64,000 nt of DNA from Pseudomonadota bacterium. Lineage in GTDB: Bacteria > Pseudomonadota > Gammaproteobacteria > UBA4575. The stretch spans positions 1,343 to 65,342 of the forward strand of contig JBCDBX010000003.1 of assembly GCA_039182865.1 (NCBI GenBank), read 5' to 3'. A program made the position numbers and the translations under genes. Below are positions 1 to 64,000 of the stretch, one piece after another. The notes below the pieces were generated by a model that was not told where the DNA came from, did not search any database, and worked only from the letters and a program-made list of their open reading frames with translations. Positions within the stretch are counted from its first letter, which is position 1. Each line of letters begins with the position of its first letter.

Positions 1-240
1 ATTGGTGTAGCACAACCTACCTCTGTCTCAATCGATACATTTGGCACAGGGAAAATTAGTGATCGTGAAATTGAAGAGTTAGTTCTGCAGCACTTTGACT
101 TACGCCCTTATGGAATTCTTAGTATGCTCAATTTAAAGCGCCCAATCTATAAGGCTTCTGCCAGCTACGGACACTTCGGTCGAGATGAGAAAGAATTTAG
201 TTGGGAAGCAACAGATAAAGTTGATCAGTTACGTTCATAA
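1..240 (+). CDS. metK: S-adenosylmethionine synthetase, C-terminal fragment (5' end lies outside the window)
   Basis: Frame-1 translation [18 protein letters not shown]...DLRPYGI...ASYGHFGR...SWE matches the conserved MetK C-terminus; stop TAA at 238-240. metK directly upstream of ahcY is a common arrangement. Confidence 0.75.
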
Positions 241-270
241 ATACATATACATTACTTAGGAGCACATTAA

Positions 271-1584
271 ATGAGTATCCAAGCAGCAGAAAAAGCGACA
301 GAAGATTATAAAGTTGCAGATATCAGCTTAGCCGATTGGGGACGCAAAGAAATTGCGATTGCCGAGACTGAAATGCCAGGTTTAATGGCTTTGCGTAAAA
401 AATATGATGGCCAAAAACCATTGCAAGGAGCGCGCATTACCGGTTGTTTACATATGACGATTCAAACAGCCGTTCTCATTGAGACGCTTACAGCGCTTGG
501 CGCTGAAGTGCGTTGGTCTTCCTGTAACATTTTTTCAACGCAAGATCATGCTGCTGCGGCAATTGCGGCTCGTGGTGTTCCAGTATTTGCATGGAAAGGT
601 GAAACCGAAGAAGAATATGATTGGTGCATCGAACAAACTATTACCGGGCCCAATAATTGGGCACCAAATATCTTGCTTGATGATGGCGGTGACTTAACTA
701 AAGTCATGCATGAAAATTATCCCGAGATGCTCAAAGATGTTAAAGGTGTCTCAGAAGAGACCACTACAGGTGTTAAGCGTCTTTATGACATGATGGAAAG
801 TGGCGATTTACTAATTCCTGCTATCAATGTCAATGACTCTGTAACCAAATCTAAATTTGATAATTTATACGGCTGTCGTGAATCTTTAGTTGACGGTATC
901 AAACGCGCAACAGATGTGATGGTTGCAGGCAAGATTGCGCTAGTCTGTGGATATGGTGATGTCGGCAAAGGAAGCGCACAGTCATTACGTGGATTAGGTG
1001 CAACTGTCTGGATTACAGAGATTGACCCAATCTGTGCATTGCAGGCCGCAATGGAAGGTTATCGAGTTGTCACCACAGAAGAAGCATGTTCACAAGCAGA
1101 CATATTTGTGACGGCAACAGGTAATTACAATGTCATAAATCATGACCACATGGCCGCAATGAAAGACCAAGCTATAGTTTGTAACATTGGTCACTTTGAT
1201 AATGAGATCGATGTTGCGAGTTTAGAAAACTACCAATGGGAAGAAATAAAGCCGCAAGTTGACCATGTTATTTTCCCTGATGGTAAGCGCATTATCCTGC
1301 TTGCTAAAGGTCGTCTAGTAAACTTAGGTTGTGCAACAGGGCATCCTAGTTTTGTTATGTCGAATTCTTTCACCAACCAAGTACTCGCCCAATTAGATTT
1401 GTGGAATGCAGAAGGTCAGTATGAAAATAAAGTTTATGTGTTACCTAAGAATCTAGATGAAGAAGTGGCGAGACTACACCTTGGCCAAATTGGCGCGAAC
1501 CTCACGACTCTAACAGATGAACAAGCTAAATATATCGGTGTAGGTGTCGGCGGTCCTTACAAACCAGATCATTATCGTTACTAG
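271..1584 (+). CDS. ahcY: S-adenosyl-L-homocysteine hydrolase (adenosylhomocysteinase)
   Basis: 437-aa ORF with the AhcY hallmark NAD-binding region ([40 protein letters not shown]) and a C-terminal KPDHYRY. The length is that of the long bacterial form. Confidence 0.9.
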
Positions 1585-1597
1585 AAGTATCACACTT

Positions 1598-1640
1598 GAT
1601 TAGGCTCAATTATTTTTTGAGCCTAATCAGCTCCTTTTTA
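1598..1640 (+). terminator. Putative intrinsic terminator / stem-loop after ahcY
   Basis: Inverted repeat GATTAGGCTCA(1598-1608) / TGAGCCTAATC(1618-1628) with a T-rich loop, followed by CTCCTTTTTA. It lies immediately 3' of the ahcY stop (1582-1584). Confidence 0.4.
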
Positions 1641-2377
1641 TGCGAATTCCCAGAATTTATACTCAAGCGAATTTGCATCATAATCAAAGCACTATAGTCA
1701 AAGCTCAAGCGCATAAACATATTAAAGATGTATTGCGCTTAAAAGTAAGCGATTCTATTATTTTATTTGACGGTAGTGGTTATGATTATCGCGGTAAAAT
1801 TACCGAGATAAATAAAGAATCTTTAAGCGTACTGTTAGAACAACAAATAAAAATAGAAAATGAGTCACCTCTAAAAATTCATTTACTACAGCCTCTTTGC
1901 CGCTCAGAAAAAATGGATTGGTGTATCCAAAAAGCTGTTGAACTAGGTGTTAGTAGGATTACACCCTACACTAGCTCGCGAACCAATATAAATATTCCAA
2001 ATAATCGCTTAAGCAAAAAATTAGAGCACTGGCACTCTGTTATTCAAAGTGCATGCGAGCAGAGCGGTCGAGCACTTTTACCTTCTCTTGAATCACCTAT
2101 TGATTTCAATACTGCTATTAATGAATTCTCTAGCGACTATCTAAAAGTCATTGCTTCACCTATAGCAAATCAAAATGAGATTAATTTAGTTGAAACCACA
2201 CCAGAGGAGTGTGTACTGGCTATTGGACCTGAAGGTGGATTTTCAGATCAAGAACTTAAACATGCAAGCAATGCAGAATTTATCGACTGCTTATTAGGCC
2301 CGAGAGTTCTACGTTTAGAAACAGCAGTAATTGCTGCACTTACCCTACTTCAAATAAAGCTAGGAGACTTGAATTAA
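1640..2377 (+). CDS. rsmE: 16S rRNA (uracil1498-N3)-methyltransferase, RsmE family
   Basis: 245 aa. The N-terminal MRIPRIY.. motif and C-terminal GPEGGFS..E motif are typical of RsmE/SPOUT methyltransferases. Confidence 0.7.
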   Translation: MRIPRIYTQANLHHNQSTIVKAQAHKHIKDVLRLKVSDSIILFDGSGYDYRGKITEINKESLSVLLEQQIKIENESPLKIHLLQPLCRSEKMDWCIQKAVELGVSRITPYTSSRTNINIPNNRLSKKLEHWHSVIQSACEQSGRALLPSLESPIDFNTAINEFSSDYLKVIASPIANQNEINLVETTPEECVLAIGPEGGFSDQELKHASNAEFIDCLLGPRVLRLETAVIAALTLLQIKLGDLN

Positions 2378-2871
2378 GCAGTATGGCTAATAAGTTCTTG
2401 CTCATCCCAGATAGCATTTTCTAATTGATTAAAATCAAGAATATCTAACACACGAGAACCAATAGAAATAGAGTAATTTACCCAGTCCTGATCCTGCTCA
2501 ACCGCCAAATTATTGAGTGATTGCTCACCTAAAATAAGTGGCCTTGGAAACCCATCACAACGTACTGCATAAAATTGATTTTCCGAGTTTTGTTGTAAAG
2601 ATTTAATGATTGCAACTTTGGGTTTATACATTTCATTACTTTGAGCTTCACCTTGTATCAAAGTATCAATACATACAAGAGGCACTTGATTCTCTTGCCA
2701 TAAATAAAGACCAATTTTCCATGCCTTGGGGTTGTTTCTTGCAGGCAAATATAGTTCTTCATCCCAAGAAAGAATATCGACTACCATGACTTTAGGAACG
2801 AGTATTTCTTTATTGAATAAGCTAATCAATAAAACGCTCACGCTCACTTCTTGTGCTTGATTAGAATCCAT
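2374..2871 (-). CDS. CheW-like coupling protein of the Chp cluster (ChpC-like)
   Basis: 165-aa protein with a CheW-like beta-rich pattern. It sits directly downstream of chpA on the same strand and overlaps the rsmE stop by 4 nt. Confidence 0.55.
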   Translation of the reverse strand: MDSNQAQEVSVSVLLISLFNKEILVPKVMVVDILSWDEELYLPARNNPKAWKIGLYLWQENQVPLVCIDTLIQGEAQSNEMYKPKVAIIKSLQQNSENQFYAVRCDGFPRPLILGEQSLNNLAVEQDQDWVNYSISIGSRVLDILDFNQLENAIWDEQELISHTA

Positions 2872-2883
2872 ACTTAATATTTA

Positions 2884-5800
2884 TCACATTGCATTGATAC
2901 GATCGAGCAACTGAGACTCATTATATGGTTTACCTAAATATCCATTGACACCGATATCTAATGCGCGATTACGATGTTTATTCCCAGTGCGTGACGTTAT
3001 CATCACTATAGGTACTTCAGACAATCTCTCATCTTTACGAATTTGCGTGGCTAACTCATAGCCATCCATACGTGGCATTTCAATATCTAACAACACAACT
3101 TTAGGAATAAAATTTTGTAGCTTTTGCAAAGCATCAACGCCATCCTTCGCAGTTACTACTTTAAAATTATTTCGTTCCAAGAATCTTGTAGTTACTTTTC
3201 TAATAGTAATTGAATCGTCAACCACCATAATGGTTGGCTCCTCATTACTCTGTCTTGAATCGGATAATGTCAAATTATTCTTGGATTGCACCTGTGTTAG
3301 TCGTGCTATCCAAGACATATCGATAATTAAGGCGACTTTTCCATCACCCATTACGGTTGCACCAGATACGCCCTGTGCATTTATTAAATGTGAAGCTAGC
3401 GGTTTAACAACAATCTCTTTATTACCAAGTGATGTATCAACTTGTAATGCTAATTGCTGTTCGCCCAGGCGTACTAATATTACCGGATAAGTTGAGATAG
3501 TATTGTCCAAGTAAACCTCGCCACCCTGCAACAAGCTTGCAAGATTGTGTAATTTATAATCTTGGCCTGCATAGACATAGCTTGCTTGTTCATTTGAATA
3601 AATTTCTTTTAATTCATTTGTAGGAATTTGTACGACACCCTCAATTCCAGAGAGTGTTAACGCATATGTTTCTTTAGCTGCCTTCACGAGCAAGACCTGA
3701 CTTACCGCTAAAGTGAAAGGTAGGTGTAAAATAAACTTCGCCCCTTTACCCTTATTAGACTGAATTTCTACATTCCCTCCCAAATGTCGCACATCTTTAT
3801 CAACGACATCCATACCAACTCCACGACCAGCCACTTTTGTCACTTTATCAGCTGTACTTAAGCCCGATTTGAATATTAGTTGTAAAATCTGACCTTCAGT
3901 TAATTCTTCATTCTTTTTAATTAAGTCATTTTCAACGGCTTTAGCTCTAATCTTATCTACATCAATGCCAGAGCCATCGTCTTCGATCACTAATTTAATT
4001 TCTGAGCCTTCACGACCAATTTGGATAACAATTTTGCCTTGTTCTGGTTTGTCACTTTGTTTTCTAATTTGTGGGGATTCAATTCCGTGACCAATACTGT
4101 TTCTCAAAATATGTTCAATTGAACTTAAAATGCCATTTAACACACGACGGTCTATTTCTATCTCTCCACCCTCGATTACCAATTCGACATTCTTGCTCAA
4201 TTCACTTGATGTTTGTCGCACAATTCTTTGCAGTCTCTGCTCAATAGTATTGAACTTGACCATACGAATTCTTAATAAATTATCTTGCAGATGGCTAGTA
4301 AGGACTTTCTGTCTGATTAGCACATCCTCACCTTCTTGCATTTGATTTAAAAAAGTATCTTTAATGTTCTGCAAATCATCCATACTCTCCGCTAAAGATC
4401 TAGATAGCTGTTGAATATTTGAGTATCGATCCATCTCTAGGGGATCAAATTCGGGTGTGTTTTGCTGTTCTTCTGAATGCTTAAATAAAATTTGCGCCTC
4501 AGTTTCCATTTCTAATTCACGCAGGCGCTCTCGTATACGGCCAATTGTTTGCTCAAACTCTGACGCATTTTGATTAAATGATTCAAATAACTGATCAAGA
4601 TGAGAGCGCTGGATACTTACTTCACCAGCATCATTCACTAATCCATCTAATACTTCTGCTTGAACACGAACAACTTCGCGCCTTGCCTTGTTTGTTATTT
4701 TATCTTCAGCTTTAAACTCAATAAGATTTTCACGCTCAGTTTCAGATGATGTCGTGTGCTTAGATACCTCATCATCATTGGCCAGGTTCGAAATTTCAAT
4801 TTCAACTGGAGGTACTGCATTTACTTCAAATTCGCTTTGTTTGGCAGTATTGTTTTCTACAAGCTTATTACTAACTTTTTCCTTATCAATGGTCTTCGAA
4901 ATAACTTCGTCATACTTGTTATCGCTAACTAGCAGAATCTTATTCACTAGAGCATCATCAAGAAATATATTCTGGCCTTTATGAGCTGCATCGATATTAG
5001 TATGAATGTTATCGATAACGTTCTGTAATATTGATAATGTCAAATCATTAAGCGCGACTTTGTTATCTACCATTGAGACTAATAGATTTTCTGATATATG
5101 ACTTAATTCACCAATGGTGAAGTAACCAGCCATTCTCGAACTACCCTTCAAAGTATGGAATTGTCTACGCAATTCAGACAAGGCTTCAATGTTTTGGTTA
5201 TTGCTCTTGAGTTTTTGAATCGCCGATTGGCATGAGCTCAGAGCATCTTCGGCTTCCTCAAAGAATATTTCACTCAGCTCCTGATCTACACTTGAATGAA
5301 CATCAACCATAGAAGGCTTTGAAATTTCATCATTCAGATTATCAGATTGCTTTTCATTGTCTGCCAAGTTTTCTAGTAGCTCTTTATTAAGCTTATCTAA
5401 AGAATCTAGAAGACTTTCATCTGGTTCACTTAGCGGAACAATATTTTCTAGTTTCTGCAAATCATCCTTCAACTGCTTGACAGTCTCTCGAATGAATTTT
5501 TCCTGATTGACTTCCAAGGCTACTTGATTTTTGACTACTGTAGAAACGACATTCTCTAAACCTCGACATAAATCTGAAACTTGTGTCACACCTGCCGTTT
5601 GTGCACTACCTGCTATCGTATGAAGTGTTCTTAACAAGTCCTGCTCAATCAAAGTATCAAATGAAATATTTTTTCCTTGATTAATGGCTTCTTGCATCAC
5701 CAAAACATGTTGTCCTGCTTCTTTAGCAAAGATACTGGTTAGTTCATCTTGCAAGGTATCTAGTGATTCTTCTTGAAGGTCAAGGTTAGCCGCATCTGAC

Positions 5801-8193
5801 TGTTGTTGTTCTATAATGTTATGACTAGTCTGTTGCACTTGATCAATTAGCTTATCAAGCTCAAATTCATAATCAGTAAAAGGGTTCTTGAGTTGTTTTA
5901 TTAATTTATAACCTGTTTTAATACCTTGCTGAATTATTAACTGTGTGTTTTTAGAAATAGGATCTTTTGTACCTAAACACTTATTACATAAGTTTTCGTA
6001 CTCCCAGGAGAATTCTGCAAGAATTTCCGCTCCCACAAGTCGTCCACTACCTTTGAGCGTATGGAACCCTCTACGCATATTAGTAAAGCTTTCCCAGTCG
6101 TCTTGGTTCATTCTCCAAGTTTGCCAATTCTTCTTCATCGAATGAATTGCTTCTTCTGCTTCTTCAATAAATGTCTGAACTAACGCCGATTCTGCATTTT
6201 CAGAGAGCATTACCAATTCTTTATCACTATCCTTATTTTGTGAAGATTCTTGGATACAAACTTCAACATGATTGTCTATCGACTCTATTTCACCACTATG
6301 CTTAACATCTACATTAATATCTGGTAATGAATCGATATCTTTCGTCAACTGGTCCATGCTGTATTCTTCATCCACCGAGAATTCTGCATGCGATGAACGT
6401 ACATCACTAGTTTCTTCCATCAGTGAACTACTGAAATCAATATCCACCTGAGAGTCCTTTTCACCTTGAGTAATAGGTTCTTGAAGAATCTCTTCACTGA
6501 CCTTATCTAATGCTTGCAAAGCAAAACTACCATATTCCAATATCTGGTTAGCATAAGGTACCTGGTCATGGATCTGTTCAAAGTAACATTGTAATGAAAC
6601 GACACAATCTGCAAGATTGCTAATGCGCCCATTGTTTTGTTTGATATCATCCTGGAATTGTTTTGATAACAGGTAATTCTCAATCCCTTTAAGCAATTGG
6701 CTTGGTATAGAATTTTCCGTGATATCTAATACGCCCGATATTTCTTTTATATTGTGAATTACTAAGTTGTACTGATTATCATCAAAAGAAACCTTGATCA
6801 TTTCAGAGAGCAATTCTTTTACTTGCTCTAGTTTTAGCAATATCTCACTCAGTGCAATTTTATAAGCGACTTCATGTTCACTTGAGACTGATTCTATATT
6901 CGAAGACGTTTGCAATTTATTAGAATCACTAAAATTGATCCTATATTCGATAAAGTTATTAATACATGTTTCTATTTCCAAAACAACTTCTGATATACCA
7001 AGTAATCCTAGGTCTATATCTTCATGCTGGCCTTGTAATATTAGGCTTGCTTCTTGTATTTGACTCTCGACCTTAGTGGTATACTCATCAATACCTATCA
7101 TCGCTAAAGTATCACTAATTTTTTTCAATCCAGAGAACAATTTTTCAATATACTGAGCTTCACTCTTATTGCTATGCAAATAGAGCTCGATACAATCTTT
7201 TGCTGCTGCTATATCTTCTATTAAAGCTTTAGAGACAGTAATTAATACTTCGCCAGAAGGGGCACTGATCAGCCTGTCTAAATCATCTAATTCATTTTGC
7301 TGTGGAACTTGCTCATTTAATGCAAAGGCTTCTTTAACCTGATTGACAATTCGACCTCGACTATCGGAGATTGCAACATAATATAGAATATTTCTTACCA
7401 AGCTTTCATCTATTTGATTGATGAAATTTTTCTCGCCATACTCAACTAACGTTTTAATCTGCTTATCTAGCGCACTGAATAATGATGCTATGCTTGCATT
7501 AAATTCTACTGCATTAATAGCTACAGCTTGTGCTAGCGCACTCCCAAGCCACCAAATCTTTTGTGCCTCTTGAGTATCACTGGCTCGTTGTAGCCTTATC
7601 AATAATTTGCATAGCTGTGCGGCTGGTGTAGATATATCTTTTTCGTTAACACATGCTAGCAATGTTTTTTGATAGTTAGAGCGAATAATACTTACCCAAA
7701 CACTGGTGGCTTCTTCTTTTTTATTGGATATAATCTCTGGCGATGGAACACCATCGATGTTTGGAAAGAATAGAACACTCTCCGAAATTAGCACATCTCC
7801 TCTTGATGCGCGCAGATCATTGAGTAATGGCATTAAAACTAGAGGAATATCTTTATGTCCTGCTTCAACATATTCCAAATAGCCATCGAGTCTTACTATA
7901 GCGCTTGAAATAACATCTTGAGCCTCTTCTAGAAGATCGATTTTACCCTCAAGCAAACTCTCTATGACTTTAATAATTTCATTACATAGCAAAACACCGC
8001 CATGTATTTGCATAATAAGCAATGTATTAGACGTCTGCCTTAATACTCTCACTGCCTTTTTGAGATTTAATAAACTAGCATTATCTTCAATATAAATTTG
8101 AATATTTTCGCGTGCTTCTGTGATTAGCGCATCGACTTCAACTTTTGAAGCGATGACCGCACGTTGTTCAAGAGCTTGTAGGACTCGACGCAT
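2884..8193 (-). CDS. chpA: ChpA-like hybrid histidine kinase (CheA homolog with multiple Hpt domains, CheW domain and C-terminal receiver)
   Basis: 1769 aa with at least three Hpt-like motifs (FHTLKGSGRLVGA, FHTLKGSSRMAGY, LHTIAGSAQTAGV). It has CheA HATPase_c motifs (GHGIE..., DDGSGID, GRGVGMDVV) and a CheW-like region. The C-terminal REC domain (MVVDDSITIRK...LLDIEMPRMDG...GKP) is present. It sits immediately downstream of pilJ, as in the Pseudomonas pilGHIJ-chpA locus. Confidence 0.85.
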   Translation of the reverse strand: MRRVLQALEQRAVIASKVEVDALITEARENIQIYIEDNASLLNLKKAVRVLRQTSNTLLIMQIHGGVLLCNEIIKVIESLLEGKIDLLEEAQDVISSAIVRLDGYLEYVEAGHKDIPLVLMPLLNDLRASRGDVLISESVLFFPNIDGVPSPEIISNKKEEATSVWVSIIRSNYQKTLLACVNEKDISTPAAQLCKLLIRLQRASDTQEAQKIWWLGSALAQAVAINAVEFNASIASLFSALDKQIKTLVEYGEKNFINQIDESLVRNILYYVAISDSRGRIVNQVKEAFALNEQVPQQNELDDLDRLISAPSGEVLITVSKALIEDIAAAKDCIELYLHSNKSEAQYIEKLFSGLKKISDTLAMIGIDEYTTKVESQIQEASLILQGQHEDIDLGLLGISEVVLEIETCINNFIEYRINFSDSNKLQTSSNIESVSSEHEVAYKIALSEILLKLEQVKELLSEMIKVSFDDNQYNLVIHNIKEISGVLDITENSIPSQLLKGIENYLLSKQFQDDIKQNNGRISNLADCVVSLQCYFEQIHDQVPYANQILEYGSFALQALDKVSEEILQEPITQGEKDSQVDIDFSSSLMEETSDVRSSHAEFSVDEEYSMDQLTKDIDSLPDINVDVKHSGEIESIDNHVEVCIQESSQNKDSDKELVMLSENAESALVQTFIEEAEEAIHSMKKNWQTWRMNQDDWESFTNMRRGFHTLKGSGRLVGAEILAEFSWEYENLCNKCLGTKDPISKNTQLIIQQGIKTGYKLIKQLKNPFTDYEFELDKLIDQVQQTSHNIIEQQQSDAANLDLQEESLDTLQDELTSIFAKEAGQHVLVMQEAINQGKNISFDTLIEQDLLRTLHTIAGSAQTAGVTQVSDLCRGLENVVSTVVKNQVALEVNQEKFIRETVKQLKDDLQKLENIVPLSEPDESLLDSLDKLNKELLENLADNEKQSDNLNDEISKPSMVDVHSSVDQELSEIFFEEAEDALSSCQSAIQKLKSNNQNIEALSELRRQFHTLKGSSRMAGYFTIGELSHISENLLVSMVDNKVALNDLTLSILQNVIDNIHTNIDAAHKGQNIFLDDALVNKILLVSDNKYDEVISKTIDKEKVSNKLVENNTAKQSEFEVNAVPPVEIEISNLANDDEVSKHTTSSETERENLIEFKAEDKITNKARREVVRVQAEVLDGLVNDAGEVSIQRSHLDQLFESFNQNASEFEQTIGRIRERLRELEMETEAQILFKHSEEQQNTPEFDPLEMDRYSNIQQLSRSLAESMDDLQNIKDTFLNQMQEGEDVLIRQKVLTSHLQDNLLRIRMVKFNTIEQRLQRIVRQTSSELSKNVELVIEGGEIEIDRRVLNGILSSIEHILRNSIGHGIESPQIRKQSDKPEQGKIVIQIGREGSEIKLVIEDDGSGIDVDKIRAKAVENDLIKKNEELTEGQILQLIFKSGLSTADKVTKVAGRGVGMDVVDKDVRHLGGNVEIQSNKGKGAKFILHLPFTLAVSQVLLVKAAKETYALTLSGIEGVVQIPTNELKEIYSNEQASYVYAGQDYKLHNLASLLQGGEVYLDNTISTYPVILVRLGEQQLALQVDTSLGNKEIVVKPLASHLINAQGVSGATVMGDGKVALIIDMSWIARLTQVQSKNNLTLSDSRQSNEEPTIMVVDDSITIRKVTTRFLERNNFKVVTAKDGVDALQKLQNFIPKVVLLDIEMPRMDGYELATQIRKDERLSEVPIVMITSRTGNKHRNRALDIGVNGYLGKPYNESQLLDRINAM

Positions 8194-8232
8194 AATTATT
8201 TCCAGTTATTACAATAATTCACGCATTCTTAC

Positions 8233-9555
8233 TTAAGAGGCCATTTGATGTTCGATTGATTCTACCTCTTCAATCGTCTGCTCATGGCTTGGAAGTTTGA
8301 ATCCTGACACGGATTTTTTAAGGCCATGAGATAAAACAGTTAATTCACTTACTGAACTAGCAGTCTTACTCGCACTATCTGATGATTGAGCAGTGATATC
8401 TTGAATAACATTCATTGTGGAGGTTATATTTGATGCTGCACTAGATTGTCGTGAAGAAGCCGTTGATATATTTTGAATCAATCCACTTAAATTGACAGAT
8501 ACTGATTCAATTTCCGAAAGTGCTTCACCTGCATCTTCTGCCAGTTTTGCTCCATTGACAACATTAGTTGTACTTTGCTCCATAGACGAAACCGCTTCAT
8601 TAATATCACTTTGAATTGTTTTAACTAATGCTTCAATTTGTTTGGTCGCATTACCCGCTCTCTCAGCAAGTCTCTGGACTTCATCAGCGACAACTGCAAA
8701 ACCACGACCCGCTTCACCAGCACTTGATGCTTGAATAGCTGCATTTAATGCAAGGATGTTTGTTTGATCTGCAATTTCATCAATTAGTCCAACGATATTC
8801 CCAATTTCCTGAGAACTTTCTCCTAGTCGTTTAATTCGTTTAGAGGTTTCTTGTATTTGTTCTCTAATATTATCCATACCATCGATAGTACGACTTACAG
8901 TTTGAGCACCTTTATGAGCAATATCTACCGACTTTTGAGCGACCTCTGCGGAGGTGTTAGCATTCTTAGAAACATGCTGAACCGATGATGCCATTTCATT
9001 TATAGCAGAGGTGACATTAGCAATTTCACGTGATTGTGACTCACTAGAATTAGTTAATTGACGAGTAATTTCCTGAGTCTGCACAGCAGCCTGGGATACT
9101 TTAACAGCAGTTTTATTGATAGTTGTAACTAGATTACGTAAAGCGTCAATTGAGAAGTTGACTGAATCTGCAATTGCACCTGTGATGTCTTCAGTCACAG
9201 TAGTATGTACAGTCAAATCACCTTCAGCTAGGTTTGTCATCTCGTCTAAGAGTAACAAAATTGCTTGTTGGTTTCTTTTATTTTGCTCATCAATAGCAAG
9301 TAGTTGTTTTTTTACTTTTTCACTCCAGCGTCTACTAAAAACGTAAAACGCTGTGATTGATAACACTCCAACTCCAAGCGCTACAGCAACAATCATATTT
9401 AATTGTTCAGGATTAAATAAAGAAGGCATCCATACTGCTGCTGATACTAGGCTTAACGAAATAACAACACCTGCAGATAGGCACAGCATGATGGTTATCG
9501 CAGCGCGATCTTTATCTCCAATTGTATTGCGTGGAATAATTTTTGGTACTGCCAT
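8233..9555 (-). CDS. pilJ: Methyl-accepting chemotaxis protein of the Pil-Chp system, short form without a periplasmic ligand-binding domain
   Basis: 440 aa with two closely spaced N-terminal TM helices, then a HAMP region and the MCP signalling domain ([34 protein letters not shown]). It sits between pilI and chpA. Confidence 0.8.
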
Positions 9556-9764
9556 CCTTAACCTCCAAAACCACTTTTAAATAGGCGGGCTCTCTTTGCT
9601 TCAAATATCCATTTGCTAAACATGCTAACCCATAGAATTTACTTACTTTTTTACAATAACTTTGTACTGTCTATTTTCACCTGAAGCGTAAAAAGACGTG
9701 AAGCCTCTCATCACTTGATCTAAGGCTTTGATCGGTTTGGGTAGAAAAATGTCATTAATGCAAA

Positions 9765-10301
9765 CTAATTCAGAGTTTTCTGAGCGTCATAAATACTTTT
9801 GTCTTGAAGAATTGCATGGATATCACATATGCCATAGTAAGTGTCATTTAGGTAATAAACTCCTGTCATAAACTCAGTAACCGCACTATCCCAATGCGCA
9901 GGATAACTATTCCTTTTCTCATGCTCACTTATATTTAAAATACCCATCACCTGATCGACAACCACCCCTAAATATAAGGACCGATTTTTATTGGTGATTA
10001 CACGATGATTACTTAACCTTTTTACTGGATCAGAATTAAAAAGAAAGTTTTTCAAATCAACCAAGGTTAATAGCTCACCACGATGACTAGCAACACCAAC
10101 TAACCAAGGACGAGAAATTGGTACTGAGGCATAATCAATTGTCATTAGCACTTCTGTTGAATTATCTAACGGCAAAAGAAAGTCATACTGGCCCACCTTA
10201 AAGTGTAATGTTTGAATTGATTGGCTAGCTTCAGATAATGGTGCACTAGGGTTGGATGTAAATTTTTGATCTAGCTCTTGTAAATAATTAAATGCAGACA
10301 T
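9765..10301 (-). CDS. pilI: CheW-like coupling protein
   Basis: 178-aa CheW-family protein located between pilH and pilJ. Confidence 0.7.
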   Translation of the reverse strand: MSAFNYLQELDQKFTSNPSAPLSEASQSIQTLHFKVGQYDFLLPLDNSTEVLMTIDYASVPISRPWLVGVASHRGELLTLVDLKNFLFNSDPVKRLSNHRVITNKNRSLYLGVVVDQVMGILNISEHEKRNSYPAHWDSAVTEFMTGVYYLNDTYYGICDIHAILQDKSIYDAQKTLN

Positions 10302-10312
10302 AGTTAATCAGA

Positions 10313-10678
10313 CTAGCAAACTATGAAGTTTTTAATTGACTCTAATAAACGCTTTCCATTTACAGGTTTAGTGATATAAGCCTTAGCACCTTGCCTACTC
10401 GCCCATACTTGATCGGTTTTTTCGCTTTTTTGACTGACCATTACTACTGGTATTGCCGAAGTCTCTGGCGTTCTGGACAGTGAACGCGTTGCTTGAAATC
10501 CATTCATGCCAGGCATGACTACATCCATAAGAATAAGATCTGGCTTGTTGGATTTAGCCATCTCTATCCCTTGCTCACCACTTTCAGCCAGACTTATGTC
10601 ATAGCCCACACCCACTAATAAGCTTTTCAAAAAGTGTCGCTCGGTTGGTGAATCATCAATGATTAATATATGTGCCAT
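10313..10678 (-). CDS. pilH: Twitching-motility response regulator (CheY-like receiver)
   Basis: Receiver domain beginning MAHILIIDDSPTERHFL with LILMDVVMPGMNG, and GAKAYITKP containing the conserved receiver Lys. Start trimmed to the ATG at 10678, which removes the overlap with pilG. The longer ORF (to 10741) has an implausible N-terminal extension. Confidence 0.8.
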   Translation of the reverse strand: MAHILIIDDSPTERHFLKSLLVGVGYDISLAESGEQGIEMAKSNKPDLILMDVVMPGMNGFQATRSLSRTPETSAIPVVMVSQKSEKTDQVWASRQGAKAYITKPVNGKRLLESIKNFIVC

Positions 10679-10703
10679 ATACTTTCCTGCTAAATTCTTT
10701 ATT

Positions 10704-11147
10704 CTAGTGGGCAGCTTTCTTATTGCTCTCTTCAGTACCATGACGATTTATTGCTTGCATCAAATCATCGCGAGTAAATGGTTTTGTTAAATATTCCTCG
10801 GAACCAACTATACGTCCGCGTGCCTTATCAAAAATGCTATCTTTACTTGTCAGCATGATGACAGGCGTATCTCTGAACTGACGATTATTTTTTATTAAGG
10901 TACAAGTTTGATAGCCGTCTAATCGAGGCATCATGATATCGACAAAAATAATATCTGGTTTTTGCTCTGCAATTATTGCTAAGGCTTCGAAACCATCTTC
11001 AGCAGTTATTACACTGCAGCCTTCTTTATTGAGCAATGTCTCTGCAGACTTCCTAATTGTCTTACTATCATCAATAATCATTACCTTAAGCGATGATGAG
11101 ACGCCTGAACCTTGTTCAGCTTGATTTGATGGTGATGGTAAACCCAT
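10704..11147 (-). CDS. pilG: Twitching-motility response regulator (CheY-like receiver)
   Basis: KVMIIDDSKTIRKSAETLL...PDIIFVDIMMPRLDGYQTC.LIKNN...TPVIMLTSKD..FDKA.GRIVGS..YLTKPF matches P. aeruginosa PilG almost residue for residue. It is divergent from gshB, as in Pseudomonas. Confidence 0.85.
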   Translation of the reverse strand: MGLPSPSNQAEQGSGVSSSLKVMIIDDSKTIRKSAETLLNKEGCSVITAEDGFEALAIIAEQKPDIIFVDIMMPRLDGYQTCTLIKNNRQFRDTPVIMLTSKDSIFDKARGRIVGSEEYLTKPFTRDDLMQAINRHGTEESNKKAAH

Positions 11148-11353
11148 TGCGATTATCTACTCCCATTTTTTCTATAGCTGCCACACTAGTCTCAAAATCG
11201 TTTATATTTGTGCGGCTTACGTTTAATTAATTTGCTGATATTCACAGTATTTGAACTTAACATACACACGTTACTCAACCCTGTAGCATCAAGGTAGGCC
11301 TAGAAGAAGTTAAGCCGACATAATGGCAAAATTGCCAGATGGAGGATCGAAGG

Positions 11354-12301
11354 ATGACAATAAAACTTGCTGTAATCATGGATCCGATTGAATCAATCAA
11401 AGCCCATAAAGACAGTACATTTGCGATGTTATTAGAAGCGCAGCGCAGAGATTGGGAGCTTTATTACATTACTCCCAATAGCCTCTATGTTATTGATGGC
11501 AACTCATATGGCCAGACATCCCGCCTATACGTTGAAGACAATGAATCTGCTTGGTTCAGAACTGAGGCAGCTATGAATATCATGCTTGCCAGCTTTGATG
11601 TCATCCTAATGCGTAAAGATCCACCCTTTGATATGGAGTATATATACACCACATATATTCTAGAACTCGCGAAAAACTCGGGATCACTTGTTATCAATGA
11701 TCCAGCAGCTTTAAGAAATTGTAATGAAAAATTCTCTATTATGAATTTCCCTCAATGCTGTGTGCCAACATTAGTTACATGCAATCAAAGTAAGATTTTA
11801 GAATTTATTGATGAGTATGAAGAAATTATTGTTAAGCCAATGGATGCAATGGGTGGCAAATCAATATTCAAAATCTTACGGCAGGATAAAGATAAAAAAA
11901 ATGTGGTTGATAAGATGACTCAACAAGGCAACACAACTATTATGACACAACGTTTCATCCCGGAAATTACACAGGGAGATAAGCGGATACTCATTATAAA
12001 TGGTGAGCCTGTCCCTTATGCTCTAGCAAGGATCCCAAAAGAAGGCGAACTATTAGGGAATTTGGCTGCAGGTGGGCGTGGCGAGGGCATAGCTCTAACT
12101 GAACGTGACTATTGGATTTGCTCAGAAATCAAAGATTCATTAGTTGATAATAGTATTTATTTTGCTGGGATAGATGTTATAGGCTCTTACTTAACCGAAA
12201 TTAACATTACGAGTCCCACATGTATTAGGGAGCTTGATAAACAATTCAATCTTAATATTAGCGCTCAGCTTTTTGATGAAATCGAAGCATCACTAACTTA
12301 A
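11354..12301 (+). CDS. gshB: Glutathione synthetase
   Basis: Matches E. coli GshB throughout: MTIKLAVIMDPIESI, KDSTFAMLLEAQRR, ILMRKDPPFD, YIYTTYILE, GDKRILIINGEPVPYALARIP, GNLAAGGRGE, TEINITSPTCIRE. Start chosen at the ATG at 11354, which has an AAGG Shine-Dalgarno, rather than 11339. Confidence 0.9.
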   Translation: MTIKLAVIMDPIESIKAHKDSTFAMLLEAQRRDWELYYITPNSLYVIDGNSYGQTSRLYVEDNESAWFRTEAAMNIMLASFDVILMRKDPPFDMEYIYTTYILELAKNSGSLVINDPAALRNCNEKFSIMNFPQCCVPTLVTCNQSKILEFIDEYEEIIVKPMDAMGGKSIFKILRQDKDKKNVVDKMTQQGNTTIMTQRFIPEITQGDKRILIINGEPVPYALARIPKEGELLGNLAAGGRGEGIALTERDYWICSEIKDSLVDNSIYFAGIDVIGSYLTEINITSPTCIRELDKQFNLNISAQLFDEIEASLT

Positions 12302-12312
12302 ATATTTAAAAA

Positions 12313-13173
12313 ATGAATCAATCCGTCAGCATATCTTCTAACGATAGAATGAGTTTCACCTTCATCTTTGCAATAGCAATTCATGCTCTTATTATTTTAG
12401 GTATTGGTTTTGAGTTCATTCGTAGCCAGCCTGCACCATCTTCAAGTATAGAGATCATTCTAACGAAAACTGAAAACATTGAAGAACCTGATGATGCTAA
12501 AGTCATTGCAGAGCATAATCAAAAACAAAGTGGGAGAATTGATCAAGATGCAAGGCCCACTTCACCTTCCATGACGCAAAATACTTTTTTAGATAAAAAC
12601 AAAATTAGCAACGATGCATCAAATCACAATACCGCTCAACTTGAGCAAAATGAAATGCTCATCAATAGCAGTAATTCTGACCTTATGAAAATTGACAACC
12701 AAGTTGTCGAAGATACCTTAAAACAGAACATCCAGCACTCTCGCAAATCTCCTCAAAATGTTGCGCAACTTGTGTCAGAACTTAATCGCGAAAAGCAGTT
12801 ATATGCTAAGCGTCCACGCATTAATCACATCGATACTCTAAGTGCAAAATCAGCTATTGAGGCAAAATATATCAAAGACTGGGTTGAAAAAGTTGAGATC
12901 ACAGGAAACCTGAATTATCCAAATCGAGCAAAACAAAATAGTTTATCAGGTACGCTGATTATGAGCGTGCTGATCAATCAAGATGGTAAAGTCATCTCCT
13001 CTACAATACAGAAAAGTTCAGGTCTTTCAATTTTAGATAACGCCGCAAAGAAAATTGTCTCTCTCGCGGCACCTTTTAAACAATTCCCAAATAACATGCG
13101 GGATCAATATGATCAGCTAATGATAACCAGGACCTGGATATACGATAGCAACAATACTTTTACTACTAAATAA
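12313..13173 (+). CDS. TonB-family protein (N-terminal TM anchor, C-terminal TonB domain)
   Basis: 286 aa with an N-terminal TM segment and a C-terminal region (YPNRAKQNSLSGTLIMSVLINQDGKV...) resembling the TonB_C fold. It sits where tonB3 lies next to gshB/algH in Pseudomonas. Confidence 0.55.
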   Translation: MNQSVSISSNDRMSFTFIFAIAIHALIILGIGFEFIRSQPAPSSSIEIILTKTENIEEPDDAKVIAEHNQKQSGRIDQDARPTSPSMTQNTFLDKNKISNDASNHNTAQLEQNEMLINSSNSDLMKIDNQVVEDTLKQNIQHSRKSPQNVAQLVSELNREKQLYAKRPRINHIDTLSAKSAIEAKYIKDWVEKVEITGNLNYPNRAKQNSLSGTLIMSVLINQDGKVISSTIQKSSGLSILDNAAKKIVSLAAPFKQFPNNMRDQYDQLMITRTWIYDSNNTFTTK

Positions 13174-13174
13174 T

Positions 13175-13744
13175 ATGATGGATTCGACTAACAACTTATG
13201 CTCACAAATACTTATCGCAATGCCATCATTAAACGATCCAAATTTTGCCAAGACTATCACGCTCATATGTGAACATTCTCCAGAGCAAGGGGCTATGGGT
13301 ATTGTCTTAAATTTACCGACCTCTTTACGCCTAAATGAGATGTTAGGTCAAATCAAATTAGAAGAGAATAACTCTTCAATCAATGAAACTTATGTTCACT
13401 TTGGTGGACCAGTAGGAATGGATCAAGCTTTTGTTTTGCATGCGGATGATGTTCAATACGAGTCAACCTTATCAATCACCAATAAATTATCATTAAGTGC
13501 TTCTAAAGACGCTTTCAGCTCTATTGCACAGTCAGCTGATCTTAATGACAAAATCATAACTCTTGGATATGCAGGCTGGACTGCTGGTCAACTGGAATCC
13601 GAAATTTCAGCTAACTCATGGTTAGTGATCAGTTATGAATATGAATTGGTTTTTAATACCGCGCCCTCAGAACAATGGATAGCAGCAGGAAATAGTATTG
13701 GAATTAATCTTAATCTTCTCAAATGTGATGCGGGACATGCATAG
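13175..13744 (+). CDS. YqgE/AlgH family protein (UPF0301)
   Basis: 189 aa containing LIAMPSL.DPNFAKTITLICEHS..GAMGIVLN, the UPF0301 signature. Conserved neighbour of ruvX. Confidence 0.75.
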   Translation: MMDSTNNLCSQILIAMPSLNDPNFAKTITLICEHSPEQGAMGIVLNLPTSLRLNEMLGQIKLEENNSSINETYVHFGGPVGMDQAFVLHADDVQYESTLSITNKLSLSASKDAFSSIAQSADLNDKIITLGYAGWTAGQLESEISANSWLVISYEYELVFNTAPSEQWIAAGNSIGINLNLLKCDAGHA

Positions 13745-13805
13745 CAATTCATTTATAAGATAAGTATATCTTTAGGTTTTCACTTGCTCGCTAACAACGC
13801 ATACT

Positions 13806-14237
13806 GTGACAATGGATAATCAGTTATTCCTCGCATTTGACTATGGTGAACGACGCACTGGTGTCGCGATAGGTCAAAGCCTAACGCTTAGCGCACAACC
13901 ACTGGAAACCATCAGCGCTATCCAGAACATGCCAGACTGGAAAAAGATTGAGTCGATAATCAGTGAATGGAAACCTGTCCAAATTGTTGTAGGTATTCCT
14001 GATAACTCATCACAGAACAAAGCACTTCGAAAAAAAATATATGATTTTTGTAACCAGCTAACAAGTAAATTTAATTTACCGGTTGTGACTCATGATGAAA
14101 CACTCAGCTCTGATGCAGCCTATCGTTATTTGAAATCTAAACGTCAGGTATCTAAAGGTAAAATCAATAAACAAGACATCGATAAAATTTCGGCCGCAGT
14201 ATTACTGGAATCATGGATGAATTCGAATATACCGTAA
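13806..14237 (+). CDS. ruvX: Putative pre-16S rRNA nuclease / Holliday junction resolvase-like YqgF
   Basis: LAFDYGERRTGVAIG N-terminal motif and ...SAAVLLESW C-terminus are typical of YqgF/RuvX. Confidence 0.8.
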   Translation: MTMDNQLFLAFDYGERRTGVAIGQSLTLSAQPLETISAIQNMPDWKKIESIISEWKPVQIVVGIPDNSSQNKALRKKIYDFCNQLTSKFNLPVVTHDETLSSDAAYRYLKSKRQVSKGKINKQDIDKISAAVLLESWMNSNIP

Positions 14238-14309
14238 ATCTAAATAGATGACGGACATATCTAATAATTATTATTCTGATCAGACAATTAAGATGATAAT
14301 CTTCATAAT

Positions 14310-14807
14310 ATGAATACGAATGTTTCGGAGTTGCTAGATCAACTCACCTCTCAGACTAGAGATCTTCTGAAAAATATCGAAGTTGACCAGCCACTAATTG
14401 TCGGTATTCACACCGGTGGAATTTGGGTTGCGGATCACCTACATCACGCACTTGATATAAATTGTGAAATGGGCGAGCTTGATATTTCTTTTTACCGTGA
14501 TGATTTTAGTCGTCTAGGCTTAAACCCACAGGTTAAACCTTCCAAACTTCCCTTAGACATTACAGATCAACATATCATTCTAGTGGATGATGTCTTACAT
14601 ACAGGTCGTACCATTCGTGCTGCTTTAAACGAACTTTTCGATTATGGTCGACCAGCAAGCGTTCATCTTGCAGTACTGATTGACCGTGGTGAGCGAGAAT
14701 TACCCATCGCCGCGCAAGCTGCTGGACAAGTAGTTGACCTAGCCCCTAATCAACATGTAAAACTAACTGGGCCAGATCCCCTAGCACTAGAACTAATCAC
14801 TACTTAG
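14310..14807 (+). CDS. pyrR: Bifunctional pyrimidine operon regulator / uracil phosphoribosyltransferase
   Basis: 165 aa containing the PRTase motif ILVDDVLHTGRTIRAAL. Positioned directly upstream of pyrB. Confidence 0.85.
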   Translation: MNTNVSELLDQLTSQTRDLLKNIEVDQPLIVGIHTGGIWVADHLHHALDINCEMGELDISFYRDDFSRLGLNPQVKPSKLPLDITDQHIILVDDVLHTGRTIRAALNELFDYGRPASVHLAVLIDRGERELPIAAQAAGQVVDLAPNQHVKLTGPDPLALELITT

Positions 14808-14817
14808 CTGACGAAGA

Positions 14818-15735
14818 ATGCAACATTTTTTAACAACTGAATCCTTATCCAAAGATCAGTTGATTGCTATTCTTGATACTGCAGAGTCATTCACCAACGT
14901 TGACGAGCGCACCGTTAAGAAGGTCCCATTACTTCGTGGCAAAACGATCGTTAACTTATTCTTTGAAGCCAGCACCCGAACTCGTACTACCTTTGAACTC
15001 GCGGCTAAGCGATTATCGGCCGATGTATTAAATATCAATATCGGCGCTTCAGCAACGGTTAAAGGTGAAAGCCTACTCGATACTTTGCGAAATCTTGAAG
15101 CAATGAATGTTGATATGTTTATTATCAGACATCAAGATAGTGGAGCTGCTGAGTTTATTTCAAAACACATATCTCCTGGCATCAGCGTAATAAATGCGGG
15201 CGATGGGCGTCATGCCCATCCAACTCAAGCGATGCTGGATATGTTTACCATTCGAAAAATTAAACAGGACTTTGAAACGCTTAAAATTGCGATTGTAGGA
15301 GATATCCTTCATTCGAGAGTTGCTCGATCTCAAATTCATGCACTGAAAACTTTAGGCGCAAAAGAGGTTAGAGTCATTGGACCACGCACTCTACTTCCAG
15401 CACGTGTAGACACGCTGGGCGTACAAGCTTTTCATAATATGGAGAATGGACTAAAAGATGTCGATGTCATCATGATGCTACGTCTTCAAAAAGAGCGCAT
15501 GCAAGGTGGTTTACTTCCCAGCGAACATGAATACTTCAAACTATTTGGTTTAACTCAGGAACGCCTAGCGCTCGCCGCCAACGATGCGACTGTAATGCAT
15601 CCTGGGCCAATTAATCGTAGCGTAGAAATCAGCTCCGATGTCGCTGATGGTCCTCAATCTGTGATTCTCGATCAAGTTTCATATGGTATTGCAGTACGCA
15701 TGGCTATTATGTCGATCTTAGCAGGTAGTGAATAA
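14818..15735 (+). CDS. pyrB: Aspartate carbamoyltransferase catalytic subunit
   Basis: Carbamoyl-phosphate binding STRTR, HPTQ and HPGP motifs; 305 aa. Confidence 0.9.
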
Positions 15736-17009
15736 TGAAGATTGAAATCAAGGATGCACATATTATCGATCCTAGCATTGGGATAAACGAAATATGCAAT
15801 CTCTATATTCAAGATCACAACATTGCAGCCATTAAAGATCCCCCGGAAGGTTGGAATGCTGATCACACGATTGATGCTCAAGCTCATTATCTCATTCCAG
15901 GTATTGTTGATATTGCGACACGTTTGCGTGAACCAGGACAAGAACACAAAGCCACGATTGAAAGTGAAACACGCGCCGCGGTGAGCGCAGGTATTACAAG
16001 TGTTGTATGTCAGCCTGATACGAACCCAGTCGTAAATACACCTGCTGAAGTTGAACTTATATTACAAAAAAATAATTCTGCAAATCATTGTCATGTTTAT
16101 GTCATTGGTGCCTTAACTCAAAATTTAAGCGGCAATATATTAACTGAAATGGCGGCACTCAAAGAAGCGGGCGTAGTCGGAGTGAGCAATTGTCATCAAC
16201 CGCTCGCAAACAACTTAGTGCTGCGTCGTGCAATGGAATACGCCTCGGGACAAGAATTAACACTATTCATTCACCCCATCGACCATGCTTTATCAGGACA
16301 AGGTTGTATACACGAAGGCATGACAGCGACTCGAATGGGGCTAACAGGCATTCCCAATGCCGCCGAAACAGCTGCGGTAGGTGCAATACTCGCATTAATC
16401 GAACAAACAAATGTACGTGTGCATTTTTGTCGTATATCTACTCAACGCTCGCTACAGTTACTTGAACGTGCAAAATTTGATGGTGCACCGATTAGTGCTG
16501 ATATGTGTGCTCATCAATTATTTTTTAGTGATCAGGATATCAAAAGCTTCGATAGCAACTATCACGTGATCCCACCTTTTCGAAGCCAAGTTGATGTCAT
16601 CGGTTTGCGCAAACGTCTAAGCAATGAATTAATCTCTAGCATTTGTTCAGACCATCAACCTCATGATGCAGATTCTAAACTAGCACCTTTCCCCTCCACC
16701 GAGCCCGGTATCTCATCTCTAGAAACCCTGCTTCCTCTGGTATTACGTTTAGTCCATGATGAAGTGATTACACTTTCAATGGCGATATCATTACTCACGT
16801 ACAAGCCAGCACAATTATTGAATATTAATGCCGGTAGTCTAGCTGCTGGCATGCCTGCAGACATTTGTATTTTTAATCCAGACTTGGAATGGGAACTCAC
16901 ACATGCAAATATCGTGAGCCATGGCAAAAATACACCTTTCTTGAATCAGACATTTAAAGGTAAAGTAACTCATACCTTGGTAAATGGAAAAATTGTCTAC
17001 CAAACATAA
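15735..17009 (+). CDS. pyrC: Dihydroorotase-like protein, probably the non-catalytic PyrC' type
   Basis: 424-aa amidohydrolase fold. The position of the metal-binding HxH motif reads DIATRLREPG, so both His are replaced. The start overlaps the pyrB stop, as for the PyrC' structural subunit of Pseudomonas-type ATCase. Confidence 0.75.
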   Translation: MKIEIKDAHIIDPSIGINEICNLYIQDHNIAAIKDPPEGWNADHTIDAQAHYLIPGIVDIATRLREPGQEHKATIESETRAAVSAGITSVVCQPDTNPVVNTPAEVELILQKNNSANHCHVYVIGALTQNLSGNILTEMAALKEAGVVGVSNCHQPLANNLVLRRAMEYASGQELTLFIHPIDHALSGQGCIHEGMTATRMGLTGIPNAAETAAVGAILALIEQTNVRVHFCRISTQRSLQLLERAKFDGAPISADMCAHQLFFSDQDIKSFDSNYHVIPPFRSQVDVIGLRKRLSNELISSICSDHQPHDADSKLAPFPSTEPGISSLETLLPLVLRLVHDEVITLSMAISLLTYKPAQLLNINAGSLAAGMPADICIFNPDLEWELTHANIVSHGKNTPFLNQTFKGKVTHTLVNGKIVYQT

Positions 17010-17011
17010 AT

Positions 17012-17875
17012 ATGACAACTGCGACAATACATGCCGAACATGCAAAGGTCCTGCTACATCAGTCATTGCCTGCCGAACAATACCTAATTCGACTTGAAGC
17101 ACCAAAATGTGCACAATCAATCTTGCCCGGTAATTTCATTCATTTAAGTTGTAGCAAAAGTCCTTTTGATTTGAAGCGTCCATTCTCTGTATTACGGGCC
17201 TCAAGAGAACAAGGATGGATAGAAATCTTATACAAAGTCGTGGGTAGAGGCACAGAAGATCTAAAGCAAGCAAAAGTTGATGACACGCTACACTGTCTAG
17301 GACCCATTGGGAATGCATTTGCACTCTCATCAATTGCTAAGCGTCCACTTTTATTAGGTGGCGGTGTCGGCATTCCACCTATTTTATTTTTCGCCGAAGA
17401 GCTTAAAAAAAATAAGACCAAACCATTCGTCATTATGGGCTCAGAAATCCCCTTTCCCTTCAAAGTTGAACCTTCAAAAATCCTCATTGATGGATTGCCA
17501 GCAGACTCTATTGCGGCCATGACCTTGCTGGAGGACTTATCTATTCCTTCACGCTTAACGAGCAAACAAGGTTTTTCAGGCTGTTTTAATGGTTATATTC
17601 ATGAACTAGCCGATATCTGGCTACAAACATTATCTTCTGAGGAAAAAGAAGAAGTAGAAATTTTTGCATGTGGGCCTACCGCAATGCTATCAGCAGTTGC
17701 AAAACTGAGTCAGCAATATGAAATTCCTTGCCAACTTTCACTCGAAGAGCACATGGCATGTGCTGTAGGGGGCTGTGCAGGCTGTACAGTGAAAATTACT
17801 GATGAGTCGGGGAAAGAAGCTATGAAACGTGTATGTGTCGATGGACCAGTGTTTAGTGCAAATCAGGTATATTGA
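17012..17875 (+). CDS. PyrK-like FAD/NAD(P)-binding oxidoreductase with a C-terminal [2Fe-2S] cysteine cluster
   Basis: 287 aa with ferredoxin-reductase-like motifs (RPFSV, GGGVGIPP) and C-terminal CAVGGCAGC...C, which matches the dihydroorotate dehydrogenase electron-transfer subunit cysteine pattern. Confidence 0.55.
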   Translation: MTTATIHAEHAKVLLHQSLPAEQYLIRLEAPKCAQSILPGNFIHLSCSKSPFDLKRPFSVLRASREQGWIEILYKVVGRGTEDLKQAKVDDTLHCLGPIGNAFALSSIAKRPLLLGGGVGIPPILFFAEELKKNKTKPFVIMGSEIPFPFKVEPSKILIDGLPADSIAAMTLLEDLSIPSRLTSKQGFSGCFNGYIHELADIWLQTLSSEEKEEVEIFACGPTAMLSAVAKLSQQYEIPCQLSLEEHMACAVGGCAGCTVKITDESGKEAMKRVCVDGPVFSANQVY

Positions 17876-17883
17876 TAAAGAAC

Positions 17884-19206
17884 TTACTTTTCGGCGAACA
17901 TAGATTTAGCATTATCAAAAAACTCATCTTCTTCGCTCTCTAAAATACTACCCATATCAATTCCTGGATCGATTTGAGAGTCTTCAAATGCCTTTAGCTC
18001 CTCACCTTCACTTAACCCATTTGAAGTTTTTTCTAGAGCCCGATCGTGATTTCCACTGACAGAATTTCTCAATGTAGGAGGCGCCTCTTCAGTCATCGTA
18101 TCGATGACGCTAGTTGTATCTTTATTCTGTTCACCCACGCTTTTAACTTGGCCACCAAAATTTAATTGCCATTCAAGATTACTACGTGAATCCGCAAAGT
18201 TAAGTGCATCTTCTACTGTAATTTTTTCATTCTTATATAAATCATGCAGACTTTGATCAAAAGTTTGCATACCTACTGCCGCACCTTTTTCCATCACCTC
18301 TTTAATACTTCCAAACTCACCTTTGCGAACTAATTCTGAGATATAAGGCGTATTAAGTAATACTTCAACGGCTGGAATGCGTCCACCATCAGATGCAGGA
18401 ACTAAACGCTGTGAAATAATTGCTGCAAGGTTAAGAGATAAATCCATCAAAACCTGATTTTTAGAATCTGATGGAAATAAATTCAACATGCGATCAAGCG
18501 CTTGGTTAGCATTCACCGCATGCAGTGTAGACAAACACAAGTGACCAGTATCCGCATATGACATTGCAGCTTCCATTGTAAGCTTGTCTCGAATCTCACC
18601 GATCATAATCACATCAGGGGCCTCACGCATGGCTTCTCTTAGCGCATTGTCGTAGGAGAGTGTATCTAGTCCAACCTCACGCTGTCCTATAATTGATTTT
18701 TTATGCGTAAAAACATATTCAATTGGATCTTCAATTGTCAGGATGTGCCCAGATTCTTGTTGATTTCGATACTCAATCATTGAAGCCAACGAAGTAGATT
18801 TACCAGAGCCAGTGGATCCAACCATCAAGATCAGACCATTCTTTCGCATGACTAGCTCGCGTAGAACCTCTGGCAGCCCTAATTTGTCAAGTGCAGGGAT
18901 ATCGCATTTTATATAACGAATCACCATCGATACTTCACCACGCTGATAATAGATATTTACGCGGTAACGTCCACCACCAGGTACTGATAGACCAAGGTTC
19001 ATTTCTTTAGTGAGTTCAAACTCTTTAATCTGTTGCTCACTCATAATTTCAAAAGCGAGCTGCTTGACAGTACCAGGCTTTAATTCAGATTTAGTTATAT
19101 GTTGAGTATTACCGTCAACCTTCATACTGACGAAAGCACCGGTTGTAAAGAAAAGATCTGAGGCAGATTTCTCGGCCATTAGATTTAGATATGGAGTAAT
19201 CTTCAT
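17884..19206 (-). CDS. PilT/PilU-family type IV pilus retraction ATPase, third paralog with an acidic C-terminal extension
   Basis: Walker A (GSTGSGKST), Walker B (DVIMIGEIRD) and His box (TLHAVNANQALDRM) are present. There is a roughly 80-aa Asp/Glu-rich tail beyond the ATPase core. Confidence 0.75.
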   Translation of the reverse strand: MKITPYLNLMAEKSASDLFFTTGAFVSMKVDGNTQHITKSELKPGTVKQLAFEIMSEQQIKEFELTKEMNLGLSVPGGGRYRVNIYYQRGEVSMVIRYIKCDIPALDKLGLPEVLRELVMRKNGLILMVGSTGSGKSTSLASMIEYRNQQESGHILTIEDPIEYVFTHKKSIIGQREVGLDTLSYDNALREAMREAPDVIMIGEIRDKLTMEAAMSYADTGHLCLSTLHAVNANQALDRMLNLFPSDSKNQVLMDLSLNLAAIISQRLVPASDGGRIPAVEVLLNTPYISELVRKGEFGSIKEVMEKGAAVGMQTFDQSLHDLYKNEKITVEDALNFADSRSNLEWQLNFGGQVKSVGEQNKDTTSVIDTMTEEAPPTLRNSVSGNHDRALEKTSNGLSEGEELKAFEDSQIDPGIDMGSILESEEDEFFDNAKSMFAEK

Positions 19207-19214
19207 TTTATGAT

Positions 19215-20399
19215 TTACCTGCTTTGAGCCATTGTCCCTATAACATTAGATCCGTTGTCATCCTCTTCGACCATAAAGTCTTCAGTGCCCTGGAGCAAAT
19301 CCTTATCTTGAGATGACTTACTTTCCAACTTCAATCGTAGTCGTAAATCATTTACTGAATCAGCATTACGCAAACCATCTTCAACGCTGATCATGCCTTC
19401 ATCTATTAATTCAAATAAGTGCTGATCGAATGTTTGCATGCCTAATTCTCTTGATTTTGATATTAATTCTTTCATCTTAGGGACATCGCCTTTAAAAATT
19501 AGATCTGCCATTAGAGGTGAATTAATCATGACTTCAATTGCTGGCACACGACCCTCCTTGCCTTTGATTGGCAATAGTCTCTGAGAGATGATCGATTTAA
19601 GATTCAACGAGAGATCCATTAAGAGTTGATCGCGTCTTTCTTCAGGGAAGAAGTTAATAATTCTATCCAATGCTTGGTTGGTACTATTAGCGTGTAATGT
19701 TGCAAGACATAAGTGCCCGGTTTCCGCAAATGCAACCGCGTATTCCATTGTTTCACGATCTCGAATCTCACCAATCAGAATTACGTCAGGCGCTTGTCTT
19801 AATGTGTTTTTCAGTGCGATTTCATAATTTTCGGTATCAACGCCCACTTCACGCTGCGTCACAATACAATTGCGATGTTTATGCACAAATTCGATAGGAT
19901 CTTCGATAGTAATAATGTGGCCTTGACTGTTTTCATTTCGATAACCAATCATAGAGGCTAGCGAAGTTGACTTACCACAGCCCGTTCCACCTACAAAAAT
20001 AACTAAGCCACGCTTTGCCATTGATATTTCTTTAATAACATTTGGCAAGCGCAGATCATCAATCACTGGGATCTCAGAATTAATAATACGCAACACCATG
20101 CCAGATGTATTTCTTTGCATGAATGCATTCACACGGAAGCGTGAGATATTAGGCAGGCTTATAGCAAAATTACATTCCTGCGTTTCTTCATATTCCCTGA
20201 TCTGACGATCATTCATGATTGATCGGACAATTACCTGTGTATGAGCTGCAGTGAGTGGCTGATTAGTAATCGGTACTAATTTGCCATCGACTTTCATCGA
20301 AGGTGGTGCTCCTACAGTGACGAATAAATCCGAACCTTCTTTTTGCAGCATGTTACGCAATAGGTCATGCATAAATGCTATGGCTTTATCTCTATCCAT
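19215..20399 (-). CDS. pilU: PilU-like type IV pilus retraction ATPase
   Basis: 394 aa with Walker A GGTGCGKST, Walker B DVILIGEIRD and His box TLHANSTNQALDRI. Located immediately downstream of pilT. Confidence 0.8.
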   Translation of the reverse strand: MDRDKAIAFMHDLLRNMLQKEGSDLFVTVGAPPSMKVDGKLVPITNQPLTAAHTQVIVRSIMNDRQIREYEETQECNFAISLPNISRFRVNAFMQRNTSGMVLRIINSEIPVIDDLRLPNVIKEISMAKRGLVIFVGGTGCGKSTSLASMIGYRNENSQGHIITIEDPIEFVHKHRNCIVTQREVGVDTENYEIALKNTLRQAPDVILIGEIRDRETMEYAVAFAETGHLCLATLHANSTNQALDRIINFFPEERRDQLLMDLSLNLKSIISQRLLPIKGKEGRVPAIEVMINSPLMADLIFKGDVPKMKELISKSRELGMQTFDQHLFELIDEGMISVEDGLRNADSVNDLRLRLKLESKSSQDKDLLQGTEDFMVEEDDNGSNVIGTMAQSR

Positions 20400-20432
20400 A
20401 TTGCCTAATCATCCTTTTTTGGTAATCCTTAA

Positions 20433-21467
20433 TTAGAAATCATCTTTATTCGCGGCCTTGCGTCGTGCTTCTTCTTTACCAATCAGGCCTTTTCCATGAA
20501 TGTCAGCTAAACATTGATCTAATGTCTGCATGCCAACATTTTGGCTGGTTTGGATCGCAGAATACATTTGTGCCACTTTATCTTCACGAATCAAGTTACG
20601 AATTGCAGGTGTTCCTAACATGATTTCATGAGCTGCGATTCTTCCACCACCTATCTTGCGACATAAGGTTTGCGAAATGACAGCACGTAATGATTCCGAT
20701 AACATAGAACGCACCATTGCCTTTTCTGTTGCGGGAAAAACATCGACAATACGATCGATCGTTTTTGCAGCTGAGCTCGTGTGTAATGTTCCAAATACTA
20801 AGTGGCCTGTCTCAGCCGCGGTCAACGCCAAACGAATGGTTTCCAAATCACGTAATTCACCAACGAGAATAGTATCTGGGTCCTCACGTAAGGCAGAGCG
20901 CAATGCTTCATTAAATCCCAAAGTGTCTCGATGTACTTCACGTTGGTTAATTAAGCTTTTTTTACTCTCGTGAATAAATTCAATTGGATCTTCAATTGTC
21001 AGGATATGACCATATTCATTTTCATTCTTATGATCGATCATTGCAGCCAATGTAGTAGACTTTCCCGATCCAGTAGGCCCGGTTACTAATACGATGCCAC
21101 GTGGATAAGTAGAAATCTCACTGAATATTCTTGGGCAGTCGAGTTCTTCTAGCGTGAGAATATTCGTTGGAATAGTTCTGAATACCGCACCAGCTCCACG
21201 ACTTTGGTTAAAAGCGTTAACACGAAATCTTGCTAGTCCAGGAATTTCAAAGGAAAAATCTGTCTCAAGAAATTCTTCATAATCTTTACGTTGCTTGTCA
21301 TTCATGATGTCATACACCATAGAATGCACTTGCTTATGTTCCATCACAGGAACATTGATTCGGCGCACATCCCCGTCAACACGAATCATGGGAGGAACAC
21401 CTGCTGAAAGGTGCAAATCAGATGCACCATTCTTAACTGAGAATGCCAGTAGCTGTGAAATATCCAC
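20433..21467 (-). CDS. pilT: Twitching motility protein PilT
   Basis: 344 aa with Walker A GPTGSGKST, Walker B DTILVGELRD and the PilT-specific AIRNLIRE motif. Confidence 0.85.
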   Translation of the reverse strand: MDISQLLAFSVKNGASDLHLSAGVPPMIRVDGDVRRINVPVMEHKQVHSMVYDIMNDKQRKDYEEFLETDFSFEIPGLARFRVNAFNQSRGAGAVFRTIPTNILTLEELDCPRIFSEISTYPRGIVLVTGPTGSGKSTTLAAMIDHKNENEYGHILTIEDPIEFIHESKKSLINQREVHRDTLGFNEALRSALREDPDTILVGELRDLETIRLALTAAETGHLVFGTLHTSSAAKTIDRIVDVFPATEKAMVRSMLSESLRAVISQTLCRKIGGGRIAAHEIMLGTPAIRNLIREDKVAQMYSAIQTSQNVGMQTLDQCLADIHGKGLIGKEEARRKAANKDDF

Positions 21468-21728
21468 TTAGACTCCTTTCAAATTAGGCTATACAATCCG
21501 ATGTATATCGATTGAGAACTACGCTACTCCTATCTAGGAATCCATTATGTTCTCTACCGTAAGTTAAATCTTTGTCTTACTATATATTGTCCTGAGTTCG
21601 AAGCGCACAGACTTAGGAGTAATATGCGATAAGCCCACTCATTGTAACGATAAACAGACAACCGCCAGAACGCACAAATGCTCATTTTTGACGAATTCAT
21701 CGTATTTTAAAAAAATCACCTCAAAACA

Positions 21729-22424
21729 GTGACATTAGTAGACACCCAACAAAATTTATTGACGATTTTAGATAAGATCAAAAAGCTTGAACTTGATCAC
21801 AATTATGCCCCTAATAAGGTCCGTTTAATTGCCGTTAGCAAAACTCGAAGCGCTAGCGAAATTCGGATGCTTGCGGGATCTGGTCAAGTTGATTTTGGAG
21901 AGAATTATGTTCAAGAAGCCATCGATAAAATATCAGAGTTAACGGATCAAAATATTACATGGCATTTTATTGGTCCTATTCAAAAGAATAAAACTAAGGC
22001 AATTTCGCAACATTTTCATTGGGTGCACACTATCGAGCGAGACATTATTGCAACGCGCTTAAGTGAGCAACGCCCACAAAATTTACCAGCCTTAAATGTT
22101 TGCATACAAATCAACATTGATAATGAAACATCAAAATCTGGAATAACCCCGCATGAGTTACACGCACTAGCTGGGCATATCGATCAACTCCCCAACTTGA
22201 CCTTGCGCGGTTTGATGGCTATTCCTAGTGTCAAAGACAATTACTCAGAACAATGCAAGACTTTTAATAAAATGCAGGATTTACTAGCAGATTTAAAAGA
22301 ACAAGGCTACGATGTGGATACACTCTCGATGGGCATGAGTAATGATTATGAAGCGGCTATTGTCTGTGGCTCAACTATGGTACGTCTAGGTACCGTCATT
22401 TTTGGACCTCGCGCATCGAAATAA
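21729..22424 (+). CDS. yggS: PLP-binding YggS family protein (PLP homeostasis)
   Basis: VRLIAVSKT..FGENYVQE...WHFIGPIQKNK motifs. Apparent GTG start. yggS-proC-yggT synteny. Confidence 0.8.
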   Translation: MTLVDTQQNLLTILDKIKKLELDHNYAPNKVRLIAVSKTRSASEIRMLAGSGQVDFGENYVQEAIDKISELTDQNITWHFIGPIQKNKTKAISQHFHWVHTIERDIIATRLSEQRPQNLPALNVCIQINIDNETSKSGITPHELHALAGHIDQLPNLTLRGLMAIPSVKDNYSEQCKTFNKMQDLLADLKEQGYDVDTLSMGMSNDYEAAIVCGSTMVRLGTVIFGPRASK

Positions 22425-22436
22425 ATACTAAATAAT

Positions 22437-23264
22437 ATGAGTGAAAAGACAATTTTAATAATGGGCGCTGGGAACATGGGCTGTAGCCTTGCAATAGGTT
22501 TAGTCAATAATGACTGGACGTCTTCTCAAATAATGTTTTGTGAATTGAACAATTCGAAACATGTAATATTAGCAGAACAGTTCTCTGAATCGATGATTGT
22601 TAATACACCTCAACAATTGGCAGTTAAACCAGATATCGTGATACTGGCAGTTAAACCACATGATCTGCCTGAAATTTGCAACGATTTAGTAGAATCTGGC
22701 TTAGGTCTAGATACACTATTCATTTCAATTGCTGCCGGCGCACCTATATCAGCATTAAAAAAATTGCTTGGTGAAGACACTGAGATCGTGCGTTGTATGC
22801 CTAATACACCAGCAGGAATTGGTTTGGGAATGACAGGGCTGTACACGTCGGACAAAACATCATTAGAAAATCAAGCATTAGCAGAGACAATCCTGCAAGC
22901 AGTTGGCAAGACTATTTGGGTTGACGAAGAAATAAAACTTGATGCTATCACCGCTTTATCCGGGAGTGGTCCTGCCTACTTATTCTATTTAATGGAAAGC
23001 TTACAAGAAGCAGGACAAACCCTCGGCTTAAATAAAGATGATTGTTACCAATTAGCTCTTCAAACAATGCTTGGAGCTGCTCAACTAGCATCTGAATCTA
23101 ATGAATCATTCGAAGCTTTACGTGCAAATGTCACCTCCAAGGGAGGTACCACTGAACACGCGTTAGATGTATTTGAAAAAAATAATTTTAAGGAAATTAT
23201 CGTGAATGCGCTTCAAGCAGCCTCTAATAGAGCAGCTGAGATTAGTAAGTCATTTGCTAAATAG
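22437..23264 (+). CDS. proC: Pyrroline-5-carboxylate reductase
   Basis: N-terminal Rossmann GAGNMG and the ProC dimerisation domain (LSGSGPAYLFYLMESL). Confidence 0.85.
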   Translation: MSEKTILIMGAGNMGCSLAIGLVNNDWTSSQIMFCELNNSKHVILAEQFSESMIVNTPQQLAVKPDIVILAVKPHDLPEICNDLVESGLGLDTLFISIAAGAPISALKKLLGEDTEIVRCMPNTPAGIGLGMTGLYTSDKTSLENQALAETILQAVGKTIWVDEEIKLDAITALSGSGPAYLFYLMESLQEAGQTLGLNKDDCYQLALQTMLGAAQLASESNESFEALRANVTSKGGTTEHALDVFEKNNFKEIIVNALQAASNRAAEISKSFAK

Positions 23265-23266
23265 TT

Positions 23267-23815
23267 ATGGACGCTGCCAGCAATATATTCACTTTTTTGA
23301 TTAGCACACTATTTTCGCTTTATATCGGTGCCGTATTGATACGCATTATACTCGCTGCAACACGTGCAGACTTTTATAACCCCATATCTCAGTTTATCGT
23401 CACAATAACTAATCCAACCTTAATACCTTTACGTAAAATCTTGCCTAGTATAGGAAAAATAGATACCGCTAGTTGGACTCTCGCATTCTTATTAAAAATC
23501 TTAGAACTGTTTATTTTACTTTCCATCAAAAGCATAAAAGTCAGCCCTGATGTGTTGATTATCTCTGCGATTTTACAAGTATTAATCATCCTCGTGACAA
23601 TATTTCTTTACGCAGTATTATTCCGAGCCATTCTTAGCTGGTTCCCTAGCCCACAAATGTATCAGAATCCTTTATTCATGATTTTAACCTCGATTACGGA
23701 GCCTCTTTTGCGACCAGCTCGGCGCATCATCCCGCCTGTAGGCGCATTTGATCTGTCAGCATTAGCCATTATTCTTGTTTTATATTCGATTTTAATTGCA
23801 CTGCGCTCTTTTTGA
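23267..23815 (+). CDS. yggT: YggT family membrane protein
   Basis: 182-aa polytopic membrane protein immediately after proC. Two YggT-like repeats. Confidence 0.65.
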   Translation: MDAASNIFTFLISTLFSLYIGAVLIRIILAATRADFYNPISQFIVTITNPTLIPLRKILPSIGKIDTASWTLAFLLKILELFILLSIKSIKVSPDVLIISAILQVLIILVTIFLYAVLFRAILSWFPSPQMYQNPLFMILTSITEPLLRPARRIIPPVGAFDLSALAIILVLYSILIALRSF

Positions 23816-24134
23816 TTAAAGACATTGCAACACTCTCTTAATGCAATTCATTAAGAACGCTGATATTTTTATATTAACGATTTTTTCTTATTCTTTTTTT
23901 GATTTTCTAAATTCTTTAAATGCTTTACAAATAAATCACTACTTGTTTAGAATATACTTAAATACAAGGATAAATTGGCATTCACTAAATCCTTGTGTAC
24001 AATCACACGCACTTAAATAATAATAAAGTTTCAGCACTATTAACTGACCCTTGTGATTGAGATTTGCTCTTAGTGAACATGAAACAAACGTCTTAAAACT
24101 AATTTACTTACCAACCTACTTTGAGGAAAAATTC

Positions 24135-24467
24135 ATGGCCGTAAAGAAAAAAGCTGCAGCCGCAAAAAAACCACCTACTAAATCTGAGATCCTAAATTCT
24201 ATTGCTCAAGATACTGGATTGACTCGCAAAGATGTTGCTTCGGTTTTCACTTCTTTAGAAGGAATCATTGCTAAAGAGATGAAACCAAGAGGTTCTGGAT
24301 TATTTAATCTGGTTGGACTTTGCAAAATGAAGGTTGTTAAAAAGCCGGCGACAAAAGCACGTAAAGGTATCAATCCATTTACTGGCGAAGAGACTATTTT
24401 CAAAGCAAAACCTGCACGCAAAGTTGTAAAAGTCTTGCCTCTTAAAGGCTTAAAGGACATGGTCTAA
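24135..24467 (+). CDS. HU/IHF-family DNA-binding protein with an N-terminal Lys/Ala-rich extension
   Basis: Core KSEILNSIAQDTGLTRKDVASVFTSLEGII...NPFTGEE...KPARK fits the HU/IHF (bacterial histone-like) fold. Start set at MAVKKKAAAAKK (24135) rather than the ORF-track start at 24057. Confidence 0.7.
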   Translation: MAVKKKAAAAKKPPTKSEILNSIAQDTGLTRKDVASVFTSLEGIIAKEMKPRGSGLFNLVGLCKMKVVKKPATKARKGINPFTGEETIFKAKPARKVVKVLPLKGLKDMV

Positions 24468-24480
24468 ACACATATATGTC

Positions 24481-24507
24481 TCGAGGCTTGTATTAAGCAA
24501 GCCTCGA
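24481..24507. terminator. Bidirectional stem-loop between convergent genes
   Basis: Perfect 10-bp inverted repeat TCGAGGCTTG / CAAGCCTCGA with a 7-nt loop, AT-rich flanks. Between the HU-like gene (+) and the TerB-like gene (-). Confidence 0.45.
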
Positions 24508-24561
24508 AATATTATGCTTGAATGGCTATTAACTTACTGAAATATCGAATATTTTCAGATT

Positions 24562-25026
24562 TTAGTCTTGTGACAGACCTAACTCATCCATAATTTTATA
24601 CTTCACACGAATAAACTCGGAGTGTGACAAATATAGCCAATCAGCAATCTTTCGTATCCGCTGCTCTTCATATTTATCTAAAACTTTATCGGTAAAAGCT
24701 ACTCTCCATAATCCGGCCAATAAATTTAATTTCTCGTCGGGCTTTAACTCTTCATTTAACAAACAAATAAACGGATGTGCTGAAGTGTAGTCTTCACGCT
24801 TTTCCATCCCATGTTGCAAAACACTTTTTGCTTCTTGTTCAGACAGAGAGAATTGCTCGACTAATATCCCAATTATGGTTTGCTGCTCAGCCTGAGATAT
24901 ATCGTAGTCGGCAAAACTTACTTCCAATAACAACATTGCAGCCGCCAACTGTGTCGTATGCTCGGATTCTTCTGATTGCTCAATATTTAGGCTTGATTCT
25001 AGCCATTGCTGAATTTTTGTAAACAT
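24562..25026 (-). CDS. TerB-family (tellurite-resistance TerB-like) protein
   Basis: 154-aa all-helical protein. The pattern resembles the TerB domain also seen at the DjlA N-terminus. Confidence 0.5.
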   Translation of the reverse strand: MFTKIQQWLESSLNIEQSEESEHTTQLAAAMLLLEVSFADYDISQAEQQTIIGILVEQFSLSEQEAKSVLQHGMEKREDYTSAHPFICLLNEELKPDEKLNLLAGLWRVAFTDKVLDKYEEQRIRKIADWLYLSHSEFIRVKYKIMDELGLSQD

Positions 25027-25027
25027 A

Positions 25028-25342
25028 CTATTGCTTCATTGCGAGAATGTAACGGCCATCATCATAATCAGTAAAGAAAACTTCAACTAATGGATGTTGG
25101 ATCATTGATGTGTTTTTTGATGACTCTAAATGGCGCTCTGCAACATAAGTAGTCTGATCTGAACCATCAACCAATATGTGATACCAAGGAGCTCTTTTCG
25201 GAGGACGTGATTTAGCAACTTGCTCATACCAGGCATCACTACCATTAAACTGTGCATCTGCATCGTATATAACACCACGATAACCAAATTTTTTATGATC
25301 AATAATTTGGCCAGGATGATACTTAAGAATATGTTCCGTCAT
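25028..25342 (-). CDS. hspQ: Heat shock protein HspQ (hemimethylated-DNA-binding YccV-like domain)
   Basis: MTEHILKYHPGQIIDHKKFGYRGVIYDAD...WYHILVDG...YVAE..L is the HspQ/YccV signature. Start trimmed to the ATG at 25342. Confidence 0.75.
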   Translation of the reverse strand: MTEHILKYHPGQIIDHKKFGYRGVIYDADAQFNGSDAWYEQVAKSRPPKRAPWYHILVDGSDQTTYVAERHLESSKNTSMIQHPLVEVFFTDYDDGRYILAMKQ

Positions 25343-25355
25343 GTAAACTCTTCCA

Positions 25356-25742
25356 TTGGGTTCTAATGGGTTATATCGCCTCAATTGTGAGCATGTTATG
25401 CTCATGCGAGATATTACTACGAATACAGACCAATCTGACAAATTTATGTCGTCCGATACACAAGCAAGCAAAGAACAACGCACCTTACTTGTGATGCGTA
25501 AACTACTCGCATCAATTGTACGCGAAAGTACTCCAAAGCCCGGTATGAGACATGTTCTGAGCGAAAATACACGTAATGATATCCGTATGGCTTTTGAGCT
25601 AATTTCAGCACGTGAACGTGAACTTGCTGAAGATGCAGGGATTGAAATTAAAGAGCGACCACGTTACCCAGATCAACCCAAGACGTCATCAGTGATCTCA
25701 ATTGACTCACTCAAAAATAAGCCACCCACTTCAGACACATAA
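25356..25742 (+). CDS. Hypothetical protein with uncertain start, co-operonic with the DUF2384 gene
   Basis: 128-aa ORF ending 3 nt before the next gene. No recognisable motif. Internal Met at residues 15 and 17 are possible starts. Confidence 0.4.
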   Translation: MGSNGLYRLNCEHVMLMRDITTNTDQSDKFMSSDTQASKEQRTLLVMRKLLASIVRESTPKPGMRHVLSENTRNDIRMAFELISARERELAEDAGIEIKERPRYPDQPKTSSVISIDSLKNKPPTSDT

Positions 25743-25745
25743 ACT

Positions 25746-26132
25746 ATGTCTAACGAGACTAATGAGGTCGTCATTACTAAAATGACCATGCAGTTGATGG
25801 ATGATTGGGGATTAGAACCTAGACAAATTATTACCTTACTTGCATTGCCCTCAAGTGTACGAACAAGACATTTAGAAAAGTTCAGAAATGGCGATGCTTT
25901 TCCAGCTAACAAAGCGACCATGATCAGAATAGAGCATATAGCTGGTATTGCTGATGCACTAAGAACAACCTACCCACGAAATATGCATATGGCCTCACGC
26001 TGGTTACGTACCCCTCATAGAAGATTCAAGAATCAAACCCCTATTGAAACAATGCTAGAAAGTGAAACAGGATTATTATCGGTGCGTTCAGAATTAGATT
26101 GCGCTTACGCATGGGACCGTTCAGGATCATAA
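25746..26132 (+). CDS. Xre/MbcA/ParS-like antitoxin-family protein (DUF2384 C-terminal domain)
   Basis: C-terminal RWLRTPHRRFKNQTPIETMLESETGLLSVRSELD fits the DUF2384 pattern (W-L.tP...l.g.tPlel..te.G...V...L). Confidence 0.55.
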   Translation: MSNETNEVVITKMTMQLMDDWGLEPRQIITLLALPSSVRTRHLEKFRNGDAFPANKATMIRIEHIAGIADALRTTYPRNMHMASRWLRTPHRRFKNQTPIETMLESETGLLSVRSELDCAYAWDRSGS

Positions 26133-26205
26133 ATACAACACTTGCATGGGCACATTAAAAGCTTTATAAAATTTCCTAGATATAAGACTTAAGCAGAGAA
26201 CGGAA

Positions 26206-26622
26206 ATGTTGAGACTCGAAGACATCAAAGTCACCTTAGACCCGAGTATTGAGATCACTCCGGAAAATAAATGTGGCTTTTGTACTAATACTATTTGTTG
26301 CACTTATGTGACACATCCAATTGATACTCCCAGAAGCAAAGAGGATTTTGAATACTTACTCTGGCAAGTCTCGCATGAAAACATTGAGATTTATCAAGAT
26401 GATGAGGGCTGGTGCATGCTAGTGACTGGGAAATGTGCCCATGTTCAACCAGATGGCATGTGTGGCATATATGAGGCACGACCACAGATCTGTCGTGACC
26501 ATACCAATGATTATTGCGAGTTTGATTCACCTTCAGAAGAAGGCTTCGAGTTGTATTTTAGAAACTACGAAGAACTACTGAACTACTGCAAAAAACGATT
26601 TAAGCACTGGAAACGTGGGTAA
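26206..26622 (+). CDS. YkgJ-family (UPF0153) putative zinc/iron-chelating Cys-cluster protein
   Basis: N-terminal CGFCTNTICC, and later C..C.H...C.IY..RP..C cysteine motifs. Confidence 0.55.
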   Translation: MLRLEDIKVTLDPSIEITPENKCGFCTNTICCTYVTHPIDTPRSKEDFEYLLWQVSHENIEIYQDDEGWCMLVTGKCAHVQPDGMCGIYEARPQICRDHTNDYCEFDSPSEEGFELYFRNYEELLNYCKKRFKHWKRG

Positions 26623-26633
26623 AAACTCAGGCG

Positions 26634-27329
26634 TTAATTAATTTTATTCATTAACTCATTTTTATCTACAATCTCATCGAAACCATTAATTCCCACGAAA
26701 TGTTGAGTATCTTGCTCTGGTAGACTCTTATCCGGTCGACCTACTGAGAGTAAATATTCGATACCATGACGGTCCGCGGCTTGTAATACAGCAATATTAT
26801 CGTCGATTAATAAGGAACTTTCTGGGGAATGATTTTCATCTTCAGACAATATCGGCCAAAAATCATCAGCTTCCTTAGCATGCCCATATGTATGTGAAGA
26901 TATAATTCTATCGAATAAATTTTCTATCCCTGTTTTATCCATTTTAATCTTCACACTATCTAAATGCGCATTAGTAAGCAGCACAGAGCGTTTATTATTA
27001 TTTCTTAACCATCGTAAAAACTCGGTGACTAGTGGAAATAGAACGATTCGATCTACAATATCCCGCTTTAATTCCACAATGTTTAAATCAAGCTGTTCCG
27101 ACCAATAATCCGTGCAATACCAATTTAAACTGCCTCTTTTACTTTTGTATTTAGCCAATAATTCGGATTTGGCTTGTAGAAAATTAATTTCACGGGATTT
27201 ACTGTATATTAATGGCACATATTCATGCCAAAAATAATTGTCGAAGGCCAAATCCATTAAGGTGCCATCCATATCTAAAAATACCGTTTCGATCCGTGCC
27301 CAATCCAGATCATTCATTTTATTTGCCAT
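26634..27329 (-). CDS. yrfG: HAD-family GMP/IMP nucleotidase
   Basis: VFLDMDGTLMDLAFDNYFW...LNWYCTDYWSEQL closely parallels E. coli YrfG. Confidence 0.75.
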   Translation of the reverse strand: MANKMNDLDWARIETVFLDMDGTLMDLAFDNYFWHEYVPLIYSKSREINFLQAKSELLAKYKSKRGSLNWYCTDYWSEQLDLNIVELKRDIVDRIVLFPLVTEFLRWLRNNNKRSVLLTNAHLDSVKIKMDKTGIENLFDRIISSHTYGHAKEADDFWPILSEDENHSPESSLLIDDNIAVLQAADRHGIEYLLSVGRPDKSLPEQDTQHFVGINGFDEIVDKNELMNKIN

Positions 27330-27374
27330 TAAACTTTCTTCGCGTTCTGTATTGAGTCCAATTAAACTATTGTT

Positions 27375-28178
27375 ATGTATAGCGATGACGAGTTAAAAAA
27401 ACTAGTCCATGATGTAAACGAAATTGCTCGTGGAGCAGGCACTATTATACGACGATATTTTAATTCAGATTTTGAAATCACTATAAAGGGAGATCGCTCA
27501 CCTGTAACTTCAGCAGATTTAGCTGCAAATGAATTTATTGAGCGCAAATTGGAGTCTCTCACGCCTGAAATACCGAGATTAACAGAGGAATCAACGATGA
27601 CTCCTTACGAATTTCGGAAAGACTGGCAACTACTTTGGTTAGTTGACCCGCTCGATGGAACACGACAGTTCATAAAAAATAAGCCGGATTTCACTGTCAA
27701 TATTTCACTGATCTACTTACAAAAGCCAGTGATTGGCAGTATATATTTACCTATTGCTGATGAACTCTATTTTGCTTCAAGAAATTCTGGTGCATTTACA
27801 CAAAAACAATCTGCGCAAATTAAAGCCATCAGCGTGAAAAATCAAATAGGAGAAATGGTCCGCATCTGTGGTAATCGTGATGGTCATGGTAAATCGACTA
27901 AGCATTTTATTAGCCATATTCCTAACTATGACTTTGTCAGCCGAGGAAGTTCTATCAAATCCTGTTTAATAGCGGAAGGCAGCGCAGATATTTATCCGCG
28001 CTTTGGCCCGACCTGGGAATGGGATACTGCAGCTGCACAATGCATTCTTGAAGAAGCCGAAGGCTTCCTGACAGACACTAATATGCAGCCACTGATTTAT
28101 AATAAAGAATCGCTGCTAAATCCATCATTCCTTGCATTCGGGGATAAAAACGTCAGCTGGCAAAAATTTTGTCCGTAA
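27375..28178 (+). CDS. cysQ: 3'(2'),5'-bisphosphate nucleotidase
   Basis: Inositol-monophosphatase family motifs WLVDPLDGT and GSS.K. Overall colinear with E. coli CysQ. Confidence 0.8.
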   Translation: MYSDDELKKLVHDVNEIARGAGTIIRRYFNSDFEITIKGDRSPVTSADLAANEFIERKLESLTPEIPRLTEESTMTPYEFRKDWQLLWLVDPLDGTRQFIKNKPDFTVNISLIYLQKPVIGSIYLPIADELYFASRNSGAFTQKQSAQIKAISVKNQIGEMVRICGNRDGHGKSTKHFISHIPNYDFVSRGSSIKSCLIAEGSADIYPRFGPTWEWDTAAAQCILEEAEGFLTDTNMQPLIYNKESLLNPSFLAFGDKNVSWQKFCP

Positions 28179-29029
28179 ATATGCTCTTTTTAAAAGTTAT
28201 ATCTAAGCTTGCACCTTCTGTTATTTATAGTATTTCTGACATTGCAGCGTTTATTTTATTTCATATAGTGCGTTACCGAAGAACCATCAGCTATCAAAAC
28301 ATCAGTCGTTCTTTTCCTAATAAATCTAAGTCTGAAATATTAGAAATTCAAAGAAATGCATACCGCTATCTTACTGATACGTTTCTAGAGATATGTAAAG
28401 AATATAGCCAAACCCAAGAAGATCTAGCTTCCAGAGTTACATTTGAAAATTTTTCAGAAATTAAAAAAGCAATTGATAATAACCAGAAACTAATATTTCT
28501 AACAGGTCATACAGGACCTATTGAATGGATTGGCCACGCAGCTTCTGTTTACCTTGGAATCCCCATTGACCCAGTCTACAAACCAAGTCATAACAAAGCA
28601 ATAGATAGATTTATTTTTGCGATTCGTTCACGCTACCAAGCAACACCAATTCCCTATAAAACATTAGCCAAAGATATTATCCTGCGTAAAAATGTGACTC
28701 GATGCATTGCTATTCTGGCGGATTTAGAACCACGCTCACGAGATCAAGCAGTCGAAATTGATTTTCTCAGCCAAAAAACACGATTTTTTCTCGGCCCTGA
28801 ACGTATGGCAAAAATTTCAAATATGCCGGTATATTTTGTCGCTATCAAAAACACTAAACGAGGAAAGTATTCTGCTACTGCTCATCTTATTAGCATGAAC
28901 CCAAAAGAACTAGAACCTGAAGTATTGACTCGCAAGTTTGCGATGTGCATGGAAGAACTTATTATTGAGAATCCTGCAGCATGGTTATGGACTCACAGAC
29001 GTTGGAAAAATAAGCGTACTAAAGCTTAG
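28169..29029 (+). CDS. Lipid A biosynthesis lauroyl/myristoyl acyltransferase family (LpxL/LpxM)
   Basis: 286 aa with an N-terminal membrane anchor and C-terminal AAWLWTHRRWK, matching the LpxL WLHRRFK end. Confidence 0.7.
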   Translation: MSVNMLFLKVISKLAPSVIYSISDIAAFILFHIVRYRRTISYQNISRSFPNKSKSEILEIQRNAYRYLTDTFLEICKEYSQTQEDLASRVTFENFSEIKKAIDNNQKLIFLTGHTGPIEWIGHAASVYLGIPIDPVYKPSHNKAIDRFIFAIRSRYQATPIPYKTLAKDIILRKNVTRCIAILADLEPRSRDQAVEIDFLSQKTRFFLGPERMAKISNMPVYFVAIKNTKRGKYSATAHLISMNPKELEPEVLTRKFAMCMEELIIENPAAWLWTHRRWKNKRTKA

Positions 29030-29035
29030 GATAAG

Positions 29036-29446
29036 TTAAGGTTCAAAATTTGGTAGGCCGCCATCGACATACCATCGTCCTGTCTCCTCGTCCTGCCACC
29101 ATAATTGCTGATCTTTTAAAGTTTTTACATCATTGATGCGTTCGTGATAATAAGTAATCTCAGCAACGACGACAGCCTCATCACCCTCTTCTGAAAGGAC
29201 TAAAGAATCAATTTCATACTTGGTCACTTTGATTTCAGAAAGAAATTTCATATCAGGCTCAGGCAAGTCTATTTCTCTTGGACGATTATACTCGGTGGCA
29301 TCATCAAACGCTCTCCAACGAATTAATTTTCCATATGACTTAGCATGTGTATTGAATTCATCGACTTCTTTAGCTTTACTATTCATGCAGCCGGATAGGC
29401 TAAAGTTAGCTAATAATACAATTAAGATTGATACAATTATTTTCAT
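29036..29446 (-). CDS. Lipoprotein of unknown function
   Basis: Signal peptide with lipobox LSGC (MKIIVSILIVLLANFSLSGC). Start set at the ATG at 29446, just after the upstream aas stop (29451), suggesting translational coupling. Confidence 0.5.
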   Translation of the reverse strand: MKIIVSILIVLLANFSLSGCMNSKAKEVDEFNTHAKSYGKLIRWRAFDDATEYNRPREIDLPEPDMKFLSEIKVTKYEIDSLVLSEEGDEAVVVAEITYYHERINDVKTLKDQQLWWQDEETGRWYVDGGLPNFEP

Positions 29447-29450
29447 CTTC

Positions 29451-32400
29451 TTAGCTCGCATAGTTTTCATCTGCTAAATTTTGAATTGCTGGATAGTTTA
29501 ACTTACCTGTGCCCAGCACGGGAATTTCTTTTAACACTAAAATCTCTCTTGGCACCATCAATTCACTGCCACCGCGTTGTGAAAAATATTCTTGTATAGA
29601 CTTCCTATCAGCATACTGTTGGGTCGTGACCAATATTAATTTTTCACCTTTTCGCTCATCTGACACTGCACATACACAGTGCTGTTCATGCGGCCACAAA
29701 GCACCAATCCAGCCTTCAACTTGCGTTAAAGAAATCATCTCACCGCCAATTTTCGCAAATCGTTTAGCTCGGCCCAGTATAGTAAGAAAGCCCTCATTAT
29801 CAATATCGACAATGTCACCCGTATCATGCCAACCTTCACTAGGGGGCTGAAGAATTCCTGGTTTATCCGCCTTTAGGTAACCCAACATGATATTGCAGCC
29901 ATTCACAAACAGTCGCCCTCCATGATCAATACCCGGTACACTTTCTAACTTTGCATTGATACCAGGAAATAAGCGCCCAACTGATCCCTCTTTATAATGG
30001 CTGTAGTTATTAATGCTAAGCGCAGGTGAGGTTTCGGTGACGCCGTAGCCCTCAAATATTCGTACGCCAAATTTTGCCATCCACTTTTCTCGAGTCGATT
30101 GCTTTAACTTTTCAGCACCTGCAATCACATAACGGGTAAATTGAAAGTCTTCGTTATCACCATGTTTAGCGTAACCGCTAAGAAAGGTATCCGTACCAAA
30201 TATCACCGTCGTTTGAGTGTCATAGACTAGCTCCGGCACTATTTTATAATGCAGTGGTGAAGGATATAAAAATGTTCTAATTCCACATGAGATAGGCAAC
30301 ACTAGCCCTACTCCAAGACCAAATGAATGAAATACGGGCAAAGCATTAAAAAAACGATCCCTAGATGAAAAGTCTAAGCATGCCCTGACTTGTGCTTGAT
30401 TCGATAACAAATTTTTATGACTTAATACTACACCTTTGGGAGTGCCCTCTGAGCCTGAAGTAAATAATACAACTGCTGCATCTTCCGGTCTGCGTTGCTT
30501 AGTAAATATCCCCCATTTAGTTTTAGCTTTAAATAAGCCGACAAGTTTATCTACAAGACCAATACTCTGTTTTACATCCTCAAGATAAACTAAATTGACT
30601 TTTTGCTTGAGACTTTCTTCTAAGACTTCAAGCTGTGCCAATTCAATAAACTTGCGCGAGGTTAATACGGTTTTTATTTCTGCTGTTTCTATCGCCGATA
30701 AAACACTATCTTTACCTGCAGTAAAATTAAGCATTGCTGGCACAGCACCAATATTTTGTAGCGCATAAAAAGTGACAGCTGTCGGAATTGCATTGGGCAA
30801 TAAGACCCCTGTATTTTCACCAGATTCTGCATATCGACTCAAGCTTCTACCTAATACAATAGATCCCAAAAGCAGCTTATTCAATGTAATAGGGTTACGC
30901 TGAATATCATCTAATATTTCAAAATTTCCACCCTTTAACTTAATAGAGTCTGTTAGTACACGAAATAAAGTGGTATCAGTATTTGTTGTCTGATATATAC
31001 AATCAGTCATCACATCATAAACGACTCTGCGTAATGCACGCTTCTTTGCCTCGCCATGTAAATCCCGGGAGATATTAATTTCTGCTGGCGGACAGATTGT
31101 TATAGTGATCTTTGGGAGTACTCTTTGCTTAACCAGACCTTTGAGTCTTCCAAATCCCGTGAGATGAGCACCATCGATTCTTACAGGGATAAATTTTGCT
31201 CTACCTAATTCGGCTATTTTTCCTGGGCCTTCGTAAATCTTCATTAGACTACCCGTATTAGTGATGCGACCTTCTGGAAAAATAACAACTCTCCTACCAT
31301 CGCGAAGCATCTTAATTAAGCTTTTGATTGCCATTGGCTGGGAAGAATCCAAAGGGAACATCTCAAAAAATTGAGTGAATATTTTAACCCACCATCTTTT
31401 ATTAACATCTGTGTTAATCGCAAACACAGGCATATCAGGCAAATAGCTCATCAACAAAGGTCCATCTAAAAAAGAAGTATGATTAGAGACAATCACATAA
31501 TGACCTTTATCATTGGGATAATTCTCTAATCCCCGAACATCTACCCTATATAAAAGTTTAAATAGTATTCGTCCAAAAGTTTTCATTGAATCACTAGGAA
31601 TAATTTTCATAATGAATAACGCTACCAAAAAATTAAGTATTGCCAACATCCAAAATAAATCTGGGATAGTAAATCCTTGTTTCAAAACTAAGATAACAAG
31701 AATAGAAGCCATCACCATAAACAAGGCATTTGAAATGTTATTCGCAGCGACAGTCCTTGAGCGACGTTTGTTTTCGACTCGTTTTTGTAAAAGCGTATAT
31801 AGAGGAACGATATAAAATCCCGCCGATACCGCCAACACCAACATGTCAATGAATGCACGCCAATGTTGTGGATGTTTTATGAATTCATTTAAAGTGTAAT
31901 GAGCATTAGGACTAGAATGCTGTGATATTTGCTCACTTGCCAAATACAAATCGAGACTAAATATTGACATCAGTATCGCTGCCAATGGTACATACCTAGC
32001 ACTGATATCACCTTTTAAAATTCGGCTACACAATAGCGAACCGATGCCTATACCTATAGTAAACATCACCAATGCAAAAACTGCCACATCCTCGTTGCCA
32101 TGATATACATCAGCAATAAGAGGATTAATCTGCGACTGCATCACATATCCCAAAAACCAGAACCAAGATATGCCGAAAATTAATCGTTTAATGTCCCAAC
32201 GATCAGTTCCTAATTTATAAATATCATAAGTTTGTTTAAAGACATTGGCACTTAGGTGTATAGAGGGATTAGCACTTACCAACTTTGGAATTAAAAAACT
32301 AATTGACCATCCTAATCCCGCGCACACAAGAAGGACAATTGCTATATTTTTTGAGCCTTCATTACCTAAGATTAATAAACCGCCAACAATAGTTCCCAAT

Positions 32401-32873
32401 AATATTGATAAGAAAGTACCCGCTTCAATTAAAGCATTACCCGATAGCAGTTCTTTATCTTTAAGCAATTCTGGAAGAATTCCGTATTTAGAAGGACCAA
32501 ATAACGCAGACTGCAAACCTGTTAACATTAAGCACATAAATAAAAGGACTACATCATCTTTCATAAATGCATATGCTGCAGTTAAAAGTACTAGCATTTC
32601 AAATGCTTTGATGTAACGAATTAGGCGATTCTTTTCATACTTATCAGCTAAAAGACCACCAAATGCAGAAAAAAGAAAGAAAGGCAGAATAAACAAGCCT
32701 GCAGCTGCCATGTTTAATATAGATGCTTGCATACCTAGCTCTGTTGCAAACTTATATGTGATCAAAATCAGCAGTGCTGATTTAAAAACATTATCAGTAA
32801 ATGCACCTAGAAATTGCACGCAAAACATTGGCGCAAATCGCTTGGTAAAAAGTAAAAAGAATAATTGACTCAC
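29451..32873 (-). CDS. aas: Tri-domain lysophospholipid transporter LplT / 2-acyl-GPE acyltransferase / acyl-ACP synthetase fusion (Aas)
   Basis: 1140 aa. The N-terminal MFS region is colinear with LplT (VQFLGAFTDN...). The middle is a PlsC-like acyltransferase (VIVSNHTSFLDGP). The C-terminus is an AMP-binding acyl-ACP synthetase (TSGSEGTPKGVVLSH...). Confidence 0.8.
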   Translation of the reverse strand: MSQLFFLLFTKRFAPMFCVQFLGAFTDNVFKSALLILITYKFATELGMQASILNMAAAGLFILPFFLFSAFGGLLADKYEKNRLIRYIKAFEMLVLLTAAYAFMKDDVVLLFMCLMLTGLQSALFGPSKYGILPELLKDKELLSGNALIEAGTFLSILLGTIVGGLLILGNEGSKNIAIVLLVCAGLGWSISFLIPKLVSANPSIHLSANVFKQTYDIYKLGTDRWDIKRLIFGISWFWFLGYVMQSQINPLIADVYHGNEDVAVFALVMFTIGIGIGSLLCSRILKGDISARYVPLAAILMSIFSLDLYLASEQISQHSSPNAHYTLNEFIKHPQHWRAFIDMLVLAVSAGFYIVPLYTLLQKRVENKRRSRTVAANNISNALFMVMASILVILVLKQGFTIPDLFWMLAILNFLVALFIMKIIPSDSMKTFGRILFKLLYRVDVRGLENYPNDKGHYVIVSNHTSFLDGPLLMSYLPDMPVFAINTDVNKRWWVKIFTQFFEMFPLDSSQPMAIKSLIKMLRDGRRVVIFPEGRITNTGSLMKIYEGPGKIAELGRAKFIPVRIDGAHLTGFGRLKGLVKQRVLPKITITICPPAEINISRDLHGEAKKRALRRVVYDVMTDCIYQTTNTDTTLFRVLTDSIKLKGGNFEILDDIQRNPITLNKLLLGSIVLGRSLSRYAESGENTGVLLPNAIPTAVTFYALQNIGAVPAMLNFTAGKDSVLSAIETAEIKTVLTSRKFIELAQLEVLEESLKQKVNLVYLEDVKQSIGLVDKLVGLFKAKTKWGIFTKQRRPEDAAVVLFTSGSEGTPKGVVLSHKNLLSNQAQVRACLDFSSRDRFFNALPVFHSFGLGVGLVLPISCGIRTFLYPSPLHYKIVPELVYDTQTTVIFGTDTFLSGYAKHGDNEDFQFTRYVIAGAEKLKQSTREKWMAKFGVRIFEGYGVTETSPALSINNYSHYKEGSVGRLFPGINAKLESVPGIDHGGRLFVNGCNIMLGYLKADKPGILQPPSEGWHDTGDIVDIDNEGFLTILGRAKRFAKIGGEMISLTQVEGWIGALWPHEQHCVCAVSDERKGEKLILVTTQQYADRKSIQEYFSQRGGSELMVPREILVLKEIPVLGTGKLNYPAIQNLADENYAS

Positions 32874-32985
32874 TACTTATAATCCTGTATTTCTACAACT
32901 CGTTATAAATATTTTCTAGTTAAAACTATTATGGCACGGATCAATCAAGCTTAATATATAAGTATACGATTTGTAGGAGAAAGCT

Positions 32986-33297
32986 ATGCATGCTGTAACT
33001 AACCGGGTATTTGTTCATCCTGATTGGCATAAAGAATTTGAACAACGCTTTCAGAAGCGTGCAGGACAAATTGATAAACAAAATGGCTTTAAGCGTATGC
33101 AAATTTTACGGCCATGCTCAGATGATGCGCCATATCTAGTTTATACAGAGTGGGAAAATGAAGATGCTTTTAAGTCATGGGTAGGAAGCGAAGACTTTAA
33201 GATTGCTCATCAGAATCCTATGCCTGAGGAAGCCTTTTCAGGGAAAGGTGGACTTGAGCAACATACTGTAATTATTTCTACTGAGAAGGCCAATTAA
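32986..33297 (+). CDS. Antibiotic-biosynthesis-monooxygenase (ABM) domain protein
   Basis: 103-aa ferredoxin-like fold pattern typical of small ABM proteins. Confidence 0.5.
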   Translation: MHAVTNRVFVHPDWHKEFEQRFQKRAGQIDKQNGFKRMQILRPCSDDAPYLVYTEWENEDAFKSWVGSEDFKIAHQNPMPEEAFSGKGGLEQHTVIISTEKAN

Positions 33298-33363
33298 TAA
33301 GACTTTAACTACAACTTATTCATTAAGATTATAAATTTAATTCATTGAAATATTTGCTGGATT

Positions 33364-36300
33364 TTACTTATAGCTATTCAGAAGACTACGCATTGTATTG
33401 GTATCAAATTTAATACGTAATTTTGCAAATGGTCCATCAGCTGTATATTCGGCACCACTGAAGTCATCGTCCTCAAACCCATCAAAATTATATCCAAGAC
33501 TCACCCAAACATTTTGATAAACATTGACACCTACCGATGGGCCAAATGAATATCTAAAGTTCTCAGAGTTGCTTGAATTCAAAATAGAGGTTTGGAAAGA
33601 AAGGTCAACACGACGATGAATATCATAACGATATCTAAAACCAAGTAATTGAGTAAAACCATCAAACTCATCACCATCGATATCATCAAGCACATATTTG
33701 GCACCCCAATGTATGCCTAATTGATGCAGATCATCAACAGTATAATTTAAGTTAAGATTATTAATTAGTGATCTTGAACGAATATCTAATGAATCACTTA
33801 CATCTTCACTAAATGAAAATTCTAAACGATTTAATATCGTATATGGACTATGGTCAGGTCTAAACGCAAGTGCATATGTCGCATCAGCAGTAACATTATT
33901 GCCACCGCCTTTTGTATCTGTTTCAAATATCTGAGTATCAAACGACATGCCTAAGCCTGTAAACTCTTCGCTATAGAGACCAAACAAGACACCGCGTTGT
34001 ATATCTGTGTCACTGGTACGATACTCCATCCTAGACGCTGCCGACCAATTTGTTTGCACATAATTCGCACCAAGAGAAAGCGCAGTAAAATCACCTGACA
34101 CACTTCCTGATGATAATGGAACGTTGTCATTAAATGGTGTTACACCCTCATCATTCAATGTATCCAATCTGTCAACACTGACATCTAATGACAAATGATC
34201 GTTGTATTGCCAGCCTTGCGTCAAACCCAAATTACTAAACAAGCGTTTTCCATTCTCACCTGATTGCTGTTCTACACTGGTATTAATTTCAGCCTGACTC
34301 CAAGGAATTAAACGTGTTCCAATCCGTGTTGTATTGGTATCCTGATCTTCACCTTGGGTATACTCATGTTCAGTAAATAATTCAGAAATTTCATTTAATT
34401 TATAATCCGCACCTGCAATATAACGTGTAGGATAATCAACAGAGTTGTCTGAGTTTACATCTATCTCGGCATTGGCACGCAAATTAAGTCTATTATCCAT
34501 TAACCTCTTTGCAGCTCCTGCGGTAACGAGTACAGATTCTCTATCTTCCTGTTGTGATAATTCATCTTTTGCATATGCCAAACCGGCAGCAAGACCATAT
34601 CCATTTTTATTATAGTTGAGCTCAACGTCTGCAACCGTACGTTTATTATTGTCAGATAAAACCTCATCACGAAATGCCTGACCATTGACTTCTACTGATT
34701 CATTAACACGATATCTCAGATCTGCACCATATCGTTCAGCACCATCATTGTTCTGACTTTGTTGATCTAAACCAAACCCTTCATCTTGCCTGCGGTAATA
34801 CACCAATGTATTGATTTTTTCTGTGCGGTGTTCTACTTCGGCCAATAACGCATCATTATTTTCATCACCATCTCCTGTATCAACACTACTGCGTGCTGCC
34901 TCTAAACGTACTTGAGTCTGCTCAGAAACGTTATATTCAAAATCTGCGCCAATAAGATCACCATCGGCATCTTCATCGCCCTGAGTAATAGCACTGATTC
35001 CGACTTCTATGCCGCGCTCTTTATCATATAAAGCAGCACGAATTCCGGCAGTTAATTCCTTATCTCCAGAGTTCTCTACTTCATAATCTGCAACAATAAA
35101 AACTGGATTAAAGTTTTGGTCGCGACTTGGGATCGGCTGTTTAAAGAATATCGTGCCATTATTAGTATCAATCGTGTAATCAACAAATTGTGTCAGTTGC
35201 ACATCACTGATAATTATATTGGGCTGAAATCTATCGCGTGTCACAATTGATACCTGCTCACTATTAATCACAATATCATTGTTCGATAACTGATATAGCC
35301 CCGAGGTACCATTCCCTTGAATTTCATCTTGCACAAATCTTTGATCGGTTTCAGACGCAAATGCATTAAAGCCAAATCGATTCCCCTCATATTCTGCTTT
35401 AGCGCCCGTTAAACTTCGTGTATATCTAGAGAGTTCTGTCACATCCATGTCTGTATTAAAATCACCAAATAAAGTATAAAACTGATTCTTCTCAAGTCTT
35501 ACATATAGCTTATCAGAGCTTGCGGCATCAAATTGTTGTTCAGTCGCATCTCCATAAAGCGTGTAATATTCATCTGGTGCGATTGTTTGGAATAACCTGT
35601 CATCTCTCTCGTCATCTCCACGTTCAGAGTCATAAGCCAGTGTCAACAACCATTCACCTTTAACCTGACCTTTGGCATAAAAGGCTAGGCGACCATCCTC
35701 ATAAAAATCTTCTTCAATATTATTATCACTTAAAGCACGCGCATTGCCAGAGACATTGTTATAACCTGTAGACCCCTCTGCAAGTCCAACTAAGATCCAT
35801 TCTTTTTGGACAGCTTGAATCCATGCATCTATAGATTCTTCTCGATCGTCAATAAATAAAAAATCTAGCGTTAGCTTACCGCCTAAAGTTGAAGGTTCAA
35901 TATCGATAAATGCGATACCATCTTGCTCAACTTTATATGTCAATCTACTAGAAGTAAGGCCATTCAAAGGTTGTTTGTCTAGCTCTCTTGTCTCTTGAAG
36001 CGACGTATAACCTTGAGAAAGTCCGTATTCGCCAATGATTTCTGGGCGTGCAGGGTAACCCCATTTGTCGAAAAACTTGACGGCAAGAACAATGGGGTTC
36101 TTACCATCTGCGATCAACCTTGAATATTCCGGAACTAACTGTGCTTTAATAGGCTGTCCAGAATAATGTATTGTTTGAGTAACCTGCTCCAACTGAATAT
36201 CATCTTCGCTATACGTGGTAGCAACAAAAACATTATCACCCTCTACAAGATCAACACCCTTCCAGCGATCAATTAATTTCTTCTTATCAGAACTAGTCGT

Positions 36301-39300
36301 TCTAGAATCAAAATTAAGTGCACTGACTTCTTTACCATTAAGCTCTAATTTTAGTTTTGTATTTACAGCACGCTTAATCTCAATCTGTATCGCGTTGATA
36401 AAAGGATTATAATTATCTCTGGGTGATAACCATTGCAATGAGTCATCCTGCTGATTCAACCATGTGACTGTAAACTCTGCTTCTTCAGCAACTGGCAAAC
36501 TCTCCCTTGGATGTACATAGTCACCAATCAACTCGTGTTTATTTAATAACTCTTGCTCACTCTTGTTGTTAGTGTTTCTGACAAATTTATCATCACCATC
36601 GATGATTATAGTATTCTCGATCACAGGAGATTGTGAGTTCAAGTTGCCCTCATGGTCATAAGTTAGCAAAAACTCTGTTTTATATTCACCATTAGCAAGA
36701 GATGGCATTTTTGCACTCAGTTCTAACACATACGTCCAATCACTGGTTTGTGGCACTCCAAGACTTATATTCAATGTCCCAAATAAGTTTCTCGCTTCAT
36801 AACCACTTTTACCATTCACCTTTATACTATCTTGAATAAATTTAAACTCACTAGGCAATATCACACTCGCATTAATATTACCTAAAGGCTGTTGTATACC
36901 TTGTAGCGTCATCGTATATCTAACTAGATCATTAAGTACTACACTATCAATCTGGGTATGTAATTTTCCTTTTTCTGGTGGTTTTTCTTTTAAGTAAAAA
37001 TTTGAACGCCATAACAATCCTGCATCGATATCCGCAAACTGTGACATCTTTGAACCGGCAGTACGCGTATTTTGCACACATTCTTGTATTTCTAGATGAT
37101 TAGGTATACTACTAGGATCAATTTGAATAACATGTGTCCCTGGCTCTAGCCCTTCAAAGTGGTACATCCCTCTTTGGTCTGTTAATACATATCGGCCATC
37201 TTCTAAAACCAAGCGTATCCCCTCAACGCCTTTCATTGTTGGTATGCCAACGAACTTAACTCTACCCTTGGCTTTTGATTTTTTAACAAATAGTTTTTTA
37301 CTTTCGCTATCTGATGAAGAATTAAATGTGTATATCGTATTAATAATATCGTAATGACTCTCAAATTTAGCTTCTGATTCACTTACTTTTAAATAGGCTT
37401 CAATAACGTACTGACCAGTTTTCTCGTTGCTCACTTTAGTACTAAATGTGAGTCTTATAGAATCTAGCTGTGTATCACTTCCTAAAATATATTTAAGGCT
37501 ACCTGATTGTATAATTGGCTCTGATATTTTCTTGTTATTCAATTCTGAGGAATCTGGAACATAGCTAAGGCCATCTGGTAAGTTGAAATTAACCTCAATT
37601 GGATAATCTAGGTTCGGTAACTTTGAGATGCTTAATTCATTAAGTAATTTATCGCCAACTTTTTCAGTCAACATGTGATAAGTAGCACTCCCATAATCAA
37701 TTTTATTTTCATTTTTACATGTCCCCTCAGTGACGGTACCAATCAAGAAACTCTTTGAAGAAATCAAATCATCTTGTACATCAACGACGGCTTGCGCATC
37801 TCTAGATCTGAACCCAACAGAATCTGTAGCAAATACAGTATTTATAGCATTACCAAACGGAGTACCTGAAGAAACTTCTACAACATATTTAACTGTAACG
37901 GTCTCACCCGATGGGATATCGCCCAATGCAATAGTAATCGAAGTGCCATTATTGGCAATATTAGGATCTGCTTGCTTAACGCTATCGAATTGCAAAGAGT
38001 CTTTTTGATATCTAAAGCCAGTAGGTAGAGAATCTAAAAGATTTACGTCAATAGCTGAATTACTTGAATTGTTGTTAGTGACTGTGATCTGGTACTGCAA
38101 AAAGTCTCCAATGCCGACAACGTCTTTTGAAGCTTGTTTACTAACAAAAAGTACATCACTGATTGGGTCAATAGGAATATCAACATGTAGTGGCGGACCA
38201 ACGACTAATGGAAAATCCAATCCAAATGATGCATTAGCATCTAGAGAAAACGGAGCATTTGGTAATGTTTGTAAGGTTGCGATGCTGACGGTAGATGGAA
38301 TAACAAAATCATCGGCCGTGACTTCAAGTCTATATGTACCCGCTGCAACGAATGGAAACCGATATTCACCCGCAGCAAATGTAAAAGTTGCACCCGAACC
38401 ATCTGTCACATCATTACCGGTGACCATGGTTGAAGGATATGAAATTGTTCCAGCAGGATCTGAAAATACTGTTGCGGGTAAACCTGTTATCGCATCAATC
38501 AATGTGATAGTAAGTCCACTTACAGGCGCACCATTGTCACTGCTGAAGACAATACCGAATGGATCAATAAGTACTCTTTCTGATGCAGCATCAGTTACAT
38601 CAAAAGCATCTATATAATCTATTGTAATCGTATCACCCGATTCAACCGCAAACTGGCAGTCAAATATAGCAATTGGTGTTTCTACTGTTTGGATAAAGCC
38701 AACAAATTCGCCTGTATTATTCCCTGTTTCCATCAACTCAATGACTTCACGGTCATTAGTTGCATCTGAGCTGATGTTAATTACAAGCAGATCTGGAATA
38801 TTTATATCAAAGTTTCTGTTGGCGTCAGTGACCTTGATAAAAATAGGATTGCCGCTGCTAATCGAAGGAGCCGGCAATAAATTAACTGGGTTTGAAATAT
38901 CTATCGTACCTACTAATGGATAAGTTGGATTTGGCAATGGTGTGAATGTGCCTGTGTTTCCAACACTACAACCTGTTGGCGAAACATCACCATTAAGACC
39001 ATCCCCATTTGGTGAAAATTGTAATATCTCAAGAGTGGCGTCACTAAATATTATTGATGTTGTAACATCAACCGTATTGGAATTTCGAGTTTGCGGCGTA
39101 GCAGATACATCATAATTTGCAACCGCAGTGTTAGAAATGACGGTACCAGGTGGTACCGCAAAGAGAGTGTTTGAAGAAGAAATAAACAAAAAAACAGCAC
39201 ACAATAAAAGCAGTAAAGCCTGTTGTACTTTAAAGTATTCAACAGGCTTGATGGCTTTTTTATTTGCCTTCCGCGCACACTCATGACACGGATATTGTCT

Positions 39301-39318
39301 AGTTGCAGTCCTTTGCAT
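33364..39318 (-). CDS. Giant secreted DUF11-domain protein with Ig-like/carboxypeptidase-regulatory-like repeats and a roughly 700-aa C-terminal predicted outer-membrane beta-barrel
   Basis: 1984 aa. Long N-region then hydrophobic core ...ALLLLLCAVFLFISSSNTLFA|VPPGTVISNTA. DUF11-like segment GDFLQYQITVTNNNSSNSAIDVNLLDSLPTGFRY. CarbopepD_reg-like GVEGIRLVLEDGRYVLTDQRGMYHFEGLEPGTH. The C-terminal third is Y/G/D/N-rich with alternating amphipathic strands ending ...FAKLRIKF. Confidence 0.65.
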   Translation of the reverse strand: MQRTATRQYPCHECARKANKKAIKPVEYFKVQQALLLLLCAVFLFISSSNTLFAVPPGTVISNTAVANYDVSATPQTRNSNTVDVTTSIIFSDATLEILQFSPNGDGLNGDVSPTGCSVGNTGTFTPLPNPTYPLVGTIDISNPVNLLPAPSISSGNPIFIKVTDANRNFDINIPDLLVINISSDATNDREVIELMETGNNTGEFVGFIQTVETPIAIFDCQFAVESGDTITIDYIDAFDVTDAASERVLIDPFGIVFSSDNGAPVSGLTITLIDAITGLPATVFSDPAGTISYPSTMVTGNDVTDGSGATFTFAAGEYRFPFVAAGTYRLEVTADDFVIPSTVSIATLQTLPNAPFSLDANASFGLDFPLVVGPPLHVDIPIDPISDVLFVSKQASKDVVGIGDFLQYQITVTNNNSSNSAIDVNLLDSLPTGFRYQKDSLQFDSVKQADPNIANNGTSITIALGDIPSGETVTVKYVVEVSSGTPFGNAINTVFATDSVGFRSRDAQAVVDVQDDLISSKSFLIGTVTEGTCKNENKIDYGSATYHMLTEKVGDKLLNELSISKLPNLDYPIEVNFNLPDGLSYVPDSSELNNKKISEPIIQSGSLKYILGSDTQLDSIRLTFSTKVSNEKTGQYVIEAYLKVSESEAKFESHYDIINTIYTFNSSSDSESKKLFVKKSKAKGRVKFVGIPTMKGVEGIRLVLEDGRYVLTDQRGMYHFEGLEPGTHVIQIDPSSIPNHLEIQECVQNTRTAGSKMSQFADIDAGLLWRSNFYLKEKPPEKGKLHTQIDSVVLNDLVRYTMTLQGIQQPLGNINASVILPSEFKFIQDSIKVNGKSGYEARNLFGTLNISLGVPQTSDWTYVLELSAKMPSLANGEYKTEFLLTYDHEGNLNSQSPVIENTIIIDGDDKFVRNTNNKSEQELLNKHELIGDYVHPRESLPVAEEAEFTVTWLNQQDDSLQWLSPRDNYNPFINAIQIEIKRAVNTKLKLELNGKEVSALNFDSRTTSSDKKKLIDRWKGVDLVEGDNVFVATTYSEDDIQLEQVTQTIHYSGQPIKAQLVPEYSRLIADGKNPIVLAVKFFDKWGYPARPEIIGEYGLSQGYTSLQETRELDKQPLNGLTSSRLTYKVEQDGIAFIDIEPSTLGGKLTLDFLFIDDREESIDAWIQAVQKEWILVGLAEGSTGYNNVSGNARALSDNNIEEDFYEDGRLAFYAKGQVKGEWLLTLAYDSERGDDERDDRLFQTIAPDEYYTLYGDATEQQFDAASSDKLYVRLEKNQFYTLFGDFNTDMDVTELSRYTRSLTGAKAEYEGNRFGFNAFASETDQRFVQDEIQGNGTSGLYQLSNNDIVINSEQVSIVTRDRFQPNIIISDVQLTQFVDYTIDTNNGTIFFKQPIPSRDQNFNPVFIVADYEVENSGDKELTAGIRAALYDKERGIEVGISAITQGDEDADGDLIGADFEYNVSEQTQVRLEAARSSVDTGDGDENNDALLAEVEHRTEKINTLVYYRRQDEGFGLDQQSQNNDGAERYGADLRYRVNESVEVNGQAFRDEVLSDNNKRTVADVELNYNKNGYGLAAGLAYAKDELSQQEDRESVLVTAGAAKRLMDNRLNLRANAEIDVNSDNSVDYPTRYIAGADYKLNEISELFTEHEYTQGEDQDTNTTRIGTRLIPWSQAEINTSVEQQSGENGKRLFSNLGLTQGWQYNDHLSLDVSVDRLDTLNDEGVTPFNDNVPLSSGSVSGDFTALSLGANYVQTNWSAASRMEYRTSDTDIQRGVLFGLYSEEFTGLGMSFDTQIFETDTKGGGNNVTADATYALAFRPDHSPYTILNRLEFSFSEDVSDSLDIRSRSLINNLNLNYTVDDLHQLGIHWGAKYVLDDIDGDEFDGFTQLLGFRYRYDIHRRVDLSFQTSILNSSNSENFRYSFGPSVGVNVYQNVWVSLGYNFDGFEDDDFSGAEYTADGPFAKLRIKFDTNTMRSLLNSYK

Positions 39319-39325
39319 TAATGAG

Positions 39326-39350
39326 ATGCGCGGACTTCATGTCCGCGCAT
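39326..39350 (-). promoter_or_regulatory. GC-rich perfect hairpin in the 5' leader of the giant gene (intercistronic between genes C and D)
   Basis: ATGCGCGGAC-TTCAT-GTCCGCGCAT: 10-bp stem, 5-nt loop, 8 nt upstream of the annotated ATG at 39318. Anomalously GC-rich for this genome. Confidence 0.4.
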
Positions 39351-39380
39351 TCCTAAACTTAGGAGTTGTTACATTATTTA

Positions 39381-40439
39381 CTACTGAATGACTGCATCAA
39401 ATGTAACAGTACACGTGGCACTAGCAGCGATAGTAATAGAATTTACTGTCACTGTATTACCTGCAGATGCATCCACAGCACCAGCACAGTTTGTATCAGT
39501 AATGTCAACACTTGGTAGGCTTAATACAAGTTCAGGATTCGGAACTGTGTCAGAAATACTAACATCTGTAACAGAGGATGAACCCTGATTTTCAATAGCG
39601 ATTGTATAGGTCACTGTTGCACCAGGAACAGCTTTATGATTAACACCATCATTTGTAACGCCTGGAGCACTCGCAGTTGTGGCTACTGTTTTCTGAACGA
39701 TCAGACCAGCAATTGTATATCGCACTTCTGAAGATGATACTAAGCCATCTTCAACCGCATCAGAACTAGCAGTATTAGTAGCTACATCAGTATTTTCACC
39801 ATCTGCAAATACAATCTCCACTGTAGTCGGATCATCAACGCTACCGCCATCATCTGAACCTAATGCAGAGCCTGCGCCATCTGATGCTTCCAGTGTCCAG
39901 TGAACTGCGGCTTCATCACTATTTGTTGAACCTGCTAAAATAGCAAGTGCAAATACTGTTTTTGTTTCATCTTCAAGCAAGTTTACTTCAGTAATGACTG
40001 TTTCAGTGCCCTCAAAAGTTCCATTGCCATCATCTTCATAAAATGTCACTGAAGATAAATCTAAATCGTCACCTGAGCTGAAATCAAGATAATTAAGCAA
40101 AAAATCCTGGGTACCGTTACCTGTATTAGTAACAGTTAAAATCACTAAATCGCCCACGGAGGCAGTCGCACCCGGCGCTGCGGGTGATGCAGTGATTGAC
40201 ATATCGATTAATTCATCGACGAGGAATCTTGTTGCATCATTATCTGCCGCAGTAGAGGGATCATCGGATAGAATTGGTGATTGTGCAGTTCCACCCACTG
40301 AGTAGCTGATGGTGGCCTGATTATCTACAGGTGTAGATTCATCTGTGCCCACCGCAAACGATTGTGTATTTAAGATTAATCCAGATAGGACGAATCCTAT
40401 ACATAGCTTAAATACATTCCTTGTATGTAAAATTTTCAT
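39381..40439 (-). CDS. Secreted two-domain DUF11-like beta-sandwich protein (C)
   Basis: 352 aa with a signal peptide and Thr/Ser/Asp/Gly-rich sequence. C-terminal DUF11-like PGATVTYTIAIENQGSSSVTDVSISDTVPNP. The N-terminus after the signal peptide is related to those of A and D. Confidence 0.6.
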   Translation of the reverse strand: MKILHTRNVFKLCIGFVLSGLILNTQSFAVGTDESTPVDNQATISYSVGGTAQSPILSDDPSTAADNDATRFLVDELIDMSITASPAAPGATASVGDLVILTVTNTGNGTQDFLLNYLDFSSGDDLDLSSVTFYEDDGNGTFEGTETVITEVNLLEDETKTVFALAILAGSTNSDEAAVHWTLEASDGAGSALGSDDGGSVDDPTTVEIVFADGENTDVATNTASSDAVEDGLVSSSEVRYTIAGLIVQKTVATTASAPGVTNDGVNHKAVPGATVTYTIAIENQGSSSVTDVSISDTVPNPELVLSLPSVDITDTNCAGAVDASAGNTVTVNSITIAASATCTVTFDAVIQ

Positions 40440-40474
40440 CTAATGTACTCCTTTACGTTTAAAAATATTCTTAA

Positions 40475-40990
40475 TTATTTAAGAACAACTCTATATTCAA
40501 CGGTCCCTTCATCACCTTTTTCTAATTGGCCACGATAAGTCCATCGTATATTTGTATAGTCCTCCGCTTCGATTGCTCTTTCCTTACCTTGATCATCTTT
40601 CACTTTTAAATTCGCTGTACCGTGAAAAGATTCTCCATTATCAACTGAATACTCAATCACTGTATTCTTACCAGCGGCACTGCCAACTTTAAATATTGTG
40701 AATTGCGGAATTGGATTACTTATCACAATATCTGTCGCTGGTTCTTCACCGCTATATTTGAATGTTGTCGTGTAAATAACTTCATCGCCGGGTACGACTT
40801 TGCCAGCTGGAACTCTTTTGATGACATCATTTCCATTTTTATCTTTAGCCAAGACTTCCATTTCAACAACATTAGTCAAAGCAATTGGCTGAATAGCATC
40901 AGCCATCACTGTATTGATTACGCTTGAAAACAAGCAAATGAGTATTACGTTAATTAATCTCTTACTTTCTAAAATCATATGAATCTCCAA
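40475..40990 (-). CDS. Secreted single-domain DUF11-like protein (B)
   Basis: 171 aa with a signal peptide (…SSVINTVMA|DA) and one DUF11-like domain (PGDEVIYTTTFKYSGEEPATDIVISNPIP). Confidence 0.55.
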   Translation of the reverse strand: MEIHMILESKRLINVILICLFSSVINTVMADAIQPIALTNVVEMEVLAKDKNGNDVIKRVPAGKVVPGDEVIYTTTFKYSGEEPATDIVISNPIPQFTIFKVGSAAGKNTVIEYSVDNGESFHGTANLKVKDDQGKERAIEAEDYTNIRWTYRGQLEKGDEGTVEYRVVLK

Positions 40991-40993
40991 TCT

Positions 40994-42019
40994 TTAGTTA
41001 ATAACGACATTGAATGTAATGGTGTGATTATCCGCATTAGTTAAATCTCCTAAATTTACTGTTATGACATTTGCAGCGATAAAGCCTGCATCAGCATCTA
41101 CACTTGAATCTGTCAATGGAATTCCATTCAAAGTGATACTGCTTGGTTCATAGGTTGTATCTGTAGGTATAGCATCGGTGATGACGACATTTGCAGCTGT
41201 GTCTATACCGCTTGCAACGACATCTAATGAATATTGAATTATTGCGCCCGGGATGGGGCTACATGGAGCTGTGGTACATGACCCTCCACCAGCTGTATCG
41301 TCAATGACTTGTGCGTTTTTAGTAATATTTACATCAATCAATGATGCGACTTCGTATGTCCCTGGGGTATCGACAGATGCTTCAGTTAAACCAACCAAGG
41401 CATCAACACCACCGTCACCCAACCCAACTAAGATAGTCCCAGGTGTTGAACCTGCTGCACCCGCAGTTGTTGCATTAGCAGTTATTTCTATCAGGCCCTC
41501 ATCACCGTCAATAAGCGCTGGAGGAATATCACCAACAATAAAAATTACTTGGCTATCTACACCATTTGCATCAAGTGATACATCATTGAGGGCGGGGATA
41601 TGCTCAACATCGATACCACCCGTATCAAATACGCCATTGTTATTACTATCAATGAAAATTCTTAAATTTGTAGGATCAAAATCATCAGTTCCTATTGGTG
41701 ATGCATCAAATGCAAAAGAAAATTCTTCTATACCATTTCCAATATTAGTAACCAGAAATGTAAGCACTTGATCTAAACTGGAAGTCAAGACAAGAACATT
41801 TGAGGCATCTTGTGAAACTAAGTTTACGTCAATAATTTCTTGCACAGAGAAGACGACTGTATCAGTCGAAGTTTGTGGTGACCCATTCTGGTTATATTCC
41901 ACCGTGACAGTATTACTTATCACTGTGCCGGCAGGAGTTCCTAAGGCATATGCAGCATTATTGATTGCTATTAAAAATAGACTAATATTTATTAGATTCT
42001 GAACTATTGAGTGACGCAT
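40994..42019 (-). CDS. Secreted two-domain DUF11-like beta-sandwich protein (A), first gene of the operon
   Basis: 341 aa. Signal peptide (…NNAAYA|LGTPAGTVISNTVTVEY) and C-terminal DUF11-like domain (PGAIIQYSLDVVASGIDTAANVVITDAIPTDTTY). Confidence 0.6.
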   Translation of the reverse strand: MRHSIVQNLINISLFLIAINNAAYALGTPAGTVISNTVTVEYNQNGSPQTSTDTVVFSVQEIIDVNLVSQDASNVLVLTSSLDQVLTFLVTNIGNGIEEFSFAFDASPIGTDDFDPTNLRIFIDSNNNGVFDTGGIDVEHIPALNDVSLDANGVDSQVIFIVGDIPPALIDGDEGLIEITANATTAGAAGSTPGTILVGLGDGGVDALVGLTEASVDTPGTYEVASLIDVNITKNAQVIDDTAGGGSCTTAPCSPIPGAIIQYSLDVVASGIDTAANVVITDAIPTDTTYEPSSITLNGIPLTDSSVDADAGFIAANVITVNLGDLTNADNHTITFNVVIN

Positions 42020-42462
42020 GTATGTCTTGATTAACTTAATCTTCGTTTAAAGTTATTTTTATAAATAATTAATCTCATTTCGTAGCTAATGAAAATCTTT
42101 GATGAAATGATGCCTCAAATTCTCAAAATCGCATTAGCGTATACTTCTTTATTTTTCAGTGCTTTAGTGCCATATTTACCGCCAAAGCATTTGAGCCGAG
42201 CATAGAGATGTGGACTAACATTTGTTACCGCAGAATGGTTGAGATGGGGAAATAAGACGATATGATGCACCGTCAAGATAATGGCGAGCTGTTTTCTGAT
42301 TATAATCACCTATTTGATTAAGCCATATAATCCATGATGATCTAACTATCTGCTTTAACTGAGAAACATTTCCTTTTACTTATAAAAAGAAAATATTGGC
42401 TATTTGGAGTAGATTTCCTCGCCTATATAAATTTCATTTATGATTGACTATCCCAAAACATA

Positions 42463-42852
42463 GTGAATACAAAACTGAAAAACTATTTACTGATATTTGC
42501 AGGTTGGCTATCAATCATCTTAGGTGTTATTGGCGTGGTCGTTCCATTATTACCAACGACACCCTTTATATTATTGGCGGCTGCCTGTTTTGCTAAATCA
42601 TCACCCAAATTTCATCATTGGCTGATAACACATAAATTTTTTGGGCCTATCATTAAAAATTTCCAAAACGGAGAGGGATTACCGAAAAAGACTAAAATCA
42701 AAATTATTATTTTTATCTGGGTTGCGTTAAGTATCTCTATGTTTGCGCTCTCTAATCTTTGGATAACTTTAATTTTGGTGATGATTGGATTATTTGGAAC
42801 GGCTCATATTTTAAGAACCCCTACATCTGAGAGAGAACTCACTAATTCATAA
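42463..42852 (+). CDS. DUF454 (YbaN-like) inner-membrane protein
   Basis: 129-aa membrane protein with GVVVPLLPTTPFILLAAACFAKSSP, typical of DUF454. Confidence 0.65.
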   Translation: MNTKLKNYLLIFAGWLSIILGVIGVVVPLLPTTPFILLAAACFAKSSPKFHHWLITHKFFGPIIKNFQNGEGLPKKTKIKIIIFIWVALSISMFALSNLWITLILVMIGLFGTAHILRTPTSERELTNS

Positions 42853-42970
42853 GTAAATTTCAGCATGAAAGATTAAATTGTCGCCGGCTAAACGGTAGCA
42901 AAGATGTGCTGCATGTGATTGTGAATAATCGCTCTTCAGAATAATCTATTGAGCATACAAGTAATCATGG

Positions 42971-43246
42971 ATGATGAACATGGAAGTTAAGCAATATCGT
43001 GCGCTTACTCATGAAGTGCTTAGTGCTTTAAGAAATTTTAATACATGTGTCAGTCAGCGCGAAAGAAATTATGCACTTTCTTTAATTTCTCAAGTTTCTT
43101 ATGAAGCTTCTATAGCCCAATGCCAAGAAGCAGATCAAACTGATCTAGAAAAAATGGACTTTGCTCTAAAGTTGGTACTGGAGCTTATTAAGGATCATCC
43201 AATTCCAAAAGTACCAATGCAAGAACTTCAAATCGCATTACATTAA
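42971..43246 (+). CDS. Hypothetical small protein
   Basis: 91-aa ORF with no recognisable motif. Coding-like composition. Confidence 0.3.
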   Translation: MMNMEVKQYRALTHEVLSALRNFNTCVSQRERNYALSLISQVSYEASIAQCQEADQTDLEKMDFALKLVLELIKDHPIPKVPMQELQIALH

Positions 43247-43249
43247 AGA

Positions 43250-44035
43250 TTAAGTAAATCCTCTTTTCTTTTTTATAAGATCGTAAGCTTTTTGGATATG
43301 CTTTGACTTCTCAGTAGCAACTTGTATCATCTCTTCAGGTAAACCTTTTGAAATTAATTTATCAGGATGATTTTGATGCATTAAGCGGCGGTAAGCTTTC
43401 TTAACTTCATCATTCGTGACATTCTCTTCAACACCTAATAGCTTATATGCATTAACTAAATCAGATTGTGTTGGCTGTTGATAGCTTGTATTTGAGTATT
43501 GGCGTTGCTGTGCAAACAATAAAGCTTCTAATTGTTCTAAAATTGCAACCGGATAACCTAACCGATTGCATATTCTAATAAGGATTTTCTCCTCAGCTGG
43601 ATCTTTTTTTCCATCGGCGTATGCAGCTTGTATTTGAATTTGCAAAAACATATTGATCAATGAAATTTTCCTGCCGCACTCACGACGGAACTGATCTAGA
43701 ACTTCGTCCAAGTTAAAATCATCTTTCTTACCTTCATTGAATAATTCAATGGCAGCTGAGCGTTGGCTGGGATCAAATTTCATTTGTCGAAAAACTTGTT
43801 CCGCCATTTGAATTTCTTGAGGTGATACCTGGCCATCGGCTTTGGCTAAGTGACCCATTACAGAGAATGTTGCAGTGAAGAATGCAACTTGTGTTCGTTC
43901 TTGTGACCCGGGGTCAAAATTATTTTTATTTGCTTTATCGACCTGGTGGCCGAGAACAGCACCTAGCATTGCGCCAAGGGGTCCACCAATTGCAAAACCA
44001 AGACCACCACCAGCTATTTTTCCCCACCAACTCAT
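43250..44035 (-). CDS. djlA: Co-chaperone DjlA (TM anchor, TerB-like domain, C-terminal J domain)
   Basis: N-terminal Gly-rich TM, central TerB-like region, C-terminal J domain (AYKLLGV...EVKKAYRRLMHQNHPDK). Confidence 0.75.
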   Translation of the reverse strand: MSWWGKIAGGGLGFAIGGPLGAMLGAVLGHQVDKANKNNFDPGSQERTQVAFFTATFSVMGHLAKADGQVSPQEIQMAEQVFRQMKFDPSQRSAAIELFNEGKKDDFNLDEVLDQFRRECGRKISLINMFLQIQIQAAYADGKKDPAEEKILIRICNRLGYPVAILEQLEALLFAQQRQYSNTSYQQPTQSDLVNAYKLLGVEENVTNDEVKKAYRRLMHQNHPDKLISKGLPEEMIQVATEKSKHIQKAYDLIKKKRGFT

Positions 44036-44509
44036 AACTTCATCCTTTAGTCCATTATTATATTTTTAATGTTAAGTCCTACGCATAATCATTTGTGCTT
44101 CAGATTGATTTAAAAATCTAAACGCTCCAATATATTAACTCGCTCAAATAGTAAACTTTTTGCACTATTATGGTCTAGCTCAATATTATAGGCCCAAAAT
44201 TATTTATCTATCTTCAGCATAAATAATCTTATGAGTATTAATATAAAGCTAAGCAATTAATCCAAGTAGCAAGACTTTTCTCCACATTATATTTCAGCAG
44301 TTTATATTTGAAATTTAAGCTTTGTTATAACCAATCAGTCCTGCTTTAAATATTTATAATAAATTTATATAGTGTGAATTAATCCTATTTCCACTCCTCG
44401 TGTATAGGTTTTCTTATATCTATTAATCAGACTGAGCGATCATTGCCTCTGAACTGAACTAACTATAGAATGTTACGTTAAAATCACCATTAAATGATAT
44501 ACAAATAAA

Positions 44510-44968
44510 ATGAGACAAGCCCACGCACATAAACAATGTATTACCAATGCGCTCGAGCGTGCTGATCGGATCTGTCTCCAAAATGGGAAAAGACTAACTC
44601 CTACGCGCAAGAGAGTATTAGAATTAATTTGGCAAAGTCATAAACCTATCAAAGCTTATGATTTATTGGCACAGTTAAGTACAGGCGATCATTTAGAAAA
44701 ACCTCCCACCGTATACCGTGCTTTAGATTTTTTATTAGATAACAATTTAATACATAAAATTGAAAGTACCAATAGTTACATTGGTTGTGAATATGAACAT
44801 ACAGAGAATGATAGTAAATTTTTTATTTGCGATATTTGTAATGAGGTCAAAGAGCTTGATGAACCCAAACTAAATAAGACATTAGAAGAAGCTAGCAGCA
44901 AACAGGGGTTTAAACCAAATCAAACAAAAGTTGAAATACATGGCACATGTGCCAAATGTTCTGACTAG
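44510..44968 (+). CDS. zur: Zinc uptake regulator (Fur family)
   Basis: KPPTVYRALDFLLDNNLIHKIESTNSY is near-identical to the E. coli Zur DNA-binding region. C-terminal CDIC...C..C metal site. Confidence 0.8.
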   Translation: MRQAHAHKQCITNALERADRICLQNGKRLTPTRKRVLELIWQSHKPIKAYDLLAQLSTGDHLEKPPTVYRALDFLLDNNLIHKIESTNSYIGCEYEHTENDSKFFICDICNEVKELDEPKLNKTLEEASSKQGFKPNQTKVEIHGTCAKCSD

Positions 44969-44970
44969 TC

Positions 44971-45390
44971 ATGCAGATTTTATTAGATCGTTTTGCGATT
45001 TTACTTTCTGGCTTGTGCGCAATTCATTGTATCGCATTACCTATAATGGCAGCTATCTTACCAATACTATCTACTACCTATCATCATGGAAACCAGTTAC
45101 ATGAATTTTGGTTCCACCAATTCATTCTGTATTTTATAGTTCCTGTAAGCATCATTGCTTTAGTATCTGGCTATCGTTCACATAAGAAATTGCTTCCCAT
45201 AGTGATTGCATCTATTGGCTTATTAATATTATCAGTAACTGCATTATTTATTGACCAATTACTCATGCGTCATGTTATTTCTCATGACGGTGAAATGCTC
45301 ATGACGCTTACAGGAGGAATAATTCATGCAACGGGTCATATTCTGAACTTACAAGCAACTAGGAAGTCACACCAACCATGCAAAGTATAA
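44971..45390 (+). CDS. MerC-like small membrane protein (putative metal transporter)
   Basis: 139 aa, 4 TM, N-terminal LSGLCAIHCIALP cysteine-containing helix. Translationally coupled to zur (3-nt gap). Confidence 0.45.
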   Translation: MQILLDRFAILLSGLCAIHCIALPIMAAILPILSTTYHHGNQLHEFWFHQFILYFIVPVSIIALVSGYRSHKKLLPIVIASIGLLILSVTALFIDQLLMRHVISHDGEMLMTLTGGIIHATGHILNLQATRKSHQPCKV

Positions 45391-45944
45391 AATCTTTTTT
45401 TACTATAGTACTCTTATTACTATCAACGATCCTTATTGCCAGTGAAGATCATCATGATCACGACCATGACCATGGATTTGAACAACATGCAGCCCATGTA
45501 CATGGTCAAGCAACAGCTAACATCTCTTATGAAAATAATATACTCAATATAGCATTTAGCTTTCCAGCTATCGATATTTATGGATTTGAACATGCCGCTA
45601 AAACAAATGAAGAAGTCCAGGCTATAGATAACGCACTTTCTTTGTTTCGTGATAGCAGTAATATATTAGTTATGACACCTGAGTGTGAACATGAATCACA
45701 TGATCACGATCACTCTACTAGTCATGACGATGAGGATGGACACCATGAGCATGAAGAGCTAGAACATAGTGATGTTGAAGTAAGCTACGAATTCAAGTGT
45801 GACACAAAATCACCCATTAAAATTAAATTTGTATTATTCAATAGCTTCACAAGTTTAGAAGAAATTAATGTACAATTTATCTCAGATAATATGCAACAGT
45901 TATTTAATGTAACCTCCAACAACCAGACTATTACAATCAATTAA
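45378..45944 (+). CDS. zrgA: ZrgA-like periplasmic His-rich zinc-binding protein (DUF2796)
   Basis: Signal peptide, then EDHHDHDHDHG... and ECEHESHDHDHSTSHDDEDGHHEHEE His/Asp runs. First gene of a zrgABCD-like unit. Confidence 0.6.
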   Translation: MQSIKSFFTIVLLLLSTILIASEDHHDHDHDHGFEQHAAHVHGQATANISYENNILNIAFSFPAIDIYGFEHAAKTNEEVQAIDNALSLFRDSSNILVMTPECEHESHDHDHSTSHDDEDGHHEHEELEHSDVEVSYEFKCDTKSPIKIKFVLFNSFTSLEEINVQFISDNMQQLFNVTSNNQTITIN

Positions 45945-46633
45945 TGATAGATTCTCAGAAATGTATACAAATTTCTGAACTTTCATTTCGTTGGCCTGAG
46001 AGCGCTTCAGCACTTTTGAATATTCCTAGCCTGTCTATTACTCAAGGCGAATCTATATTTATACAAGGTAGCAGTGGTAGTGGCAAATCCACATTACTTA
46101 ATTTAATTACGGGCGTACTTCTACCAAATAAAGGAAATATAACCATCCTAGGTTCAAACCTGAATGATCAAAATCATAATGATCAATTTCGCGTGGATCA
46201 TTTTGGCATCATTTTTCAACAATTTAACCTAATCCCATATCTTAATGTCTTTGAAAATATTACATTACCTCTTTCTTTTTCGATGCGACGAAAAACCAGA
46301 CTAGAAATAGCACATAAATCACTTAAAGCAGAAGCCACGCGGTTACTCGATTCCTTGAGCTTAGTAGGCGATAACATTCAACAACGTAATGTAACCGAAT
46401 TAAGTACTGGTCAGCAGCAGCGTGTTGCTGTTGCGCGAGCATTAATTGGCTCCCCAGAGATTATAATTGCAGATGAACCTACATCAGCTCTTGACGCAGA
46501 TGCTAAACAGGATTTTCTAGATTTATTGTTTCAAGAAAGTAAGCATTCTCATAGCACCCTTATTTTTGTCAGCCATGATCAAACCCTCTCTAATAAGTTT
46601 GACCGCATACTCTCTATGAGTGAATATAAATAA
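45944..46633 (+). CDS. ABC transporter ATP-binding protein (ZrgB-like)
   Basis: Walker A GSSGSGKST, signature LSTGQQQRVAVARAL, Walker B IIIADEPTSALD. Confidence 0.8.
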   Translation: MIDSQKCIQISELSFRWPESASALLNIPSLSITQGESIFIQGSSGSGKSTLLNLITGVLLPNKGNITILGSNLNDQNHNDQFRVDHFGIIFQQFNLIPYLNVFENITLPLSFSMRRKTRLEIAHKSLKAEATRLLDSLSLVGDNIQQRNVTELSTGQQQRVAVARALIGSPEIIIADEPTSALDADAKQDFLDLLFQESKHSHSTLIFVSHDQTLSNKFDRILSMSEYK

Positions 46634-47912
46634 TAATCTGATTATGCAATTAAAATTGCTCAGTCTCGCAATCAAAAGCTTAAGATTTAGGAAATTCTCA
46701 GTTGGCCTGACAATTTTTTCACTCGCGATCAGTATTATGCTGTTATTTGGGGTGGATACAATTCGTGTTCAGACAAAGTCTAATTTTGTTAATACTATCT
46801 CTGGTACAGACTTAATTGTCGGCTCTCGTAGCGGATCTGTGCAATTACTTCTATATACGGTTTTTCATATTGGTAATGCCACCAATAATGTCTCCTGGCA
46901 AAGTTATGAGAAGATCATTAAACATCCCCGTGTTGCATGGACCATTCCAATTTCACTAGGGGATTCACACAAAGGCTATCGTGTGGTTGGAACGACTCAA
47001 GATTATTTTACTCATTATCGCTACCATAGAAATAAGCAACTTGAGTTAAAAGATGGCCAACAATTCGAAAATTTGTTTGAGGCTGTTATTGGTGCAAATG
47101 TTGCCAAAGAACTCAGCTACATACTTGGAGATGAGATAATATTAGCTCATGGCATGGGTAATGTTAATCTAGCCCAACACAAAAACCTGCCATTCTCTAT
47201 CACAGGTATTTTAGAGCCCACTGCCTCTCCCGTTGATAATAGTATTTTTATCTCTTTACCTAGTTTAGAGGCGATCCATATTGGTTGGGAATTTGGTGTT
47301 GCAACTAATACAACGCTTACCGCCGATGATATTAAAGATGATGATCCACGCTTAGAGACCAAGTCCATTACCGCATTTTTCTTGGGCTTAAAAAGCAAGC
47401 ATGATGTATTCAGCATCCAGCGCGCGATAAATGATTATAAACAAGAACCACTGCTTGCGATCATACCTGGTGTCGCTTTGCTAGAACTATGGAAAGTCAT
47501 CGGCGTTGTAGAGACAATATTACTGCTTATAGCTGGACTAGTCGTCATCACAGGATTATTTGGCATGCTAGCAATTATACTGACCAATCTTAATTCGCGT
47601 AGAAGAGAAATTGCAATATTACGTTCAGTTGGTGCATCACCCCTAGCTATTTTATTTATGATGATTATTGAAACCGAATTATTAGTCATCATTGGGATAT
47701 TAATCGGTTTAGGCCTAATGTACTCCTCTTTAATTATCCTGAATTCAGTACTTCAGGACACCATTGGCCTTACGATTGAACTTATGCCTCCTTCACTTTT
47801 CCAATGGACATTATTAGGTAGTATTTTATTGGCTGGATTCATCATTTCATTCATTCCAGCATTTAGCGCTTATCGAAAAACATTACAAGATGGTTTATCT
47901 ATTCGCTCATGA
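46620..47912 (+). CDS. ABC transporter permease, FtsX/MacB-like (ZrgC-like)
   Basis: 430 aa with an N-terminal TM, a large periplasmic domain and C-terminal FtsX-type 3-TM bundle. Confidence 0.7.
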   Translation: MNINNNLIMQLKLLSLAIKSLRFRKFSVGLTIFSLAISIMLLFGVDTIRVQTKSNFVNTISGTDLIVGSRSGSVQLLLYTVFHIGNATNNVSWQSYEKIIKHPRVAWTIPISLGDSHKGYRVVGTTQDYFTHYRYHRNKQLELKDGQQFENLFEAVIGANVAKELSYILGDEIILAHGMGNVNLAQHKNLPFSITGILEPTASPVDNSIFISLPSLEAIHIGWEFGVATNTTLTADDIKDDDPRLETKSITAFFLGLKSKHDVFSIQRAINDYKQEPLLAIIPGVALLELWKVIGVVETILLLIAGLVVITGLFGMLAIILTNLNSRRREIAILRSVGASPLAILFMMIIETELLVIIGILIGLGLMYSSLIILNSVLQDTIGLTIELMPPSLFQWTLLGSILLAGFIISFIPAFSAYRKTLQDGLSIRS

Positions 47913-48454
47913 TCAATCTATTAAGATCTTTATTGCTTATATTATTACTCACTAGCGTAGGGCTAGCCTCACAGCCTCGCATTGTCGAATGGGATGAACT
48001 GATGCCGCCTGGCTACCTCGACTCTCTGATTGAACTCATGTCAGAAAGTAGTTTTAGCATTACCAATATTTTTAGTTTTGATGACGATACTGAAGAAGCA
48101 CAGAATGCTTATGAACAAATGCAAGACTTACTTAATTCGGCTCCCATAGTGCCAGAGTTAAATAATCAAGATGTCAAAATTGCCGGGTTTGTTGTACCTC
48201 TAGACTTCGACTTTGATACAGAAACTTTTCAGAGTTTTTTGCTCGTCCCTTACTTTGGTGCATGTATTCACACACCACCGCCACCTTCAAATCAAATTGT
48301 TTATGTCACCTCTGATAAAAGACTAAATCAAGAGTTATTAGATTATGCAGTATGGGCATCAGGCAAACTCAGCACCGAAAGCAAAGAAAATCTATATGGT
48401 GTTGCCGGTTACTCGATGGAGAATGCAACATTAGAAGAATATATAGAAGACTAA
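47909..48454 (+). CDS. DUF3299-like periplasmic protein (ZrgD-like)
   Basis: 181 aa with a signal peptide, overlapping the permease stop. Last gene of the zinc cluster. Confidence 0.45.
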   Translation: MINLLRSLLLILLLTSVGLASQPRIVEWDELMPPGYLDSLIELMSESSFSITNIFSFDDDTEEAQNAYEQMQDLLNSAPIVPELNNQDVKIAGFVVPLDFDFDTETFQSFLLVPYFGACIHTPPPPSNQIVYVTSDKRLNQELLDYAVWASGKLSTESKENLYGVAGYSMENATLEEYIED

Positions 48455-48486
48455 CTACTTCGCGCTTCAATAAACAGGAGCAGACT

Positions 48487-48906
48487 TCAATCTGCCTTAT
48501 CTAGAGCTTCTGCGATACCTGGTGACATATCTCCGTGGTGGTGGATGATTTTCCACGCTCCATTTATACAATAAAAGATATTTGTAACCCTTGAATTTAC
48601 TGTGAGAGGAGTTCCTGCCACCTCAAATTCCGCATGTTCTATCCCCACCTCATATGCGGTATCACCATGAATACGTATTAATCGATCTGTCATTTCCACA
48701 TATCCACCAGCACTTGATCGTGCAACACGCTCAAAAGACGCTTTTATATTTTCCCAGCCCACCTCACGTCCTCCAATAGGATGCATCGTTGTAGCATCTG
48801 GTGTATGTGCCCAAAGTTCTATCAATGCGTTAGCATCTCCACCTAGCATTTGGTTAAGTGCTGCGTAAAATTGCTTTGATACTTCTCGAACTTCTTCTTC
48901 TACCAT
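48487..48906 (-). CDS. SnoaL-like / NTF2-fold protein (DUF4440-like)
   Basis: 139 aa. KQFYAALN...GDA..L.ELW.......HP N-terminal pattern typical of SnoaL-like ketosteroid-isomerase-fold proteins. Confidence 0.5.
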   Translation of the reverse strand: MVEEEVREVSKQFYAALNQMLGGDANALIELWAHTPDATTMHPIGGREVGWENIKASFERVARSSAGGYVEMTDRLIRIHGDTAYEVGIEHAEFEVAGTPLTVNSRVTNIFYCINGAWKIIHHHGDMSPGIAEALDKAD

Positions 48907-49035
48907 AGATAGCCTCGTGTTTAAAAAAATCTATTAAATCAAGTAATTTACAATAACTACTGTAGACTAATGCATCAATATATCCAGGATTAATATTCAT
49001 ATGGTATTAATCGATTTAGTTGATTAAATTCATGA

Positions 49036-49311
49036 TTAAGAAATTTTGATTCGAACAACATTCATGATTTCCATCTGAATGCCTGCTATATTTTCTGTAG
49101 AAGGATAATAAGTCAAATTAACACGCTGACCTTTTAAGTTCTTATATTTTTGTTTTCGTTTATATCGAAAAGCTACATCATATCCTTCTAGCATCAATGT
49201 ATTGATAATCCATTCTCCCGCTTCTCTTTGGACATGGGACGTTACTTTCATCATATCCGAGTGCGTCAACTTCTCATGTTTTTTTAATAATTTCTCTGGC
49301 TCAGATTTCAT
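49036..49311 (-). CDS. Hypothetical small basic protein
   Basis: 91-aa ORF, no recognisable motif. Confidence 0.3.
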   Translation of the reverse strand: MKSEPEKLLKKHEKLTHSDMMKVTSHVQREAGEWIINTLMLEGYDVAFRYKRKQKYKNLKGQRVNLTYYPSTENIAGIQMEIMNVVRIKIS

Positions 49312-49376
49312 AGTATGTACAACTAATAGGATTGTTCTATAGAATTAGCATTTACTCTAAATAAGGAGTCCATTTT

Positions 49377-49802
49377 TTGTTGACTCATTTGCTATTTGGC
49401 ACATTAATAATTGGCCTGATTGTAATATTCCATATTGCATGTCTCATAGTACTTGCCAATTTGTTAAAAAAACTTGATACAAGCTACGTTATTTTTCACA
49501 CTAATATTGGTCATTTCTACTTATTAGTTCTTTCCGTATTTTTCATCATTGGTATTCATACCATAGAAGCTTGGGCATGGGCCTATGTCTACTATGCTCT
49601 TGGCGAATTTTCAAATATGGAAGAAGCATTATATTTTTCAGTCGTTACCTCAACAACGCTTGGCTATGGCGATATTACCTTATCACCTGAATGGCAACTA
49701 CTCAGCACGTTCGAAGCGATGGGAGGTTTATTATTATTTGGTGTGAGTACGGCTGCTTTGATTGCGATTACCCGCAAGCTATTTGATGATCTAAACAGAT
49801 GA
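49377..49802 (+). CDS. Minimal K+-selective ion channel (pore-only, no regulatory domain)
   Basis: 141 aa with a pore helix plus selectivity filter SVVTSTTLGYGDITL (canonical T-x-G-Y-G-D) flanked by TM helices. Confidence 0.7.
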   Translation: MLTHLLFGTLIIGLIVIFHIACLIVLANLLKKLDTSYVIFHTNIGHFYLLVLSVFFIIGIHTIEAWAWAYVYYALGEFSNMEEALYFSVVTSTTLGYGDITLSPEWQLLSTFEAMGGLLLFGVSTAALIAITRKLFDDLNR

Positions 49803-49818
49803 TATGCGCTCAAAATAA

Positions 49819-52176
49819 CTAGCGATTCTCTAAGCGGCTGTAATCAAACAAGCTGTAATTAATTGGATCTTTCTGCTCAAAATTTGAATGCAATTGGTCA
49901 CTGTGTTGCCAAAAGTTCTCGGCTGTGCGACGAATTCCATATATCGCCATAAAGTCAGAATATTTCTGATTAGAATTAATTTTTAACACACGATCCACAA
50001 GCATATCTAGTTGGTCTTCATAAACATGCCAAAATGTATTGGGATAGGCACCTATAAAACCATTGACTACTGTCACTGTATCTTTAACTGGACTACGGCT
50101 GTCTTTCTCATCGAATAATGTCGTAACATTTTTATGTGCATCGTTTCTGATTAAAGTGAATACACTTAACTTACCTTCACTATTCTCTATACTTAAAAAA
50201 GTAACATCTGACAACTCCTGAACAGCTCTATTTGGTATTGCATTTAATGCCTCTAATGCATCAAGGTAATTTTGAGGCGTGTTATCTTTATTAATATTAA
50301 AGCCTTGATCCTTGATATCGGATACACGCTGACTCAACAATCCAAGCAGTTCCTCTCTAGGCTCATTGGTTTTGTATGAAATGTTTGTCTCATGAAAAAA
50401 TTGCTCATTCACAGCATCAAAGTAATCATTGACATGTTTATCCGCATCCTCATACCACTCCTGCCACACTTGTTGCCGAGCATCACGAGGAAGCATTTCA
50501 ATAAAATTTATTTCAGACTCCATACGTAAAAAGTCCATATAAAGACGTGTAAGCAATTGATGTCCGACATTCCCAAATACATTGTAGCCAGCGACTAGTA
50601 AATAATGAATTCGCTCAAAAATTGAGTAGTCAATTACCCATGCGGTCTCAGGTTTCTTGCCCACGAGACCTCGCACAACCGAGGCACTATCAAAATGTCT
50701 AAACACGGTTAAAGCAGCATTCGGATTTTTACCTTCACCATTCCAAATAAGATCTAAATTTATTTTTTCGCTCTGCTCAAATAATTGTTCTTCGTATTGA
50801 TATTTATTCTTGAGATAGGTTTTTTGCTGCGTGGCATATGAGCGCCAATCAGTAATGGTAAGTAATACAGGATTACCCTTACCCGCCGGTAACTGCAAAT
50901 TACTGCTATTAATGGCTAAAAACTCTGCATTATCCGCGGGTAGTGATACGTTAGGGTTAGAAAAGAATACCCAGAAACGATCTCGAATCACATCTAGCGC
51001 AATCTGCCCACGACAAACAGGGCCCTTCATGAATGCCATAATAATTTTTTCGGCATCATCCAACATAAAGCGATAACGCGAATCTACTGGTAACTGTTGA
51101 AAAGCCACAAACGGATTACTTGCTACCTCAGCTTGATAAGAAACCTTATCTTTAACTCCATATTCAGGCTGAAAAAACAATTGTTTCCAACGTTCTAATC
51201 GAGCATCGCTCAACTCATAGGGCATATGTGTTTTTGAGACCAAGGTTGCATCTACGACTTTTAAGCGGTAATAAAAATTGTTCACCCCAGGATCATCATA
51301 GGGTCTGACAGTATCAATAAGCTCAATCGCTTCTCCTGTCGGAGTATACGAACGCACTAACTGAAAATAATTTAACTCTGCATCATCTTGATAATACAAA
51401 TGAAATAAATATAGATGCTCAAAAATATAACGGCTAACTAATTGTGACTTCAATGATGCTTGATTAAAAAACGCCTCCCATCGTTCTACTTCTTTTTGTA
51501 AATTATCATTTAAAGGAGCAGGACTAGCCATCGGTGCATTCGCATCTATCCATTCAACCAAAGTTGATTGCTCCTGTTGTGATAATGCGGGCAAACCATA
51601 TGGCATTCCCCATAAAGGGAAACGTTTAGAGAATTCGTCAAATTGATAAATATTGGGACACGCTTGGCTTCGATTTAAGTCTAAGGTGATATCTTTAGGT
51701 AACAAGGCTAGACCCGGTAATGGATGCTGATTTTTTAATTCTAAATATCGATATATAAGACTCGCTTTACGATTGGTGTCTTCACTTGCTTCACCTTCAT
51801 TTAAGACTGGATAAAAACCTTTTTTTCGCCATTCCTTTGTAGTGTATGCATCTGCAGAAGGACTGACATGCTCAGCAGCAAGTATGCGAGCACCATCATA
51901 AACGCGTTCTTTATTAGCGCCACGATCAATACCTGCAGGACTGGTTAGCTTCAATTGACAAGGAGCATCATAACAACCATGACAAACTACGCAGCGTTTA
52001 TCAAAAATGGGCTTGATATCTGTTTGATATTTTTGACCCCATTCAGAATCAAATGCTACATATCTTTCTTGGAATGAAGATGAATCATATTCATTGGCTG
52101 CAAACAGTGCACAACCCGTTATCGATATGATAAGTAGGGTAAATAAAATAAGTTTAGAATCCTGACGCCTTTTCAT
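49819..52176 (-). CDS. cti: Periplasmic fatty-acid cis/trans isomerase (Cti), heme c-type
   Basis: Lipoprotein-like signal (LLIISITGC) followed by the Cti heme-binding motif CVVCHGCYDAPCQLKL. Roughly 785 aa, which is the Cti size. Start set at the ATG at 52176; the ORF track extends to 52236. Confidence 0.75.
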   Translation of the reverse strand: MKRRQDSKLILFTLLIISITGCALFAANEYDSSSFQERYVAFDSEWGQKYQTDIKPIFDKRCVVCHGCYDAPCQLKLTSPAGIDRGANKERVYDGARILAAEHVSPSADAYTTKEWRKKGFYPVLNEGEASEDTNRKASLIYRYLELKNQHPLPGLALLPKDITLDLNRSQACPNIYQFDEFSKRFPLWGMPYGLPALSQQEQSTLVEWIDANAPMASPAPLNDNLQKEVERWEAFFNQASLKSQLVSRYIFEHLYLFHLYYQDDAELNYFQLVRSYTPTGEAIELIDTVRPYDDPGVNNFYYRLKVVDATLVSKTHMPYELSDARLERWKQLFFQPEYGVKDKVSYQAEVASNPFVAFQQLPVDSRYRFMLDDAEKIIMAFMKGPVCRGQIALDVIRDRFWVFFSNPNVSLPADNAEFLAINSSNLQLPAGKGNPVLLTITDWRSYATQQKTYLKNKYQYEEQLFEQSEKINLDLIWNGEGKNPNAALTVFRHFDSASVVRGLVGKKPETAWVIDYSIFERIHYLLVAGYNVFGNVGHQLLTRLYMDFLRMESEINFIEMLPRDARQQVWQEWYEDADKHVNDYFDAVNEQFFHETNISYKTNEPREELLGLLSQRVSDIKDQGFNINKDNTPQNYLDALEALNAIPNRAVQELSDVTFLSIENSEGKLSVFTLIRNDAHKNVTTLFDEKDSRSPVKDTVTVVNGFIGAYPNTFWHVYEDQLDMLVDRVLKINSNQKYSDFMAIYGIRRTAENFWQHSDQLHSNFEQKDPINYSLFDYSRLENR

Positions 52177-52266
52177 TTTAAACTCTTTTGAAATCATTCT
52201 GACAAAAATACTGACTTTGATCATCTTATAAGACAAAGAAAGTACACTAAATTATATATTCTCGAA

Positions 52267-52659
52267 TTATTCTTCTCTTGGCCTTTTCTGATAAGTCCTA
52301 TTTTTTGGGATTACGCTTCTAACTCCACCTCTTGGGTCTTCAACATCACCGAAATATCGAGGGATTAAATGAATATGCGTATGGGGAACGGACTGACCTG
52401 CTGCCTTACTTACATTGATACCAATATTATATGAATCTGGCTGGTGCTCTTTTTCAACTAATTCCTTCGCTATCTTTACAGATTCCCAAAGCTCACGCAC
52501 TTCTTCATCTGTGCAATCGAAATAATTAGGCACATGACGATTCGGCACTATCAGCATATGACCAGGCGAGGCAGGATATCGATCTTTACTTATAAACGTG
52601 AGTTCACCTTGATAGACCAAGTCAAGTCTTTTACAAAAAATACAATCTTCTATAGACAT
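52267..52659 (-). CDS. HIT-family hydrolase
   Basis: Histidine triad HTHIHLIP and upstream HMLIVPNRH. Confidence 0.75.
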   Translation of the reverse strand: MSIEDCIFCKRLDLVYQGELTFISKDRYPASPGHMLIVPNRHVPNYFDCTDEEVRELWESVKIAKELVEKEHQPDSYNIGINVSKAAGQSVPHTHIHLIPRYFGDVEDPRGGVRSVIPKNRTYQKRPREE

Positions 52660-52782
52660 AGCTTCTAATTCTAAAAGTTAGGTTGATTTTTATATTGCGG
52701 GATCAGTTCTAGTAACATTGCTTGAAATGTTGTAGAAATATACCATAGTGCTGCTTATAGCCTGACTACAAAATAGTTATAT

Positions 52783-54177
52783 ATGTATCAACATTACTTT
52801 ATTGCTGCTTTATTAATTGTGATGGCAGCAAGCTCCGCGACTCATGCACTTCTCAATAAAACAGACTCGCGTTCGGCACTGGGCTGGATAGCCGTTTCAA
52901 TTGTATTTCCATTCTTTGGTCCCATCTTTTATTTTTTATTTGGCATCAACCGTGTTCAAAATCGTGCGGTCAAACTCAATTATTACTTGAGAAAACGGCA
53001 TTTTGAAAGCAAGCATCATCAAACTTATGTTTTCAACCCACTCAAGAATATTCAAATAGTCTCTCATCAACTGACTGAACTACCTTTACTAGGCGGCAAT
53101 TCGGTAGAGATCTTATATTCTGGTAAACAAGCTTACCCTTCAATGATTCAAGCGATAAATTCTGCTAAAGATTACATTTATCTTTCTACTTACATTTTCA
53201 AGCCCGATGAAACAGGAACAGCATTTATCAACGCACTCGCGGAAGCGAAGGACCGTGGCGTTAAAGTATTTGTATTAATCGATGGTGTAGGCGAATTTTA
53301 TTCGATCAGAAAAGCAAGCAAACTGTTAGCTAAAAATAATGTTGATGTTGCACGTTTTCTCCCACCCAAACTAGTTCCATTCAACATCTATATCAACTTG
53401 CGAAATCACCGCAAGTTATTAATCATTGATGACTACATTGGTTTTGCTGGAGGCATGAATATCAGTCACCAATATGCCTCTAACGGCAAAAATAATCCGA
53501 AAGATACTCACTTTAAGTTATCTGGGAGTATTACTTTACAGCTAAAACATTTATTTGAAGCAGATTGGAGATTTGCTACACAGGAGGAAACTAATATTCC
53601 AACTCCCAGCTGCCAAGATCAAGAAACTTCATCTTGGTGTCGCACGATTTGCGATGGGCCTGGTGAGAATCTTGGACATCTTTCCATTGTCATATTTAGT
53701 GCGATTAACGCAGCAACAAAATCAATCACTATCATGACACCTTATTTTTTACCAAATAAAGATTTAATTCGCGCTTTAGAAGTCGCTGCCCTGCGTGGTA
53801 TCGATGTGTCCCTTATTCTTCCTAAAAATAATAATCTTTTCTATGTAGATTGGGCCTGCCGACATATGCTTTGGCAACTAGTTGGATCTGGTATCAATAT
53901 TTATTACCAACCAGGACCATTTGAACATTCCAAATTATTTATTGTGGATAGTTTTTATACTCTAATCGGGTCTGCTAACTTCGATCCACGCAGCTTACGA
54001 CTTAACTATGAAGTAGGCGTTGAAATTTATGATAAAAATGTCGCGACAGAATTAACTGAATATACGCATACCGTTATTATGCATAGCCGAAAATTGACAC
54101 TAGATGAACTAAGGAGTAGATCTTTGGCGGTTAAATTAAGAGATGGTGTTGCCTGGCTGTTTTCACCTTACTTATAA
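52783..54177 (+). CDS. cls: Cardiolipin synthase (PLD superfamily, two HKD motifs)
   Basis: N-terminal TM helices and two HKD motifs (HRKLLIIDD..GG.N and HSKLFIVD..IGSANFD). Confidence 0.8.
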   Translation: MYQHYFIAALLIVMAASSATHALLNKTDSRSALGWIAVSIVFPFFGPIFYFLFGINRVQNRAVKLNYYLRKRHFESKHHQTYVFNPLKNIQIVSHQLTELPLLGGNSVEILYSGKQAYPSMIQAINSAKDYIYLSTYIFKPDETGTAFINALAEAKDRGVKVFVLIDGVGEFYSIRKASKLLAKNNVDVARFLPPKLVPFNIYINLRNHRKLLIIDDYIGFAGGMNISHQYASNGKNNPKDTHFKLSGSITLQLKHLFEADWRFATQEETNIPTPSCQDQETSSWCRTICDGPGENLGHLSIVIFSAINAATKSITIMTPYFLPNKDLIRALEVAALRGIDVSLILPKNNNLFYVDWACRHMLWQLVGSGINIYYQPGPFEHSKLFIVDSFYTLIGSANFDPRSLRLNYEVGVEIYDKNVATELTEYTHTVIMHSRKLTLDELRSRSLAVKLRDGVAWLFSPYL

Positions 54178-54181
54178 ACCT

Positions 54182-54493
54182 CTAAAACTTATCTAGCCTA
54201 AATACTTGAGAATCACTGATATAAATAACAATCGCATAGTTTTCAAAATATTTATCTTTCACAAAAGTTGAGATTTTTTTTGCCTGATCCGCATCACAAA
54301 TGATTTCAATACGAATATTACTATTAGACTCCCAACCTCCCATTCTAGAACCGCGTCGCCCCTTTCCGCGCGCATCGATGATTGTAAATCCATTAACACC
54401 TAGCGACTCAAAGTCATCGATCAATGATGACTCAATACTGGCTTCAGTAATAATCGTTAATACTTTTATATTATGTATTTTATCTTCCATCAT
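54182..54493 (-). CDS. sbtB: SbtB-like PII-family signalling protein
   Basis: NGFTIIDARGKGRRGSRMGG...IRIEIICDADQAKKISTFVKDKYFENYAIVIYISDSQV aligns closely with cyanobacterial SbtB (GYTVMNTGGKGSRNVRSSG...KYFNDYAGIIYICSAEV). Directly downstream of the sbtA-like gene. Confidence 0.7.
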   Translation of the reverse strand: MMEDKIHNIKVLTIITEASIESSLIDDFESLGVNGFTIIDARGKGRRGSRMGGWESNSNIRIEIICDADQAKKISTFVKDKYFENYAIVIYISDSQVFRLDKF

Positions 54494-54497
54494 GTAT

Positions 54498-55442
54498 TTA
54501 CCCAGTGATAGTGCTATGCATTAATTCGGCTATTTTTAAGTATATTGGAATACCAAATATGACGTTAAAAGAAAATGTAATCCCCAAGGATGCCGTCAAA
54601 GATAATGTTGGATTTGCTTCTGGAATCGAAATACGCATGGCCGCAGGAACAGCAATATAAGACGCACTTGCAGCGAGTGTCGCTAGCATCCCCATGCCTC
54701 CTACTGACATACCCAACATGATGCCAAAAAGGCAACCAATAACTGCAGAAAATAATGGCATCAGAATTCCAAAGGCAATCAAAAACACACCATGGTTTTT
54801 TAATGAACCCACTTGCATCGCGGCGATTAAGCCCATCTCAAGTAAGAAAATTGCTAGCACACCTTTGAATAAATCAAAAAATAGAGGCTCAATAGATGCG
54901 ATACCTTCAGGACCTGCAATCCACCCAATCAATAAACCGCCAACCAATAAGACGATACCTTTTCCTAGAAATACTTCATGGAATACGATAGACCATTGGG
55001 TATTTTTAGTGATGCCTTTTGCAAGAATAATCCCAACAAGAATAGCAGGAATTTCTAGCAGCACTAAAAGAAGTGGCATATGCTCTTCATAGAAAACATT
55101 TTTGGTCCCGTAGTATGCGACTGCTACTGCAAACGTCCCCACACTGACCGAACCATAGTGAGCCGCAATAGAGGCTGCATCACCCACCTTGAATTTACCC
55201 AAATAAAGCAATACCGGATATGCAATCAAAGTTAAAAGTGAGCCCATAAAAATAACCGCCACCATATCTGGTAGAAGACTGACGAGAGACTGCTTAGCAA
55301 GCTCAACTCCACCTTTGAGACCGATGGCTATCAGCAATAGAAAGCTTATGAACTCATAAATTTGCCCCGGCAACCTTAAAGATGAACGCAGAATGCCCGC
55401 AACAAACCCTAATAGAAAAAATAAGATAATGGGGTCGATAAT
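54498..55442 (-). CDS. sbtA: SbtA-family sodium-dependent bicarbonate transporter-like permease (start uncertain, probably non-ATG)
   Basis: C-terminal AASASYIAVPAAMRISIPEANP... and N-terminal ...IAIGLKGG regions parallel SbtA. The annotated start is TTG at 55373. The in-frame upstream sequence to 55469 encodes a further SbtA-like TM helix with no ATG/GTG/TTG. Confidence 0.65.
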   Translation of the reverse strand: MIDPIILFFLLGFVAGILRSSLRLPGQIYEFISFLLLIAIGLKGGVELAKQSLVSLLPDMVAVIFMGSLLTLIAYPVLLYLGKFKVGDAASIAAHYGSVSVGTFAVAVAYYGTKNVFYEEHMPLLLVLLEIPAILVGIILAKGITKNTQWSIVFHEVFLGKGIVLLVGGLLIGWIAGPEGIASIEPLFFDLFKGVLAIFLLEMGLIAAMQVGSLKNHGVFLIAFGILMPLFSAVIGCLFGIMLGMSVGGMGMLATLAASASYIAVPAAMRISIPEANPTLSLTASLGITFSFNVIFGIPIYLKIAELMHSTITG

Positions 55443-55562
55443 AGCTACCTTTTTATAACAGCAATTGCGTTAACAACTTACTACAGACCGCAATAATTTA
55501 CAGCACTGTTATAGCATTTTATCATTCTCATAATCATATTATGACTAGCGACAAAGCTTGGT

Positions 55563-56432
55563 TTAATCCATCACTAGTTCATAACTACCTTTACTACGCA
55601 AATATATAATGCATCCTTCACTTTCATCGACAGCTAGATAATGTATCGATTTACCTTGAGAGCTAAAATAACTCCCCGGCATTAGAGTATTTTGGTCACC
55701 TTTCGCCTCAATTCCATGATTTACTTTTCCTTGAATAAGCACTCCTCGCATAATGGGCTGATCAACCAATATCTTGCCTGAAGATCCCGCCGGTAATTTT
55801 ACAAAGGTGCCATTTAGTTCTTTGCCTTGCGGCTCCCCCCAAAGAAATGCAATTTTAGCTGCGCTTTTTGATGATGTATTTTCTGCTTGCTTAATCCATT
55901 GTGTATTTGTTGCATCCAGCCATACGATATTGGATGCCTCTATGTTGACTGACTTATCACCTTCATCAAAAGCTTTACTCGTTGGAAGTACCAAGTATGG
56001 GCTTTGTTCAATTTCAATGTAAGCGATATTTTGCGAACCTTTAGCCGCAGTAATATGGATTTCACCTGCAGCTTGCGTCCAATAGGAACCGGATGACATC
56101 CATGCTTTATTAGCGGAAGGGTCATCATTATGGACTAAGCCACTAATGACGACACCGCGATACATAATATTATGAATATGTGGTGGTGAGGAAAAACCAT
56201 CAACAAACTTCACCAAAAACCCTGATGGGCCAACACCCGTTCGATCACCCCAAAGATTTCCCGCCTGAGGTCCTAACTTGCCTCGCGCTGGATTCAATGG
56301 CGTCCATTTCACATCCGATACCAACAGCACTTCATTCTTATCTTGTGCATTTGAAACAGAAGCATTTCCAAAGATGCTGATAACAAAGACGAGTAAAACT
56401 AACTTCTTTATTGTTATCTTCAATTTAGTCAT
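55563..56432 (-). CDS. Secreted hypothetical protein (possible cupin-like fold)
   Basis: 289 aa with an N-terminal signal peptide (…GNASVSNA|QD). No confident family assignment. Confidence 0.4.
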
Positions 56433-56454
56433 CTTAAAATGTAATAAAGAATAG

Positions 56455-57264
56455 TTATTGTAGTGTGGAGGTCAATACCGCTTCAATCACATTAATGACT
56501 TTTTGATTATTTTGCATATCAAGCGCGTGGGGATGTGGAGTAGATAACCTTCCCATATCATTATCAAAGTATTGACCAGAGGCATTTTTATATTCATCAC
56601 TCAAAGCCAAATCACATAGGATGTTTACTCCTATTTGAATGTCTTTACCATTCACACCATAGGCTTCCTTCACCATCTTGCTGCCAAGCATAGAACCTGG
56701 ATTTACGGCTATGACACTGATGTCTGAATCTTTAAGACTATTTGCTAGAGCCATTGACCACATTGTTAGCGCTAATTTACTTTGTGCATAAACCTTTCCA
56801 TCGGAGTGATGACTCGTTGTCGCTAATTCATTCGGGTCAAAACCGGCTTGCGCAGCTGATGATAAATTAATAATTCGCCCATGTTTACTTAATAGAGGCA
56901 ATAAAAGTTTAGTTAATAAATAAGGAGAAATTGTATTAACAACATAGCGTGTGTCTAAACCATCAACCGATACCCTCTCACCAACAACATAGACACCCGC
57001 ATTATTAATCAACACATCGATTTTTTTATGATGGCTGTTTATTTCATTTGCTAACACTCTGACCTCTTCCAAAACAGACAAATCTGCAACATAACACTCA
57101 ATAGACACATCGGTATTCAAAGCGGTCAATTTTTGTTTGGCACTCTCTAATTTAGTTTTATTACGCCCATGTAATAAAATATGATGACCCAATTTAACTA
57201 ATTGTGTAGCAGTAGCGAACCCAATCCCATCGGTTGCTCCCGTAATTAGAATCGTTTTAGCCAT
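56455..57264 (-). CDS. Short-chain dehydrogenase/reductase (SDR)
   Basis: [16 protein letters not shown] cofactor-binding motif and catalytic YAQSK. Start trimmed to 57264. Confidence 0.75.
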
Positions 57265-58246
57265 AGATAAACTCAGGTAGAACTTCTTCTGCAATACTCT
57301 TGAGTGTGGTTTCTATATTTGACTGATTGAATCTCAGATTTAAGGCCACATGATTAACTCCTATGTTCTCAAGTGATTTTAAATGCTCAAGCAAATATTG
57401 AGTACCAGAACTAAAACCCAAATGAAGCGGTTGTGGCTTGTCATTGGCAGATTCCAATAAATCAAAATACAAGGGTTGCATAATAGGTTGAGGGTTTCGC
57501 TCTATTTCTTTAAGTCGCTCATGCCAATCTTGAATAATGCGCTCTTGTAATTTTGGTTCGCGCGGATAAAGCATCCATCCATCAGCATTTTGCGTAATCC
57601 ACTCTGGGTTCTGCTGACTACCTCCTGTTACCAATAATGGAATTTTGTTTGCTGTTGGTTTGGGTAACATATCTATATCGCCGGAGAAGCGTCCAAATTT
57701 ATTTTCGAAACTAGGCTTACTAGCATGCATCTCACGTATATAGCTAAACCCTTCTCGAAAACGTGCTCCACGATCTTCATAATTAATATTCATCGCAGGA
57801 TACTCTTGAGGGCGATCACCTGATGCTACTCCTAAGATCAATCGACCGCTCGACAACACATCAATACTCGCGGAAGCTTTCGCGACATGAGCGGGATGAC
57901 GTAAAGGCAATACAATACTGGCGACACCTAATGCAATTTTTTTAGTTTGAGCTGCTAGAAAACCCAAATAAACAAATGGATCAAACATTTGCCCTGCATC
58001 ATCAAAGGTTGGGACATTAAATGGTACGTCTCGCAGCCAGATTGATGAAAAACCCAATTCCTCAGCCAGTTTTACCCGTTCTATATGATGTTGCATGGTT
58101 GGCACAGCGCTTGAACTATAATCTTCAATCGGCACCACTAATCCAACAGTCATTTTGCCTAACTTGAAGACCGAGTTATATCCATTATTTATCGTTTGAA
58201 ATTGATGTTCACCGATATATGAATTCAAAGAATGAATATTTTCCAT
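57257..58246 (-). CDS. LLM-class flavin-dependent oxidoreductase (luciferase-like monooxygenase)
   Basis: 329 aa with a TIM-barrel LLM pattern (SIWLRDVPF, LGVASGDRPQEY). Confidence 0.65.
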   Translation of the reverse strand: MENIHSLNSYIGEHQFQTINNGYNSVFKLGKMTVGLVVPIEDYSSSAVPTMQHHIERVKLAEELGFSSIWLRDVPFNVPTFDDAGQMFDPFVYLGFLAAQTKKIALGVASIVLPLRHPAHVAKASASIDVLSSGRLILGVASGDRPQEYPAMNINYEDRGARFREGFSYIREMHASKPSFENKFGRFSGDIDMLPKPTANKIPLLVTGGSQQNPEWITQNADGWMLYPREPKLQERIIQDWHERLKEIERNPQPIMQPLYFDLLESANDKPQPLHLGFSSGTQYLLEHLKSLENIGVNHVALNLRFNQSNIETTLKSIAEEVLPEFIYG

Positions 58247-58279
58247 TTAAATTCTCCATACATACAAAGCCAATTCATA

Positions 58280-59128
58280 TTAATCATTAATGCTTTGAAT
58301 ATCGACAAGCATATCTTCCCAGTGTCGTTGATTATTCATATCAAACTGCGCGCCTTGTTCATCCGCCCATTTGAATCGTTTAAGTCCTGCAGTTTTACTG
58401 GTCGCTTGATACAACCAATAAGCTTCTGCTTTTAGCGCCTGATCAATAGGCAAATCAATCGATTCATAGACGGCTTGTTTGGTGGCATTAATTGATTCCG
58501 CTGGCCAAAGTGCAATACGCTGCGCCAAGGCTTCAACAAATGATCCAATTTCATCTGCATCCAAGGCTCTGTTAACAGTACCTACCCGTTCCGCTTCATC
58601 CGCATCCCAATCACGAGCACCTAACACGATTTCAAGCGCGCGACCTAACCCGACTTGGCGCGCCATACGCGAGGCACCGCCACCGCATGGAAGAATTCCC
58701 ATGCCCACTTCCATTTGCATAAAGCGTGCTTTACCGCGTGCAGCGAATCGCATGTCACATGCCAATGCAAATTCATGTCCGCCACCACGCGCAAAGCCTT
58801 CAATCTTTGCAATTGTCGCCTGTGGAACCTTGCTGATCCTTTCACACACGGCCTGCAAATCTAGTAATTTCACTTCTTCCCGCGAGACTGCTTCTCCCGA
58901 CATATCTTTTAAAAGTTCCGTGTCATAGTGACAAACCCAAACTTCAGGATTCGCAGATTGAAAAACAACAACCTTAGTTTCACGATCACGTTCTAGTCGC
59001 ATCGCCAAGCTATTTAAATCCGCCAGCATTTCCTGGCCTTGAACATTCACTGGGGGAAAGTCGAATGTCACCCATGCAATTGCATTGTTTACTTTAAAGT
59101 TAAAGGTGGTGAAGTTTTTATATTCCAT
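58280..59128 (-). CDS. Enoyl-CoA hydratase/isomerase (crotonase) family protein
   Basis: Crotonase-fold motifs (KIEGFARGGGHEFALACDMRFAA). Confidence 0.75.
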   Translation of the reverse strand: MEYKNFTTFNFKVNNAIAWVTFDFPPVNVQGQEMLADLNSLAMRLERDRETKVVVFQSANPEVWVCHYDTELLKDMSGEAVSREEVKLLDLQAVCERISKVPQATIAKIEGFARGGGHEFALACDMRFAARGKARFMQMEVGMGILPCGGGASRMARQVGLGRALEIVLGARDWDADEAERVGTVNRALDADEIGSFVEALAQRIALWPAESINATKQAVYESIDLPIDQALKAEAYWLYQATSKTAGLKRFKWADEQGAQFDMNNQRHWEDMLVDIQSIND

Positions 59129-59183
59129 AACATGTCTCCTTAAATTTTGATTACAGTATTCTTTGATATTTATATATTGATTT

Positions 59184-59474
59184 TTAAGCGATTTGAGTCA
59201 TTTCATTTAATGTAAATTCTTCAATTGCCGTTTCTGTCGCAGACATATAATCTTTTAAATGTTGGTTATTCATATGTGTCTGCCAAAGATCACGAGACTC
59301 CCAATTCTCGTAAAACAAAAAGTGTGCAGGATCATCATTATTTTGGTGTAAGTCATAGTTTAAACATCCCTTTTCGGCGCGGGTGATATCAATTAATTTT
59401 TCGAGTTCAGCTTTTACATAATCAATTTTGTCTTTTTTTGCTTTGATATTTGCAACGATGGTTAATTTTTTCAT
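59184..59474 (-). CDS. Antibiotic-biosynthesis-monooxygenase (ABM) domain protein
   Basis: 96-aa ABM-like pattern (CLNYDLHQN..DP..F.FYE.W.S...). Confidence 0.5.
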   Translation of the reverse strand: MKKLTIVANIKAKKDKIDYVKAELEKLIDITRAEKGCLNYDLHQNNDDPAHFLFYENWESRDLWQTHMNNQHLKDYMSATETAIEEFTLNEMTQIA

Positions 59475-59491
59475 CTATTGATTTCCTATAT

Positions 59492-60520
59492 TTAAGTAAA
59501 TGTTTCCAAAACAATTTTTCCAATTGTTTTATGACTTTCTATTGACGTATGAGCTTTCTTCAGATTTTTAGCATTGATACAACCATGAGTTGACTTCAAA
59601 GTGGTCACAAGTTTGCCCGCATCAATCAATTCGGCTACTTTATTGAGTAATAGATGCTGCTCGATCATATCGAGAGTTTGAAACATCGAACGTGTAAACA
59701 TGAACTCCCAATGCAGAGAGATACTTTTCATTTTAAGTTTCATAATATCTAGCGATGTAGCAGGATCATCGATTAAAGCTAATTTTCCCTGAGGCGTGAT
59801 GCATTTAACTATTTCATCAAAATGTTGCTCTGTATGGGATAAACTAATTGCATGTGTAACATCAGTTACACCTATTCTTTTCAGCTCTTGGGATAATGAT
59901 TTGCGGTGATCAATCACATGGTTTGCACCACATTGCTTAACCCACTCTTGTGATTCTGGGCGAGAAGCAGTCCCAATAATTATTGCATTCGTTAAATTTG
60001 ATGCTAGTTGAGTCAGTATTGACCCAACCCCACCAGAAGCACCCACGATCATTAATCTCTGGTCATCCTGCTTAACAGAATTCAAAGATTGTGAGAATCC
60101 TAAGCGATCAAACAACAATTCCCATGCTGTAATCGTTGTGAGTGGCAAAGCTGCTGCTTGTACATCACTCAAAGATGCAGGCGCATGACCTACAATACGT
60201 TCATCAACCAGCTGATATTCCGCATTACATCCTGGGCGAGTTAAATCTCCCGCATACCAAACGCGATCTCCCTTACTAAATAACTCAACACCTTCTCCCA
60301 CATCAACAACTTCACCGACTGCATCCCAACCGATAACTTTATATTCATCATCACTAGAACCAACAGCAGCGCGTATTTTAGTATCTACCGGATTAACAGA
60401 TATTGCTTTAACTTTAACTAATAAGTCTTTGCCTGCAGCTTGAGGCACGGGCAGCTCTATATCTACCAATGAATCATCTTGTTCGATTGGTTGAGCTTTT
60501 TTGTAACCTACCGCTTTCAT
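59492..60520 (-). CDS. Zinc-type alcohol dehydrogenase-like / quinone oxidoreductase (MDR superfamily)
   Basis: 342 aa with GDRVWYAG and the Rossmann motif MIVGASGGVGS. Confidence 0.7.
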   Translation of the reverse strand: MKAVGYKKAQPIEQDDSLVDIELPVPQAAGKDLLVKVKAISVNPVDTKIRAAVGSSDDEYKVIGWDAVGEVVDVGEGVELFSKGDRVWYAGDLTRPGCNAEYQLVDERIVGHAPASLSDVQAAALPLTTITAWELLFDRLGFSQSLNSVKQDDQRLMIVGASGGVGSILTQLASNLTNAIIIGTASRPESQEWVKQCGANHVIDHRKSLSQELKRIGVTDVTHAISLSHTEQHFDEIVKCITPQGKLALIDDPATSLDIMKLKMKSISLHWEFMFTRSMFQTLDMIEQHLLLNKVAELIDAGKLVTTLKSTHGCINAKNLKKAHTSIESHKTIGKIVLETFT

Positions 60521-60614
60521 GGCACATCTCCAATATATTGCAAATTGAAGACATTTTGACCTTATTATATTAGTATATAAACATAGTAATCATGTAATTA
60601 TATTCAAAATATTT

Positions 60615-61514
60615 TTGATAATGAAATTAGACGATCTATCTCTGTTTGTAAGAATTGCCGATACCGGAAGCATCACAGAATCTGCTCTACAGCTTGAGAT
60701 GACAACCGCGACGGCAAGTGCTGCACTTAAACGCTTAGAAGATCAACTCGACACACAATTGTTTGTACGCTCGACACGACGACTGCGTATCACCACCGAA
60801 GGCGAGAGATTTTTACAGTATTGCAGGTTGGCATTGGAAACTATCGAGGATGGCATCTCAGCGATGAATACTTACCAAGGCAAAATTGCGGGTACTATTA
60901 GATTATCCATCTCATCCGATTTAGGACGCAATATTGTCATGCCGTGGTTAGATGAAATTGTGGATAAACATCCCAACCTCTCACTTAACATAAACATACA
61001 AGACAGTATTTCAGATTTCTATTCAGACAGTGTCGATGTTGCGATACGCTATGGCGAGCCCCGAGAATCTTCACTGGTAGCGTTTAAATTGGCAGATGCA
61101 GACACAATGATTTGTGCATCACCCAGTTACTTAAAAAAATTTAGTTCGCCGTCTAAACCAAATGAACTAGTGGGTCATAATTGTTTGTTTTACCAACTTG
61201 ATGAACGTGTCCATGATACCTGGACATTTCAACGTGGCAAAAACAAATACAAGGTACACGTCACAGGAAACCGCAAGTGTAATGATGGAGAACTTGTTAA
61301 GCGCTGGATTCTTGCTGGCAAAGGCATCGCACTAAAATCAAAAATAGACATGGCAAGTGAATTAAAGGCGGGAAAAGTTATTCAATTGCTTAAGGGCTAT
61401 AAAACACCACCTCTTGACCTCTGGATGATATGCCCAACTAGAAAGCAAGTCACTCCGGCTATATTATTACTACGTGATACCTTTCGAGAGAAATTTTCAC
61501 AAATACTGAATTAA
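60615..61514 (+). CDS. LysR-family transcriptional regulator
   Basis: N-terminal HTH (LSLFVRIADTGSITESALQLEMTTATASAALKRLEDQLDTQLFVRSTRRLRITTEGERF). Divergent from the oxidoreductase operon. Confidence 0.85.
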   Translation: MIMKLDDLSLFVRIADTGSITESALQLEMTTATASAALKRLEDQLDTQLFVRSTRRLRITTEGERFLQYCRLALETIEDGISAMNTYQGKIAGTIRLSISSDLGRNIVMPWLDEIVDKHPNLSLNINIQDSISDFYSDSVDVAIRYGEPRESSLVAFKLADADTMICASPSYLKKFSSPSKPNELVGHNCLFYQLDERVHDTWTFQRGKNKYKVHVTGNRKCNDGELVKRWILAGKGIALKSKIDMASELKAGKVIQLLKGYKTPPLDLWMICPTRKQVTPAILLLRDTFREKFSQILN

Positions 61515-61586
61515 ATTCTATCAGCAAAAATAACAGCCCATTTTTTAAGTCACATCATATTGACTAAATAGTATTTTTTAATGCCT

Positions 61587-62927
61587 TTAATGAAAGGGTA
61601 ATTCATAATTTATGATAAAACGATTATCTTGAATCGTTTGACCTCCATCAAAATCGGCACGTGCATATCGGTATCTGAGCCAAAAGCCTTTTAATAATCC
61701 TGCTTGAGGTTTGTAATCAATCGTGAAGTCCTGCTCATTCAAATCTGGCAAACTATTACCAGTTTCTGTATCTATCGCATTCTTTCCCCATGCAAAATTT
61801 GAAAAGGTGCTCAAGCCAGTAAGTCCCCATGAGCTAAAATCATAAGATAACCCTGCGAGCGCTCCTGTCTCATTTGCCCGATCAAAATCCTCCAATATCA
61901 AACTTAGAAACCCAGGACTTCCGCCAAAGGGACTTCGAATCGCTGAGCCCTTCCCAGTATTGGTTGCGGCAAGTGTTAAAATTGCATTGCGGTAATCCGT
62001 TTCTACCTGAATCCCATAATGGTTGGTATTAAAGTTACCAATCAGTTCATCTCCGATACTATTTTGATGAGTAAATTGGGCCGATATTCTTGTTGACACT
62101 TCGTTTGTTATTGGTCCTGTATATGTGAATTTCGAATAAAAAATATTAAACACATCATGAGTATAATAATTGATTGCCCCTAGTGAAAAATTATTATCAA
62201 AATCATAATTTGCACCTGCCATTGTGGTTCCTTTACCACTGTTCGCCGCGCCCGCGGCTTCGGCCATACTTATGAAGCCTTCTGCATTACGACGTTTTAA
62301 TTGTGTTATTTGACCCGCCATATAATTAAGCTTTTTACCCGTTTTATGGTAGATATATCCTTCATGTGTTACCGGAATCATTCGCACATCATGTTTATTT
62401 ACATAAGGTAAATCAAAGGTTTGTCGATATAACCGCAGATAGGCATCATCAAGATCAATATCCAGGTACAACTTACCCAGGGTGTTGATATCGCTGCCAT
62501 TCTCGCGAAGCAACAACGTTGATTCACCATTATCATTTCGAAGACGTTGAGACGTAAAATAACTTGCACCAATACTAAAGACATCCGCAATTTGTCCCGA
62601 AATAAATTGAAGTTCGCCTCCATAGACAATTGCAGCATTATCTGGACTTTCTTTATTATTTCTATCCAAGCTAAAAAGCCTGAACCGGGGCGTAAGAGAA
62701 GATTCACTTAAGAATGCAGGCAAGTTGTCAATCCAATTACCCAGGAAGATTCGATCCTCTGGCTTTTGCTTAAGTCCATAAGAAAGACTGGTATCTAATA
62801 CATCTACTGACTTTGCAGTAGGATTTTCCCCATCCAGATACTCACTGGCCCAGACAAGATTTGAAGTGCATAAGACAAACAACACGAAAATGACAAAGTT
62901 TGAATATGTAATGTTGTTGGATTTCAA
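61587..62927 (-). CDS. OprD-family outer-membrane porin
   Basis: 446 aa with a signal peptide, an 18-strand-like alternating pattern, and C-terminal ...YELPFH typical of the OprD/OccD family. Confidence 0.65.
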   Translation of the reverse strand: MKSNNITYSNFVIFVLFVLCTSNLVWASEYLDGENPTAKSVDVLDTSLSYGLKQKPEDRIFLGNWIDNLPAFLSESSLTPRFRLFSLDRNNKESPDNAAIVYGGELQFISGQIADVFSIGASYFTSQRLRNDNGESTLLLRENGSDINTLGKLYLDIDLDDAYLRLYRQTFDLPYVNKHDVRMIPVTHEGYIYHKTGKKLNYMAGQITQLKRRNAEGFISMAEAAGAANSGKGTTMAGANYDFDNNFSLGAINYYTHDVFNIFYSKFTYTGPITNEVSTRISAQFTHQNSIGDELIGNFNTNHYGIQVETDYRNAILTLAATNTGKGSAIRSPFGGSPGFLSLILEDFDRANETGALAGLSYDFSSWGLTGLSTFSNFAWGKNAIDTETGNSLPDLNEQDFTIDYKPQAGLLKGFWLRYRYARADFDGGQTIQDNRFIINYELPFH

Positions 62928-63197
62928 TGTCGGTATGTTCTTGTATATGTATTTATGACTTCTAACACCAGATTTATTCTGTCTATTAAATGTAAGCGCT
63001 TAAATAAGGCGCATGCTGTGGACTCTAAGCCCATTGCTATATGTACACATCAAATACTTGTAAGTCACGCTTAGAAAGTTTAGATTATATGTATCGTAAC
63101 GAATATTGAAGGAGGTGATCATGTCTAAATCTGCTCTGACTATCCTTCCTTTCGCGCTCGACTAAATCAGCTGAGACGCAAAGGAATAGCAAAGCAA

Positions 63198-63228
63198 GAA
63201 GGGGGCAATAGCCCCCTTCTCTTTCTGT
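63198..63228 (+). terminator. Rho-independent terminator after a micro-ORF
   Basis: GAAGGGGGC-AATA-GCCCCCTTC (63198-63219) followed by TCTTTCTGT. Confidence 0.5.
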
Positions 63229-63296
63229 AAGATCTAAATATAAATAACTAGAGATTCATTCGTAATTCAACGAATGAAGTTAGGATAATCTGTTCT

Positions 63297-63372
63297 TGGT
63301 GGCCAGGGGCAGAATCGAACTGCCGACACGAGGATTTTCAGTCCACTGCTCTACCAACTGAGCTACCTGGCC
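63297..63372 (-). tRNA. tRNA-Phe (anticodon GAA)
   Basis: Reverse complement reads GGCCAGGTAGCTCAGTTGGTAGAGCAGTGGACTGAAAATCCTCGTGTCGGCAGTTCGATTCTGCCCCTGGCCACCA. It has a 7-bp acceptor stem, D-loop AGCTCAGTTGGTAGAGC, anticodon loop CTGAAAA (GAA), T-arm GTTCGATTC and a 3' CCA. Confidence 0.9.
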
Positions 63373-63611
63373 ATTGTCTACAACCAATAGTTTTGCGCTA
63401 CCGACTCGATTACTGAAAATCGAGATTTTCAGCCACTACATACCTTGCTGCTTCGCAGCCCCGCTGCACTGACAATTAGATATGAGATATCACTAGATTC
63501 GCTTTGAAATCAGCTATTTAGCTAATTTCTTCGAAGAAAGGGCGACATTAAACCGACTTAATACGTTTTCGTCAACCGAAAACCGACCTGATGCGAATCA
63601 GACACTGATGA

Positions 63612-63881
63612 TTATTCAGGAGCTGTAAATTCCTTAGGCACTTCAGAGCCTTCGCCAAAAAAGAATTTTTCCATTTCTTCTTCGAGAAATTTGCGTGCTT
63701 TGGGATCGACCGGGGTTAAACGGTATTCATTGATCAACATGGTCTGGTGGTTAACCCATGACTCCCATGCTTGTTTTGATACATTTTCATAAATGCGTTT
63801 ACCTAGGTCTCCAGGATATGGCGCAAAGTCCAGTCCTTCGGCTTCGGTTCCAAGTTTTACACATTGCACCATTCTTGCCAT
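63612..63881 (-). CDS. yggX: Fe(II)-trafficking / oxidative-damage protection protein YggX
   Basis: 89 aa: [45 protein letters not shown]. is the YggX signature. Downstream of mutY, as in E. coli. Confidence 0.8.
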
Positions 63882-63889
63882 GGTGTCTC

Positions 63890-64000
63890 CTATAAAGCTA
63901 ATTGTTTAATAAGTTGATTAACAGGTGCCGCCAGGCCCGCCTGTGATGTGCCATGTTTATACCAGACCCAATCATCAGCTTCCATCACCCAGTGTATAGG
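63890..64000 (-). CDS. mutY: A/G-specific adenine glycosylase, C-terminal fragment (5' end outside the window)
   Basis: The minus-frame translation [36 protein letters not shown] has a MutY NUDIX-like C-terminal character. The mutY-yggX adjacency is conserved in gammaproteobacteria. Confidence 0.45.

Follow-up and report, generated by a model that had tools for sequence, protein, structure and literature searches.

The operon formed by genes A, B, C, and D appears, on balance, to encode a surface fibre that would be built by inter-subunit beta-hairpin complementation and would be extruded through, and tethered to, the outer-membrane barrel of D. This proposal is drawn from sequence and structure prediction alone. 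The operon lies in a stretch of 64,000 nucleotides from a Pseudomonadota bacterium, which is referred to as the window. A first-pass annotation had proposed an undescribed surface-fibre or adhesin system at this locus. All of the tests that were run agree with it, and we infer the surface location and the formation of a fibre. No paper describing the four-gene system was found in the literature. The present analysis adds the N-terminal hairpin (tag) that is common to A, C, and D and the truncation of the C-terminal domains (catchers). It also adds a putative tag/catcher assembly logic and a fifth, variable tip-adhesin gene that is usually present in such loci and is missing from the window.

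The four genes are co-directional on the minus strand (Table 1). ORF calling gives gaps of 3, 35, and 62 bp, as had been annotated. B is listed with a TTG start, but its start is probably the ATG at 40978, four codons downstream. The flanks had been said to encode only an ABM monooxygenase and a DUF454 protein, and these were found at 32986-33297 and 42463-42852, respectively. Further out lie genes for an Aas-like fusion and a DjlA-like protein, together with a Zur/ZrgA/ABC zinc cluster. The neighbours of the operon encode neither an usher or chaperone nor a sortase or secretion ATPase, which bears out the earlier statement that no known assembly machinery is nearby.

Table 1. Features of the operon, with positions in the window.
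Feature	Position	Strand	Description
Gene A, 341 aa	40994..42019	(-)	Signal peptide, N-terminal hairpin, Ig-like domain 1, truncated CLIPPER domain
A 26-60	41840..41944	(-)	Beta-hairpin tag (LGTPAGTVISNTVTVEY...TDTVVFSVQ); conserved Asn36, codon 41912-41914
A 217-341	40997..41371	(-)	CLIPPER domain truncated after strand 7 (catcher); PF01345 stops at profile position 82/114
A Lys234	41318-41320	(-)	Codon inside catcher; sole Lys of mature A
A Asp282	41174-41176	(-)	Codon inside catcher
Gene B, 171 aa from TTG	40475..40990	(-)	Signal peptide and single truncated CLIPPER-like domain
Gene C, 352 aa	39381..40439	(-)	Full-length paralogue of A
C 29-77	40209-40355	(-)	Hairpin; hairpin HMM E 2.8e-9
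C 236-352	39384-39734	(-)	Truncated CLIPPER domain with Lys250; PF01345 29.2 bits, ends at profile position 83/114
Gene D, 1984 aa	33364..39318	(-)	Signal peptide, hairpin tag, Ig-like array, two Ig-like domains, giant outer-membrane beta-barrel
D 55-88	39055..39156	(-)	Same hairpin tag (VPPGTVISNTAVANY...SNTVDVTT); hairpin HMM E 1.3e-10 at D 55-86
D 385-512	37783..38166	(-)	Complete CLIPPER domain with Lys394, Asp, Asn493 triad; PF01345 43.1 bits, profile 3-98/114
D 959-1154	35857..36444	(-)	Two Ig-like (Big_1-like) domains directly before barrel; AF2 strands, fragment 20-215
D 1160-1972	33403..35841	(-)	Giant beta-barrel region, ~38-40 long strands (AF2)
D 1334-1399	35122..35319	(-)	Small beta domain between barrel strands; AF2 short strands, fragment 416-453, flanked by long strands

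The annotated signal peptides were judged by eye, and plausible Sec signals with AxA-type cleavage sites are present in all four proteins (AYA↓LGT, VMA↓DAI, SFA↓VGT, and LFA↓VPP). They are of the SPase-I type, and the lipobox Cys is absent. By their profile matches, A to D are exported DUF11/CLIPPER proteins of the PF01345/TIGR01451 family. The TIGR01451 scores (A, 34.9 bits; B, 32.7; C, 38.2; D, 50.1) are all above the curated cut-off of 24, in keeping with the DUF11 segment annotated in each protein. With PF01345, C and D lie above the gathering score of 24.6 and A (21.8 bits) and B (21.0 bits) just under it. The description of all four as having very few Lys is true of A, with exactly one in the mature protein, and of C, with three. 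It does not fit B or D, which have 12 and 76.

A and C are two-domain proteins. A is the first gene in the conserved order, has 281 homologues, and is the probable shaft subunit. C matches the A-family profile over 292 columns (hhalign probability 99.4%, E 1.4e-21) and is a candidate for an adaptor subunit adjoining D. A to C adopt Ig-like CnaA/CLIPPER folds, in line with the beta-sandwich that had been annotated. Their C-terminal ends (A, ITFNVVIN; B, TFDAVIQ; C, EYRVVLK) come right after strand 7 and hold no sorting signal. At the C-termini of A and C, PF01345 is matched only up to profile position 82-83 of 114, as against 98 for the internal domain of D, and in an hhalign alignment A 334-340 falls on strand 7 of the D domain (D 476-482). 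When the domains are aligned class by class, those of the tip, A, B, and C all end at one column and the D domain runs on. Because the fold stops after strand 7, the terminal domains of A and C are without strands 8 and 9, including the Asn to which the strand-1 Lys is linked by an isopeptide in complete CLIPPER domains.

The reference for what these catchers are missing is the CLIPPER domain of D, in which the Lys-Asp-Asn triad is complete. K394, the Asp, and N493 are each at least 90% conserved. They align with K715, D748, and N806 of PDB 9ifr, and the strand-8 Asn of the D family occupies the Asn806 column. This domain also has a match to the isopeptide-domain model TIGR04226 (E 2e-5) that is below the cut-off of the model. 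The remaining reactive residues are retained in the truncated domains. All 124 of 124 domains have the catcher Lys (tip, 29/29; A, 59/59; C, 36/36), and the acid is kept in all tip, A, and C domains (Asp in 59/59 for A).

B is also without the Lys and Asp. The Lys column is T, S, or N in 46 of 51 B proteins and Lys in only five, and the acid column is Asn in 43 of 51. The hairpin was found in none of 47 B proteins with an HMM built from A alone. B is a candidate hairpin chaperone or cap.

The hairpin is located directly after the signal-peptide cleavage site in A, C, and D. AlphaFold2 predicts it in A as two 12-residue strands, 33-44 and 47-58, with a pLDDT of 93-96. The HMM built from A alone picks out the N-terminus in 60/65 A and 25/29 C ORFs and in 40/83 D ORFs, many of which are 5'-truncated. 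The hairpin Asn, 87-99% conserved (A, 52/60; C, 36/37; D, 78/79 proteins), stands within an '[I/V]-x-N-x-A' motif that resembles CLIPPER strand 8. By hhalign, A and D have non-homologous domains after the hairpin, which is therefore an independent module. An HMM of the strand 8-9 tail of the D CLIPPER domain has its best match within A or C at the hairpin in 50 of 82 cases, and weak hairpin-HMM matches within D are concentrated ~28-fold in the CLIPPER tail. A direct hhalign comparison of the hairpin with strands 8-9 is weak (P = 0.037), with an ambiguous register (strand 8 or strand 9). Appending the hairpin to a catcher raises the Pfam DUF11 score by only ~1 bit, and the reversed hairpin changes it by -1 to -2 bits.

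D is placed by sequence searches in no well-characterised family. The carboxypeptidase-regulatory-like repeat that had been noticed in it corresponds to a CarboxypepD_reg match at 305-340 (36.3 bits). Weaker matches are to SdrD_B (27.4 bits, below cut-off) and to OMP_b-brl at 1518-1663. An AlphaFold2 model of residues 940-1984 (pLDDT 83.8, pTM 0.77) agrees with the C-terminal outer-membrane barrel of the first-pass annotation, though not with its size of ~700 aa. The barrel has ~800 aa, since the long strands, counted from the DSSP strand list, span the whole of the region given in Table 1. The two Ig-like domains before it are presumably periplasmic. No stretch of the protein is more conserved than the small domain inserted among the barrel strands, in which G398, G401, L405, R422, D423, R424, D441, Y442, G449, and F453 (fragment numbering) are invariant; it is a candidate plug or gate. 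The barrel half has no PDB sequence match and no usher or autotransporter Pfam match. Among solved structures it has no close relative and only a generic likeness to large outer-membrane barrels. MtrB, SlpA, and SprA rank above FimD in Foldseek, all with TM-scores of ~0.2, and the resemblance to ushers is not specific.

Most D relatives possess an OmpA-like peptidoglycan-binding domain just upstream of the pre-barrel Ig-like domains. It is found before the conserved C-terminal half at 912-1014 in one relative (P0008) and at 850-952 in another (P0106). In these relatives, at least the middle of the protein is thus likely to be periplasmic. The D protein of the window is without this domain and has kept everything else. 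One distant D relative has a match to Big_1 (PF02369).

The D family is not rare, with 3,490 clusters at the 50% identity level and members in at least 572 species-level genomes. The A-B-C-D order recurs in Pseudomonadota, Desulfuromonadales, Nitrospirota, Lentisphaerota, and Verrucomicrobiota. It was recovered automatically in 35 of the 54 loci with enough upstream DNA, and most of the others are partial owing to ORF-calling conflicts. The loci are spread over at least five phyla and are flanked by unrelated housekeeping genes. With the order conserved across phyla and the flanks unrelated, no hidden secretion gene set travels with the operon. No sortase is encoded in the related loci. The tip gene is often present in them, and its products combine a conserved catcher domain with variable heads (L-type lectin, beta-helix, or DUF3344) and have no hairpin.

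In donor-strand exchange of chaperone-usher pili, the incomplete Ig fold of one subunit is filled by an N-terminal extension of its neighbour, and the tip adhesin has no such extension. The distribution of the two halves resembles donor-strand exchange in its sequence pattern, with a hairpin on A, C, and D, a truncated acceptor on the tip, A, and C, and no hairpin on the tip. In the proposed assembly, the hairpin of one subunit would complete the truncated domain of the next in trans. The chain would then be tip <- (A/C)n <- D, with the tip at the distal end. The conserved Lys, Asp, and Asn could form a spontaneous intermolecular isopeptide in the manner of SpyTag/SpyCatcher. B would reversibly bind free hairpins as a chaperone or cap against premature or in-cis closure. 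The barrel of D would be the conduit for folded subunits, usher-like in function, and the N-terminal hairpin of D would capture the final subunit, so that growth stops and the fibre is held at the outer membrane. If the D hairpin is always close by, the resulting fibres might be very short. In most D relatives, the internal OmpA-like domain would additionally fix the fibre to peptidoglycan.

A broader claim can be put forward only tentatively. The operon may represent a new class of diderm pilus, a covalent fibre joined by tags and catchers without a sortase, with B as a dead-catcher chaperone and D as both pore and covalent anchor. If so, the modelled barrel of D would be the largest single-chain outer-membrane barrel known.

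A and C could instead be self-contained, circularly permuted CLIPPER monomers, although this is rather unlikely. The hairpin of each would close its own C-terminal domain with an intramolecular isopeptide. A and C would be accessory or cargo proteins secreted through D or docked on it, and D, autotransporter-like in topology, would work as a giant adhesin by itself. In agreement with this, intramolecular Lys-Asn bonds are the only CLIPPER chemistry that has been demonstrated experimentally (PMC12617251), and the direct similarity tests of the hairpin against strands 8-9 are weak. The AlphaFold2 monomer of A is compact and very confident with the hairpin included (pLDDT 91.7, pTM 0.72). Such a model would allow the hairpin of A to close the catcher of the same chain in cis, which counts against joining in trans; closed in this way, A and C could be monomers. 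However, the tip keeps both Lys and acid in all 29 catchers and has no hairpin, and D keeps the hairpin with its Asn but lacks a truncated domain. Such unpaired halves can be understood only if joining is in trans. A purely cis model also leaves no function for B, a catcher whose two reactive residues are replaced. The AlphaFold2 monomers of chaperone-usher pilins also self-complement. A comparison for self-complemented monomers is provided by the 'closed' TafA model (PMC11821415).

It is less likely still that the N-terminal motif is a targeting signal like the TPS domain of two-partner secretion. Its periplasmic receptor would be either B or the Ig-like domains of D (B and the pre-barrel domains are both plausible in this role), and it would direct A, C, and the N-terminal region of D through the barrel, yielding soluble or loosely attached matrix or adhesin proteins. 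In every protein whose passage through the barrel this reading requires, the motif is right at the mature N-terminus, and the early barrel and its inserted domain are the most conserved part of D, as expected of a gate. However, the tip proteins, which most clearly need export, do not have the motif. Neither its likeness to CLIPPER strands 8-9 nor the truncation of catchers exactly before the Asn strand, with Lys and Asp kept, is explained. The least probable arrangement is a structure within the envelope, in which a peptidoglycan-tethered D, as its relatives' OmpA-like domain would allow, spans the periplasm with its Ig array and A and C as a tether or spacer and no surface fibre is made, but the tip heads are typical of extracellular adhesins, a simple anchor would not call for a barrel of this size and its conserved inserted domain, and the D of the window has lost the OmpA-like domain alone.

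The fibre proposed here can be set beside several known systems. Chaperone-usher pili (FimD/PapC, FimC/PapD, Fim/Pap pilins) were rejected as relatives on the absence of sequence homology. The operon proteins gave no match to a PF00577 usher, a PapD-type chaperone, or a fimbrial pilin, and no usher or PapD-like protein was found in the operon or flanks. Here a two-strand hairpin is the donor, against a single strand in chaperone-usher pilins, and B is a single Ig domain of the acceptor type, unlike the two-domain, strand-donating PapD-like chaperone. The usher, which also has a plug, an NTD, and CTD1/2, has 24 barrel strands, many fewer than D, whose barrel is also fused to ~1,150 N-terminal residues starting with a subunit hairpin. 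The CnaA/CLIPPER folds with conserved Lys, Asp, and Asn suggest a covalent linkage, unlike chaperone-usher pilins. Sortase-dependent pili do not fit, as there is no sortase, LPXTG, or cell-wall anchoring and the host is a diderm. SpyTag/SpyCatcher, from the CnaB2 domain of FbaB, is a split tag/catcher pair with a covalent bond, which for the present system is suggested by the conservation pattern. No natural split CLIPPER domain used for polymerisation is known to have been described; the bonds demonstrated in CLIPPER domains are intramolecular only (PMC12617251).

Other barrel and pilus systems were also considered. Classical autotransporters (type Va) have a 12-strand PF03797 barrel, an alpha-helical linker, and a beta-helical passenger; D has no autotransporter Pfam match, and its model has ~38-40 strands preceded by Ig-like domains in place of a helix. 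In inverse autotransporters (type Ve, intimin/invasin), an N-terminal 12-strand barrel precedes the Big domains, which is the reverse of the order in D. Type V pili of Bacteroidota have lipoprotein pilins, an Arg/Lys-specific protease, and a C-terminal donor, and here there is no lipobox Cys and the donor is N-terminal. The T9SS translocon SprA (36 strands, PorV/plug partners) was rejected since T9SS genes and C-terminal sorting domains are absent. The barrel of D compares with SprA, Deinococcus SlpA (30 strands), and LptD/MtrB (26) at a TM-score of ~0.2 and 7-9% identity. D does not have the SLH domain or coiled coil of SlpA, and there are no LptE or Mtr partners.

Closer parallels in assembly are found in archaea. 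Sulfolobus threads (Saci_0406) are joined by head-to-tail donor-strand complementation without a chaperone-usher pair and also contain intermolecular isopeptide bonds, from Asn57 to the N-terminal amine, between subunits n and n+2 (PMC9715654). This bond is unlike the Lys-Asn triad of the present system. Haloarchaeal Tat-fimbriae (TafC/E/A/F) consist of a tip, an adaptor, a shaft, and a membrane anchor with a subunit-like N-terminal part (PMC11821415), the same division of labour as is proposed for the tip, C, A, and D. The archaeal filaments have other subunit folds and families, with no homology detected, and no outer membrane or barrel. The same domain family is found in the CLIPPER/DUF11 fibrillar adhesin B9T28_05395 of Acinetobacter silvestris (PDB 9ifr), in which complete domains contain an intramolecular Lys-Asn isopeptide (PMC12617251). 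The CLIPPER adhesins are single polypeptides of tandem complete repeats with a C-terminal OmpA-like anchor (PMC12617251), and many D relatives also have an OmpA-like domain. The barrel, truncated domains, shared N-terminal hairpin, and multi-gene operon are all absent from these adhesins and all present here.

If the proposed fibre is correct, it would be a further Gram-negative pilus-assembly pathway beside chaperone-usher, type IV, type V, and curli, and the first diderm pathway in which the subunits are covalently joined. Protein engineering would benefit from a natural split CLIPPER tag/catcher pair and from a natural dead catcher, and the barrel of D would probe how large a barrel BAM-dependent folding can handle. 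All five genes of the operon (tip, A, B, C, and D) are present in a cultured strain, Oceaniserpentilla sp. NBRC 116188, which makes the hypothesis directly testable. The variable lectin and beta-helix tips suggest attachment to particles, minerals, or partner cells. The lineages with the family include Woeseiaceae, Steroidobacteraceae, Desulfuromonadales, and Nitrospirota, which are abundant in sediment and soil.

Genes A, B, C and D, the four-gene minus-strand operon of the window, belong to a system that is real, widespread and uncharacterised. Its protein sequences point to a possible new class of pilus, assembled in tag/catcher fashion and possibly through covalent bonds, in which a giant barrel would double as anchor. 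The first-pass annotation had proposed an undescribed surface-fibre or adhesin system, and that proposal is supported; the tag/catcher logic sharpens it. For the A-D system, we infer all that goes past domain content and conservation.

The coordinates first assigned to the four genes, their shared strand and the gaps of 3, 35 and 62 bp were reproduced by ORF calls and translations. For B, an ATG four codons past the TTG is the likelier start. A Sec-type signal peptide with an AxA-like cleavage site was recognised by eye at each N-terminus. The DUF11-type segments held up, as all four proteins score above the curated TIGR01451 cut-off. With Pfam PF01345 (DUF11), C and D are above the gathering score and A and B slightly under it. 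The carboxypeptidase-regulatory-like repeat of D is matched by CarboxypepD_reg, and D has further matches to SdrD_B (weaker) and OMP_b-brl (weak). The claimed scarcity of lysine stands for A (one) and C (three) but not for B (12) and D (76). The flanks encode an ABM protein and a DUF454 protein, as had been stated. An Aas-like MFS/acyltransferase/acyl-ACP synthetase fusion lies beyond the former; a DjlA-like protein and then a Zur/MerC/ZrgA/ABC zinc cluster lie beyond the latter. The flanking genes include no usher, chaperone, sortase or secretion ATPase, in line with the annotation. A promoter and terminator scan of 32800-42600 gave nothing above shuffled expectation. The Aas-like fusion is of the lysophospholipid-recycling type. 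The Fur-family regulator of the zinc cluster is probably Zur, and the genes there together look like a zinc-acquisition cluster. A related locus, L001, is syntenic with the window and has the Aas-like fusion, ABM, DUF454 and the DjlA-like TerB+DnaJ gene.

Features of the window, of the proteins of its operon and of related loci (AF2, AlphaFold2)
Feature	Position	Strand	Description
Gene A	40994-42019	minus	341 aa
Gene B	40475-40990	minus	171 aa counted from TTG
Gene C	39381-40439	minus	352 aa
Gene D	33364-39318	minus	1984 aa
D 5' end beyond deposited start	39187-39318
Aas-like fusion	29451-32873	minus	1140 aa; MFS transporter (LplT-like), acyltransferase, AMP-binding acyl-ACP synthetase
Zinc cluster	44510-48454	plus	Fur-family regulator, MerC-like membrane protein, ZrgA-family zinc-uptake protein, ABC ATPase and two more ORFs
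Hairpin motif	A 27-42; C 31-46; D 56-69
Glu directly after hairpin of A	A E61 (window 41837-41839)
Domain after hairpin of D	D ~130-250 (window ~38569-38931)		D-family profile 120-216
Two Ig-like domains	D 959-1154		AF2 model
About 38-40 long strands	D 1160-1972		AF2 model
Small inserted beta domain	D ~1334-1399		AF2 model; after first few strands
OmpA-like domain in D relatives	P0008 912-1014; P0106 850-952
Tip-type genes of related loci	L016 13320-16031; L081 13164-20960; L005 12803-16216

The four proteins were used as queries against ORFs called in 81 related loci. A full-length D and no less than 4.5 kb of DNA upstream of it were available in 54 of these, and in 35 of the 54 the genes follow one another on a single strand as A-like, B-like, A/C-like and D. 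Most of the others were partial, the real gene having been displaced by an opposite-strand ORF under greedy ORF selection. By hhalign (probability 99.4%), A and C are paralogous over their full length. The genes outside the operon vary by lineage and have housekeeping functions (DinG-like helicase, TsaB, MutL, MiaA), and no set of secretion genes accompanies the operon in the related loci. The recurring downstream genes (DinG-like helicase/TsaB and MutL/MiaA) were rejected as parts of the system and represent lineage synteny.

A fifth gene, 600-2,600 aa long, occurs in many loci, where it is upstream, downstream or in divergent orientation. Its N-terminal heads vary (L-type lectin, right-handed beta-helix/NosD, DUF3344 and DUF7933/DUF7507 repeats) and its C-terminal ~170 residues are conserved. 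Variable heads on a conserved C-terminus give it the predicted architecture of a tip adhesin. Such a gene lies upstream of A in L001, and there is none in the window. Tip-type genes are upstream on the minus strand in L026, L028, L029 and L033; in several lineages the gene is not the operon's first, being downstream of D or divergent upstream. One of these genes is 2,598 aa long, and more than one may be present in some loci.

D homologues are present in at least 572 species in a scan of one genome per species. In Gammaproteobacteria they were found in Woeseiaceae, Steroidobacteraceae and Thiotrichaceae, and elsewhere in Burkholderiales, Gallionella, Nitrotoga, Desulfuromonadales, Geobacter, Desulfobacterales, Nitrospirota, Lentisphaerota and Verrucomicrobiota. 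A word-indexed homologue search with D gave a list saturated by proteins of 1,700-2,500 aa. An exhaustive phmmer search of D 940-1984 against 1.84 billion cluster representatives gave 3,490 clusters at E <= 1e-3, of which 1,444 reached E <= 1e-30. The C-terminal half (~939-1984) is the best-conserved part, with 59% identity to the nearest relative. D and the D- and A-family profiles were compared with all PDB chains; there was no match for the barrel or for A, and the sequence matches were to Ig domains only (NmSLP-like 8c8k and CLIPPER 9ifr).

D 940-1984 was modelled with AlphaFold2 from an alignment of 59 homologues (pLDDT 83.8, pTM 0.77), and its strands were counted from the DSSP list of the model. 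The first-pass annotation had read a large barrel here. Because the model is confident and has about 38-40 long strands, the C-terminus of D is treated as a predicted outer-membrane barrel of very large size that has no close relative among solved structures. Most invariant residues of the family sit in the small inserted beta domain and the adjoining strands. Any likeness of D to an usher would be functional, a likeness in role rather than a demonstrated homology. Most D relatives have an internal OmpA-like peptidoglycan-binding domain directly ahead of the conserved half. It is kept between the N-terminal Ig array and the C-terminal half in the closest relatives (58-59% identical), and it is missing from the window's D (window 36500-36700 compared with L001 12700-13200). 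The window's locus may be a reduced version of the system, since it lacks both this domain and a tip gene.

In the public record of the identical protein (AAGB35_01060, MAG Pseudomonadota bacterium, 1941 aa), translation begins 43 codons after the ATG that we use. The deposited form is probably too short, because its start falls within the hydrophobic core of the signal peptide and because the related D protein P0008 also has the longer form and its long basic n-region. Following the hairpin, D has a domain with the motif ETG..TG.FVG; its matches are domains that recur in an archaeal 'cell surface protein' of 1734 aa with solved structures (PDB 8c8k and related; best i-E 1.8e-7). D shares this Ig-like module with what is probably an archaeal S-layer protein.

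A, C and D have in common the motif GT-x-AGT-x-I-x-N-x-A-x-v-x-Y directly past the signal-peptide cleavage site. An HMM built only from A-family N-termini matched the N-termini of 60 of 65 A-like, 25 of 29 C-like and 40 of 83 D-like ORFs, many of the last being 5'-truncated. It matched none of 47 B-like ORFs and gave one spurious match in 767 other ORFs. The Asn of the motif is conserved in A (52/60), C (36/37) and D (78/79). In a confident AlphaFold2 model of A (pLDDT 91.7), the region forms a hairpin of two strands, residues 33-44 and 47-58. The domains that follow in A and D are not homologous, so the hairpin is a separate module. Two further features are invariant in 69 A-family proteins: the Glu that comes next after the hairpin (V-x-E-x-I-D-V) and, in domain 1, a TN-x-GNG motif (N92-G94-N95-G96). 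A second catalytic site, metal binding or hairpin contact are possible roles for them.

The last domain of A and C is truncated. PF01345 has had the name CLIPPER since 2025, following a crystal structure (PDB 9ifr) in which the domain has a CnaA-like Ig fold and a Lys-Asn isopeptide forms within the molecule (PMC12617251). In the last domain of A and C, the profile is matched only to position 82-83 of 114, where the protein ends; the internal domain of D is matched to position 98. The final strand of A (ITFNVVI) was aligned by hhalign to strand 7 of the D domain (VKYVVEV). Tip C-terminal domains matched the Pfam DUF11 profile weakly and over 10-66 only, and a class-wise MAFFT alignment was used instead. 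There, tip, A, C and B proteins end at one column and the D domain goes on with strands 8 and 9. An Asn in strand 8 of D aligns with Asn806 of 9ifr, which pairs with Lys715 in the isopeptide. The strand-1 Lys is present in all terminal domains of the tip (29/29), A (59/59) and C (36/36), as is the catalytic acid; in mature A, K234 is the sole lysine. B is a lone truncated domain with no hairpin, and its reactive positions are changed: Lys to Thr, Ser or Asn in 46 of 51 and the acid to Asn in 43 of 51.

The hairpin resembles the missing strands 8-9 in sequence. When the strand 8-9 tail of the CLIPPER domains of the D family was made into an HMM, its best match in A and C proteins was the N-terminal hairpin in 50 of 82, and far fewer are expected by chance given that the hairpin is ~10-20% of the sequence. 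Weak matches of the hairpin HMM in D proteins numbered 52 in the ~50-residue CLIPPER tail versus 66 in the other ~1,800 residues. An hhalign comparison of the hairpin and D CLIPPER alignments gave a weak match on the last strand (P = 0.037, ambiguous register). When the hairpin of A, C or D was appended to the catcher of A or C, the DUF11 match grew from 12-82 to 12-109 of 114; the score gain was weak, only ~1 bit versus -1 to -2 bits with a reversed hairpin.

The tip thus has a catcher (the truncated CLIPPER domain) and no tag (the hairpin), D has a tag and no truncated catcher, A and C have both, and B has a non-reactive catcher and no tag. A head-to-tail polymer is suggested because this is the spread of halves that it needs. 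The hairpin of one protein would complete the truncated domain of the next as strands 8 and 9, and the conserved Lys, acid and Asn would then probably form an intermolecular isopeptide, like engineered SpyTag/SpyCatcher. The chain order would be tip <- (A/C)n <- D. It is plausible that the barrel of D is a conduit for folded subunits. Capture of the last subunit by the D tag would end growth and anchor the fibre in the outer membrane; in most relatives, the OmpA-like domain would also link it to peptidoglycan. That domain directly precedes the pair of Ig-like domains and the start of the barrel, a position that fits a periplasmic location of this segment; the N-terminal Ig array would in that case reach the fibre via the barrel lumen. 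As a catcher unable to react, B is most readily understood as a chaperone or cap that binds hairpins reversibly. In the chief rival reading, A and C, which carry both halves, close on themselves in cis; the catcher of the tip, the tag of D and the existence of B would then be unexplained. Assembly of a fibre by complementation is, on balance, somewhat probable. The full covalent version is put forward more tentatively.

Chaperone-usher pili are closest in logic, but no PF00577 usher, PapD-like chaperone or specific fimbrial pilin fold is found in the A-D system. Gram-positive sortase pili share the fold class and putative chemistry, but the sortase and sorting signals are absent. Haloarchaeal Tat-fimbriae have a similar division of labour, with tip, adaptor, shaft and an anchor with a subunit-mimicking N-terminus (PMC11821415), and Sulfolobus threads combine strand complementation and isopeptides as proposed here (PMC9715654); neither is homologous to the A-D system. 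The CLIPPER fibrillar adhesin that is the source of 9ifr (B9T28_05395) is a single chain of complete repeats. It was rejected as a D-family member, having tandem CLIPPER repeats and a C-terminal OmpA anchor and no barrel. No description of the operon or the D family was found in the full-text literature open without subscription. A cultured strain, Oceaniserpentilla sp. 4NH20-0058 (NBRC 116188), has all five genes of the operon, and its proteins show the tag and catcher pattern described above. The locus is at positions 85981-110082 of contig BAABWE010000005.1 (GCA_040371755.1), with genes of 338, 382 and 1215 aa among its members. The tag/catcher model is therefore directly testable in this strain.

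Follow-up and report, generated by a model that had tools for sequence, protein, structure and literature searches.

A giant predicted outer-membrane barrel protein from a conserved four-gene cassette and its possible role as anchor of a strand-complemented surface fibre

What kind of protein is encoded by a very long reverse-strand ORF whose product carries an extended N-terminal region, Ig-like domains and a large C-terminal barrel? The window analysed here is a 64,000 nt stretch of a Pseudomonadota bacterium of the gammaproteobacterial lineage UBA4575 (assembly GCA_039182865.1, contig JBCDBX010000003.1, positions 1,343 to 65,342), and a sequence-only reading of it had called this ORF, hereafter the giant, and described its product as autotransporter-like but atypical. 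The ORF is real: more than 160 full-length homologues were scored, so that it cannot be a chance frame. The comparison with autotransporters held for the long N-region, the large barrel and the Ig-like passenger; against it, models for the type V beta-domain, for POTRA and for ushers have no match, the barrel is predicted at about 38 strands, and most homologues have an OmpA domain inserted between the passenger and the barrel. All features discussed below are located in Table 1.

The giant N-terminus reads MQRTATRQYPCHECARKANKKAIKPVEYFKVQQ / ALLLLLCAVFLFI / SSSNTLFA / VPPGT, i.e., a basic n-region followed by a hydrophobic core and a cleavage site, and the cleavage context A-x-A/VPPGT is conserved among homologues. 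The protein is exported by Sec, its signal peptide having an unusually long n-region and being cut before VPPGT. The unusual length of this region had been pointed out before, along with the lack of an ATG, GTG or TTG nearer to the core and the mismatch with the ESPR consensus, and all three points stand: the n-region spans 33 residues, no in-frame start lies between the ATG and the core, and the ESPR Pfam model has no match at E<=1. The n-region sequence is unrelated to ESPR and varies among clades. The next start candidates are TTG codons 39 and 44, both within the core. Public annotation of the same MAG protein (P0001, 1941 aa) begins at TTG codon 44 instead of the ATG, which removes the signal peptide and is almost certainly a miscall.

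It could still be argued that the long N-region is 5′ leader RNA and that translation starts at one of these internal TTG codons or at a non-canonical codon. Besides the public start, such a reading can draw on the missing Shine-Dalgarno sequence ahead of the ATG and on relatives from Steroidobacteraceae and Woeseiaceae, in which the extension is partly an ORF reading through an RNA hairpin and its substitutions are spread almost evenly across codon positions. We nevertheless regard it as very improbable, given that a start at codon 39 or 44 would leave no charged n-region and a mere stub of the h-region, although the protein has to pass the inner membrane. Moreover, in the closest relatives the sequence around the ATG (ATG-CxA-AGG-AxT-GCA) is found again, as is a start of the form M-[RQ]-R-[IT]-A directly after the hairpin, and a start codon less than 15 residues from the core is absent from 21 of 45 loci. 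The long n-region is real for the window protein and only partly real as a family-wide trait; in some clades its apparent length is an artefact of the ORF running through the intergenic RNA hairpin.

At the other end of the protein, an AlphaFold2 model of the C-terminal region (mean pLDDT 80.7, pTM 0.71) presents two beta-sandwich domains, matched by no Pfam model, and then about 38 long antiparallel strands over residues 1206-1972, both strand count and barrel closure being DSSP output of this single model. Foldseek matches at E<=0.001 are mostly large outer-membrane barrels, SlpA and MtrB being the best and FimD, PapC and SprA also listed, and Pfam OMP_b-brl scores 29.6 bits (cut-off 28.7) on isolated residues 1424-1984. 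Many of the strands have an alternating hydrophobic pattern and the longer loops are grouped on one side. The last ~770 residues are confidently predicted to form a transmembrane beta-barrel and not the solenoid that the sequence-only reading had named as the alternative. Its estimate of a very large barrel was sound (about 38 strands versus 12 or 16 in type V), while the barrel start that it placed at residue 1250 moves to near 1206. The model presents the features of an outer-membrane beta-barrel, the last strand being ...AKLRIKF, with closure inferred. It was also correctly seen that the barrel stops short of the C-terminus, the conserved tail after the last strand measuring 13 and not 14 residues; the non-terminal aromatic is no anomaly, since F closes the last of the predicted strands and the conserved tail, a predicted periplasmic helix, comes after it. 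At about 38 strands the predicted barrel would exceed any solved one. The stretch of highest conservation in the family holds an insert between strands 6 and 7 that appears plug-like in the model.

The Ig-like passenger proposed earlier is confirmed by Pfam, which matches CLIPPER/DUF11, CarboxypepD_reg and SdrD_B domains. Residues 391-499 reach 43 bits against DUF11; K394, D429 and N493 are each 99% conserved, and in a profile alignment N493 falls on Asn806 of the solved isopeptide in PDB 9IFR. This stretch classifies by sequence as a CLIPPER/DUF11 isopeptide domain with a complete triad and a predicted bond. K394 is the sole conserved Lys within the first 1250 residues and belongs to that triad; therefore N63, the Asn of the mature N-terminal hairpin, has no partner in the same chain. 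This hairpin, in which I61, N63 and A65 are conserved at 89-95%, is proposed to be a donor element. No OmpA_C-like domain (PF00691) is found in the giant or in the rest of the window. Because most relatives carry this peptidoglycan-binding domain between stalk and barrel, the junction is predicted to be periplasmic.

The barrel is found in 3,333 clusters at 50% identity and in at least 584 species; among Proteobacteria, Nitrospirota and other phyla of sediment, soil and marine habitats it is a common family. No function and no published account of it were found in the literature searched: the family is widespread and uncharacterised. The giant is almost always the final gene of a conserved cassette, S1-S2-S3-Giant, whose order is kept in 50 of about 60 loci (only loci with enough upstream flank were counted) from Gammaproteobacteria, Deltaproteobacteria, Nitrospirota, Lentisphaeria and Verrucomicrobiota. 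Compared with these, the window cassette is reduced, lacking both the OmpA domain and a gene for a tip-like protein. A GC-rich RNA hairpin separates S3 from the giant, and relatives have equivalent intercistronic hairpins of differing sequence (z<-2 in 20 of 38 loci). Its probable role is that of an intercistronic attenuator or a stabiliser of the mRNA, and it would hold the subunits in excess of the giant. The conservation of the cassette across phyla and the mature N-terminal beta-hairpin common to the giant and its small secreted partners had both escaped the sequence-only reading.

Table 1. Location of the giant, its parts and the neighbouring cassette features in the window.
Feature	Coordinates	Strand	Remarks
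Giant gene	33364..39318	-	1984 aa, ATG start; final gene of S1-S2-S3-Giant cassette
Signal region, residues 1-54	39157..39318	-	33-aa basic n-region with C-x-x-C, 13-aa h-region, cleavage LFA/VPPG
Mature N-terminal beta-hairpin, residues 55-90	39049..39156	-	VPPGTVISNTAVANY...SNTVDVTT; homologous to S1 and S3 N-terminal hairpins
Ig-like stalk, residues 91-929	36532..39048	-	archaeal S-layer-type domain (~140-250), CarboxypepD_reg-like and SdrD_B-like domains
Complete CLIPPER/DUF11 domain, residues 391-499	37822..38148	-	full isopeptide triad K394-D429-N493 (bond predicted)
Junction, residues ~905-940	36499..36606	-	site of OmpA-like peptidoglycan-binding domain in most homologues; domain absent here
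Two beta-sandwich domains, residues ~960-1185	35764..36441	-	immediately precede barrel; AlphaFold2 model
Predicted transmembrane beta-barrel, residues 1206-1972	33403..35703	-	~38 strands by DSSP; AlphaFold2, Foldseek, Pfam
Beta-rich insert, 70 residues (1335-1404)	35107..35316	-	between predicted barrel strands 6 and 7, periplasmic side
C-terminal tail after ...LRIKF	33367..33402	-	13 residues, conserved, predicted helix; family consensus KFDQxT...
S1, 341 aa	40994..42019	-	signal peptide, putative donor hairpin (N36), middle domain, truncated C-terminal CLIPPER with invariant K234 and D282
S2, 171 aa	40475..40990	-	signal peptide, one CLIPPER-like domain ending before last strands, without Lys/Asp pair
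S3, 352 aa	39381..40439	-	signal peptide, putative donor hairpin (Asn 50/51), middle domain, C-terminal CLIPPER with Lys and Asp, last strands missing
GC-rich RNA hairpin	39326..39350	-	AUGCGCGGAC-augaa-GUCCGCGCAU; ends 7 nt ahead of ATG

After signal cleavage S1, S3 and the giant all begin with a homologous beta-hairpin of motif I-x-N-x-A that resembles the final strands of the CLIPPER/DUF11 isopeptide domain. The S1 hairpin aligns to the mature N-terminus of the giant independently of the rest of both proteins (hhalign probability 90%, E 1.4e-6), and its Asn is conserved in 95% of giants, in 50 of 51 S3 and in at least 90% of S1 sequences. Exactly the strands that the hairpin resembles are missing from the C-terminal CLIPPER of S1 and S3, which ends in every case right after a ...tvtF.VtI[N/D] strand and is matched by DUF11 only to positions ~82-84 of 114; the Lys is present in 51 of 51 S1 sequences and the Asp in 50 of 51 of both proteins. 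S2 stops at the same strand. At least 17 loci have an adjacent protein of 555-1137 aa with no donor motif and a truncated C-terminal CLIPPER bearing Lys and Asp; these tip-like proteins look like adhesins. A PapD model has no match in S1-S3.

The sequence grammar of S1-S3, the tip-like proteins and the giant fits a donor-strand-complemented filament, and we propose a conserved four-gene system for a surface fibre, in which the giant supplies the outer-membrane component. S1 and S3 would be the fibre subunits, with a two-strand hairpin at the start and a CLIPPER domain lacking those strands at the end, so that the hairpin of one subunit would complete the C-terminal domain of the next subunit outward. 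The conserved hairpin Asn may then form an isopeptide with the conserved Lys and Asp of the accepting domain, giving a covalent beads-on-a-string fibre. S2, which could take a hairpin but not donate one, would belong at the distal end, as would the larger tip-like proteins of other genomes. Because the giant combines a donor hairpin with the lack of any open acceptor domain, it would close the chain at the base, from which the fibre would run on through its Ig-like stalk and the lumen of the barrel as far as the periplasmic side. The barrel would be the only co-encoded route for periplasmic subunits to the surface.

We give a little less than an even chance to the general form of this proposal, a head-to-tail fibre whose joints depend on strand complementation, perhaps also on isopeptide bonds, and whose outer-membrane anchor and translocon is the giant. 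Precedents for donor-strand filaments exist in archaeal threads, which also have intermolecular isopeptides and cap and anchor subunits (PMC9715654), and in tafi (PMC11821415). More tentative, and less probable, is the full version, in which the N-terminal hairpin of the next subunit would close every joint of split CLIPPER domains and a spontaneous Lys-Asn isopeptide would lock it, with no need of sortase or chaperone. The fibre would pass out through one ~38-strand protein and be rooted in it covalently; this protein would be the largest single-chain outer-membrane barrel known and in most species would also be tied to peptidoglycan. When donor hairpins were appended to the S1 and S3 C-domains, the Pfam DUF11 score did not rise, and the match was lengthened just as much by a shuffled control; family-specific hhalign placed the donor Asn and Ala on the last-strand Asn and Ala of CLIPPER, the total score not being improved.

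These chimera tests, not discriminating in themselves and without gain for complementation in trans, would also agree with an arrangement in which the giant is a self-contained adhesin showing its own Ig-like stalk through or beside the barrel, type V-like, and S1-S3 are separate accessory proteins of the surface or periplasm, the S1 and S3 hairpins completing their own C-domains in cis as an intramolecular staple. The AlphaFold2 monomer of S1 is compact and very confident (pLDDT 92) with a well ordered hairpin, a prediction that fits completion in cis equally well (its Foldseek matches are generic tandem-Ig proteins only), and stalks of CLIPPER, SdrD_B and CarboxypepD_reg domains are typical of single-chain fibrillar adhesins (PMC12617251). 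We find this arrangement rather unlikely, as it does not account for the 95%-conserved hairpin Asn of a giant that has no open Lys/Asp domain in the same chain, nor for the truncated end domains of S2 and the tip-like proteins, which have no hairpin of their own, nor for four genes kept in one order across phyla. Somewhat less probable still is a scaffold or conduit in the envelope, with the Ig string and S1-S3 in the periplasm or barrel lumen, tethering the outer membrane to peptidoglycan or forming a plugged channel. Deinococcus SlpA and the MtrB sheath around MtrA would be comparable cases, and these are the best Foldseek matches (SlpA being a 30-strand connector from outer membrane to cell wall); the mid-protein OmpA domain of most homologues, predicted loops that are all short and a barrel so wide that something must plug it point the same way. 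However, the TM-scores are only ~0.2, a generic similarity, CLIPPER stalks stabilised by isopeptides and an Ig domain of the S-layer type are traits of surface-exposed proteins, the variable large neighbours of the cassette resemble adhesins, and the window protein has lost the OmpA domain with all else kept.

Membership in a known secretion family, be it as a type V autotransporter, an usher or an SprA-type type IX translocon, is hardly credible. The passenger-then-barrel order does resemble type Va, the beta-rich insert lies in the model at the point where ushers carry their plug, and all of FimD, PapC and SprA appear among the Foldseek matches. Yet their TM-scores are 0.15-0.38 for FimD/PapC and 0.15-0.18 for SprA, a profile search of PDB sequences returned no barrel relative, SprA included, and the Pfam and NCBIfam models of these families all fail to match, even when segments are taken alone at E<=10; this holds for Usher, PapC_N and PapC_C and for Autotransporter (PF03797), which also has no match at E<=1 on the whole giant. 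A PapD-like chaperone gene, POTRA and ESPR are all absent, and the strand count is unlike that of all three families. The type Ve inverse autotransporters (N-terminal barrel, C-terminal Ig-like passenger, periplasmic LysM) were also considered and rejected, the domain order of the giant being reversed and no Pfam match found.

Read as a fibre system, the cassette invites comparison with chaperone-usher pili (FimD/PapC, FimA/PapA). In both, genes for secreted Ig-like subunits stand upstream of one large outer-membrane barrel gene, with a stem-loop separating the subunit genes from the platform gene. As in those pili, subunits would pair an N-terminal strand with an Ig-like domain that is incomplete, tip proteins would act as acceptors only, and the modelled barrel has a beta-rich insert after strand 6 and before strand 7. 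Unlike these pili, the cassette has neither a chaperone gene nor homology to ushers or PapD chaperones (a two-domain PapD-like chaperone was rejected for S2, a single CLIPPER-like domain instead), the predicted barrel has ~38 strands and not 24, the putative donor is a two-strand hairpin with a conserved Asn facing a CLIPPER acceptor with Lys and Asp, so that a covalent joint is possible, and the platform is itself a fusion with the donor hairpin and a long stalk, and in relatives with an OmpA domain too. The proposed fibre would resemble archaeal threads (Saci_0406) and Tat-fimbriae in head-to-tail donor-strand complementation without a chaperone-usher machine and in dedicated cap and anchor subunits encoded beside the major subunit, and threads also in intermolecular isopeptide bonds. 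The archaeal systems have no sequence relationship to it and no outer membrane, whereas the cassette anchor would be a giant beta-barrel, and the thread isopeptide joins an N-terminal amine to an Asn two subunits away and is not of the CLIPPER Lys-Asn type.

Type V proteins, classical and inverse, likewise unite in one polypeptide a Sec signal, extended in some cases, an adhesin-like passenger of repetitive build and an outer-membrane barrel at the C-terminus, but their barrels have 12-16 strands and a pore filled by the linker, type Va passengers are beta-helices, and they have no periplasmic OmpA between passenger and barrel and no co-transported subunit genes. SprA/Sov of type IX (36 strands, the largest solved single-chain barrel) is the parallel for a giant single-chain barrel broad enough for folded proteins to pass, both proteins exceeding 200 kDa; it is however restricted to Bacteroidota, its substrates have C-terminal signals and it works with PorV and a Plug protein. 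Finally, the CLIPPER/DUF11 fibrillar adhesin of Acinetobacter silvestris (B9T28_05395, PDB 9IFR) has the same isopeptide-forming stalk domain, its K-D-N triad aligned residue for residue, as well as an OmpA-like domain for anchoring, as in relatives of the giant, yet it is a single chain of tandem complete domains that ends in the OmpA-like domain with no barrel, and no split domains or subunit genes are described for it.

If the fibre model is true, a new assembly pathway would join the few known for bacterial pili, and covalent isopeptide-linked fibres would not be confined to Gram-positive bacteria and archaea. The split domains would be naturally self-ligating, of interest to protein engineering in the manner of SpyTag/SpyCatcher, and one would have to ask how BAM inserts a barrel as large as 38 strands and how its pore stays closed. 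Even apart from the fibre model, this is a family of such size with no described function in the literature searched, and its abundance in sediment, soil and marine habitats means that it may matter for attachment and aggregation there.

The giant, a 1984-aa protein encoded by the last gene of an S1-S2-S3-Giant cassette whose first three genes specify small secreted proteins, combines a Sec signal, an Ig stalk and a giant C-terminal barrel, and this architecture, along with the conservation of the cassette, can be stated with high confidence. Full-length homologues are numerous (33-59% identity), and a barrel-only search of 1.84 billion representatives returned 3,333 clusters, 1,331 of them at E<=1e-30, with the barrel always C-terminal in proteins mostly of 1,600-2,400 aa. 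Scanning one genome per species placed the family in at least 584 species; no description of it was found in the searchable literature. Candidate carriers in culture include Acinetobacter haemolyticus w12 (plasmid p4), Novosphingobium sp. THN1 and Oceaniserpentilla sp. 4NH20-0058. ORFs called in 82 loci were searched using the giant's three upstream neighbours as queries: S1 (~330-370 aa), S2 (~160-180 aa), S3 (~350-430 aa) and the giant keep a constant order in essentially every locus with sufficient upstream sequence, including the syntenic relative L002, and S1, S2 and S3 all carry signal peptides.

Most giant homologues contain an OmpA-like domain, inserted according to BLAST mapping at query residues ~905-940, where the stalk gives way to the two pre-barrel domains. 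No OmpA domain is found in the window's giant or encoded elsewhere within the 64-kb window. Tip-like proteins of 555-1137 aa adjoin the cassette in at least 17 loci and, judged by their sequences, are candidate tip adhesins; no such gene is found in the window, whose cassette, having neither, is therefore a reduced version. A stalk domain of the giant (residues ~140-250) bears the motif ...D.DQN.D....ET..V.....GD.E.L.L.ETG.NTG.F, and its profile matches, at E 8.7e-10, domains that recur in PDB 8C8K, 'Cell surface protein', presumably an archaeal S-layer protein. Other genes of the window are listed in the table.

Coordinates of the features discussed (window positions, except where a locus or giant residues are named)
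Feature	Position	Strand	Description
Giant ORF	33364-39318	-	1984 codons; ATG at 39318, stop 33364-33366
P0001 (public protein of the same MAG)	33364-39189		Giant in public data, 'hypothetical protein', 1941 aa, start at TTG codon 44
S3-giant stem-loop	39326-39350	-	Strong, GC-rich; z = -3.65 vs shuffles
P-C-H-E-C	39277-39291	-	C-x-x-C motif, giant n-region residues 10-14
Stalk domain	~38569-38901
Two beta-sandwich domains	giant residues ~960-1185		DSSP of AlphaFold2 model
Six long strands, then 70-residue beta-rich insert	giant barrel		DSSP of AlphaFold2 model
32 further long strands, then terminal helix	giant barrel, strands up to residue 1972		DSSP of AlphaFold2 model
MFS transporter, acyltransferase and AMP-binding enzyme fusion	29451-32873	-	1140 aa; Aas/LplT-like lysophospholipid recycling; syntenic with cassette in L002
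Type IV pilus (Pil-Chp) control region	2884-9555 and 17884-20399	-	ChpA-like 1769-aa hybrid kinase, three Hpt matches, CheW and receiver domains, methyl-accepting chemotaxis protein, two PilT/PilU-type ATPases
Zinc-uptake cluster and fatty-acid cis/trans isomerase	44510-48454 and 49819-52236	+ and -	Fur-family regulator, ZrgA, MacB/FtsX-type transporter
Tip-like protein	L002 3869-6265
Tip-like protein	L021 11320-14031
Tip-like protein	L027 10952-13822
Tip-like protein	L001 14003-16939
Tip-like proteins, further examples	~13 more loci
S3-to-giant spacers with stem-loop	L002, L003, L010, L012, L016, L033, L036, L050, L075, others

The barrel region (giant residues 930-1984) was modelled with AlphaFold2 from a 42-sequence alignment, with a mean pLDDT of 80.7 and a pTM of 0.71. 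With model residues 386-395 and 397-405 treated as a single strand with a kink, DSSP output only brings the strand total to 38, an even number as needed if both barrel ends are periplasmic. From strand 7 on, connections of 2-5 residues alternate with a few loops of 10-20 residues; the longer ones are without exception on the predicted extracellular side. In many strands hydrophobic residues alternate as they do in membrane strands. Significant Foldseek matches of the barrel in the PDB are mostly large outer-membrane barrels (SlpA, MtrB, LptD, BtuB, FimD/PapC, SprA), at TM-scores of only ~0.2, so that none of these is a close relative. Pfam OMP_b-brl exceeds its curated cut-off on residues 1424-1984 alone; no Pfam model matched residues 1181-1423, where conservation is highest, or the two pre-barrel domains, and a PDB sequence search with the whole giant gave no match. 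A soluble beta-solenoid, the alternative to a barrel raised in the sequence-only reading, is rejected, given that the modelled strands, the Foldseek matches and OMP_b-brl all point to a barrel, one that at 38 predicted strands would indeed be far larger than a 12-strand translocator, as that reading had proposed.

The last barrel strand ends in ...AKLRIKF, and the chain does extend beyond it as had been noted, although the tail counts 13 residues rather than 14; it is a predicted helix, conserved across the family with the consensus KFDQxT. A barrel with a periplasmic extension after it is ordinary (OmpA, ushers). Among solved single-chain barrels the largest, that of SprA, has 36 strands (bioRxiv 10.1101/2022.10.09.511469; 10.64898/2026.03.07.710327). 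The one possible trace of the giant family in the searchable literature is an unnamed barrel superfamily of 'at least 40 strands', which Solan et al. 2021 mention with no detail given. Conservation within the family peaks at giant residues ~1126-1540, a stretch comprising the second pre-barrel domain, strands 1-6, the insert and several strands after it; taken alone it matches Sinorhizobium, Devosia, Pelagibacterium and cyanobacterial-plasmid proteins, some annotated 'TonB-dependent receptor', and this module may occur in other architectures.

Mature S1, S3 and giant open with G-T-x-[IV]-x-N-x-A-x-V-x-Y, a turn and a second strand, here called the donor hairpin. In hhalign comparison of the S1 family with the giant N-terminal region, this 33-residue hairpin aligned alone, apart from the CLIPPER match (probability 90%, E 1.4e-6), and alignment-based counts put conservation of its Asn at 95% in 110 giants, 50/51 in S3 and at least 90% in 90 S1 homologues. 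The C-terminal CLIPPER/DUF11 isopeptide domain of S1 and S3 covers the Pfam profile only to ~82-84 of 114, all members of both families ending directly past the strand ...tvtF.VtI[N/D]. In a complete CLIPPER domain, Lys and Asp form an isopeptide bond with an Asn of the last strand (PMC12617251). The truncated domains carry the first-strand Lys (51/51 in S1, K234 in alignment A3; in S3 wherever the alignment reaches) and the Asp of the D-x-[LI]-P motif (50/51 in S1, 50/51 in S3). An internal CLIPPER of the giant has the full triad K394-D429-N493, each residue 99% conserved, and in a profile alignment N493 coincides with Asn806, the Asn of the isopeptide bond solved in 9IFR. No Lys other than K394, a member of this complete triad, is conserved within the first 1250 residues; the giant's hairpin Asn is therefore without a conserved partner in the same chain.

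S2 consists of one CLIPPER-like domain with the same end strand, devoid of both the Lys/Asp pair and the hairpin. Tip-like proteins, also without the hairpin motif, have variable N-terminal parts and, in an alignment of their own, a conserved truncated C-terminal CLIPPER with Lys and Asp. An S2-like end to these proteins has only partial support: what the S2 profile matches in them is no more than the generic CLIPPER core.

The distribution of hairpins and truncated domains thus separates three classes of part: acceptor only (S2 and tip-like proteins), donor plus acceptor (S1 and S3) and donor only (giant), a sequence pattern as would be expected for a head-to-tail polymer. We propose that S1 and S3 hairpins would complete neighbouring truncated CLIPPER domains in trans, the giant closing the base of the polymer. 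Alternatively, the hairpins of S1 and S3 may complete their own C-terminal domains in cis. The AlphaFold2 monomer of S1 (pLDDT 92.4), with the hairpin as two ordered 12-residue strands, fits self- and neighbour-complementation alike, and its Foldseek matches are generic tandem Ig only (integrin legs, complement MG domains, a CfaB pilin fusion at rank 18). Adding hairpins to the truncated S1/S3 C-terminal domains extended the Pfam DUF11 alignment to ~104-106, the score not being raised and a shuffled control extending equally. In an hhalign chimera with a family-specific profile, the donor Asn/Ala fell on the last-strand Asn/Ala of the giant's complete CLIPPER with no score gain, a register that is suggestive only. 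It is the orphan hairpin of the giant, together with the truncated domains that have no hairpin, that favours trans over cis. We hold the fibre-anchor mechanism of the giant tentatively, with slightly less than even confidence, and regard the full reading, a new pilus class with intermolecular isopeptides, as possible and rather doubtful.

In its working, the proposed system most resembles a chaperone-usher pilus combined with archaeal filaments, which are covalent and chaperone-free. None of the ESPR, autotransporter and usher models matches the giant: the absence of an ESPR, as read from the sequence alone, stands, and the description as autotransporter-like is not supported. Assignment to the ESPR, type V, usher and SprA families was tested and rejected in each case.

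GC-rich stem-loops with z<-2 occupy the S3-giant spacer in 20/38 loci, about half, with unrelated sequences and a U-tract after some. Fimbrial operons are the model for a stem-loop between subunit and platform genes. By analogy, the S3-giant stem-loop would cut read-through or stabilise the upstream message, such that subunits would outnumber the platform.

The giant N-terminus reads MQRTATRQYPCHECARKANKKAIKPVEYFKVQQ-ALLLLLCAVFLFI-SSSNTLFA-VPPGT, its cleavage context, small-x-small before VPPGT, and its mature N-terminus both being conserved family-wide. Codon by codon, the DNA offers no further in-frame ATG, GTG or TTG ahead of the hydrophobic core, and the next candidates, TTG codons 39 and 44, are both within the core; the lack of a closer start and the 33-residue n-region, both already claimed, are thus borne out, the latter following from the window ORF itself. 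This n-region starts 7 nt past the stem-loop. In the closest relative a stem-loop of other sequence occupies this position and the start resembles that of the window's giant, reading ATG-CGA-AGG-ATT-GCA (MRRIA...); MR[RG]IA starts are found in several close homologues. Among loci with complete 5' ends, 21/45 have no start codon less than 15 residues from the core. A C-x-x-C motif lies in the giant's n-region, and those of relatives also carry recurrent cysteines (e.g. CACAQQ, SACYAS).

In some clades the longest giant ORF runs through the stem-loop and yields a spurious conserved 'peptide'. Such is the conserved 'peptide' within the extension in Steroidobacteraceae and Woeseiaceae, which is the intergenic stem-loop translated and whose substitutions are near-even across codon positions, unlike those of the mature region; the long signals seen across the family are therefore in part an artefact of ORF calling. 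Only by analogy with the proposal made for ESPR, a long n-region may slow down the export of so large an outer-membrane protein. The TTG start of P0001 was rejected and is likely a miscall, since it leaves a clearly exported protein with no charged n-region and little of its h-region; starting there would make the giant invisible to secretome predictions.

Follow-up and report, generated by a model that had tools for sequence, protein, structure and literature searches.

A shared N-terminal hairpin and C-terminally truncated DUF11 domains in a conserved four-gene operon: a candidate split-domain surface fibre of diderm bacteria

The window, i.e. the whole stretch of DNA that was analysed (64,000 nucleotides from a Pseudomonadota bacterium, GCA_039182865.1 JBCDBX010000003.1:1343-65342), contains on its minus strand four genes, which we refer to as A, B, C and D. 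The genes, and the parts of them with which our analysis is concerned, are located at the following positions, counted from the first letter of the window:

40994..42019, minus strand: gene A, encoding a putative shaft subunit of 341 aa that has both donor and acceptor; signal peptide at residues 1-25, N-terminal module at 26-60, middle Ig-like domain at 61-226, DUF11 domain at 227-341
41840..41944, minus strand: N-terminal module of A (LGTPAGTVISNTVTVEYNQNGSPQTSTDTVVFSVQ), residues 26-60
41944..41849, minus strand: string of A quoted in an earlier note on this DNA, residues 26-57
40997..41341, minus strand: C-terminal DUF11 domain of A, the putative acceptor, residues 227-341, ending in HTITFNVVIN and the stop codon
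40475..40990, minus strand: gene B, 171 aa, a signal peptide and a single DUF11-type domain that ends at strand F
39381..40439, minus strand: gene C, 352 aa, paralogous to A and built in the same way; signal peptide at residues 1-29, module from residue 30, C-terminal DUF11 domain ending in TVTFDAVIQ and the stop codon
40352 downwards, minus strand: module of C, from residue 30
40352..40263, minus strand: quoted string of C, residues 30-59
39326..39350, minus strand: G+C-rich stem-loop of 10 bp in the gap from the stop codon of C to the start codon of D
33364..39318, minus strand: gene D, 1984 aa, a putative anchor and possibly a pore; long signal peptide, module, about 1200 aa of Ig-like domains, C-terminal outer-membrane β-barrel region
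39064..39156, minus strand: N-terminal module, and quoted string, of D (VPPGTVISNTAVANYDVSATPQTRNSNTVDV), residues 55-85
38148..37783, minus strand: complete DUF11 domain of D, residues 391-512, profile positions 3-98
35451..33367, minus strand: barrel region of D, about 690 aa, with a weak OMP_b-brl match

Gene B starts 3 nt after gene A, and the stem-loop between C and D has a folding energy of -24 kcal/mol (z = -4.3), with none of 200 shuffles folding as well; the scan for promoters and terminators returned nothing over the shuffle expectation. The flanking ORFs, judged by reading their sequences, appear unrelated, and no further assembly factor is encoded among those next to the operon. 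The signal peptides and their cleavage sites, which were read by eye, end in AYA/L (A), VMA/D (B), SFA/V (C) and LFA/V (D), with no cysteine at position +1. All four proteins are members of the DUF11/TIGR01451 family (34.9 bits for A, 32.7 for B, 38.2 for C and 50.1 for D, against a cut-off of 24); on the Pfam profile PF01345, C and D score above the cut-off, while A and B fall just below it because their domains are truncated. The only complete DUF11 domain among the four is that of D, where residues 395-488 also score 25.4 bits on TIGR04226 (cut-off 30). The sole match of the C-terminal 695 residues of D is to OMP_b-brl, at a weak 27.1 bits that lie below the cut-off; the usher profile PF00577 does not match D, no Pfam or NCBIfam match to the autotransporter barrel PF03797 or to an intimin/invasin barrel was obtained, and a profile of 28 orthologues of the barrel found no relatives in the PDB, where sequence searches with A and with D gave no match either. 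A-D match no known fibre-system family (chaperone, usher, sortase), and we have found no description of the A-B-C-D operon in the literature.

The earlier note had claimed that the mature N-termini of A, C and D share a β-strand motif placed right after the predicted signal-peptidase sites, and that B lacks it. This description holds: the three quoted strings are present in the window sequence as given, they directly follow the cleavage sites listed above, and a module of about 30 residues is common to A, C and D and missing from B, both in the window and in 160 related loci. The range that had been assigned to the motif, 39100-41960, covers it but omits the last 12 codons of the module of D. 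The module HMM, for which we used solely the N-terminal 34 residues of 254 mature A- and C-type proteins, matches the mature N-terminus of the window D with 25.4 bits (i-Evalue 5e-8) as well as 65 D orthologues, and has no other significant match. Across the 160 loci the module is conserved, occurring in 253 of 258 A/C-type proteins and in none of 141 B orthologues, the best of which scores 2.7 bits. Judged by these profile comparisons, the sharing of the module among A, C and D is far beyond chance. Between the module and the DUF11 domain, D does not align with A; the module is homologous in the three proteins, although the domains that follow it are not. Asn36 (numbering of A) is 95% conserved on the donor strand of the A/C proteins, and an asparagine occupies the same position in all 77 D modules found in the 160 loci.

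The gene order A-B-C-D is conserved in the 160 related loci, which are distributed over at least 8 diderm phyla, the hosts being Gamma-, Alpha- and Deltaproteobacteria, Nitrospirota, Eisenbacteria, Krumholzibacteriota, Spirochaetes and Fibrobacteres, with cultured strains of Sphingopyxis, Parasphingorhabdus and Marinobacterium among them. Each cassette always contains one member with the module and no truncated domain (D) and one with the truncated domain and no module (B), and the orthologues of the third gene, C, keep both the module and the abrupt C-terminal end. A has at least 281 homologues; the A-family profile has 1559 matches, counted as 50%-identity clusters at E < 1e-30, which include unrelated giant tandem-DUF11 proteins. 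An ORF in locus L006 that had been considered as an A-B fusion keeps a remnant of the signal peptide of B, and is probably the product of a frameshift or an assembly artefact.

In A, B and C alike, the C-terminal DUF11 domain breaks off exactly behind strand F. The Pfam DUF11 profile, which has 114 positions, is covered only to about position 82 in A and C and to 63 in B, and none of the three domains extends through the G strand, as a complete DUF11 domain does. The end falls at the same alignment column in 241 of 255 A/C proteins; among the B orthologues, 140 of 141 terminate precisely where the B profile does. When the N-terminal module is appended to the truncated domain, the DUF11 match reaches positions 109-110 (only 98 with the module of C), while a shuffled peptide, used as the control, extends it only to position 92, with a loss of 3 bits. 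In hhalign, the truncated domain aligned with the complete DUF11 domain of D stops at strand F, and the alignment runs without a gap into the module once this is appended. The largest gains in profile score are those of B: with the donor peptide appended, it gains 4.4 bits on DUF11 and 6 bits on DUF7927, and passes from no match to 23.9 bits on DUF7619.

The sequence that is missing from these C-termini can be read from uninterrupted DUF11 arrays. In 552 repeats of 35 giant tandem-DUF11 proteins, selected as matches of the A-family domain 2 profile that reach to within 7 positions of its end or further and hence include strand F, this strand is followed by the consensus ..P.G..I.N.A.V.Y, the register of which is exactly that of the mature N-terminus GTPAGTVISNTVTVEY; the equivalent residues in A are G27…P29.G31..I34.N36.V38.V40.Y42. 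Within one to a few residues of the cleavage site, the mature A, C and D open with what comes after strand F in the repeats. Conversely, 252 of 716 module-HMM matches in these arrays fall between -3 and +6 residues relative to a repeat end, an interval that accounts for 4% of the positions, and 145 of the 252 are located at offset +1, where about 3 are expected. Given this exact register, we read the motif as the detached F-G loop and G strand of a split DUF11 domain, with a further strand behind them. Domains of the B type rarely extend to the profile end in the giant proteins.

Two further comparisons were discarded. The module had been compared with the G strand of the complete DUF11 domain of D itself, but the hhalign gain of 2.7 was matched by 4 of 100 column permutations, several unrelated β segments score equally well, and direct profile-profile alignment (E = 0.024) prefers the following strand. 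The domain that precedes an internal hairpin in the 1335-aa protein P0129 had been considered as B-like, but the B HMM does not match it and hhalign gives E = 0.016. As a separate observation, in P0129, which lies on a contig of 4 kb, the internal hairpin is directly preceded, without a linker, by a strand (YFELSFIGHIL/VGTPAGS, the slash marking the junction).

We propose, with a probability that we put at roughly 0.55, that the motif is the missing end of a split DUF11 domain and that the subunits complement one another head-to-tail through the hairpin, forming a barrel-anchored fibre. Once exported by Sec, a subunit would insert its N-terminal hairpin beside strand F of another subunit's C-terminal domain, and would thus recreate the junction that exists between consecutive domains of single-chain "beads on a string" DUF11 proteins. 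Since it lacks a truncated acceptor domain, D would be a donor only and would serve as the base, its large C-terminal barrel fixing it in the outer membrane; A and C, which carry both donor and acceptor, would form the shaft; B, with a domain that ends at strand F and no module, would be an acceptor only, acting either as the distal cap or as a chaperone that keeps the donor hairpins capped in the periplasm until assembly. These counts of donors and acceptors fit a chain. As no chaperone or usher is present, we speculate that the barrel of D may double as the passage through the outer membrane. The donor-strand idea of the earlier note is hence strengthened by the truncated domains, the exact register and the donor and acceptor counts, while insertion in trans is a step that we infer.

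In structure prediction, the putative donor element differs in shape from the single N-terminal strand that the earlier note had envisaged. In the AlphaFold2 model of A (pLDDT 92.8, pTM 0.73, signal peptide included), residues 33-44 and 47-58 form a two-stranded β-hairpin with pLDDT 97, rather than a single floppy strand, and its register is confirmed by covariation (z = 6.3). Strand 1 of the hairpin bears the sole fully conserved face (I34, N36, A/V38, V40, Y/F42), the matching face of strand 2 being polar and variable towards the tip, which fits a groove for a single strand. Domain 2, i.e. the C-terminal domain of A, has 8 strands in the model, so that, with the 2 strands of the hairpin, the count fits the 10 strands per complete DUF11 domain that have been described, in a beads-on-a-string arrangement, for an AlphaFold3 model in a published preprint. 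Foldseek searches of the PDB with both AlphaFold2 models (the second is described below) returned generic tandem Ig-like matches only, with TM scores of 0.2-0.43, among them integrin, complement MG domains, Gram-positive pilins and the self-complemented CsuA/B (TM 0.33-0.40).

That the monomer of A is modelled confidently throughout also favours a different reading, in which the hairpin of A or C completes the C-terminal domain of its own chain, giving compact monomers with a circularly permuted order and no polymer, pairing between chains being limited, if it occurs, to B with the orphan hairpin of D. The evidence for a split domain is silent on whether complementation occurs within or between chains; some couplings between domains 1 and 2 (G187-N235, at rank 30, is one) point to more extensive contact than two domains touching end to end would have; and there is a precedent in the tafi, predicted donor-strand fibres whose monomers, on the basis of AlphaFold models, have been proposed to be closed and to open when activated. 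We nevertheless consider closure within the chain unlikely. In every locus, D is a donor without an acceptor and B an acceptor without a donor, which implies at least one pairing between chains; the homology with uninterrupted arrays places the hairpin between domains n and n+1, not n+2; and couplings link the hairpin base to the far end of domain 1. Moreover, when A was modelled as residues 27-226, with the acceptor domain deleted, the hairpin kept a pLDDT of 93-97 (pTM 0.87), so that the acceptor is unnecessary for its order in the AlphaFold2 model, which is not simply docking the hairpin in its own acceptor domain.

This same order with domain 1 alone favours, on the other hand, a reading in which the hairpin is an ordinary element, i.e. 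the first two strands, or cap, of the N-terminal domain, conserved by descent and core packing, while the truncated domain is a self-stable 8-stranded variant of DUF11 and strands are not exchanged. Mean-field DCA, run at two alignment depths (Neff 178 and 309), finds the known strand pairs again with z = 6-8, and the strongest couplings of the hairpin (Neff 309) connect its base with loops of domain 1 (G27-N152 at rank 5, A30-G96 at rank 17). The earlier note had named packing of the strand within its own chain as the outcome that would speak against strand exchange, and the order of the isolated hairpin and the coupling of its base to domain 1 go part of the way towards it. The robust own-chain couplings are, however, those of the base only, strands 33-58 pairing just with each other. 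Neither Neff yields a significant second partner for strand 1: the best candidates are a parallel pairing with 272-283 (z = 3.2) and an antiparallel one with 117-123 (z = 3.3), and the isolated couplings P48-I284 and V40-P257 match neither of these geometries. The covariation at Neff 309 also contains no significant ladder between strand 1 and strand F of domain 2; since partners on different proteins would dilute covariation, the missing ladder is weak evidence against complementation. In addition, the module of D precedes a domain that has no detectable homology to domain 1, the module agrees in exact register with the F-G loop and G strand seen in uninterrupted repeats, and this reading leaves the exact, universal truncation after strand F in three paralogous families unaccounted for; we therefore regard it as quite improbable.

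Least probable to us is that the module is a recognition tag, a periplasmic signal read by B as a holder or by the barrel region of D that targets A, C and D for export or assembly without forming a permanent joint: B lacks the module, is encoded right behind A, a position that suggests chaperone-like amounts rather than one cap per fibre, shows the largest gain from the appended donor peptide and has no other assembly factor beside it in the neighbourhood, but the truncated acceptor domains of A and C themselves would be unexplained, the module is unlike any known export signal, and the idea overlaps with the fibre proposal, B as an "inverse chaperone" being compatible with both.

A wider interpretation of the fibre proposal is held more tentatively, and we think it rather less likely to be right than wrong: the cassette as a whole would represent an unrecognised and widespread class of diderm surface fibres, built by polymerisation of split DUF11 domains through two-stranded hairpins without chaperone, usher or sortase, in which B would be an "inverse chaperone" or a cap and D would combine the roles of terminator, anchor and outer-membrane passage. 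As part of this joint interpretation we have also speculated that the joint might be locked by Lys234, Asp282 and Asn36 in the manner of SpyTag/SpyCatcher. Lys234 and Asp282, both located in the C-terminal domain of A, are essentially invariant among the A/C proteins, but they are general hallmarks of DUF11, present in 171 and 198, respectively, of 200 uninterrupted repeats; these repeats show no preferential co-occurrence of the lysine with the asparagine, and the analysis of conservation and co-occurrence gave no evidence of a covalent (isopeptide) bond at the joint.

If the proposed mechanism holds, A-D would constitute a new family of Gram-negative surface fibres that assemble by strand complementation without chaperone-usher machinery, present in environmental Gamma-, Alpha- and Deltaproteobacteria, Nitrospirota, Spirochaetes, Fibrobacteres and candidate phyla; a large set of proteins annotated as "hypothetical" or "DUF11" would acquire a function, and the operon would be an example of a beads-on-a-string adhesin broken into self-assembling pieces. 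The acceptor domain and its 30-residue tag would make a natural split-domain pair of possible use in protein engineering, and the mechanism would be testable in the cultured Sphingopyxis, Parasphingorhabdus and Marinobacterium hosts.

The earlier note had likened the motif to the donor strands of chaperone-usher and type V pili, a likeness that is no more than an analogy; a chaperone, an usher, a lipoprotein signal and a protease-processing feature are all absent here. The parallels to the chaperone-usher pili (type 1, P, archaic Csu/CupE) are a terminal Ig-like domain (A, B and C) that lacks its G strand and has strand F at the C-terminus, a putative donor element at the mature N-terminus (A, C and D), and an operon that includes an outer-membrane β-barrel protein; the subunit without a donor, FimH/PapG-like, resembles B, and the base that only donates, PapH/FimI-like, resembles D, so that the polarity of those pili is mirrored. 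This pilin-like architecture is analogous at the level of sequence and profile; A and C have no homology to pilins, the Foldseek matches being of the generic Ig type. The differences are that A-D contain no PapD-like chaperone (PF00345/PF02753) or usher domain and have no sequence similarity to those systems, that the subunits here have two domains, that a hairpin of two strands, anchored to the domain behind it, takes the place of the free donor strand, that D, the barrel protein, includes a donor of its own as well as about 1200 aa of Ig-like domains, and that B, at the position of the chaperone gene, could only accept a strand and not donate one. The barrel region of D is C-terminal, whereas the intimin/invasin barrel of inverse autotransporters (type Ve) is N-terminal to the Ig domains, and at about 690 aa it is far larger than the 12-strand barrel of an autotransporter.

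The type V pili of Bacteroidia (FimA/Mfa1) likewise polymerise by strand exchange and have an anchor subunit, but their pilins are lipoprotein precursors that an Arg-specific protease processes and whose donor strand is C-terminal, whereas A, C and D have AxA-type signal peptides without a lipobox cysteine and a conserved donor element at the N-terminus. Sortase-assembled pili differ in that the sequence here contains neither an LPXTG motif nor a sortase. Closer in mechanism are the chaperone-free donor-strand fibres, i.e. archaeal threads (Saci_0406), TasA/TapA, archaeal bundling pili, cannulae and haloarchaeal tafi, where subunits exported by Sec or Tat complete the β-sandwich of a neighbour with an N-terminal strand in the absence of chaperone and usher, and where the operons include a cap or initiator protein; those fibres belong to archaea and monoderms, have unrelated folds and lack an outer-membrane barrel partner, while A-D have the DUF11 fold, occur in diderm hosts and are known from sequence and prediction alone.

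With the engineered SpyTag/SpyCatcher pair, derived by splitting a CnaB domain, A-D share a β-sandwich that lacks its last strand and would be completed by a peptide in trans, as well as an invariant lysine (K234) and aspartate (D282) in the acceptor and an asparagine (N36) in the donor strand, the difference being the covalent bond, for which A-D offer no evidence. Finally, the tandem DUF11 proteins, such as the grappling-hook-like GhlA of Litorilinea and the giant LPXTG DUF11 adhesins, belong to the same domain family as A-D, and their chain passes from strand F through ..P.G..I.N.A.V.Y into the next domain in the same register as the proposed junction of C- and N-termini; in those proteins the junction is covalently continuous, while in A-D the chain is interrupted exactly where the F-G loop begins, and its pieces are spread over four genes.

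The module shared by proteins A, C and D, i.e. their conserved mature N-terminus of about 30 residues, is encoded in an operon of four genes that are arranged head to tail, all on the minus strand:

42019..40994, minus strand: gene A, 341 aa
40990..40475, minus strand: gene B, 171 aa
40439..39381, minus strand: gene C, 352 aa
39318..33364, minus strand: gene D, 1984 aa

Protein A is annotated as 'hypothetical protein' in the source metagenome-assembled genome (Pseudomonadota), and DUF11/TIGR01451 Ig-like domains are common to A, B, C and D (Pfam/NCBIfam profile matches). A G+C-rich, 10-bp stem-loop (39326-39350, minus strand; AUGCGCGGAC-AUGAA-GUCCGCGCAU) is located between the C stop and the D start, its 3' end 7 nt upstream of the D start codon, with a free energy of -24 kcal/mol (z = -4.3 against shuffles); a canonical terminator is ruled out by the missing T-run, and by analogy with the intercistronic hairpins of other pilus operons, the stem-loop could set the ratio of the subunits to D. 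No chaperone, usher, sortase or peptidase gene is found near the operon, the flanking genes being unrelated as read by sequence; by eye, the neighbours at 43250-45390 and 45378-48454 read as a DjlA-type J-domain protein, a Zur/Fur-family regulator, a His-rich periplasmic protein and a metal-uptake-type ABC transporter, which appear to be a zinc-homeostasis cluster with no relation to A-D.

The order A-B-C-D is found again in 160 loci (80 from genomes, 80 from metagenomes) of Gamma-, Alpha- (Sphingomonadales) and Deltaproteobacteria, Myxococcota, Nitrospirota, Eisenbacteria, Krumholzibacteriota, Spirochaetes and Fibrobacteres; since A and C are paralogues, the third gene is more A-like by score in some loci. 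No description of this operon was found in the literature searched. At one locus (L006:10001-11455), A and B occur in a single 484-aa ORF with a 12-residue remnant of the B signal peptide between them, probably through a frameshift or an assembly artefact of that metagenome-assembled genome.

The mature N-termini follow typical signal peptides (A, AYA/LGTPAGTVISN; C, SFA/VGTDESTPVDN; D, LFA/VPPGTVISN; the slash marks cleavage), and the strings that the earlier note quoted are present exactly at these places; its statement that B lacks the motif also holds, as the mature start of B (VMA/DAIQP…) has nothing resembling the module, which is carried by 0/141 B proteins. A profile HMM of the first 34 mature residues only, built from 254 A- and C-type proteins, matches the mature N-terminus of D in the window (25.4 bits, i-Evalue 5e-8) and the N-termini of 65 D orthologues, with no other significant match within those proteins of ~2000 residues; because a model of A and C alone finds the D N-termini, the likeness of the three modules is, at the level of sequence, beyond chance. 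Comparison of the homologous loci has confirmed the conservation: the module occurs in 253 of 258 A/C-type proteins across genome and metagenome loci, and all 77 modules detected in D proteins have Asn at the position of N36 (A numbering).

In A, B and C, the C-terminal DUF11 domain ends right after strand F (A, …ITFNVVIN-stop; B, …VEYRVVLK-stop; C, …VTFDAVIQ-stop), and the end position is identical in 241/255 A/C proteins and 140/141 B proteins. On the Pfam DUF11 profile (114 positions), the match ends at about position 82 for A and C and at position 63 for B alone; with the module from the N-terminus of A or D appended, it reaches 109-110, while a shuffled peptide brings it to position 92 only, at -3 bits. 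The profile of the complete DUF11 domain of D aligns with the A-family domain to strand F only, and continues without gaps into the appended module. Within the A-family domain, K234 (41318-41320) is invariant in 254/255 proteins and D282 (41174-41176) in 255/255; by covariation, the two face each other directly on the adjacent parallel strands A2/C2 (register +48, z = 4.9) and could be joined by a salt bridge that is conserved or by a Lys-Asp cross-link within the domain. Their equivalents are present in 171/200 and 198/200 uninterrupted DUF11 repeats.

An exhaustive profile search has returned 35 giant proteins built from uninterrupted DUF11 repeats in tandem, whose matches to the A-family C-terminal domain extend to its end or close to it. 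The consensus that follows strand F in 552 such repeats, ..P.G..I.N.A.V.Y, corresponds position for position to G27-T-P29-A-G31-T-V-I34-S-N36-T-V38-T-V40-E-Y42 of A; of the 716 module-HMM matches in these proteins, 252 fall at -3 to +6 residues from a repeat end, a zone of 4% of positions, with 145 of the 252 at offset +1 (~3 expected by chance). As the C-termini are cut after strand F and the module is in register with the post-F residues of the repeats, the motif is, on sequence grounds, the F-G loop and G strand of a DUF11 domain. The chain is broken precisely where the F-G loop starts, mature A having only L26 before G27. A second strand (A residues 47-58) then makes a hairpin (AlphaFold2; covariation z = 6.3), and the eight strands that AlphaFold2 gives the C-terminal domain of A, together with the two of the hairpin, make ten, as in complete DUF11 domains, which a preprint models with AlphaFold3 as a beads-on-a-string array of ten-stranded units. 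The conserved face is complete on hairpin strand 1 only, the equivalent face of strand 2 being polar and variable towards the tip; this fits a strand that slots into a groove and speaks for complementation between chains.

We propose, with a probability of roughly 0.55, that A-D as a whole form a chain: Sec export and signal-peptide cleavage would expose the hairpin, which would complete the C-terminal domain of another subunit, with D, whose barrel would anchor it in the outer membrane, as the base, A and C as the shaft, and B as the cap at the distal, acceptor-only end or as a periplasmic holder of donor hairpins. That B lies right behind A, with a gap of 3 nt, suits a protein made at amounts near those of A. 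The tally of donors and acceptors would close only between chains, since at every locus a donor without a truncated domain is found in D, the converse in B, and the two together in A and C; a head-to-tail A/C chain would also rebuild the junction between domains n and n+1, where the hairpin sits in uninterrupted arrays. The module, moreover, behaves like a portable unit rather than a piece of one domain, as the domain that follows it in D has no detectable homology to that in A and C.

The best-surviving alternative, improbable in our estimate, is closure within one chain to give monomers. AlphaFold2 predicts full-length A with confidence (pLDDT 92.8, hairpin 97), and the case that the earlier note set against its own reading, a strand packed within its own chain, is partly borne out: in residues 27-226, with the acceptor deleted and the same alignment, the hairpin stays at pLDDT 93-97 (pTM 0.87), so the model does not order it by docking into its own C-terminal domain. 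In the covariation analysis (Neff 309), in which the known strand pairs score z = 6-8, there is no significant ladder between the hairpin and strand F of that domain; the hairpin base is coupled with loops that lie at the N-terminal end of domain 1, the middle Ig-like domain of A (G27-N152, rank 5; A30-G96, rank 17), and the body (33-58) has robust couplings with itself only. These results would fit a rigid finger, anchored by its base on domain 1, whose partners are on other proteins, in which case the covariation signal would be diluted. Domain 1 itself has a conserved D-x-N-x-N-G-x-x-D loop (residues 124-132, DSNNNGVFD, 41623-41649) with strong couplings (D124-D132, D124-F160, N127-T133) and a faint Pfam GEVED match, which looks like a calcium-binding loop.

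An ordinary N-terminal cap without strand exchange, still less probable, would agree with the anchored base. Least favoured is the idea that B or D recognises the module as a tag. The donor-strand reading in the earlier note is partly supported: the motif is a strand detached from an incomplete fold, and its insertion between chains is inferred. Should the chain model be true, A-D would represent a new variant of the surface fibres built by strand complementation, one with a wide phylogenetic spread.

Protein D also bears domains of the carboxypeptidase-regulatory-like and SdrD-B-like types. The only match of its ~690-residue C-terminal region is a weak one to a generic OMP beta-barrel model, with no relative in PDB sequence searches; we speculate that this large barrel might also pass subunits across the outer membrane. 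The best-conserved stretch of the C-terminal region, a segment of ~100 residues, lies just before the barrel (residues ~1335-1440, 35000-35320; GDGTSGLYRLS…NSE.V.IETRDRF…DYDIDY..GTLFFK.PV.SRD…FIVVDYE, with many invariant residues), has no match in Pfam or the PDB and may serve as a plug or for docking. Residues 1-54 of the longest ORF (39157-39318) place an unusually long charged pre-sequence of ~30 residues ahead of the hydrophobic core, and long pre-sequences likewise open many D orthologues when their longest ORF is taken; the signal peptide could be of the extended type known from some autotransporters, or the start codon could have been called wrongly.

A 1335-aa single-chain relative (P0129, L161:98-4105, Logan SRR32390733) has, in order, an N-terminal hairpin, domain 1, InlB-B-repeat and chitobiase-C, an unmatched domain weakly similar to B (hhalign E = 0.016), a second hairpin, another domain 1 and domain 2 (the C-terminal DUF11 domain of A) in truncated form. 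The last strand of the unmatched domain directly enters the second hairpin (YFELSFIGHIL/VGTPAGS), and the protein may be a fusion that joins an acceptor-type domain to a hairpin in one chain.

Marker features of the known donor-strand and pilus families were looked for in A-D and not found: Pfam/NCBIfam profiles give no PapD-like chaperone or usher, the proteins show no lipoprotein/protease processing and no LPXTG motif, and no sequence similarity to chaperone-usher or other donor-strand fibre families was found. K234, D282 and N36, all conserved, are reminiscent of the residue triad in split domains that form isopeptide bonds; K and D are, however, general DUF11 hallmarks, and a K/N co-occurrence test was negative. 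Donor-strand systems are defined by a strand that is detached from an incomplete fold, and the motif has that anatomy; chaperone-usher pili follow the same logic, with a C-terminal strand F, an N-terminal donor, a tip without a donor and a terminator that donates, and A-D resemble the chaperone-free donor-strand fibres (archaeal threads, TasA, tafi). By homology, the closest relatives are single-chain tandem DUF11 adhesins, and A-D look like such an adhesin split into self-assembling pieces.
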